Shown: piece after piece, positions 1 to 41,551 of the stretch
Numbering within the stretch: the first letter of the stretch is position 1
Layout of the letters: each line of letters opens with the position of its first letter
DNA from: Balamuthia mandrillaris
Taxonomy: Eukaryota
DNA length: 41,551 nt
Assembly: GCA_031835245.2 (NCBI GenBank)
Contig: JAVKOQ020000007.1
Coordinates: 434,001 to 475,551, forward strand
Direction of reading: 5' to 3'
Translations under genes and position numbers: made by a program
The notes under the pieces: model-generated
Told to the model about the DNA's origin: nothing
What the model saw: only the letters and a program-made list of their open reading frames with translations
Databases searched by the model: none

Positions 1-252
1 TCAGAGACAATGTTTTGCATCCAGATACATTTGTGGACGTATGTGCTCTCTCTCTCTCTCTCTCTCTCTCTCCCAGTCTTTGGATAAACTTAAAAACAAA
101 TGTAACAACGTAAAAATAACAAACTACAACAACAAAATAGTTATTTGATAAAGCTTTAGTGGAAGAAAATCAAAGAGCAGGAGATCTGGAGGCCGCCACT
201 TTTGCAACCACCGTAGAACGCATTCTTGCTGACAAGCTAGACTTACTTCAAG

Positions 253-293
<41 letters not shown>

Positions 294-1059
294 TTCTGAC
301 AAATGGATACTTCGAATTTTTGTTTGTTACTTCTGTAGAGTCTAAGCAAGAGACTCCAAGAAGTGTACCAACAGACAGAGCAACAACTAGACCATGTTCC
401 ATTTGTGGAGGCTTCTTCAGAGACAAGTAATCCCCAAAACTTCGCTCATTCCCCTATCTTTGTGGACAATTCTACATCAGCTGTGATGGTAAGAAACACA
501 TCTATTTCTTAAGAACTAGTTTACGTTCTGATCACATTTTAAATAATCCTATTTCTATTCCTCTTCCTCCTGCAAAGGTTCCTTCTTGGTCAAGCGACTC
601 GACTTTGTTGAACTACGAAGTTGCCCTTTCACAGAATCTGGAGGAGCTGTTTCTTGACAATGTCAACAAAGATAGGTCGATTGCGTTCCAGTACTTCGGG
701 GGGCCATTCACTGGAATCACCCGTTATTATCCTCATTTTCAGTGGGAATCGACCGATGTTGTTGATGCTCGTTTGTCTCCATGGTTCGTCCATCCACCCC
801 ATGAGTGCCGCTGAACTCTTGCTATTGCTTTCGTCTGTTTCTTATATCACGACGAACAAACAGGTACGTGGGTGCGATTACGGGAGCAAAGGGGTTGGTG
901 CTGATTCTGGACACCTCATCCGATATTGGTCAAGATTTCGATTATGTCAAACAGGCTAGCATTAATGTTATCCGTTCTCTGCATGAAGCAGATCACATAA
1001 TGCTTCTTATTGTGCGTTGTTATGGCCCACTTTATCTTTGTTAGTTATTTCTTTCTGAT

Positions 1060-1101
<42 letters not shown>

Positions 1102-1212
1102 GATATCGGATAACGAGTTACAAAAGCCGTCGTGTGTAGGCCAAGTGGAAGGATATGTGCGAGCCACACCTCAAGCTATAGATGCCTTTGTCGCTGCCAT
1201 TGCCGCTTTGTA

Positions 1213-1260
<48 letters not shown>

Positions 1261-1656
1261 TTTTCCGGAATATATATTCATTTGAAAACCGCTGCAAAAT
1301 CATTCTAGAGAACCTAGCCAGGTTATATCCTCGGCTTACAGCAAGGAACAAGCATTCTTGGAAGCATTCGCTATTTTCGAAAGAGAGAGCCAAGATCACG
1401 TTTTAGACGACAATACGGTTGTGCCTGGCAGAGGTACCCAAGCCTGCCAAAACGCGCTGATTTTTGTGGGCTCCGGTAAGAATCTTCCTAAGCCAGAAAG
1501 GTAACTCTTCTCCTTCTTCCTCCTTTTTCGTTTTTATTAATATTAATAAATTTCTAAGATTGACTACGGATTCCTCTGCATTGCCAACAATGCTGTTGTA
1601 TACTATCGGCGCCACACAAAATGATCGGGGTACGCTTAGCTCTCTTCCTCCCTCCC

Positions 1657-1695
<39 letters not shown>

Positions 1696-4600
1696 TTGTT
1701 TTTCATAACGTTCATTTTATAGCGTCTCAATTGGCGTGTTCATCGACTGGATCGGCCTTTTCCTTTGCCCAAGGCGATGGCATAAGTTTACAAAAAAATA
1801 TTACACACTATAGCACCTTCTTGGGTACTGTCGGTCAAAACAACCAAGAAGAGCCTGCTTGGCACATGTCTCTTGGATTTACCAACGATGATAAGCTTCA
1901 AAGTAATACTCTTTTCTCTGTCTCGTTATCCTTGTATTTCCGCTTCTTCTCATACTTTTGCTATTGTTCACCTTCAATAACTCACAGTGGGAGTTGTGAT
2001 GAGTGTAAGCATGCCAGTATATCCCGCTGGATCAGGAGAGAACGGCGACTTGGCGACACCCGTCGGTGTCTTAGGAATGGACTTCGTTTTTGATGACCTC
2101 ATCTTTGCGGAAGAGTCCTTCGAGGTCCGCTTCGACTATGGCTTCCTGGTGAACACCTATGGTGATACTGTTCTTCATCCTGTCATGAGGGATCGCAGTC
2201 AACGCTATTCTTTCCAAGACACAACCTCTCCTCCTTTGTATTATGATATATCTACCTACGAACCGACCCCAGAGTTTAACACTGAAGTTCGTGATCCAAT
2301 GTTTGTGCTTCAAGCTGGTCAAGTGCGTGTTCAACAGGATGTTGACCTTCCTGCTGGTTTGTTCTTCTCTCTCTCTCTCTCTCTCGCGGGCGCGCGCGCT
2401 CTCTCCAAACATTTGTTTATTGCGACAACACAAAACAGGTGATACTGCTTACGAAGGACTGGCAAGAGAATCCGTTAACACGACTTACTTTTGGCAGCAA
2501 TTGGCTTCATTTCCATTTGTAGCCGTACGTGCCATTTCTGATGAGCGTCTCAACCTGAAGATCTTCCGCCCATCTAGTTATCACCGGACAGAAAACAGTG
2601 ATGATTACTTTTATTACTATCGCATTGATGACTACCAAAATATTCCAGCACCCAATCGCAGCTATCATGGTAACGGCTATGGTAACATTAGCGGAGTCAA
2701 TTTTGACTATGGCAATTTTAAGGTTCGTTGGCGTTATGGCAATGTAAGAGCAACTTGGATGGTGCTTATAATTTTTTAGTATGCTCCTAAAGGATGGCTG
2801 GATCCTCAAGCCTATCTCGCTCACGAAGTGGACTTGATAGACCAAGTTATGGAATATGTAAATGAAGCACCTGGTGCCGTCAATCCAGGTTTGTATATCC
2901 CTCTTGTCTCTCTCCCTCTTCCTTTCTCCCTCCTCTCGCCAGAGATATACACGATGACATTACGTAAACAACAGGAATTGAAGAAGAAGCTAAGTACGAC
3001 ACACAGATCGTGTGGCCCATCTTTGATCAATGGATTGCAGCCTTCAAAGACCCGGCTATCATTGATCACTACAAGCTCATTTGGATTTACGTGGGCAGTC
3101 CTCTTGGCTCTATTCATAGCTTCCCCACCGGCGCTGACACCACACCTGACTTTGATACCTCCATTCGCCCATGGAGAGATCGTGCCGCTAGCCAGCCCGA
3201 TAAAGTCGTACTATCAAGGTTCGTCTTTCTGTCAATCGTCTCTTGTTTTTTCGTCCTATTTTGTTCCTTCATCTCTTCTAGCGTTTTTGTTTCTCTCTCA
3301 TTATGTCTTTCTTGGGTGTGTAGTCCGTACGTAGATGGTTTTGGTATGGGTAAAGTGATAGCTCTGGCAATGACTACCAAGTCGCAAGGAGTAAGCCATG
3401 TCGGAGTGCTTGGCTTGGACTTTGGGTACAAAGACTTGCAAGACACTCTCTTCAACCGCACCAATTGTTGGGAAGGGTATGATGATGGCGATTCAACTCA
3501 ACGTGATGCGAAGTGCTTTCTGTTTGACCAAAGCGGCCTTCTTCTTGTCGATCCAGACTTCGTTCAAAGTATCCCTTCTTTCCCTATTTCTTTGTCTTTG
3601 CGTTTCATTTTTAACCAAGCTTTCTTCATAAAAAAGGTGATGATGTTACAAATGTGTTTTTGGGAATCAAGGCTGGAGAGGTGGCACAGTCTCTTCTCGA
3701 AAAAGGTTTTCTCTATCAACATAACCAACTCAACTTGCAAAGCAATCCTCCTATCAATCAAACTGTCTTTGTAGTCAATGATACTATGCTTCAAGGCGAC
3801 GTTTTGGAAGGTACTCTTGTTGTTGTCGTTGTTCTTCTTTTTCTGCTTCTGCTTCTTTTTAAATAACAATCAACAAAAAAAGGGGAGTTGGCTCCAGGAG
3901 GATGCCTTGAAGGACGTTATGTGGTAGTCCCAATCAGAGGTGCTGCGGTAGCTACCACGATGTTCCTTGTCGTTATTCACTCCTACCAAGAAACTGGTCT
4001 AAACTGCACCATTATCTCTGCGCCACCAGCCAATCCGGTCAACCACGACACCTGCACGGAAGTAACCACCGAGTACAAGGACAGACGAACGGTGCTTCCA
4101 ACCTCCTGCCCTCCTCCGTTGATTCCCTCTGCTCTCTCCTTGGAGAAACTGAGACAGACGTTCGGTGCCGACACGTGCCAGGTGCCAAAGGAGACTACGT
4201 GGGTGGAGTGGAGCGATCCTGTCGCTATAGTATTCTTGTCCCTTCTCTTTCTGATCAGTTTTGTAGCTGTAGTCGTTGCAGCTTATTTCGTGTATTACAC
4301 AATGAGCTCGACGTCATCGGAAAAGGCAGCGAAGAGCAAGTCCACGATTTTAAGACAAACCGGCTATTTGTTTAACTTTGGAATGTTGGTGGGATTGGCT
4401 CTCGCGGCTCTCGCTATTCTTCCGTTCATTGGAGAGCCGACCGATACTACATGTGCAGTGAGACCTTGGATGAGCCTATTCTGGGTATTTATTTATGGGT
4501 ATGATTTTAAATTTTGCTCCCCGCAGTTTCCTGTTTATTGTCTGGTTTTTTTCTGATTGTCGAATATTTCTCTCGCTCCCTTATTAGCAACCTTGTGGCA

Positions 4601-5298
4601 AAGCTTGCTTTCATGTTCCGCAGCAAACTGAAACAAAAAGAAGAGGGATTGCTCTTTCCAACGTACTCATGGATTCAAGTCTTGGTTTGTAACGCTGCTC
4701 TTCTATCCATAGAACTGGTGTGTATTTTTCTTTCTTCTCTCTTATTTTTCTCATCTCGCTCGTTCTCTTCGTCTAACATTCGCCTTTCTTGTTTTTCGCC
4801 GTTTCTTTCTTTCAGTTGATCCTCATTCTGTGGACAGCAGTCGACCCACAAAAACCAGAAGTGGAGGAAACGGTCGACAGCGACAAGAACCAGCTCCTCT
4901 GTCGCTCCGAGCATCACCCCGTCTGGCTCGCTCTCCAATATCTCTACATGGCTGTTCTGCTTGTGGCCGGCCTCTCTTTGTCCGTTCTCGTCGGCCGCAC
5001 GCCCACTCGCTTCGACGAGGCCCGCTGGACGTCGTTCGCCCTCTACGGCACGACCATTGCCACCGTCATTACCGTCATCGCCTACTCCCTCCTAGAGCCC
5101 TCCATCCCGGACGCGGCTTTGGCCTTGTTGGGATTCGGCGTGTTGTTGGGCATGGCGGCTGTGTTGTTGCTCCTCTTCTTCACCAAGCTCTTCAGGATCG
5201 CGGTGCACAGGAAGAGAGGAGGAGATAAGGCCGTTGTGGGCGGCCAGGCCGCCAAGTTCGATGTTGACGACGATGACGATGGTCTGGATGACTTGTAA
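1..5298 (+). CDS. Multi-exon gene (5' end lies outside the window): alpha2delta/CACHD1-like ectodomain (VWA_N, VWA, two dCache units) fused to a family-3 (class C) GPCR 7TM domain
   Basis: Spliced exons give: LEELFLDNVNKDRSIAFQYFGGPFTGITRYYPHFQW..DARLSPW|YVGAITGAKGLVLILDTSSD (VWA_N into VWA of alpha2delta); GVVMSVSMPVY..GVLGMDF..YGFLVNTYGDTVLHP; IWIYVGSPLGSIHSFP..FDTSIRPW..SPYVDGFGMGKVI..GVLGLDF..CFLFDQSGLLLVDP (CACHD1-like second dCache). These are followed by WVEWSDPVAIV, IGEPTDTTCAVRPW, LILILWTAVDP, PTRFDEARWTSFALY and LFFTKLFRI (class C 7TM hallmarks). The GT-AG junctions I checked join in frame; stop TAA at 5296-5298. Confidence 0.88.
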
Positions 5299-5521
5299 CA
5301 CTAAACATTCCACATTACATTATTATTTTTCCTCTTCGGCAAGCCCGCAGGAGTAGTTTTGTTCTAACACTTCACGGAGACAACAAAACCAAGATAAGCG
5401 GATCACGATGTATCGGGTTGAGGGCATGGGAAGGTCTTGTTTCCCGCCCAACTGGTGGTGGACTTGGCCGCACAGTAGTTCCTCTACAAAAAGAAAAAAA
5501 TAGCATTTATTATGTTTGGCT

Positions 5522-6043
5522 TCACACTGCTGCCCACATTAGCGTGTCAACTTCGACGGATCGCACGGGGAAGCAGTAATTCGTGAAAGGCCCGACCTCG
5601 ACGTGATCCATCGTCCTCTTTCCCTTGTAGCTCTCCTTGGTGTTGTCCTCCAGGATCACCGTGGCGTTGTCGCGCCAAAAACCGGGGTCGTCCGCGTTGT
5701 CCTCGGCGTACTTCATGAGGGACCTCAGGTGGGCGGTCCCGTCTTGGTCGTCGTAGTACTCCCGTTTGTCCTCCACATATTCCTCTTCCTCCTTGCTGTC
5801 GCTCTCCGTGCGCCCGCGCTTGGGCGAGGGCGGTTCGCCGCCGGATGCGACCACGAAATCGATGGTTTCGAAGAAGTCGTCGTACGCACCGCCCTCCCCG
5901 CGCAGCACGCAGACCACCTCGGAGCCGCACCTGCTCGCCAGCCAGGACGCCAGGTCGGTGGACGAATCCCCGTCGAAGCCCTCGACCTGGTCCTTGTGCA
6001 GGGAGACGCTGGCGACCACGCGTATGTAGTACGATATTCCCAT
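5522..6043 (-). CDS. Hypothetical intronless acidic protein, about 173 aa (MGISYYIRVVASVSLH...TLMWAAV)
   Basis: Single ORF with strongly G/C-ending codons. ATG at 6043 is preceded by an A-rich leader (AAACCAAACCAACC ATG) like other starts in the window. No domain recognised. Confidence 0.6.
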   Translation of the reverse strand: MGISYYIRVVASVSLHKDQVEGFDGDSSTDLASWLASRCGSEVVCVLRGEGGAYDDFFETIDFVVASGGEPPSPKRGRTESDSKEEEEYVEDKREYYDDQDGTAHLRSLMKYAEDNADDPGFWRDNATVILEDNTKESYKGKRTMDHVEVGPFTNYCFPVRSVEVDTLMWAAV

Positions 6044-6893
6044 GGTTGGTTTGGTTTCGGTGTTCTTTCTTTCTTTTGGAGAAAGACTGCCTCCCTGAGG
6101 GCGGTGGAGTGGTTTCATATTTGAATGCTTCGGAGATTGCCCCTGCCGCCGTGAATGATTTCCATAAGAGGCAGTTATCCGATATTTTTATATCACGCCG
6201 CGGAACCTATTGCTCAGAAAAGGGTATTCTACAAGGGGAGTATGGCTCTGCGAAGGTGAACGGGTTCACGTGGCAGCAACACATCCCGTCTCCTCTCGTT
6301 GTTTTTATTTTTTTGTACAATGCGATCAAACTGATGGTCTTCACGAATTCTGTTTTTCTTCCTCTCCCGTCAGCCTCTATTCTGGTGCGGGTGTTTTGTT
6401 GGATGCAGACACCAAGAAGGACGAGAACGGAGTAACCACGCGCAGCAATGTATTGGGTCCCGCTCTTCTCTTGACTCTCTCTGGCAAACAAACAGCCGCG
6501 AAATTTTTCATGAAAAATGCTCTTCATTCTCTCTCGCTCTCCATCTCCTGTTGCTCAAGGCCACCCTCCTATCCTCAAAGAAGCAGAGGAGGAAAGAACC
6601 AAGAGTCTGATGGGAGTGAACCAGCATTACAGTGAAGCAAAAAAATGAGAACCACTTGAAGACCTATTGACCAGAGGAACAGCTCCACAAGCCCCAAGGA
6701 GGAGAAATGGTCCAGCATCTGTGGTCATTACATTCGTGTCGTCGTGAAAAATCGACAGAAACGAAAAAGAAAAAAAGGAAAAGAAAAGAAAAGGACTTCT
6801 GTTCTTCTTCTTCCATCGAAGAGAGCTGCTCGAAGTTAAAAAAAAAAAAAGCGGTCCGACGTAAGACACAAACAGCGAGGAGAGAGAGAGAGA

Positions 6894-9800
6894 ATGTCGT
6901 TTTGGGGCAAGGTGGGTGCGGTCTTGGCACCGATGCCTGATGTGGACACGGCCTCCATCAAGCTGCTGATGGAACGCCTGCGAAACAGCACCACAGCGGA
7001 TGAGAGCAAGAAGCTGCTCAAGATCCTCAAGGCGCAGGCCAGCAACAAGGCAGCCCATGAGGTTCCTCTCTTACTTTTACCCTTTTTTTTTTTTTTGTGG
7101 TCATCATCTATCGACACTTTCAATAGATTGATTTCTATTTTATTTTATTTTTTTTTTTTGGGGTTAATAACAGGAAATAGGGAAAGGAATGGCAGAGCTG
7201 CTTTCCATCCTCAGAACAGAAAAGGAGGACGTGGAGTTGACCTGCGACGTGTTGGAGATCCTCAACCAAATCATGACGTGCCCTAAGGAGGGTGCTAGGG
7301 ATGCCTCCAGCTATGTCGAGCTTGTTAACACAGAGGAATTCCTTAGGGTTTGCGTCCCTCTCCTCTCCTCTTCTCTTCTTACTTCCTTTTCTCAGTTGTC
7401 TCTCTTCTCTCTTCCTTCTCTTTTCTGATGTAGCTTTTATTTGCTGAGAATATTAGGAGTCGAAAAACGTGATGATTCTGTTGGAACTATTGGAGCAGAA
7501 AAAGTCGTACGTGAGGCTGAACACCACTCAGTTGTTGATCACTCTCCTCACCAACAAGGACGACAAGATATTTGAGCTGCAAGACATCGTCTTGAGAAGC
7601 CCAGTTGGCATTCCTTATCTCATGGAGTTGCTCGCTGACAGCAGAGACAGTGTTCGAAATGGTCTTTCTTTATTCTCTGTTTCTTTCTTCTTTCATCTTT
7701 CTTACTCTATTTTGTTTTCATCTTTCTAGAGGGTTTGCTGTTGCTTCAGGCATTAGTAGAAAACAACCAAGAAATCCAAAAAATAGTAGCCTTCAACGGC
7801 GCCTTTGACCGACTGTTCACCATCATTGAATCAGAAGGTGGAGCGGAGGGAGGTATCGTGGTGCAAGACTGCCTATGCCTGATGTCAACCCTCCTCAATG
7901 GCAACGTCTCCAATCAAAACTACTTTCGTGAGACGAGCTGCATTCAGCGATTGCCTTTGTTATTGGAGCTTGAAAGCAGTGACATGTGGCTTCTCACCGA
8001 CAACAAGCAGGCTGTGCTCGTCCACACCTTGAAATTAATTTCTTTGCTCATCTCAGAAAACAATCCCAACACGCATACAAATCAGGTATATTGCATTGTT
8101 TTAGACTTCTTTTCTATGCTATTAACAGTATCCTTTCGTTGATACAAAAATACAGCTGATGATGAACAAGCATGGCGTGTTGACTCAGGTCGTGCGGCTG
8201 GCAATTAGCAGAATCAACTCAGCTGATGCTAGGAGTCAGGTATATTTCTGTCTGCTCTCCGTTTCTTCGCTATCCGTATTATTTTCTTTTCTTCTTACCC
8301 TTCTCTCTATTATCTCTTTTCTGTTCTTTCTTTCATGCAATAAAAAAGGCACTTAGGACACTCGGAGACATGCTACGAGGCTGTTCAGAGAACAGAACCG
8401 CATTCTCTGCTCAAGTGGTTGAAACGGGAGAGGACAAAAGGCCACAACCTGCTCTCCACCGCTTGGTGGTCATCATGCTTCACTCGCGAGAAATTACAGA
8501 GCGTCTTGCTGCCATGTACACTTTTCAATGCTACCTTCACGCCAACGAAGAAGCTCAACTCGCGATAGCTTCCACGTTGACGCCACCACCGACCATCACA
8601 AACAACTTGCGTGAGGAACAACCTGTTGTTGGCTTTTCGATCGGCCGTAAATTGATTCATGCTTTGTTGGGGGAGTATTTGACGGATACCGTCGTTGAAC
8701 CAACCTCCTTGAGTCCCAGGGACCACTCACCACGCTCTGGCCAAGATGAAAGGGACGCCTTGTGTCCTTGGTAACTCTTTCTTACCCTTCTTTTCGCTCT
8801 CCTACGGGAGTTGTGATAAAAAGAATAACTTGTGTTTATTTTGCATTTGTAGGTTTGCTGCTTGTGTGTTATCTTCAATCCTCAGCATGAATGAAGAATG
8901 TAAAGAACTTGTACTTCGCATCCCATTGGAGATACCACGAATGGAGGGACCACTTCCCACTCTCATGACTAAATGCAATCAAGCCCTCTTTGAACTCACT
9001 CGTGCTGCCGCTACGTCCAATGAAAGCACACTCTATAGAGTGGGCCTTTTGCGTTTGCTATGTACTTGGCTCTACGAATCCCCTGCTTCTGTGAAGGCCT
9101 TCTTGTCTGCTCCCAAAAATCTTCCCTTTGTACGCTTTGTTTGTTTGTTTGTTTGTTTGTTTCTTTGTTTGTTTGTTTGTTTGTTTGTTTGTTTGTTTGT
9201 TTGTTTGTTTCTCGTCTTCTCTTCCTTCCGTTCGGACTCCTCTTCTGTCCTCTGTAACTTGTTGATCTTTTAACTGTGTTTATCTATTAAACAAAACAGA
9301 TGATGGAAACAGTAATGCAGCCCCCCGCGTCCCACAACCTGCAAGTGCAAGGTCTCTGCGCAATGATAATTGGTCTTTGCTTCCAGTATGATGACGACGC
9401 CAGTTCTACCTCTGGCTCGTCTTTCAACCGAACTGCCCTCCACAACGTCATTACCAACCGTATTGGTTTGGCCAAGTTCACAAAAGCACTTGAAAGTCTC
9501 CGTAAGAGTCCTGCTTTTATTTTTGCTGAACAGGAAAAGGTCTATTATTCTTTTCCCATTCCTTTTCTCTTTTCTTACAAATATATTGTTTTATTATCAC
9601 TGCAGGACGTTGTGGAAACGAAAGAAGAAGCACAATCGTTTAACATACGCAACGAGCAATGCCTCAACAAAATACTTTACGACTACGACTTTACCATCTT
9701 TTTCAAAGATTGCTACGGTAAACATTTTTTTCTCTGCTTTCTGTTACCATATTCCTAATTCTATTTTACACAACAGACAAACTTACACGACAGTTACGTT

Positions 9801-10960
9801 CTCCGTTTTCCTCTTTGGGCCATTCTCGTACTCGTTCGGCAGGAGGCAGTCTGCCATCCTCATCAGGAGACTTGGTAGCATTAGGTAAACAGAAAAAGAA
9901 AAAGAGCAGGGCTCCATCTCCTGAAGCCACCGATCTTGGCATCGATGAAGAGAATGAACTCGAACCGCCAAAAGATAAACAGAAAAAGAGCAGCCAAATG
10001 AACGATGCTATTCTGCAATCTTACAAAGAGCTCATCCACAATCAAGACATCCAAATGGAAGCGTTGAAACAAAAGCGTTCGTACTCCTTTTTTATTCCCT
10101 CTTTTGTTTACTCACACTTCTCTCTCTCTCTCTCTCTCTCGCTCTCGCTCTTAGTGGCCGAAATGGAAGCCAAGTTACAAGAGAATTCACTCCGTCGCAT
10201 CAACTCCGAGCCTTCATTCTCTCTCGCTGCTGCAAACGAATCGTCATCGCGTAACAACGAGGAAAGAAACAATGAGTTAAAGGTGTTACTACAACAACGC
10301 GAAGCAGAGATAGCATTCCTGAAGAAACGACTTGAGCAAAAGAATCAAAACGACGCGAAGCAAAACGGAGGAGAAGGAGAATCGACACTACAAGAAAGGG
10401 AAGCGGAGATTGCATCTTTGAGAGAAGAACTTTTGGCACTCTCTCACGCTTTCAACGAATTGGAACTTCACTCTCGCGAGACAGAAGAAGAGCTCGAACG
10501 AACTCGACAAGAACTGTCTTCTCTGATCAACACAAGTGGGAGAAACGAGAACGAACAGGAGCGGAGAAAGAAGATGGAAGAAGAGTTAATCATGTTAAGA
10601 GCTCAATTGGAAGCAGAGAGACAAGAAAGAAACAAAATGCTCGAAGAGAGACGGATGCAACATACCAACACGGAAGAATTGGAGCGTGTTCAAAGGGAAT
10701 TGGAAGTATTGAAACGACAACAACAGAGCCCAACGCCAGCGACTTCTTCTCCTCAACAGGCTGCAGCATTGCCGCCAGATGAAGAGACAATTCGATACCT
10801 GGAAGAGAGAATAGAGGAGTTGGAGGCGGAGTTGCAGGAGACAAAGTCCCGATTTGCAAGCCTGGAGGAGGAGCAGAACGACTTGTTGGTTTGTCTGGCC
10901 AAAGCGGAGATGGAGAACAACAACCTGAAGCAACGGCTTTCCTCTTCTTCTGGCCGTTAG
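6894..10960 (+). CDS. USO1: Vesicle tethering factor Uso1/p115 (armadillo head plus coiled-coil tail), multi-exon
   Basis: Conserved p115 head motifs LLLLQALVENNQEIQKIVAFNGAFDRLFTIIESEGGAEGGIVVQDCL..LLNGNVSNQNYFRE and VQGLCAMIIGLC. Long heptad coiled coil; C-terminal EQNDLLVCLA motif. Confidence 0.93.
9137..9210 (+). repeat. (TTTG)n microsatellite in a USO1 intron
   Basis: Tandem tttg units directly visible. Confidence 0.9.
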
Positions 10961-11506
10961 TTACCAGCAATACATGCTGATACATTCTTCCGGGTGCTGG
11001 AGAGGTTTGTCCTCATGACTTGGTACAAGAGACGAGAGAGATGAAAGAGAGAGGAGAGAGGAGAGGAGAGAAAGTATTAATCATGACGACATGAAAATCA
11101 ACGAGGGTTCGGGTAAATTCATTAACACAATTTGTAGGAAAAGAGGGTGGGCGACAAGAAGGAGAGCGCTGTCTACGAGTACTAGCGGTTCTACACTGGA
11201 CAAATTTGTCCCATGAGCGTCCAACATCTTGGGCACCTTAATATTATTAATCTCTGCTGTGCAAAAATATAAAAACATTTGAAAAAAAAATCTCTTGGTG
11301 ACTGCTGTTCATCGGCAGGGCTAGCCTGGTAACGCAAAGGAAGGAAGGCCCCTTCTCTTCTGGTTTTTTTTTCCTTCCAAGAAGAAGAAGAGAGAAGCAA
11401 AGACGACGAAGGAAGAGTTCCGGTCGTCGGGCTGCATTACAAACCTCCCCAATATATAAATATAAATATATACAGCATTACACGGCAGAACAGATTTATA
11501 TATTAG

Positions 11507-12518
11507 ATGCAGGAAACAGAAACTTTGCCGGCACTCCCCGAGAGGCACCTCCCTCCACCTCCCCTCGAAGAAGAAGAAGAGGGTGTTGACGCTCCTCCTC
11601 TTCCCGTTCGGACAGACGGAACGGAAGAAGACCAAGCGGCGGCACCTCCTCCTCCCGCTCGCGAAGACTGCGGCGAGGAGAGCGAAGACCTCCCTCCTCC
11701 TCCTCTTCCTCCACTTTCTTCTGCTTCTTCCAGCCAGCTCGAAGATCCTTGTTCTTCTCCCCTTCCCTCACCTTCTTCCGCTCCATTGGACCATCCTCTT
11801 CCACCTCCTCCCCAAGAAGAAGACGAAAACGAAGCACAGCTACCACCACCTCCTCCTCGTCTCGAAGAAGAACATGAAGTAGAAGAAGAAGGACAACATC
11901 AAACAACAACACAGAAAGAAGAAGAAGAAGCATTACCTCCACCGCCACCTCGAACGTTTGAAGAGGAAGGAGGAGGAGAAGAATCACAGTTACCACCGCC
12001 TCCTCCTCGAGAAGCAAGCTATGATGTTGACGAAGAAGAACTTCCTCCTCCTCCTTTTCCACAACGAACCAACTGCCTAGAAGCAGAACCAAGGGAGGAA
12101 CTGGGAGGCTTCACCGAGGGACAACAGTACGAGAGAGAGCTGCCGCCTGTGCCCAGCGAGCTGCCGGAGCTACCGCCTCGCCTGGACGCCACGCTGCGTC
12201 GTCGGCGCGTCCCGCTGGCGGAGCTGGTGGCGGAGGAGGAGCGGCAGGGCTTGGAGAGCCAAGAGATAGAGCAGAGGAACGAGGAGAGGGCGGCCACCCT
12301 CATTCAGGCCACGTGGAGGGGCTACAAGCAACGAAAGGACTACAAGCGTTACTTGGAGGAGAACCCGTTGGTGAGGCTGAAGAAACCAGCTTCTGCTCCT
12401 TTGAAGATTGTTCGTTCTCCTTCTAGTTCTTCTTCCAGTTCTTCTCCTCCTCCTCCTCCTCCTCCTCCTCCTCCTCCTCCTCCTCCTCCTCCTTCTTCTT
12501 CTTCTTCTTCTTCTTCTT

Positions 12519-12549
<31 letters not shown>

Positions 12550-13627
12550 GTCTGCTTGTGTTGTTGTTTGATGTTCTTCTTCTTGATCTTCTTCTATCCT
12601 CTTCTTTTTTCTTCTTCTCTCTTGTTTGCAAGTATTGGTCTAACAAAGAGGTGATTGATTGAATGCGTGAATGAAGGTGAGAAGAACAGGAGGAGGAGTT
12701 GGACGGAGGCCCCCCTCACGTGGTCATCACAAGAAAGTGGTCAGCAAGCCCGTTGAGGATGCTCCCGCCACCGTGCCTGATCCATCTCTTGTTTGCTCTG
12801 ATAAAGTTGAAGATGAATCGGTTCGTTCTCTCTCTCTCTCTCTCATTTTCTCTCTCATTTTCTCTCTTCTCTTTCTTCTATGCGTTAACATGAAAAAACA
12901 GAAGTTAACAGCAGAAGGAAGCGGGGGAGGAGGTGGAGGTTCACGACGCGGACCATCAGCAGCGTTACGAGCGGGCGGCGGCAGCGCCATCAACATGCAA
13001 GATGTGCTGCGCGTACGCTTGAAGAAGACCGGCGAGACTCCTCTGAGCTCCTCCATGCCACTCCTGCCCATTCCCGGAGGGGGAATGCCACCGCCGTCGC
13101 CAGGAGGAGGGATGCCACCTCCTTTGGCTCCGTTGCCTCCTCGCTTGTCAGCTAGAAACAGCCCTCGTCCAAACTCTTTGCCATCACCGCATGAAGGTCC
13201 AGGCGACCCTGTTGCTTCTTCCCTACGCCACTCCTTGCCTCCTTCCTCTCCTCCGCTCTCTCCCACTTCCTCTTCGGTTTCTCCTTACTTTGGTGCTTCC
13301 AACGGAGTGGACGCTGCTTCGTTCTCCTCGTCGGAGCAGTTGGCGGAGGGGGCGTTCACAAAGGAAGGATGGAGCAAGAAGAAGGCCTCTGTAGGCGCCA
13401 TCCTCACCAACTTCTTCAGCAAGCGAGCCAAGAAGGAGGACCTGGTGGAAAGAGGCATCCTCGCTCCCTCCGCCGCCGATGGATCCGGCATGAAGCGATC
13501 GGTCTCCTTCTCCAGGACCGCCGTCAGAGGAGATGCGGTCAACGCAGTGCCGGAGCCCTCCAAAGCCGTCAAGAAGAAAGGCATCAAGTCCAAGATCTTT
13601 GGTCGAAAGAAGAAACCTGCTGGCTAG
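11507..13627 (+). CDS. Acidic proline-rich putative actin regulator with LPPPP repeats, an IQ motif, a WH2-like motif and an RPEL-like motif (exons about 11507-12409, 12677-12820, 12902-13627)
   Basis: Motifs: AATLIQATWRGYKQRKDY (IQ), INMQDVLRVRLKKT (WH2-like), LTNFFSKRAKKEDLVERGIL (RPEL-like). GTTCGT donors at 12410 and 12821 splice in frame to acceptors ending at 12676 and 12901. The start is uncertain because the ATG follows a TAG acceptor-like site. Confidence 0.75.
12443..12548 (+). repeat. Compound (CCT)n(TCT)n trinucleotide microsatellite, intronic
   Basis: Directly visible; lies inside predicted intron 12410-12676. Confidence 0.9.
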
Positions 13628-13733
13628 AAAAACGGAAAGAAAGAAGAAAGAGAGGAGAAAGAAGAGAGCAACGGAGGAGAGAACAGAGAAGCAGGGTGTA
13701 ATGATGTTGATGAATGTTTGTATTATTTTTTTT

Positions 13734-13948
13734 TCAACTTTGTTGAGCGACTTCCTTACGGTCGTGTTGGATGGCGGCTTTTTGGCAGGAGCGAATGGTG
13801 CCGGCCACGTGAAGGGAGGCAAGGATGAGGGGCCGCTCGTTGAGGGCGGTCATGAGGGTGAGTGCGGACCAGACCATCTGGTAGTGGTCGCGAGGGCAGC
13901 GTATGATACACATGTTGGTTTGGTGGTTGAAGTACTTCACTGTGTTTC

Positions 13949-13993
<45 letters not shown>

Positions 13994-14279
13994 GACGAAT
14001 GAGGGGGAGAGAAGGGAAAAAAGGAGGATTTGAAGAAGAAGAAGAAGAAGAAGAAGAAGAAGAAGAAGAAGAACAAGAACAAGAACAAGAACAAGAACAA
14101 GAACAAGAAGCACCTTGTAAAGATTGCGAGACGGCCCCTAAGCCCCAATCTCCAAAGTCGTTCGAGATCTGGTTGCGAAGCGCCCGTAGGATCTTACCGG
14201 AATCCAGAGAGGGATCAACGGTGGCCGGCTCTCGCCACCGCAACTCCACCAGGATGTACCTGTTCTTGAATCTCACCAT
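13734..14279 (-). CDS. POP5: RNase P/MRP subunit Pop5 (exons 14279-14114 and 13939-13734; 123 aa)
   Basis: MVRFKNRYILVEL..NDFGDWGLG..SLQ|VKYFNHQTNMCIIRCPRDHYQMVWSALTLM..LHVAGTIRSCQK is the typical Pop5/Rpp14 signature. Phase-1 GT-AG intron at 13940-14113. Confidence 0.93.
13955..14110 (-). repeat. Compound microsatellite filling the POP5 intron: (GA)n, (GAA)n and (GAACAA)n on the + strand
   Basis: Directly visible; pyrimidine-rich on the gene's sense (-) strand. Confidence 0.9.
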
Positions 14280-14635
14280 CAGATCTTTTCTTTTTTTCTT
14301 CCTTCTTTTTTTTTTTTGATAGTAATCCAATCATTATTCAAAAGCAAATCGATCGATTAAGATCTTATGTGACGTAGGTTCGACTCTTATCCGAGGCAAT
14401 TCTTTTTTTGTTCGTGGCTGCACGACGTCAGAATGTGAAGCAACTGTGCAGCGCTTGTAATTTTTGTTTTGTCGACAACAAATAGGCCTTTAATAAATTT
14501 TTTTTGAGGGGCGAAAGCAAAAAAAAAAGAACAGAAGCAGCAAAGCAAGCGGCAGGCCTTTGTTTTTGCAGCAACAGCGGCGAATTAGGGTGCAAAGTGA
14601 TTCACAAAGAATTTTTATTATATACATAAACCACA
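14280..14635. promoter_or_regulatory. Probable bidirectional promoter between POP5 and the EF-hand gene
   Basis: Head-to-head starts about 356 bp apart. Contains palindromes AATCGATCGATT (14347-14358) and TTGTCGACAA (14469-14478), and TGACGT-type motifs. Confidence 0.5.
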
Positions 14636-15438
14636 ATGGTACCATACACCCACCGTAGCCCCACGCTTTCTCTCTTTTTGGATGATTTTTTTTTTGTTAA
14701 TTTGTTTTTGCGTTATCTTTGGTTCGATTAACCTGCTACACGCATAATGTGTTGCTCTCTTCTCTTTCTTCTTTCGTCTTTTATTTTTTCTTTTTCTTCT
14801 CATCAAACTAAAACATTTGTGGAAATTATTATAATGTGTAGGGAGCAAACAGCGTAAAAGGATTGGTTTTGATGGAGACCATCTTCCCCTCCGCGGATAA
14901 CTCCACCGTCTTTGATGACCCCAAGCTGAAGGCCAAGCTACAGAAGGAGATGAAGAAGGGCAACGTGCGCATCCCGCAGGTAGGGGACGAGGTGGACGTG
15001 GACGAGGACCTAGACTCCAAGCTAGACAAGTCGGTGGCGGAGTGCTGGTCCTACTACGACAACAAGAGCAAGGGCAGCATCAACAAGAAGCAGATCCAAC
15101 AGTTCTTCAAGGACTGCTTTGAGCTCTACGCCCTGCGCAAGAGGATGAAGCCCAAGGAGTGTATGGCCCCCGGCGTCAACAGCAAGCAGGCCCTCGAGAC
15201 CTGCACCCGCATGATGGATAAGAGCGGCACGGGCATGGTCAACCAGGGCGCCTTTGTGGAGTTCATCAACGAGTGCAGCTTGGAGGAGGTCATCGGCCCG
15301 TTCATCAACCAGAACACCTTTGACATCTCCTCCAGACTGCCGCAGAACATGATGTTCGACCCCTCCACTCTGCCCAAGAACACGGACAAGCCTCAGGCCA
15401 ACCAGATCCAATACCGTGACTACAACCAGAGTTTGTAA
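14636..15438 (+). CDS. Small EF-hand-like protein; first coding exon is probably the ATG alone (14636-14638), intron 14639-14841, exon 2 14842-15438
   Basis: Helix-loop-helix pairs CWSYYDNKSKGSINKKQIQQFF and RMMDKSGTGMVNQGAFVEFI; strong coding codon bias. ATG|GTACC...TGTGTAG|GGA splices in frame to give MGANSVKGLVLMETIF. An alternative start is ATG 14872. Confidence 0.75.
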
Positions 15439-15943
15439 GTTCTTTATTTTTTTATTGTACTTTTTTTTTCCGATCAGTTCAAAAAACCCCAAGTGGAATG
15501 GCTCCCTTTCTCTTTATTCACCTCTTGGCAACCCCAAGAGAAGAACGATGACCCCGCGTTTTGGCTCCATCGCGATCGCACGGCATGGCCGGCAGACAGC
15601 TCTTTGCACTGTGCACGAGCGGAGGGTTGATGAAGTATGCATAGAAGAGAGGATTTGCAGTGGTGGCTCATTGTTTGGCTGCAGAGGGAAGGCTTTGTGA
15701 GAAGACGCTTCTCTCTCTCTCTCTCTCTCTCCTCTCTCCGCTTCGGGCAAACTGAAGTTGCTGCTTCATTGCAAACAGTATCTCCTCAATTGCGGGAGGG
15801 GTGCAACATCCCCCCCATGGCCAGAATTGTCTGCCGCTCGACACCACTTTGCCTCAGTGGCCTTTTTAAGAAATGATGGCGAAAAAGGAAATGCTGTATG
15901 TCACAAGGGTTTTTATTTTTTTCTCTTTTTGTTTGTTTGGTGT

Positions 15944-17036
15944 TCAAGGAACGAAGCCAAATGGCGCAGTATCTTTGCTGCACAGAGGCCAAGCCTCTTT
16001 AACGGCAGAGCGTGCCTCGTTCTTGCAATCTTCTCCCAACTCCAAAGACAAAATCGCTCTCCGCCGAATGCACCTCTTAGCACACAATGATTGGTGAAAA
16101 AAGCAGAGAGAGAATGAGGGAAGATAAAGAATGAAGAGAACAAAAAGACAAAGAGAGGAGGGAGGAGGTTTGTACAAACCCTGTGTTGACCTCCTATGGT
16201 GAAATTGCCTCTAGCAAACTCCTGATACCAGTGGCAATCGCCACTGAGGCTTGCTGCTCGTATCTAATATATGCAAGAGAGAGAAGAGAGAGCGAGAAAT
16301 GAGAGAGAGAGAAGAGAGGAGAGAGGGAGAGGAGAGAGTGAGAAATGAGAGAGAGAAGAGGAGAGAGGAGAGGAGTACCTCGCTGCAAGCATGGTGAACG
16401 CAGTTCTTCCAGTTGAGCTTCGCTCTACAGTCATCATAGGCATGAATGAGCTCATGCACTAGGGTTACATTCAGCTGTGTCCAACTTACAAAGTTGTTCT
16501 CGCAAAGAACAATCTAAAGGAGCAGCGAAGTCATGAATGAACTTCGAAAAGGAACAAAAAGAGTGGAGTTAGAGGAAGAAAACGTACGCCCTCACTTCGG
16601 CTCCAGTAGCCAAGAGAGTTGTTGCACGGCTTGCAAGTGAAAAACTTAAAGGGGTCCACCGGACACCCTTTGTCAGAGAGCGCAGCCAACATGTGGTTCA
16701 CGTGCATATCTATTTTTTTTTTTTTGGAGTTTCGTGTGTTTGTGCCACTGAAAAAAAGAAGAGAAGAGAAAGGAAAAGAAACAAACCATTCGTGAGCGCT
16801 TTGAATAGCCATTCTTTGCACTGCTGATGTTCCACGCTGTCCTTTGCGGTGGTGGGCGTGGAGGAAGGTTCCGGTTGCGATGCAGATGCCTCGCTTGAGA
16901 GCGGAGAAAAGAGTCTCCTTCGCCTGTCGCTGCTATTTCCACCGTGGGGATAGCCTCCGCTGCCTGTGCTGCTCTCCTCCTGCTGCTCGGCGGGGCGTGC
17001 CCGCTCCTTTCTCCGCAGCTCTTCCCTCCATTCCAT
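15944..17036 (-). CDS. ATP23: Mitochondrial inner-membrane metalloprotease ATP23 (peptidase M76), 5 exons
   Basis: Spliced sequence IVLCENN..TLVHELIHAYDDCRAKLNWKNCVHHACSE|IRAASLSGDC..RCIRRRAILS..DTAPF contains the HExxH motif and the family-specific ACSEIRA motif. Confidence 0.93.
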
Positions 17037-17213
17037 CTCTCCTTTTTTTTTTGCTATTTATTTTATTTTATTTGGCGGAATTTTGTGAACAAGTTGTACA
17101 GAAATGGTTGACACACTACATATCCATCCAATAATTATTTTGAGCAGGCGAATTGTCGTTGATAGGTTTGCGAAAATATTGACAGTAATCGGCAGAGGGA
17201 AAAAAAAGGAAAA

Positions 17214-18355
17214 ATGAAGAAAGAAGAAGAATGCAGCGAAGAAGAAGTAACAAGTGAAGAAGAGGAAGAAAGTGGTGAAGGAGGAGGAGAAGAAGAAGGG
17301 GAGGAGGAAGAGGAAAGTGGCAACGAGGAAGAATCAGAAGAAGACGAGAGTGAAGCGGAGGTGGAGGAGGAGAGTGAGGTAGAAGAGGATGAAAGCGAAG
17401 CAGCTCCGTGGTATTCAGAGGAGGAGGAGGCGGAGGAAGCAGAACAACGGCGGGTGAACAGAAAGAGACAACGAGTGGACAAAGACGGAAAGATCGTATG
17501 GATAGGTCCGGAAACGCGCAGAGAACGCAACACTCCCGTACAGGACCTTCACCTGTTGGACGCTCGCTCCTTTGACATCATCGACATCGACATAGAGGCC
17601 AAAGAAGGCACCTGCGAGGTGGAAGCGCTGGTGGCATGGCTTTCCACCGCTCAGGCCACGCTGAAAGAGCTTCGGCTGGGCCACGACCTGCAACAATACG
17701 CCGGAGAGGAGGACGTCATCGCTCAACTTCACAAGGCAGGCTGTGTCTTCTCTGCCCTTCACAGCCTTGCCTTCTGTCCTCCTCGTTACCTCTCGTGGAA
17801 CACTTGTTCTTCTCTTCCACACAAAGCTGCAGAAGAACGAGAAGAAGAAGACGAAGAGGAGGAGGAGGAAGAAGAACCCATTTCCATGCCAACATTTGGA
17901 GGCAGCCCAAGCCTCTTGCTGCACATCCACTCAATATTTCCTGGCTTGCAATCCTTTGAGCTGGGCGGCAACAGCAGGATCAAAAGCTTGCCCAGAAGTT
18001 TGGCGACATCGTTGCCCCTGCTGCAGCGCCTCCGGTTGGTGGACTGCCCCGCCATGCTCTGCCGGCCTTTGGGAGAGTTCCTGAGAACGGCACGCAATCT
18101 CCAGCAGGTCTCGGTGGAGATGGATCAGGTCTCTTTTGGCTTTTTGCGGCCGGTTTCTTGCAGAACCCGAGAATCTGTTGACAAGTTCGTATATTCTAAC
18201 CTCTCGTGCATTCTTCCTCCTTCCTCCTTCCTCCTTCCTTCCTTCTTCCTTCCATCTCTCTTCTTTCATTTGTTGATGGTTGTTCAATCTCGCTGAGAAG
18301 ATATGCGGAGAAGTTATTGTGGATAGGACGAGACGAAGCAATAAGCAACTGCTAG
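17214..18355 (+). CDS. Hypothetical protein with a Glu-rich N-terminus and LRR-like repeats (RNI/F-box-LRR-like)
   Basis: Long ORF with LxxLxL-type units (LKELRL, LHSLAF, LQSFEL, LQRLRL, LQQVSV). A probable last intron from GTTCGT near 18185 to AG 18300 gives the C-terminus KYAEKLLWIGRDEAISNC*. The 3' end is inferred. Confidence 0.6.
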
Positions 18356-18442
18356 TTGTTGGACCTTTCGGTTTTGTAGATAAGCTTAAGGGAAGAAGAA
18401 GCTCTTCTATTTCCTTGTTGGTCCTTGATTTCTCTCTTTCTT

Positions 18443-19555
18443 TCACAAGAACTCAGCGTGGCCTTCATAACAGACGCCATTGGCAGCTGCAGAGCCCAAC
18501 TTCAAGAACTCCTCGTTGTAGTAGAGGTGCTTGGTGTCCACCAGATCCACATACAGCTTCCCCCACAGATGGTCTATTTCGTGCTGCAGCACGCCAGCGG
18601 CGTAGCCCACTGCTTTGATCTTCCTCTCGGTGGCCGTCTCGTCCAAGTAGGTCATGTGGCAGTGCTTGAAGCGACTCACCTTCCCGCTTTGTGTTTTCCA
18701 AAGAGGTTGATATGAGACAGAGAGAGAACAAGAGAGAAGAGGAGACGCCGAGAAGCAGAAGATAAACTTACGTAAGGCCAGGAACGGAGAGGCAGCCTTC
18801 CCACATGAAAATCTTTTCGGTAGTGGGGAACTCGAGCTTAGGATTAAATATTACAGTTCTAGTTGTGTGGACAGCAAAAAAAAAGTGTTGGCACAAAAAA
18901 AAAAAGTGATCAAGGTAAAAAGATAATCACCACACACGAACCTTGGAAAAGGCTTCACGCTGGCCATCCCCGCGGGGATCTCTACGATCACCACCTGTTT
19001 GTTTACGGAGATCTGGGGCGCGGCAAGGCCGATCCCGTTCTGTGCTTTCATGGTGGCCAGCATGTCCTTCACAAGGACTTTGGTAGAGGGGTTGAGTATC
19101 TCTTGCCTGGTAAACGGGCTGGACATCACCCGCAGCACCGGGTTCCCCAGCCGAGCCACCTGTCGTGCCGTCATCTCTCTCTTTGCGGTGTTTTTCAACC
19201 CTAAGTTTTGAAATTCTAAGAAAAAATTGGAATGAAAGCGAGCGAAGAGAAGAGAGAAGAGAGACGAGAGGAGAGATGAGAGAGTGCTCCGGATAATGAG
19301 AGAAGAGAGAAGAGAGAAGAGAGAAGAGAGAAGAGAGAAGAGAGAAGAGAGAAGAGAGAAGAGAGAAGAGAGAAGAGAGAAGAGAGAGAGAGAAGAGAAG
19401 AGAGAAGAGAGAAGAGAGAAGAGAGAAGAGAGAAGAGAGAAGAGAGAAGAGAGAAGAGAGAAGAGAGAAGAGAGAAGAGAGAGGAACAGAAAAATACGAG
19501 AGTTTCTGCGTTTTATAAATAATGGTTGGAGGGGGGGGGATCTGCTACAGCTCAT
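18443..19555 (-). CDS. PDF: Peptide deformylase, probably mitochondrial; catalytic part begins at ATG 19174, with a putative presequence exon at 19555-19498
   Basis: All three PDF motifs are present after splicing: GIGLAAPQ, EGCLS and QHEIDHL, plus N-terminal LGNPVLR. The upstream exon is inferred (see findings). Confidence 0.92.
19297..19482 (-). repeat. Heptamer tandem repeat (AGAGAAG)n on the + strand, roughly 25 copies
   Basis: Directly visible; lies inside the predicted first PDF intron (19201-19497). Confidence 0.9.
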
Positions 19556-22500
19556 CGACAACAGGCTCTTCCTCTTGTCCATGAGAGTGATGGATGTGCG
19601 TGGGGTGGTGGTGATGCTGATGGTGGTGATGGTCGGTGAGTACCACATCATCATGCTCATCCTCAGGTTGGTGCAGCGCTGAGGCAGCCTCTTCCGATGC
19701 ATGTAAGTGGTGATGCTGGTGCTGTTGCTGGTGATGGTGATGGTGATGTTCCTGATCGACAGCGGCGGTGGTACCGTCCACAACGATGTGCTCTGTGGTG
19801 ACCCCAGTAGCTCCTGAGTGTGGAAAGTGTTGCATGTGGTGCGGCTCCAGGGAAACTAATCCATGGTGATGATGCGGGGATCCAAAATGAAGGAGCTGTT
19901 GTTGCTGTTGTTGCTGGAACTGAAGCTGCTGTTGTTGAAGCTCCAAGGCAGAAGGCTCCAATGGCAACGTGGCAAACTGTGGTTGTTGTGGTTGTTGAAG
20001 TTCTTGTTGTTGTTGATGATGGTGATGCAAAGCAGCGGCAGCTGAGGAATTGGTGGCAGCGGCATACTGCTGGGCGAGGCCTTGCAAGTGCAGCTGCACA
20101 GCCGTTATTTGGCTTGGCGTCAGCGATTGCATCAGCTCCGTTGTGGTTGCGGTGACCCCGCCGTTGTTAACGGTTGCTAGGTTATTTGTGCTGTTGTTAT
20201 TATTGTTGCTGGCTAGGGAGGAAGCGATGGTGGGGGAGGAAGTGCCGTTGGTGAGGTGTTGATGAGGAATGGGTTGCATGTTTTTGAGCAACATGGTTTC
20301 CAAGCTTTGCAGAATATCGCGCAGGGAGTTGGGGTCTCGCAGAGCGTTGAGATTGGCTTCTTGCAACTGCTGCTGTTGTTGTTGCGAGAAAGATGAAAGG
20401 GTAGTGGTGGAAGAAGAGGAGGAAGAGGGGGAGGAGGAAAAGCATGAGATAGGAGCAGAAGAGAAGGCAGCAGTAGAGAGCATGGGGGCCGAGGGTGAGA
20501 TGGCAGTAGCGGAAGAGGGAATAGAAGGTGCAAGAGGGAGCGCAGAGGAGGAGGTGCAAGCGGCGGATGAAGCAGCCACTGCAGCAGCCACAACAGCAGC
20601 AGCTTCCACCGCAGAGGAGACATCAATTCCCATGGCGGCCAGTTCGGCAAGGTTAGCCTGATGGGTGGCCATCAGAGCAGCGGCAGGCGAGACGTGGGCA
20701 GCCAATTGGCCCGTGACTTCGTGCTGCATCTTGAGGGCCTTGTTGCGAGCAGCGACCAAGCTGCGCCACCGAGAGTAGCACTGAGCGCCCGTCCACTTGG
20801 TTCCTTCCGCCACGTCCGACCATACAATGTCCTTCATGACCTTGTAACCTCCCACCAGCACCCGTTGTATGAGCAGGAAATCATCCTCGGGAGACCAAAG
20901 CTGCTTGTTGAGGGAAGGATCCAAGGCTTTGAACCAGTGGCTGCGGCATTGATTGTAGTTCCTTGTGCCCATCTGCTGCGAGATTCGCACCCAAAACTCT
21001 CCCCCAGAGGGCACCACAAAAGGTCGGGAGGGATCCTTCTTTCTGGGCTTGGCTTTGCGCTTCTTGGGTTTCCTGGGAGGCGGACTGCTGCTGGCGGAGT
21101 CTCCATCACTGCTCGAGCTGGCAGAGGCAGCAGCCTCCGCGATGGCATCAGCGTCAGTCTCCGGCAAAAGGGCGGGCAGAGCATCAGCCTCGGTGGTGGG
21201 CGTGGCAGTGCCAGAGTTGGCATCCATTATGGCCTTTTGCACCAACATCGTCAGCCTTTGGTCCTCCGCCTCGGTCCAAGGTCCTTTGGTCAGTTTTGTG
21301 GGTTCAATGCTCATTGAGCGGATTTTGTCGCGAACGCTGCCGCGATTGCGGCCCATCTTTCTACCTATCTTGGCCCAGTTCCTGCCGTACTTGGCATAGA
21401 GCCTCTTCAGCTGGGCCACTTCTTCCGGAGTGTAGGCTCCTGTGTTGATGTTGCGGTCATTGCGGCTGAAGCACCGCCGACAGTGATCAAAGCAAGCACT
21501 GATGGAGCGATCTGGCAGCACCGAGGCGATTTCCTTCCAGCAACCCTTGAACTGCCGGAAGCTCTTCTGGCTGAGGAAGGCTGCTATAGAGGTTCTGTCG
21601 GTGCCCAAGTCGTTCTTTGCACAATAGTCCTGGATGGCTTTGTAGAGTTTCATGTCTTCCTCCTGGGAGAATTTGCCTTTCTTCACGTGTTGCTTGCTGT
21701 TGCGCCACCGAGTTCCGCCGCCCTTCTCTTTGCGATCGCCTTCTTGTTCATGCTCCACAACACCCACCAAGGCAGCAGCCAAGCCATCTTCCTCCGATTC
21801 ATCTGGCATCTCCGTTTGTTGTTGATGTACGTCTTCTCGTGCGTTCTCGATCGTAAGGGCGCTGTCCTCCACACCACCGGTCATGCTCGCGTAAATGTGT
21901 CCAGCGTCACCATTCTCAAGGTTGGCATGTTGATGGTGGTGTTGTTGCTGTTGTTGCTGTTGTTGAAGCGCCAAATGATGGATGTGGGCTGCTTGAGCAT
22001 GGGCATGAGCTACTGCCAAAGAAGACAAAAGAGCATTTGCTTGCGTTGTGTCCCAACCAACCCCAGTAGGGTCCAGCATCGTGTGGTGGTGTTGGGCTTG
22101 AGATTGATGGTCTGAGCTGTCGGCTTCGTGCGGTGCGCCCTGGTGCAGCAGATCTTGATCTTCCGCCTCACTCTGCCCATCCCCTGCCAACACCAACGCG
22201 CCATGGCCTGCGTCCTCCTCTCCCTCGTTCCTATCTTGCGTGTGATGCTGTGGTTGCGACTCTTGACGACTGCGCTTTGTGGGTGGTTGAGTAGCAAGCA
22301 ATGCATGCTGTTGCGCAGCTTCCACGTCTATATCCACTTCCTCAGTGCCATGTTCGTGTTCATGTTCATGTTCGTGTGCATGCACATGCTCCTGCTCGCC
22401 CTGTCGTTGGTCGTCGTGATGATGCTGCTCTAAGTGGTGCACTAGGGAGTGGTGGTGAGGGTAGTCCAACAAGCTTTGATCTTCCACCCCTGCCTCTCCG

Positions 22501-22814
22501 CCTTCTACTCTCGTTGCCTCTCGGCTCTCTTCGCTGAGGTCATCGGGTTGTCCAAACGAAGCCACAAACCGGTGGTGTTCCTCCTCCTCCGCTGCCGAAC
22601 CGTGGGCCTGCGTATGCAGCTGCTCTTCCTCCTCTTGTCTCTTCCGTTTCCGCCCAAAGTCCTGAATGAGAGTGCCGCGAGAAGACTCGTAGCCCGACAG
22701 ATCCAGGCTTATTCCTTGGACAGATAAGTGGTCTTCCTCCTCTTCATGTTCGTGGTGATCCTCGCCCTCTTTCAAAGAGTGATGGTGTTGCTCGTGTAGC
22801 GCTTCCATGTCCAT
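19545..22814 (-). CDS. Myb-repeat DNA-binding protein of the Reb1/Nsi1/TTF1/DMTF1 type, about 1089 aa, intronless CDS
   Basis: KKGKFSQEED..WKEIASVLPDRS..GAYTPEEVAQLKRLYAKYGRNWAKIGRKMGR..VRDK..KGPWTEAED..WVRISQQMGTRNYNQCRSHW..WSPEDD. Flanked by His/Gln/Ser-rich low-complexity regions. Confidence 0.88.
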   Translation of the reverse strand: MDMEALHEQHHHSLKEGEDHHEHEEEEDHLSVQGISLDLSGYESSRGTLIQDFGRKRKRQEEEEQLHTQAHGSAAEEEEHHRFVASFGQPDDLSEESREATRVEGGEAGVEDQSLLDYPHHHSLVHHLEQHHHDDQRQGEQEHVHAHEHEHEHEHGTEEVDIDVEAAQQHALLATQPPTKRSRQESQPQHHTQDRNEGEEDAGHGALVLAGDGQSEAEDQDLLHQGAPHEADSSDHQSQAQHHHTMLDPTGVGWDTTQANALLSSLAVAHAHAQAAHIHHLALQQQQQQQQHHHQHANLENGDAGHIYASMTGGVEDSALTIENAREDVHQQQTEMPDESEEDGLAAALVGVVEHEQEGDRKEKGGGTRWRNSKQHVKKGKFSQEEDMKLYKAIQDYCAKNDLGTDRTSIAAFLSQKSFRQFKGCWKEIASVLPDRSISACFDHCRRCFSRNDRNINTGAYTPEEVAQLKRLYAKYGRNWAKIGRKMGRNRGSVRDKIRSMSIEPTKLTKGPWTEAEDQRLTMLVQKAIMDANSGTATPTTEADALPALLPETDADAIAEAAASASSSSDGDSASSSPPPRKPKKRKAKPRKKDPSRPFVVPSGGEFWVRISQQMGTRNYNQCRSHWFKALDPSLNKQLWSPEDDFLLIQRVLVGGYKVMKDIVWSDVAEGTKWTGAQCYSRWRSLVAARNKALKMQHEVTGQLAAHVSPAAALMATHQANLAELAAMGIDVSSAVEAAAVVAAAVAASSAACTSSSALPLAPSIPSSATAISPSAPMLSTAAFSSAPISCFSSSPSSSSSSTTTLSSFSQQQQQQLQEANLNALRDPNSLRDILQSLETMLLKNMQPIPHQHLTNGTSSPTIASSLASNNNNNSTNNLATVNNGGVTATTTELMQSLTPSQITAVQLHLQGLAQQYAAATNSSAAAALHHHHQQQQELQQPQQPQFATLPLEPSALELQQQQLQFQQQQQQQLLHFGSPHHHHGLVSLEPHHMQHFPHSGATGVTTEHIVVDGTTAAVDQEHHHHHHQQQHQHHHLHASEEAASALHQPEDEHDDVVLTDHHHHQHHHHPTHIHHSHGQEEEPVVDEL

Positions 22815-23395
22815 CGAGTAAACGCACACCCAAAGGCACTGCAAAAGAGGGATTTCAATCGTGTCATCAATAACCGTTCTAGAAAAAAAAAAAAAACAAA
22901 AAGAAAGAAGAAAGAAAACCAGTAATCGCTATCATGGTGAATTTTCTTTTTCATCGTCGCTTCTTCCACTCTAACAATCAATCACATTCTCCTCCCCCCT
23001 TTGCTACTTTTTTTTTATTCTCTCCTTTCACTCAAATAATAATAATAATAAAAAAAAGAACCTTACCCTTCTTTCTTTTTTTTTTTTGTTTGCACAAAGC
23101 GGTGCTTGTGGGTTTCTCCTTTTCGTTGAAAGTCAGGGGAGCACTCGAGCGGTGGGTTCCCCCCGCATACACGCACAGCAAACTTTGTTTGTGTGTGTTT
23201 TTATTTTTCGAAGGGGGGAGTTGTGGGTTCCCCCTCTCTTTCTTTTCTGTTTTTTTTTTTTGTGGAATTTTTGAATTTTTTCTTTTCCTTTTCTCAATTT
23301 TTGGTAGACAAAGTGAGGGGTCATCGATCGATTTTAAAACGGGGCAGCTCACTTTGTGCTCGTTTGGTGCAGGAGAGCCGAGGCAGAGAAGAGAG

Positions 23396-23465
<70 letters not shown>

Positions 23466-23527
23466 AGAGAGAGAGAGAAAGAGAGAGAAAGAGCAAAGCA
23501 ATCCTATTCAAACATCATCACCATTCA

Positions 23528-23708
23528 TCAGGGTTGCGTTTGGCCTTTCTTGGCACCAACGGGTTGCTTGTTGCCGACGTACGAGAGGTAGGTATTCCAA
23601 CCCATGCTGACGAAGCTGGAGTAAAATACACTGTGGTGCAAAGAACCAAAGAGAAAAAGAAGGGAGGATTAACAACCAGCGCGTAATGATCCAGCTGACA
23701 AAGAGGAG

Positions 23709-23744
<36 letters not shown>

Positions 23745-24415
23745 TCTGAGTGGAGCAAGTGTTACCGATGGTGAGGAGGCACAAAACGAAAGCTGAGAGC
23801 AGCGAACATAGGCCACACTGTGTAGTTCATCTTCATGGCCGAGAGGTAGTTCTTTTGCAGTTGTTCCTTGATTTGTTCGTTGCTCAAGCCTCGCATATAG
23901 TCGTTGAACACAAAGAACTCCAACACAATGCAGGGAGCAAACAAGCTCTGGTCCAGTGCAACCTTTTTCAGCACCGTCTGTTTTGTTGTTGTGTTTGCAA
24001 GCATAAGTGAGTTCGCTCACTAGCAAACAATGGCAAAAGGTCGGCCTACCCCCATAGTCTTAGCAGGAAAAGCCCTGTCAAGAAATCTGTAACGAGGTAA
24101 CAGCGTTCAGTCGAGTATAACGCACACAAAAACAACCCCTCCAAGGTTTTTTTTGTACCTGTACCAGAAAAACATGCTTGGTCCTGCTCCTACAAAGCCC
24201 CACAAGAACATGCGACGCAGCCGAGTGGTATCCCAGTCGACTTCCTTGAGGCGGTCGAGAGAGGCCACCTGGGCGAGGGTGGCCTCGCTGTTCCGGTTGA
24301 AGGTGGTCTCTATGGTCTGCGCCATGACATCGCCGGCTAGCATGAGCCCTCCGGCCAGCAAGGACTTTTTGGCGAGGTTCGGAAAGTCGAACACTGAAGC
24401 GAGCCTACCAGCCAT
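23528..24415 (-). CDS. Mpv17/PMP22 family membrane protein, 4 exons
   Basis: AGDVMAQ..D..RLRRMFLWG..GP..FFWY|RFLDRAFP..VLKKVALDQSLFAP..YTVWP..SFRFVPPHHR|VFYSSFVSMGWNTYLSY; stop TGA at 23530-23528. Confidence 0.9.
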
Positions 24416-25350
24416 TTGTTTGTTATTTTTTGAGGTTGAAGCTTTGTTTCTTCGTTTTTAATTCTCTCCTCTCTCCTCTCCTCTTTTCCTTCTTTTCTGT
24501 TCTTTTGTTGTTAATTGTTTATTGTGATAATTTTGAATTTTTGTTTTTATTTTTTTATTAAAACGGTTGTTTTGGCGATAGAGGCCCCCTGGATCTTTTT
24601 CGGATCTACTTGCAGGAACAACTCTGGACGAAAACCCTACCGCCTCATCTTTATTTACTCGATGCCCGTCTTGGTTCGTTACGTTTGTTTGTCTTCCCTT
24701 CTCGGCTTGTTTTCTTTCTTTCTCTCTCTCTCTTCGGTCGATTTCGTTAAGCATTTGTCTGGTTCCTGCCCACCTCAATGATGACGCTACCAAAGGCGGG
24801 AGCCAGTTTTCTCAAAACCCCCGGATGACGATCCTTGCTCTTGGCGGAAAACAGCTGGGAGACTCCGGATCCCCATTGCCCTTCCTGTCAGTCTGCGACA
24901 ACCGGTCCGATCTTCCCTTTCTTCTCTCTTGTTGTTCTTGAGCCAAACTAGCCCAACCCCACGTGACACCACCCCTCGGAGATGACAACCCCCTGAAAAT
25001 TCTCCACCTCCCTGCCACGTTCCTTTCCGTTCCGCAATTGCTTAATTAATACGCGGTTCGGGGTGTCCCATCATACCGACTTTCCAAACGTAAGGCTCCG
25101 GAAAATCCTTTTCTCAGATCGCATTCATGTGCACCGACCCTTTTGCACCTATTTTTGGTGGTTTGAAATGATAGGGCCAGAGAGAAATGAAAAAAAACCC
25201 CGAGCTCCTTTCTGTTTGCGGTTGTTCTCACCTTGCGTGTTTATTTGTTTTTCTTGCCTGTCTGTTTTTTTTTTTTAAAAGAAAGCTCATTACGGCCCGC
25301 TTCGTCGAACAACCGAAACCAACCTCAGCTACACGTTAACCGCAAAAACC

Positions 25351-25522
25351 ATGAGACCGCCGGTGTCAACTCCCCCCACGCGGCACTCTCCTGATATGTT
25401 TTACCCGAAGGAGCACCACATCGACAAGAGGAACTTCATACTTCATTGGTGAGTGTCCTCCCCCGCGGCTGTCAAACCGCTTCTCATCTGTTTTCTCGCT
25501 GGACACCAGACTCACACGACAT

Positions 25523-25563
<41 letters not shown>

Positions 25564-26700
25564 GTTATCCTGTTCACTAGGCTTCAAGAAAATTATGTCT
25601 TTACACCCTTTGCCTCTGTGGAGAAAGCCAGCGTCTTCAAGTCCTACCTCCAGATGTGTAAACGGATAGGCATAGAGGGGACCACGGCCCCTGCATTCGG
25701 AAGGCTGGTGCGAACCGCCTTTCCGGCCGTCGGAAACTGTCGTCGGGGACCCAGGGGAGACGCCAGGCATCACTACAAGCATCTGAAACGGAAAGAGGGA
25801 GCAGGAAACGCTCAGGAACTCCTAACCGCCACTCCTGATGCTCCTGAATACTCCCCACAAACTCCGGGCTTTACCCCGATGCCCATGGGTTCTTTGCCTT
25901 ATCCTCCTCCACCACATCTTGGCCACCCTCACCATGCAGCTCCGGCTGGCCCCGCTCCTCCCTCTTTTGGCCCGTCTTGTTATTGCTGTCCGCCGTCGTA
26001 TCCCTCCGCTCTTGTGAAAACCGAGTGTGAGCCACCTTCTTCCTCACCTTCTGCACCATCCTCCAGCCACCACCATCACCACAGCCATCACAACCACAAC
26101 CACCACAACCCACGGGGTCCTGCCTGGGAGGGTGAGGCCCTCCTGGAGGAGTTTTTGCATCGGGAAGAGTCCCGAAATAGGGTGCCTCCACCTACCAGCC
26201 TACCTCACCTGCCACCGTCTTCCTTCCCTCCTCCTTATCCACACACCCATAGCCCTGTCCAACAGGGCAAACCCCCGCAATGGTGCACTGACCCTTCTTG
26301 CTCCATCAACAAACAAACGCCTGCTCATCCCCCCTTTGCTTCTTTCCCCGCTCCCTCGGCTTCCGCTTCGGCCCCCACTCCCTCTCCACGGCTTCCTTTT
26401 TGGCCTTTCCCTTCTTTTTCAAACGGCACAACAAACTCCTTCCACAACAAGAACAACGCGGGTGGTCCCTCCACTCCAGAGTCAGACACCACCCCAGCCG
26501 AGGAACAACAACACCAACACCAACAAAGAAGCAAACACCAAAAGTTTTCCCAAGGTGGCGGCAAGCCAGAAGATTTCTCCTCCTCCTCCTCCTCCTCTCA
26601 TTCCTCCTCCTGTTCGTCTTCCTCCTCCTCTTCCACATCCGCCTCTGCTACGCACTTGGCACAACCCCCACAACCACCGCCCTCCATTTTGTCACAATGA
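25351..26700 (+). CDS. RFX-type winged-helix DNA-binding protein (exons 25351-25448 and 25581-26700; further upstream exons possible)
   Basis: Spliced W|LQENYVF..SVEKASVFKSYLQMC..APAFGRLVRTAFPAVGNCRRGPRGDARHHYKHLKRK follows the RFX DNA-binding-domain pattern. The rest is Pro/His/Ser-rich low-complexity sequence. Confidence 0.85.
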
Positions 26701-26942
26701 ACTCCATTTCTTTTTTTTTTCTTTTTTTGCATTTTTGTAAAACTAAACAGCAACAAAACCAGAAGAGAAGAAGACCAAAGACCTCTATTTTTTTTTCTTC
26801 TCTACATACAAAACAAACAAACGAACTATATGAACAACAAAACCAAAAATAAAAAATAAAAAAAGATTTCAAAAAAAAAAAAACAACAAAAAGCTGTTTT
26901 TTTTTTCTCTCTCGTGCTTTCTTCTTCTTTATCTTCCTGTCT

Positions 26943-27545
26943 TCAGCTGCTCTTGTTGTGTTTGGTGGTCGAACGGGTCCTACGCTCAGCCCATCTCCTC
27001 CGTCGACTGTTGCTCTGTTGGAGCCAGGGCAGGTGCATGCTCTCCGTGGCTCCGGCCACCTGGGCCAGATCGCCGCCGCCCAAAAAAGAGACCAAGTGTC
27101 TCTCGGTGACCTCCTCGTGCGTTTTCACTTTCTCGTTCGATTTGGCAGAGCCCCAGCTCGTACCTCCGCCCACTCCACCAGGCAGTCCTGCGCTCGCCCC
27201 TTGCCCTTTCCATACCCGCAGCTCACGTCGCAGGCCCTTTTGGTTCATCTGGGCCAGCACTTCCAGCACCTTTTGGCGATCCCCACGCTCGGTGTAGTGC
27301 TGGAGCAAGGAGTTGAAGGTGGCCTCCATGGGGGTGCTGTCCTCGACCCCACCCTTGGGGGCGGAGTTGCTGTTGCTGTTGTTGGGGCGATTGATGGGAG
27401 AAGAGGAGTAGAGGCGCAGAGTGTGGAGGCTAGAAGGGCAAAAAGTGGAGGAAGAGAGCCATGAAGAAGATGAACGGAGCCAATGAAGCGGACCCACTAC
27501 AGAACTCTGGACTCGACAGATGGAGACTGGTTTTGGTACATACAT
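26943..27545 (-). CDS. Small protein with a mitochondrial-presequence-like N-terminus and one PPR-like motif
   Basis: Ser/Arg/Leu-rich, acid-free N-terminus ending LRLYSS. TFNSLLQHYTERGDRQKVLEVLAQMNQKGL fits the 35-aa PPR consensus. Confidence 0.65.
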   Translation of the reverse strand: MYVPKPVSICRVQSSVVGPLHWLRSSSSWLSSSTFCPSSLHTLRLYSSSPINRPNNSNSNSAPKGGVEDSTPMEATFNSLLQHYTERGDRQKVLEVLAQMNQKGLRRELRVWKGQGASAGLPGGVGGGTSWGSAKSNEKVKTHEEVTERHLVSFLGGGDLAQVAGATESMHLPWLQQSNSRRRRWAERRTRSTTKHNKSS

Positions 27546-27865
27546 GGTGTTGAGGGCGGGTTGTTTGGAACAAAAAAAAATTTACAAACAAAAAAAGGAG
27601 GACTATACAAAAAAAAAAAAGAATAGAATTTACAGGAAAAAAAAAACCCCAAGAGTCCTACTGCTGCTGTGTGCGTCAAGTCTTGTTCTTGCTTTTGTAC
27701 TGAATTTTGCTGCTGACGAAAAAGTAGTGGCGTTCAGCGCAGCTTTCTTGGATCGCTATTTTTGCCGACACTTGTTCGAATTCGGATTGGATGAAAAGGA
27801 CACGAAAAAGAGAGAAGAAAAGAAAGAAAAGAACAAAAAGTGGCAGCAAAAAAAAAGTAGTAAAG

Positions 27866-28382
27866 ATGGAAGAGTTTCACTACGTTTACACAGAGCAGGA
27901 CAATCCGAGCGCAAAGAAGCGCAGAAGGCCAGAGGAGGACGAGAGGGAGCATGTCGACGAGTCCTACGCCCAGAAGGCGGCGCTGGCCAAGATGACCCCA
28001 CGCGAGCGGAAGCTGGCGGAGCTCAAGCAGAAGCTCAAGGAAAGCAGGAACGAGAACCGCAAGGCCGTCATCGAGGAGGACGTGCGGTTGAGGGCGGACA
28101 AGGGGGACAAGGAGGCGGAGCGGCTGAAGAGGATAGCGTACTACAAGGAGAAGGAGGAGGAGAGGAGGGAAAAGGAGCAGGCGGAGGCTGGGCTGGCCGT
28201 CGACCCCGAGAAGCTGCGCATGAGGAACACCACCGTAGAGGACGCACAATGGCAACTGAAGAGCACCAAAAAGAAGAAACAAAGAAAAGACTCAGCATTC
28301 GGCTGGCAACGTAAGCTCCCTGTTCTCTCCTCTTTTTGCCACTTACTTTCTTTATCCTTCATCTCCCTTCTCTGCTCTATGC

Positions 28383-28419
<37 letters not shown>

Positions 28420-28950
28420 GTTTTTTTAACCACACGCATGCTCACCACATTTTGCACACAACATAACAGGCTTTTCGGACGATGTACAGCACAAAGCCTA
28501 CATGAGACGTCAAAAACAGAACCCCACCTTCAACAAAGAGGAGTACGAACAACAAAAGGACCAACTGGGCGAGGACTTTTTCCGCTCAGCGCACGAGGTG
28601 GACTACGGGGAGGCCCCACCAGTACCCAAACAAAAACTCAACAACCTCGTACGCGAGGTCAGAAAAGAGTACGTCTCTCTACCTATTCTTTCTTTTCTGT
28701 CTCCTGCCTGCTAGCTGGCTTGCTGGCTTGCTGGCTTGTTGGCTCTTCTTGTCTTCACTTTCTTATTATTATTATTATTTTTAGCATTCAGCGCAGAGAG
28801 CAGTTCAGCAGACGCAGAGAGTATCACGAGGACGCCGACGTGGACTTTATCAACGAGCACAACAGGGTGTTCAACAAGAAGATCGGCCGCGCCTACGACG
28901 AGTACACCGTGGAAACCAAGCAGAACCTGGAGAGAGGGACTGCCGTCTGA
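27866..28950 (+). CDS. SYF2: Pre-mRNA splicing factor SYF2, 3 exons
   Basis: [72 protein letters not shown] matches the SYF2 C-terminal signature. Confidence 0.95.
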
Positions 28951-29466
28951 GCGTGTTGGACAGTTTTTGTCCCCTTCCCTTTGGGTGTGTACTTTTTTTT
29001 TTTCATCAAATTTCCCCCGTCGTCCTATATTCGGAGCGTCCACCCAAAATGGCTGGCCTTGCGCTGGACGCTTGCCCCGCTGGCTGAGAGCGATTGGCGG
29101 GACGGAGTTTTTTAATAATGCACAAATAAATTTACGAATAATGAATTTTGGCCCTAATTTGGCATAATTTAGGAACTTCATCAAAAAAAGAGCCAAGGCG
29201 CGTCGGTTCCTTCATCAACGCGCGCCCAAACCCCAAGAAAGAGAGAGTTTAAGTTCCGTTTGTTGGTTTTTTTTTTTTTAAAAACATCCTTTGGTTTGCG
29301 GCAATAATTGACTTGAACAAAAAAAAGAAGGACCGGGTTTGTTTGGGGTGTTTCTTAGCAGCGGTATTTTTTTTAAAAAAAAGGACCCCGAGGTGGCACC
29401 AAGTTCCTGCTACATATTTTCGAACAGACTAGAGAAGAAAGTGACTTGTGTCTATAGTCATACGAA

Positions 29467-32400
29467 ATGAAGCAACAACAGGTTTGGCCACAAAGACGCT
29501 TCCTCTTTCTCCCTTTGTTTTGTACAGTTTAACTAAAGTCGTTGCGAACGTGTGTTTTTTGAAAAAAGCCTTGGAAGAAGAAGAGAAACAAACATAAGGA
29601 GGAGGAGGGCAACAACAACCATGGCGAAGAGGACGCTATGCAGACCAAGGTTAGAACACACGAAGAAGAAGAGGAAGGGGAAGAAGATGAACATGAGCTC
29701 AACATTGTTGAAGAGGAAGAGGACGACGATGAAGAGAAACGCGGTAGCGCCGAAATACCAACCAAAAACACTGCCACCCAACACGAAGGTTCTTCCTTCG
29801 CCACTCCCCAAAAAGGTTTCTCTTCTCCCTCTACCGGTAAACGGTCTCCTCTGCCCAAACTTCCTTCCATTGCGAGCTCTCTTCCTCCTCTCTCCTCCGC
29901 TCTTTTTCCTTCACTCCTGGCCAGTCCAGCCACCTCTCCGTCTGCTTTCTCTCCCACTGCAGGCTTGCTCCAAGGGAACAACGGACCCACAGCTTTTGCA
30001 TACCCCAACGCCTCGCCGAAAATGGGAGCCAACGTGGGCGCGGCTTCTTCTGCAGCAGCTGCGGCGGCGATCGCTGCAGGGCAAGGCCTCCCACTTCCAT
30101 TGGGTTTTCTCTCTCATCTCCCTCCAACCCAGGCTTCCGCCTCCATGCCCATTTCTCTTCCTCCGGTATGTGCCCCCCTTGTTCTGTTTTTGTGTGCTTG
30201 TTTCAAACTTCTGCACCAACCATACTGAGCGTTGTCAAACTTTTGTGTTTCAATGAAGAAGCGCAGAAGAACCTCTAGCGAGCAGCTGCGTCTGTTGGAG
30301 AGCGAGTTCGAGATAAACCAACACCCTAGCCTGACAGTACGCACCCAGCTGGCCATTCAGCTCGGCATGACCCCCCGCAGCGTGCAGATATGGTTTCAAA
30401 ACAGACGGGCAAAGTACCGCAACCAAATGGACAAGGAGAGGCAGACCCAGGAGATGGCCACGGCTGCCTCGCCGATACGTGACGCTGCCCTGCTGTCATC
30501 CTTCTCGTTGGCTCTGGATGATATCGCTCGTACAAAGGAGGGAGAGACTGCCGGAGAACGAGACGAAACCTGCCACAGTCCTGTTGCTATGTTGGAGAAG
30601 CAACAGCTGGCATCAGGTATACTATCCCATTACGCACGTGCTTGCCTATTATTCTAACTCGGAGTATAATTCCGTGACTGCAGCATTGAAGAAGGAAGCC
30701 GCATTGCAACATTCGCACCGTAGTTGGGAGGAGCTTTCTTCGGAAAGCGCCGTTGCTTCCATACACATCTCGTCCTCGGCCCTTCCGCTAAGCACCTCTT
30801 TATCTGCGTCTCCTGCATCTTCCTCATCATCTACCGTTGTATCTTCCAAACAAATCAACAGCAATACGCAGCGCGCCTCGCTTCTCGAGATAGAAGAGCC
30901 CACCACACCGTCATCATCTCCGTCCTCGTCATCAGCACCATCTATATTCTCTTTTGGTCCTGCTGCCTCTTCCTCTGTATCCAGCTCATCCGCTTTAGCC
31001 TTCGCTCCAGCTTCGCTGGATGACATGATGGAGACTAAAGATCCGGAGGGACATACTCCATTATTCAGAGCTGTGCTACAAAACTTGGAAGCAGACGTCA
31101 GGCAGTTGATAGCCAAAGGAGCGGATGTGGATGCACGGGATCACAACGAGAACACGCCCTTGCTGGCGGCTTCCGCGATGGGCAATCTTCGGGTGGTGGA
31201 ACTGCTGTTGAAGAGCGGAGCGAATGTCAATGCTTGTAACAACAAAGGATGTTCTCCTCTGTACGCTAGTTGCCAAGAAGTAAGTTGCTCTTTTCTTGTT
31301 CTGCTTGGGATTCAAGTTCTATCTGCTTCTTTCTGCCTTTTTCTTTGTTGAGACCTTTGTATCTCTTTGTTCTCCAAAGGGTCATGCGGAGGTGGCTGCT
31401 TTGCTGCTATCTCATGGAGCGAGGATGAACTTGCAAGAGTACATTGAGGGCGAGGCTCCACTCCACATCGCGGCATTGAAGGGATGGGCCAAGGTCTGCA
31501 ACGTTCTGCTACAGCACCACAAGCAACAGTCTTTGCAGAAAGCAGTGGCAGAGCTTCCCCACAGCAACAACAAAGCGCATCCCTCTTCCTCTCCTCAAGC
31601 TCCTCCGTTCCCCAAATCCGCCTTTCTTCCTTCTCCGAACGCCATCCGACCCGCTTCTCCCACAACTACCTCCACTCCTTCTGCTGCCGGTGCCAGCATC
31701 CGAGGTCACCACCGCCCGATAGCACCGGCCAACGCTAGACCTACTCCTGGTGGCCACTTCTTCCCTCTTCCGGCGTTAACAGCTTCAACGGCAACAACAG
31801 CCAGCGTTGTTGGAGGAGGAATAACCGGGCAGGACATGTTTGCAGGGTTGAAGCCTATCGCAGCCAAACCTCCAGGCCTCCCCAGTCCCTTCTTTACCGT
31901 TCGAAGTCCACTGTTTGGCTCTCCGTCAGCATCCTCTTCTGCTTCTTCCGCAACCCCTTCCACCCCACCAACAGGTTTGCATTCCTCTTTCTTTGCTTTG
32001 TTTTCTACCTCCCTCTTAATGAGCTGCTCTTTATTTTCGTGTCTTCTTTGCGAAAACAAAGACTACAACACGGTCAACCAAAGGGACAGACGGGGCTTCA
32101 CGGCGCTGCACCACGCCGCCGTGTACGGCCACTACGCCGTGGTGACTCTCCTCCTGGAACATGGCGCCTTGGCCGACATTCGCGACGCCGAGGGTCACAC
32201 CCCGCTCCAATGCGCCGCGCTTCACGGCCACACCCACGTCATTCGGCTGTTGCTGACCAAGCACAGAGCCGAGGTAAACGCGAGGGACAACTTGGGCTTC
32301 TCTGCGCTGCACTATGCGGCGAGGGATGGCTTGGATGCAACCGCTCGTTTGCTACAGGAGCATGGGGCCAGGCTCGCCGTGGCCACGCATAAAGGCCAGA

Positions 32401-33627
32401 CCCCGCTGCATATCGCCGCCAGGACCAACCGCGCCTCGACCGTCCTTCTCTTGTTGCAGGATAAAGGCAATACCTCTGCTCTCTCTCTTCTCTCGTTTCT
32501 TCCCTGTCTCTTTCTGACCTGGAGAACCATTGTTTTGTAAAACAGACGCAGCGACGGTGTTGCCTATGAGAGACAACAAAGGAAGAACAGCGTTACTGCT
32601 GGCGGCTCAGAGAGGCAACTCGGAGGCAGCCAAGACGCTCATCAGCTACGGAGCCGACGTGAGCGTGGAGGACGCCACCGGCCGCACGCCCTTCGACTAC
32701 GCCCCTGAACTGCGCCACTGCGAGGAGTTTAGACAAGTCCTCCAGTCCGCAACGGACGAGAGCGTGCGGCACAGCACTAGAAGCAGCAACAACAGCGATG
32801 GAACGAGCAACGGCAACAAGAGTGGTAGAAGGAGAAAGCATTTGCAGCACAAACAGAAAGGAAAGAGGAGGGAGAAAGGAGGAAGGAAAGAGGTGACCAC
32901 GACGATAACAACGGACGCTGCAACGGGTATTGCCACGGCCACGACGACGAAGAGAAAGGTGAGCGGAAGAACGTTAGACCAAAAGCAACAACGTCCCAAG
33001 AGGAGGGGCAACAAAGAAAAGCGAGAAGTAGAGATAGAGGAGCATGACCACCAACTCACCTCCAACAACAATAAGAAAAACGGGCACACAGACAACAACA
33101 CCAGCAGCAGAAGGAGAGGCAGAGTCAAGAAAACAGATGAGCACGACGAACAGAGGCATCACCATCATCGGAAGAGAAAGCAAATGGAGGAAGAGGAGGA
33201 CGACATTGCGTTGCTGGCAGAGTTAGTCATCGATGAGTCTGAGACGGATGCGGAGACAGAGACAGACACGGCAACCGCCACAGACACAGAGGTGGAAGAA
33301 GAGAGGCGATCCTCGTTGTCTGCTTCGCTTACTCGAAAGAGGAAAAGAGGAGTAGGGCACAGAAAGAAAAAGAAGCGATCCAGCAAAGAGAGCAAGAAAG
33401 AAAAAAAGACGAAAAAGGGGTCGGCAGAACGGAAGAGGCATCGCCATGAGCATAACAAAGAAGGCGAGGGGGTCATCGACAAAAAACGAACCAGAGGAAA
33501 GAGAGCAACAAACGGAGAAAGGAAGAAGACAGAACACTCTACGACGAGAACATTAACGAACGGTATTAGTAGAAAGAAGACAGCGATGCTCATACCTTCT
33601 CCTTCCATAGAAAATGGCGAAGGATGA
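29467..33627 (+). CDS. warA: Homeodomain plus ankyrin-repeat protein, Wariai-like, multi-exon
   Basis: Homeodomain KRRRTSSEQLRLLESEFEINQHPSLTVRTQLAIQLGMTPRSVQIWFQNRRAK, followed by many ankyrin repeats (GHTPLFRA, ENTPLLAA, GEAPLHIAA, GFTALHHAA, GHTPLQCAA, GQTPLHIAA, GRTALLLAA). This architecture is that of Dictyostelium Wariai. First exon ATG 29467 splices in frame across 29482-29568. Confidence 0.85.
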
Positions 33628-33697
33628 AAGGAGAGAAAGGGGCATAGCTCTTCGTCGAACGTTTGTCTTGTATTTGTTTCTTTCTTTCTTCTTTGTT

Positions 33698-35511
33698 TTA
33701 GCGGAATCGCCAGACTTTCCGGTCGGGTTGGTTCACCAGATAGCCATTGTGGAAATCCACAGCCCTCATCCTGTTCTTCTTCCAAAACTGAAGTGCTGAG
33801 CAGGCAATCCACTGTCTTGCTAGCCTTTGTTTCCAAGTTTCATCAGCATCATCTCCGTCTTTGGATGAATGTACGGAGGAGGAAGGAGAGGATGAGGACG
33901 ATGTAGAATAACTTTCATCACTTGCATCTTCATCATCATCATTTGAATAACAGCACTTAATCCACAACACTTGGTTCTTTTTGTCATACCGAATGCTTCC
34001 TACTGGCTCTCCTTCTTCCTCTTTTTTGTTCTTTGGAAGAAGGAACTTTGGTGGAGGCAACTCTCGTTGTTTTTGTTCTTCTTCATTATTCCAATCGAAG
34101 GAACGTGCATAGCCGAATGGCGGCAACACTTCATTCAACCGTAACGTCTGATCCTGAAACGAGGTGCAAATGCCCACCGTATCTCCGAAAGCCCTCCACT
34201 TGGTAAAGAGCTCGAAAGAGTCGCGGAGCCGTGCTTCGCCTTCCCAACTGATCACTCCCATGTTGGGGTTTATCTTGGGTGCTTTGGTGGTTTGTTCTTG
34301 TTGTGAAAGGGCCTGAGGGAGGAGGCGGTGGTAGTCTGATAGTGTGGAGAGAACATTGGTGGCGCCTAGTGCCGCTAGTTCATTGGATAGACTGATGTAT
34401 GTGCTGTAAGGATCTACCACCTTCTCTTGAATAAGAAACCGAAAGAAAGAAGAAAACTTAAGAAGAGAACCTTTTTGACTTGTTTGAGGATGCGCCCGGC
34501 GTCAAAGACTCTATCGTGCAACTCAATGATTGAGACCCCGCATTCCTTGTCGTTGTTTAGGATGGTGTGGTAGATAGGCGCCGCTCCTCTATACCTATTG
34601 TAATGCCGTTTTGTTTGTATGCAAAAGAAGAACGACGACGGGATGAGGGATGCAGAAAGAGGAATGAAAGTAACTCACTTTGGAAGCAAGGAAGGATGCA
34701 TGTTAATGCCACCAAAGGGTAGAGCATGCAGCAGCGACCGCGGGAGGAAGTGGCCATAAGACACGACGACCGCGATATCAAAGCTATCGTCCCTCCTCTT
34801 AGGGGCGAAGGCGTCTATGCTGTTGCCTTCTTCATTGCTTCTGGTGTTTTGTGAGACGATCGGCGTGGGCACCTTTGTTCATAGTTATGAAGGAGCGAGA
34901 TGCAGAAGCGTAGGCATAGAGAGAGAGAGAGAGAGAACAACATAAGAAAGAACAACACAAAGAAGAGAGCAGTGAGAAGAGAAAGAACAAACTTGCCACT
35001 GTTTGAGATCTGTGGGTTGATGGATGCGCAAGCCATGTTTCAGAGCATACTTTTTCACTATTGTTTTTTGAGAGAGTGAGTGAGTGAGTGAGAGTGAGAG
35101 TGAGAGAGAGCTCCCTCAATGCTTTCTTCCAGAAGAAAAAGAGAAAGAAGGGAGAGAAATAGCAACCAGGAACAAGACCGGCTTTGTCAGGCGGACACAC
35201 AACTTCCAGATGAGAAACCACGGCAGCGGATCCCTTTTCTTCGCTCACATACGTTTTAAAAAAACAAACCACAACCATACCTCTCACCAAAAAAAAAAAA
35301 AAGGATGAAAAGGCCGGTTACTTTGTTCTTCATGCAACGCGCTCAACGTTTTGAGCGAGATGTCGTCCGTCCCGAAGAAAAGCACCCTCCAAGGAGGCGG
35401 TGGTTGAGAAGTACGTGCAACAGCAGCTCGTGAACATAACCACCTGCACGCTGTCTTTCGCTTCGCAGCGACAGAGACGACGGCAGAGCGGCGACCACGC
35501 GGACGAAACAT
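33698..35511 (-). CDS. MTFMT: Mitochondrial methionyl-tRNA formyltransferase, 6 exons
   Basis: Arg-rich presequence, then [57 protein letters not shown] and FDAGRIL (Fmt formyltransferase motifs). Confidence 0.93.
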
Positions 35512-35865
35512 CTCTCTCTTGTCCTTTGCAACTTTCTTCTCCTGGACCAGAGAGAGGACATGAGATCGCATAATATTTTGTCGACATATATTATTGTCGA
35601 CAAACTATTCGCAGAATAATCGATGATAAACTTTTTCTGCCAACCAATAATTTCGTGGCACATTAAAAAAAAATCGCATTCACGGAAACCTCTTCAGCAG
35701 ACAAGCAATGAGGCAGAAAACAGAAAGGAGTTTCCAATAACAACAACAAAAGCACACCTGGCACCACACTCCAACTATAACTACTCCACACACGATAAAC
35801 AACAAAAACACTGAAACAACAAAAACCAAACCAAACCACATCATACACGTAGCATAACTGTGGCC
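35512..35865. promoter_or_regulatory. Probable bidirectional promoter between MTFMT and the AN1 zinc-finger gene
   Basis: Head-to-head starts about 354 bp apart; tandem TTGTCGACAT (35578-35587) and TTGTCGACAA (35594-35603). Confidence 0.5.
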
Positions 35866-36384
35866 ATGGAGTTTCCAGATCTAGGAAAACACTGCTCCAA
35901 GGCAGAGTGCAAACAATTGGACTTTCTTCCCTTCAAATGCGAGCACTGCGCGGAGACCTTTTGCCTGGAGCACCGCAGGCACTGGCAGCATGACTGTCCG
36001 AGCTTCCAGGAGACGGACGTGCGCGCCCCCGTCTGTCCGCTTTGCTCCCAGCCAGTAGATGGCTTCCGCAGAGGAGGAGGCACCGCGAACAATTTGGACC
36101 AGCTCATAAACCAACACATCGAAGGAGGCTGCAAGTCGGCGGTGCAGGAGCGGAGAAGGCAAAAGCGGTGCGAGGTGAGGGGCTGTAAAGTGGTGGAGCT
36201 GATGCCGGTTCATTGCAGCAAGTGCCAGAGGCAGTACTGCCTGCGGCACCGGTTGGCGGAGGATCACAAGTGCCAGGACGTCCTTCGGCGGCAGCGGGAG
36301 AGGGCTTTGCGAAAGAGCATGAAGCAACTTCGGTTGGAGGCACAGTCACATGGTTCCTCCACAAAAGTTTCTGTACAAAATTGA
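35866..36384 (+). CDS. Double AN1-type zinc-finger protein (ZFAND2/AIRAP-like), intronless, 172 aa
   Basis: MEFPDLGKHCSKAECKQLDFLPFKCEHC..FCLEHR..HDC..VCPLC..HIEGGC..C..C..CSKC..YCLRHR..DHKC. Confidence 0.92.
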   Translation: MEFPDLGKHCSKAECKQLDFLPFKCEHCAETFCLEHRRHWQHDCPSFQETDVRAPVCPLCSQPVDGFRRGGGTANNLDQLINQHIEGGCKSAVQERRRQKRCEVRGCKVVELMPVHCSKCQRQYCLRHRLAEDHKCQDVLRRQRERALRKSMKQLRLEAQSHGSSTKVSVQN

Positions 36385-36896
36385 AAGAGTGATGCATAAA
36401 GCTCTTGTAACAAAAAAAAACAAACTGTGATTTCTCTTTGCGCAACGACTTTCTTCTGCTTTTTATCCATGTCGTCACGGATAACGTCGACAAACTGTGA
36501 CATTTACCTTTTATACATGCCTGACGTAACCACTTTTACCAAAAAAGGTAACTTGACTCATTTTTTCACTAAAAATGGAAACCAAAAAATTAAAAATTAA
36601 AAGCAGGAGGGAAATCGACGCAAGAAAGGATAACCCGCGGGAGGAGAGAAAGGGGTGTAGTCAGCTTTTGTGGTGGTGTGTACCACTCCTTGTAATTGAT
36701 TCGCATTTTTTTTAATTTTTATATTTGACCTGCTTTTTTCTTTCTTTCTTTTCTTTTCTTTGCAGAAAAGGCCGAATGCGGAATAGGCTCCATCGTGCTC
36801 CGTCTTTGTTTGTCGGTTTGTCAGGAGTTGTTCTGGTAATTCTTCGAGAGGCGGAAACAACGAAGAAAGAAGAAACAAAGTCGGGTGCTGCCAACC

Positions 36897-37956
36897 ATGT
36901 CTTCCTTCAATGAGTCCCGGATGACGGAGCGTTACCCCTTGCTCGCCTTGCACGACGAGGAGGAGGAGGAGCAGGAGGAGGAAGAAGAGGACGAAGAGCC
37001 AGAAGACGACTCCACCGCGCTCGCGCAACAACGGCCTGGTCAGACAGCTCGTGGCAAGCGCCGCCAAAGACGTAGCCCAGGCAGGTCCTCCTTCACGAGC
37101 TCCGCTCCTCCCTCCACGGCGGGCTCCTGGGACCCCTCCGCTGCCCCACACCTTCTGGACGAGCCCAACCAAGGGCAACGACGCACCCAACCGCTGCCAG
37201 CACCCCTTCACAAGCGACACACGGAGCATGCGCTAGGCAGGAAAAAAGCAAGCCACACCTCCACCCCCTCCCCCAGGAAGAGCAACACGTACAACCTCTC
37301 TCGGCGCACTCGCTCCAGCGGCGGGCTGCAACGCGGTCGACAGAAACGACTGCAACAGTCGCATCCCAATCTTACGGGCGGAGGAGACAAGAGAAAGGTG
37401 AACGCGGAGGAAGGAGGAGGGGAGGGCGAGGAGATCAAGGAAGAAGATGAGGACAAACACAGGAGGAAGGAGGAGAAGAGTGGGAAGGAGAGCGAGAGCG
37501 ACGCTGAGAAGAGAAGATCGGCCTACGAGGAGTTGCTTGCTCTAGGAGGGTTCAAGTCCAGTAAAGACGCTTACGCACAACAACCGGCCTTTGTTCCTTC
37601 GACAAGAAAGGAGCCAGACCTGCTTGCACAAACGCTCCAAAGGTTACTTACCCTGTTCCGTCGACCCCGTATGACTCTCAAGGACACGATGCTGCTGAGC
37701 CCATGGCAAAAGTGGAAAAAGTACAATCGAGTGCCATGGAAGATCTTCCTGCACCTGTTCATGTTCTTGGTGGTGGTGGTGCAAGTTCTACTCATTTACG
37801 TGGAGACCTCTCAGTACTTTTATGCCAATCAGCGGGTCTTTCACAAAGTCTTTTTGGGAGTCGACTCAGACACGTTTAGACAGGAACTCTATACTATTGA
37901 CGATACTCTCGAGCATATTAGCACCACTGTCCTAAATGTACCTTCCTTCCCTCCTC

Positions 37957-37988
<32 letters not shown>

Positions 37989-38516
37989 GTTGTATAACTT
38001 TTTATTAACGTTGATGGTGTTACCAGTACTATAATGTAGATAACATAACAGCAGATAAGTATCCGCACGTGTTAACAACGTCGGATGGGACGAAAGCAAG
38101 AGCACAAGGCCTTCTCATACCATTAGAAGAGATATATGGTCGCAGCAGCAACGACAGCGACGACACTGATAAGACTATTCAGCCAGTGGATATGGAGCTG
38201 ATTCTTTACGAGCGCGACTTTTATAACTTCAACACCAGCGAGCCTTATGGATGGACCTTGGCCACCGATGATGTGGAAACAGAAGAGGAGGAGTATGAGC
38301 TGACGCTAGAAAACCCGTTGGGACCCTTTGGAACGAGCAACGAGTCGGCGGTGCAGGCGCTCTTTCATCGCGTGGTAGAGATTAAGTTAAAGTTTTCTTT
38401 GTACAATCTTGATATTGGAAGTCTTGGCCCTGTTCCTTTTCTTTGGAGCATTGAGGTATTTTCATTTGTTATTCCTCTCTCCCTTCCTCTCTCTCTCTCT
38501 CTCTCCCTCTATCTCT

Positions 38517-38547
<31 letters not shown>

Positions 38548-39946
38548 CCTCTCTTGGCTCTTAGGTAACGAATTATTATACCCTCAAAAGCAAACCTACT
38601 CAAAGACAAGTGGTTTCGTGCTAGCAAATCTGGTTGCCACAAAGCGAGTCTTTTATAGTGAGGCCAAAGGTTTCTTCTTCTTCTTTTTGTGTTATTCTTC
38701 TTCGATAGCAGACTATTAAAAGAACTCAAATGTAATAGGTCTAAATCCACAAATCCTTTTCACTATCTTTAACTGCCTTACTTTTGGTCTGGCTATGCTA
38801 TCGGCACTGCTGGATTGCAAGAGTTGTATATCTAGATATAAGTTATACCGAGTAAGCACTTCCGTTCTCTTCTTATTTTTCTTTCTTTTTCTTTTCTTTT
38901 CTTTTCTTTTCTTTTCTTTTCTTTTCTTTTCTTTTCTTTTCTTTTCTTTTCTTTTCTTTTTGGATGCCGTCCTCTTCCTTCTCTTAAGGTGAACACGCAC
39001 CACAGATGGCAAAACGGCAATACCTTGCAATTCCAGAAGAGACCAGGAAGGACGAGGGCTATCCCAAATGGAGCGAATTATCATTCTTTGATACAAAAGC
39101 CCAGTTTTTCAGTTTATGGTGCAACATTTACACTTTCTTCTTTGTTTCATAAATCCTAATGTGTTTTCTATAAAATAGGGTTGTATTTATGATTTTTACA
39201 TCTTGTTGCTTGATGACTGCTTCAGTGCTTGGCATTTTTGAGGAACTGGGTAAACTTTCCAATATATACTATCAGCTCTTTCAAGTACTGTGCCCCCACC
39301 ACGTTTTGAACATCCAGTTTTATTTATTTCTCTTCTTCCGGAATTTTTGTCTGTTATCAGGGATTAGGAGCATTAGGGGTTGCTGTGAACATACTTCGAT
39401 ATTTGGAATACGGACAAAACTTTTATACTCTCATTCTTTCTTTGCAGTATGTTTCTCTCTTCTCTCCTCTCTCCTCCTCTCTCTTACAACAATTTATTGT
39501 TATCCTACAGACTATCGGCGCCTCGTATTGCCCGTTTCATCATATCTGCATTTCCCATCTTCTTTGGGTTCATGTTAATGGGCATCATCATGTTTTCTCC
39601 ATATTCTTCTCGTTTTCAAGACTTCACTTCGACCGGTGTTACATTGTTCTCTTTGCTCAACGGAGATGAAATTCGATGTAACGCTTCGCTCTCTCTCTCT
39701 CTCTCTCTCTCCCTCTTCTCCTCCTCCCATTAGTTATTTCTTCCTTTATTATTTCTCATGGCAACAAAACATTTTAACAACAGCAACTTTTGAGGAATTG
39801 GGGGTGACATATCCTATCAGAACTTTGCCAACTATATATCTCTATGTTTTTGTCGGTCTATTTATCACTGCCATTTTGAACATATTTATTTTCATTATTG
39901 AGGATAGCTATCACGCTGCCAAAGCGGTTCGTATTTCTTCCTCGCG

Positions 39947-40001
<55 letters not shown>

Positions 40002-41357
40002 TCATATACTGATATCACACTTGAACAAACATTCAGTCACAGAGAGCCAATCAGTTAAAGCGGCTTAAAGGAACGAGTGATGGCACCGTGTCCATTAGAG
40101 AACCTTTGTTCTCACAAAGAGATACACAGGATGTGGGAACAACCGGTGGATCCAACGCAGAGCGATTCGATATCTTTAGATTGTTTGAAATCTTAGAGGT
40201 TTGTTTATCCTCTTTTTAACGAACTGAAGAGCAAAGGTACTCATTTTTTCAATTAAATGAAACAGAGAGAATACAATGTGGACGAATCAGATGAAGAGGA
40301 GGACGATGATGAGGACGATGATTATGTTGACAGCGATGCTGACGAGCCTACCTCCGAAGATGGTACCATACTTAGTAGCACTGAAAAAGACAAACAAGAT
40401 GAAGCAGATACTGGTGCTCAACCACCACAGAAACAAGAACAATCGCAACAAGGAGAAGAAGAAGAAGAAGAGGAAGAAGAGGAGTCAGAGAAAGACAAAG
40501 AAAAACCACAGCGGCCAACACTCGTTGTTTCTCCTTCTGGGGGTGGCTTTTTCGATGTTCAACCTCATGGCAACATCAACTCGGATCCTATCTCTCTTCC
40601 CGTCAGACCAAGATACACACAACCTCCTCCCTCCATTGGGAAAGGTGGCGTTGATCCCAGAAGACGACCGTCTTCCACTACCGGTGTAACCACAACTGCT
40701 TCCTCCACGAGCACCGCTTCCGCCTCTGGAGACGATACCATTACGCCTTTGGCCGCCACGGTAGAGGAGCGCAATCGCATCATCCGCATGAAGCAGAGAG
40801 AGATGGAGGAGATTCGGAGGATACGAGAACGTATCCGGCAAATGCAGAAAGAGAAGGAGAACATGGAGAGAGCTGCTGCTGGCAGCAGCGGCAGATTCTT
40901 GCAAATCAGAGAAGAAGGAGGAAGTGGCAACATTGATTCCAGGAGGTACTCTGGCGATGCGACTTCTCCCATGGAGAGGAACCTTATGGATATCGACCTG
41001 AAGATAACGTACAAGAAGCTTAAGAAGGACATGCAGGAAATCATTATCAGCAACCAAAAGGAGTTTGAGAAGGAGGTCACGTCGGCCATTGCAGCTGTGA
41101 AGCAAAAGCATGATGCCAAGTTGCAGCGAAAACTGCGGAAGCAAGTCAAGAAGTCATTCCATCACCTCTCTCCTTCCTCCATTCCGTTACCTTCTCAACC
41201 CACTCAAACTACCACTCGAGTCGCTCGTGCTGCTTCTCCTGCTTCTTCTTCTGCTGGAGCTTCCGCCTCTGCTTCTTCCTCTTCCTCGACGCCCACAACC
41301 AATAACAACAACGGCAACAACGGCAACAACAACAATAACGCGGCAAACATGGTTTAA
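36897..41357 (+). CDS. MCOLN: Mucolipin (TRPML) lysosomal cation channel, multi-exon, with long N- and C-terminal extensions
   Basis: LSPWQKWKKYNRVPWKIFLH (pre-S1); large luminal loop; ILRYLEY..FYTLILSL..APRIARF; pore LFSLLNGDEI; S6 YLYVFVGLFITAILNIFIFIIEDSY. Confidence 0.93.
38877..38961 (+). repeat. (CTTTT)n pentamer microsatellite in a mucolipin intron
   Basis: Directly visible. Confidence 0.9.
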
Positions 41358-41449
41358 TGTCGTCAGAGAAAAAAAACAAAACAAAATGGCACCTCTCTTC
41401 ACGAGAGAACAGAGCACCCCTCTGTTATTTCCCAACCCGCTTGTTCCCG

Positions 41450-41501
<52 letters not shown>

Positions 41502-41551
41502 CTTGGGGTGTGAAATGCAAGGCTTCACTTTCAAAAAAAAAATCCGATAGA

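What the first reader, a model, noticed from the sequence alone, without database searches (positions are those of the whole stretch)
1..5298. Class C GPCR whose ectodomain is a whole alpha2delta/CACHD1-like module (VWA_N-VWA-dCache-dCache)
Seen in the sequence: one spliced reading frame runs from an alpha2delta-type VWA_N (QYFGGPFTGITRYYP..DARLSPWY), VWA and two dCache units directly into a class C 7TM. The junction (..TCQVPKETTWVEWSDPVAIV) lies inside a single exon, so the fusion is not an artefact of my splicing. Established: animal alpha2delta and CACHD1 are GPI-anchored or single-pass modulators of voltage-gated Ca2+ channels, and alpha2delta binds amino acids and gabapentinoids. Classical class C GPCRs use a Venus-flytrap domain, while GPR158/179 use a Cache domain. 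Inference: here the alpha2delta scaffold serves as the ligand sensor of a G-protein-coupled receptor, possibly a nutrient or prey chemoreceptor. It could link the evolution of alpha2delta/CACHD1 to that of Cache-type class C GPCRs. I cannot exclude that this architecture has already been catalogued computationally in protists.
Basis: partly seen in the sequence, partly recalled or inferred. Interest (0 to 1): 0.88.

Follow-up and report, generated by a model that had tools for sequence, protein, structure and literature searches.

The report
Receptor wearing a calcium-channel subunit's ectodomain
An amoeba gene joins the whole outer part of the calcium-channel helper proteins alpha2delta/CACHD1 to the seven-helix membrane part of a glutamate/GABA-type receptor, a design also found in other protists that likely works as an amino-acid-sensing receptor.

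Summary
Confirmed. Eighteen exons (17 GT-AG introns) encode residues 9-1292 of a Balamuthia mandrillaris protein; two overlapping spliced contigs from a probable RNA run cover residues 115-1247, one running from the Cache region to helix 7. A confident model (pLDDT 84) aligns residues 1-979 with whole alpha2delta-1 and CACHD1 ectodomains (Z 30-33) and 985-1200 with class C 7TMs (Z 17). It is a family: 18 of 148 other hits carry dCache2 plus 7TM on one chain, among them Paramoeba and the rhizarian Amorphochlora. No link to GPR158/179 emerged. Fused ectodomains cluster but their 7TMs do not, pointing to repeated domain swapping. G-protein coupling is less sure here because Arg3.53 is missing. 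'Cache_1 + 7tm_3' was already listed for diatoms; ten paper searches found no description of the whole module on a GPCR. The scan had not noted this fusion elsewhere. Ligand and coupling are untested.

The parts
3..5298 (+). Coding region, 18 exons: 3-38, 141-251, 339-488, 578-783, 864-1011, 1103-1209, 1309-1500, 1559-1629, 1723-1902, 1988-2356, 2439-2722, 2780-2888, 2975-3218, 3324-3568, 3637-3810, 3883-4498, 4588-4717, 4816-5298; residues 9-1292 of P0001. Start and probable signal peptide lie upstream of the window.
   Evidence: exact match to P0001; spliced contigs; paralogue P0002 has 52 more N-terminal residues with a hydrophobic leader
3..389 (+). N-terminal stalk helices of the two nested dCache domains (residues 9-74)
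   Evidence: model helices 2-24 and 34-74, pLDDT above 90; model residue 1 aligns to alpha2delta-1 residue 40
372..867 (+). VWA_N = first half of dCache1 distal module; amino-acid motif degenerate (Val169 for Tyr, Ser174 for Arg at 776-778, Trp176 kept)
   Evidence: Pfam VWA_N E 2.5e-12
895..1847 (+). VWA domain inserted in dCache1 (residues about 183-390); MIDAS degenerate (DTSSD at 910-924)
   Evidence: structural matches to VWA domains, Z 15-18, rmsd 2.4-2.9
1860..2524 (+). Rest of dCache1 (residues 395-560); Asp440 kept, Tyr position not kept
   Evidence: bacterial dCache domains align to model 27-575, Z 16
2879..3932 (+). dCache2 distal and proximal modules (residues 660-900)
   Evidence: alignment to CACHD1 8s7c; CtaA 6pxy hit at 701-797, E 4.6e-5
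3151..3420 (+). Predicted amino-acid pocket: Phe722, Arg727, Trp729 (3151-3174), Tyr746 (3328-3330), Asp776 (3418-3420); the Tyr after Trp is Arg730
   Evidence: against the motif definition in PMC8915833
3883..4498 (+). Junction exon (residues 885-1089): end of dCache2, cysteine-containing delta-like linker, TM1, TM2 and start of TM3
   Evidence: covered by RNA-type contig with 0 differences
4206..5187 (+). Class C 7TM (residues 992-1256): Cys1074/Cys1161, Lys1094 (3.50), Glu1200 (6.35), Lys1256 (7.51) kept; Arg3.53 is Phe1097, Pro7.50 is Thr1255
   Evidence: Pfam 7tm_3 E 7e-33; GABA-B2 E 4e-12; Z 17.5 to mGlu2/CaSR
5188..5298 (+). Short cytoplasmic tail ending in an acidic D-G-L-D-D-L motif
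   Evidence: sequence; 7 of the 8 receptors of its 7TM clade end in a like motif

Best explanation
This expressed Balamuthia gene encodes one chain in which a complete CACHD1/alpha2delta-type ectodomain is joined to a class C seven-helix domain, and it likely works as a nutrient chemoreceptor that would bind an amino acid in its second dCache domain and would signal through a heterotrimeric G protein. Shown: the single spliced frame, both folds, the kept R-W-Y-D pocket residues in dCache2, the lost Arg in dCache1, the degenerate MIDAS, the kept TM3-ECL2 cysteines and Lys3.50/Glu6.35/Lys7.51. Inferred: ligand binding closes the dCache2 distal module; the change passes through the cysteine-containing linker, which occupies the place of the delta chain's membrane anchor, to TM1 and re-orients a receptor dimer as in other class C receptors; dCache1 and the VWA serve as scaffold; output is G-protein activation by this chain or by a dimer partner, steering movement or feeding.
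For: Spliced frame and RNA-type contigs. Model pLDDT 84.1, pTM 0.75; residues 1-979 align with alpha2delta-1 40-1071 (Z 32.7, rmsd 6.2, 779 aligned) and CACHD1 62-998 (Z 30.8, rmsd 6.6, 799 aligned), 985-1200 with mGlu2 (Z 17.5, rmsd 2.6, 189 aligned). The next Foldseek hits after alpha2delta/CACHD1 are mostly amino-acid-bound chemoreceptors PctA, CtaA, PctB, PctC. Four of the five ligand-contacting residues defined in PMC8915833 are exact (R, W, Y, D) and the fifth is Tyr-to-Phe, as in CACHD1's own alignment row; spacing 15 and 29 residues fits 13-17 and 27-34. The core motif is kept in 10 of 16 fused proteins. Class C hallmarks in 18 fused 7TMs: both Cys 18 of 18, Lys3.50 17, Glu6.35 17, Lys7.51 17, Arg3.53 16. 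Amoebozoan class C receptors sense GABA and folate in Dictyostelium (PMC10445921). Cav alpha1 is reported lost in Amoebozoa (PMC4202318).
Against: No binding or coupling data exist. Arg3.53, whose change to Ala abolished GABA-B2 signalling (PMC8222003), is Phe in both Balamuthia paralogues and absent in all 8 rows of their 7TM clade; Pro7.50 is Thr. The Tyr after the motif Trp is Arg730 in both paralogues. 6 of 16 fused relatives have lost the dCache2 core motif yet keep the architecture, so the module can persist without it. CACHD1's proven partners are proteins (FZD, LRP6; PMC7615972) and its amino-acid binding rests on docking. I could not inspect pocket geometry, model TM6-7 of this protein with confidence, or check the Balamuthia G-protein set (no genome held).
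Confidence: 0.5

Rival explanations
1. The ectodomain binds something other than a free amino acid: a protein or surface molecule of prey, host or sister cells (as CACHD1 binds Frizzled and LRP6, and GPR179 binds pikachurin), or another small molecule; the 7TM reports contact.
For: CACHD1 ectodomain binds FZD5 and LRP6; GPR179's Cache binds pikachurin; 6 of 16 fused relatives lack the amino-acid core motif; a 980-residue module is far more than a small-molecule pocket needs; low-confidence insert 585-642 could be a binding loop.
Against: The MIDAS, the usual protein-binding site of a VWA, matches DxSxS in 1 of 14 fused proteins against 27 of 41 unfused; R, W, Y and D are kept in both Balamuthia paralogues at only about 60% identity.
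Confidence: 0.2
2. It binds an amino acid but is not itself a G-protein activator: it is the ligand-binding or trafficking subunit of a heterodimer without G-protein output, or it signals through RGS or sorting adaptors as the Cache-type receptors mGlyR/GPR179 do.
For: Arg3.53 and Pro7.50 are missing in this clade (PMC8222003); GPR158/179 work with RGS7; a conserved acidic C-terminal motif in 7 of 8 clade members suggests a shared adaptor.
Against: Lys3.50, Glu6.35, Lys7.51 and the ICL3 Phe are kept; 16 of 18 fused relatives keep Arg3.53; the whole clade, including Venus-flytrap receptors, lacks Arg3.53, which suggests co-evolution with a local G alpha rather than loss of function (inference).
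Confidence: 0.18
3. It is a calcium-channel auxiliary subunit like alpha2delta that merely uses a 7TM as its anchor.
For: Whole-ectodomain fold identity with alpha2delta-1 and CACHD1; CACHD1 modulates Cav channels despite a poor MIDAS (listing and passages).
Against: MIDAS needed for alpha2delta-1/2 action is degenerate; Cav alpha1 reported lost in Amoebozoa (Balamuthia not sampled there); class C switch residues are conserved, which an inert anchor would not need.
Confidence: 0.07
4. The fusion is an artefact of gene prediction or assembly joining two neighbouring genes.
For: No single long read or contig spans the entire frame; the two RNA-type contigs break at residues 455-463; X1 is RNA only by the tool's guess.
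Against: Junction inside one exon; one spliced contig runs from residue 455 to 1247; paralogues on separate contigs and 18 other clusters have the same join.
Confidence: 0.01

Closest known systems
CACHD1 (VWFA and cache domain-containing protein 1; PDB 8S7C, 9EQ6)
   Same: Best sequence hit (E 4.6e-22 single, 9.2e-30 profile) and best Foldseek hit; nested double dCache with inserted VWA; amino-acid motif in the second dCache, first one degenerate; degenerate MIDAS.
   Different: CACHD1 is single-pass with an FZD-interaction region and a cytoplasmic tail; here the structural match ends at CACHD1 residue 998-999 and a class C 7TM follows; about 19% identity.
alpha2delta-1 (CACNA2D1)
   Same: Same fold over 40-1071, including the delta part up to the anchor (Z 32.7); Pfam VWA_N.
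   Different: alpha2delta-1 has its ligand site in dCache1 (Arg241, Asp491) and an intact MIDAS; both are lost here; it is membrane-anchored without a 7TM and serves Cav channels; Pfam VGCC_alpha2 is not hit.
Class C GPCRs with Venus-flytrap ectodomains (GABA-B, mGlu, CaSR; Dictyostelium GrlE)
   Same: Full 7tm_3 domain, TM3-ECL2 disulfide pair, Lys3.50-Glu6.35 lock, Lys7.51; GABA-B1/B2 are the best sequence hits.
   Different: No ANF/Venus-flytrap or NCD3G domain; Arg3.53 and Pro7.50 replaced in this protein.
GPR158 (mGlyR) and GPR179
   Same: Class C 7TM carrying a Cache-type ligand domain and a cysteine-rich linker; mGlyR senses an amino acid (titles and passages).
   Different: They have one small Cache core (six strands, three helices) on an EGF-like domain, not a nested double dCache with VWA; not detected among hits of either half; most simply convergent.
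Diatom 'Cache_1//7tm_3' receptors (Thalassiosira pseudonana TP_7830)
   Same: A Pfam Cache_1 hit N-terminal to 7tm_3 in a protist, listed in PMC3251606, PMC3727952 and the supplement of PMC3971589.
   Different: Those passages name no VWA, no second dCache and no alpha2delta/CACHD1 relation; I could not obtain the sequence, so it may or may not belong to this family.
Protist double-dCache_1AA proteins and the streptophyte dCache-VWA kinase (Gumerov et al. 2022, PMC8915833)
   Same: Same ectodomain, traced to the last eukaryotic ancestor; includes Paramoeba atlantica proteins with the motif in the second dCache only.
   Different: The text names a Ser/Thr kinase fusion but no GPCR; 7tm_3, GPCR and PF00003 occur 0 times in its 6 held supplementary files, which list ids and motifs rather than architectures.

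Membership tests
Class C GPCR | Full 7tm_3 domain above Pfam cut-off and class C fold | tested here: met
   114.7 bits against 33.5, profile 2-251 of 251; TM1-5 align to mGlu2, CaSR, mGlu1 at Z 17.4-17.5; TM6-7 not in the confident model
Class C GPCR | TM3-ECL2 cysteines, Lys3.50-Glu6.35 lock, Lys7.51 | tested here: met
   C1074, C1161, K1094, E1200, K1256 (motifs)
Class C GPCR | Arg3.53 and the FxPKxx proline | tested here: not met
   F1097 and T1255 in P0001 and the same in P0002; 16 of 18 and 12 of 18 fused proteins keep them
Class C GPCR | Constitutive dimer | tested here: inconclusive
   complex prediction gave no answer; see Tried and rejected
Class C GPCR | Activates a heterotrimeric G protein | not testable with these tools
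   needs an assay
alpha2delta/CACHD1 superfamily (ectodomain) | VWA inserted in dCache1, dCache1 nested in dCache2 | tested here: met
   sequential alignment of model 1-979 to alpha2delta-1 40-1071 and 1-947 to CACHD1 62-998; VWA at 183-389, bacterial dCache at 27-575
alpha2delta (CACNA2D1-4) | Amino-acid motif in dCache1 (Arg241 equivalent) | tested here: not met
   Ser174; 0 of 14 fused against 37 of 41 unfused rows keep the Arg
alpha2delta (CACNA2D1-4) | Intact MIDAS DxSxS (alpha2delta-1 and -2) | tested here: not met
   DTSSD in P0001, DTSRD in P0002
alpha2delta / CACHD1 proper | GPI anchor or single transmembrane helix | tested here: not met
   7TM follows the ectodomain
dCache_1AA amino-acid sensor | Y121, R126, W128, Y144, D173 equivalents with 13-17 and 27-34 spacing | tested here: met
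   F722, R727, W729, Y746, D776 in dCache2 (Tyr at 121 in the paralogue); Y129 position is Arg
dCache_1AA amino-acid sensor | Measured amino-acid binding | not testable with these tools
   needs thermal shift or ITC
GPR158/GPR179 | Single Cache core on an EGF-like cysteine-rich domain | tested here: not met
   the ectodomain is a 980-residue nested double dCache with VWA against the GPR179 description
GPR158/GPR179 | 7TM groups with GPR158/179 in a tree | tested here: inconclusive
   no GPR158/179 sequence was available for the trees; they are merely unlisted

The most novel reading that the evidence does not exclude
A previously undescribed, widespread protist receptor family (Amoebozoa and Rhizaria at least, perhaps diatoms) uses the entire alpha2delta/CACHD1 module as the agonist-binding domain of class C GPCRs. 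One receptor-adapted ectodomain lineage, which shed the dCache1 site and the MIDAS, was grafted repeatedly onto different 7TM chassis and onto other multi-pass domains. This would be a third way for class C receptors to sense amino acids, convergent with GPR158, and a natural read-out for how ligand binding moves the alpha2delta/CACHD1 scaffold.
Probability: 0.4. Interest if true: 0.87.

Novelty: new variant of a known kind. Interest (0 to 1): 0.72.

Why it matters
Animal alpha2delta binds amino acids and gabapentinoids, and CACHD1 carries a predicted amino-acid site, but neither has a signalling domain of this kind, so what ligand binding does to the scaffold is hard to read out. A natural fusion to a class C 7TM makes that question testable with ordinary GPCR assays. 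It also shows Cache-type class C receptors are not an animal invention (a recent opisthokont survey found none outside animals, PMC12716839), adds a receptor class to Amoebozoa beyond the ANF and BMP types described, and names candidate chemoreceptors in a pathogen with few drug targets, whose relative Acanthamoeba castellanii is reported to have no family 3 GPCR.

Tried and rejected
No whole genome is held, so the 5' end, other paralogues, G proteins and Cav channels of Balamuthia were not checked. No run holding the stretch is on record as RNA in the index; the lay is what counts. A second lay on runs X2-X5 gave no result, so there is no DNA-run control and no second-species RNA evidence. 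Word-index searches found only the Balamuthia paralogues and one weak hit; the exhaustive search overturned the impression of a one-species oddity. The metagenome scan found 515 pattern matches, none confirmed. The Atlas gave alpha2delta/CACHD1 and VWA clusters at 0.78-0.85, leads only, none with 7tm_3 among the rows shown. Folding P0004 without an alignment failed (pLDDT 37.7). A two-copy 7TM complex scored 0.02, 'no answer', no evidence either way. The dCache2 exon alone gave no significant PDB hit. GPR158/179 were not listed in any PDB search; several of these show only the top rows. The TP_7830 sequence was not found in the held supplements. A single origin of the whole fused receptor was rejected on the 7TM tree. 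Weak Pfam hits on single exons (NleG, nairovirus Gn, flagellin) are below cut-off and were dismissed. Paper searches returned nothing relevant.


Full report
Observation. The window begins inside a + strand gene with short introns. A search with the exon at 3885-4496 returned a 1292-residue NCBI protein of Balamuthia mandrillaris (P0001, 100% identical) and a paralogue (P0002, 59%). A script found one GT..AG solution for each of 17 introns, and the 18 exons translate exactly to residues 9-1292 and a stop at 5298. P0001's annotated start has no leader, whereas P0002 and P0003 have about 52 more residues with a hydrophobic leader; the true start is therefore probably upstream of the window (inference). 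Pfam finds VWA_N (E 2.5e-12) and a complete 7tm_3 (E 7e-33) on P0001; VWA is only E 0.14 and dCache_1 appears only weakly on P0002.

One transcript. Of four runs laid, X1 (contigs; RNA by guess) gave a 2378-nt and a 1045-nt contig. Their offsets agree with the exon model at 9 of 9 places tested; they cover residues 455-1247 and 115-463 and overlap by 27 nt. The break falls where the paralogue's sequence is near-identical, and a loose end at 2198 reads as the paralogue. Eleven joints are listed; introns 5, 6 and 10 are implied by the offsets; introns 1-3 are uncovered. Raw RNA-seq reads of X6-X8 (41, 36 and 17 laid, from 3-5% of each run) show joints at introns 7, 8, 9, 13 and 14. The junction exon 3883-4498 holds the end of dCache2, the linker, TM1, TM2 and the start of TM3, and the contig matches it with no difference. 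A second lay gave no result.

Anatomy. Against PDB sequences the best hit is CACHD1 (E 4.6e-22), then GABA-B2 (4e-12) and alpha2delta-1 (3e-11); a two-sequence profile gives CACHD1 E 9.2e-30 over positions 108-931. An AlphaFold2 model of residues 1-1200 on a 104-row alignment has pLDDT 84.1 and pTM 0.75, poor only at 78-101 and 585-642. Residues 1-979 align with alpha2delta-1 40-1071 (Z 32.7, rmsd 6.2, 779 aligned) and 1-947 with CACHD1 62-998 (Z 30.8, rmsd 6.6, 799 aligned); 183-389 match VWA domains, 27-575 bacterial dCache domains, and 985-1200 class C 7TMs (mGlu2 Z 17.5, rmsd 2.6, 189 aligned); a search of 48,161 chains without Foldseek agrees. So TM1 starts where alpha2delta's anchor would be. 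TM6-7 were outside the 1200-residue limit.

Ligand site. PMC8915833 (read: part 2 of the whole text, section 12, passages, supplement searches) defines the amino-acid motif as PctA Y121, R126, W128, Y144, D173, places it in dCache1 of alpha2delta and dCache2 of CACHD1, and reports that R126A, D173A and alpha2delta R241A damage binding. In P0001 the dCache1 copy has Val169 and Ser174 for Tyr and Arg; the dCache2 copy has F722, R727, W729, Y746, D776 and aligns directly to CACHD1's. Across relatives, the dCache1 Arg is kept in 0 of 14 fused and 37 of 41 unfused rows, DxSxS in 1 of 14 and 27 of 41, and the dCache2 core (R, W, Y/F, D) in 10 of 16 and 45 of 48 (rows are related, so these are descriptions, not independent trials; 11 rows that are or may be fragments were left unlabelled; near-copies P0003, P0004, P0154-P0157, P0163, P0165 were dropped and P0038, P0041, P0047, P0050 replaced by longer cluster mates).

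7TM. Both disulfide cysteines, Lys3.50, Glu6.35 and Lys7.51 are present (motif roles from passages of PMC11437087 and PMC8222003). Against the simple reading, Arg3.53 is Phe1097 and Pro7.50 is Thr1255; R577A abolished GABA-B2 signalling. The other 16 of 18 fused 7TMs keep Arg3.53.

A family. An exhaustive search with P0004 (a 991-residue piece of the paralogue) found 1944 proteins at E up to 0.001; of the best 150, one is P0001, one could not be fetched and 148 were examined. With profiles of my own (built from 11 fused proteins, so circular for 9 of those counted), 18 of 148 carry dCache2 and the 7TM on one chain, 76 only ectodomain and 54 a 7TM without dCache2. Pfam independently gives 7tm_3 in 18 of 18, a Cache-family hit at E up to 0.01 in 13 of 18 and VWA_N in 6 of 18, and VWA_N in longer cluster mates of two more. 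All 18 were looked up; 3 bear an organism: Paramoeba (P0010), Paramoeba atlantica (P0041) and Amorphochlora amoebiformis (P0018), a rhizarian. The rest are unnamed environmental or transcriptome records. Ranks below 150 were not seen, so 18 is a floor.

History. On a 75-row ectodomain tree, 13 of 16 fused proteins fall in one branch (SH-aLRT 95) with Cymbomonas P0167 and P0058, which carry other long C-terminal regions with several hydrophobic segments; one clade of all 16 plus those two is not rejected (p-AU 0.73; group named after seeing the tree). On the 7TM tree the 18 fused rows need 6 changes, 0 of 200 bootstrap trees make them one group, and one clade is rejected (p-AU 5e-10, LG+G4; group defined beforehand). 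The Balamuthia pair sits (100/100) with six receptors bearing ANF, CUB or 5'-nucleotidase ectodomains, and 7 of these 8 end in a like acidic motif. I read this as ectodomain shuffling among class C chassis. The trees are unrooted, hold no named animal references and have long branches, so no direction or donor is claimed; the losses in dCache1 and MIDAS suggest the fused ectodomain is derived rather than ancestral to alpha2delta (inference from the double-motif ancestor proposed).

Mechanism. Most likely (0.5): an amino acid binds dCache2, the linker passes the change to the 7TM, and a G protein is activated by this chain or a dimer partner; ligand, dimer and coupling are all inferred. Rivals: a protein or other ligand (0.2; CACHD1 binds FZD and LRP6, passages of PMC7615972), amino-acid binding without G-protein output (0.18), a channel auxiliary (0.07; Cav alpha1 reported lost in Amoebozoa, passage of PMC4202318; MIDAS role from passages of PMC9901441), artefact (0.01).

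Prior knowledge. Ten full-text searches returned no paper describing a VWA/double-dCache ectodomain on a GPCR; the library lacks most subscription papers. However, a Cache_1 domain on a class C receptor of the diatom Thalassiosira pseudonana is stated in PMC3251606 (passages), in a figure legend of PMC3727952 and as '/Cache_1//7tm_3/' in a supplement of PMC3971589 (file 1 not searched). PMC12716839 (section 9 and passages) found no Cache domain in non-metazoan glutamate receptors of opisthokonts; its Supplementary file 12 was not held. PMC10445921 (passages, section 10) lists ANF, BMP or no domain for amoebozoan family 3 receptors and none in Acanthamoeba castellanii, which shares Centramoebida with Balamuthia. 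PMC4822843 (passages) does not mention GPCRs. Public databases hold the proteins under generic names. The scan's own notes held no such fusion; one note on an Asgard split alpha2delta-like pair was not tested.

Verdict. It is a new variant of two known kinds, partly glimpsed as a Pfam string in diatoms. Interest 0.72.

Noticed in passing
P0015, P0017, P0022, P0027, P0028, P0034 (hits): Class C receptors with ANF, CUB and 5'-nucleotidase ectodomains share one 7TM clade (100/100) with the Balamuthia pair, all lack Arg3.53, and most end in an acidic D-[GED]-L-[DE]-x-[LI] motif (P0030 has a like end): a lineage-specific 7TM chassis with swappable sensors and an unexplained C-terminal signal. Their organism was not looked up.
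   Followed up: partly
P0167 (Cymbomonas tetramitiformis, 1952 aa), P0058, P0088: The same ectodomain subfamily sits on other long C-terminal regions with several hydrophobic segments and no 7tm_3 hit; a cluster mate (P0166) has a weak TRP hit (E 0.001) and P0058/P0088 have Ephrin_rec_like repeats.
   Followed up: partly
P0006, P0012, P0025, P0036, P0160, P0162: Fused receptors that have lost the amino-acid core motif in dCache2 (and, where the N-terminus is present, the dCache1 Arg): candidates for other ligands.
   Followed up: no
P0002, P0003, P0004 (Balamuthia contigs other than the window's): At least one paralogous locus, in three near-identical records; RNA loose ends at window 2198 read as the paralogue, so it seems expressed too.
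   Followed up: partly
window 5525-6051, - strand: GC-rich single-exon ORF of about 175 residues, convergent with the receptor gene, no Pfam hit, with some RNA cover.
   Followed up: no
window 5413-5473: A 60-nt stretch attracts many reads and a deep contig with three differences, a deletion and unrelated flanks; probably a repeat or another transcript's piece.
   Followed up: no
window 6893-41354: Neighbours look unrelated to the receptor: USO1/p115 (about 6893-11000), IQ-motif and EF-hand ORFs, peptide deformylase, a Myb protein (19548-22928, -), RFX, homeodomain, ankyrin and AN1 zinc-finger genes; ORFs at 36840-40055 look mucolipin-like by eye (recalled, no Pfam hit on the three exons scanned).
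   Followed up: no
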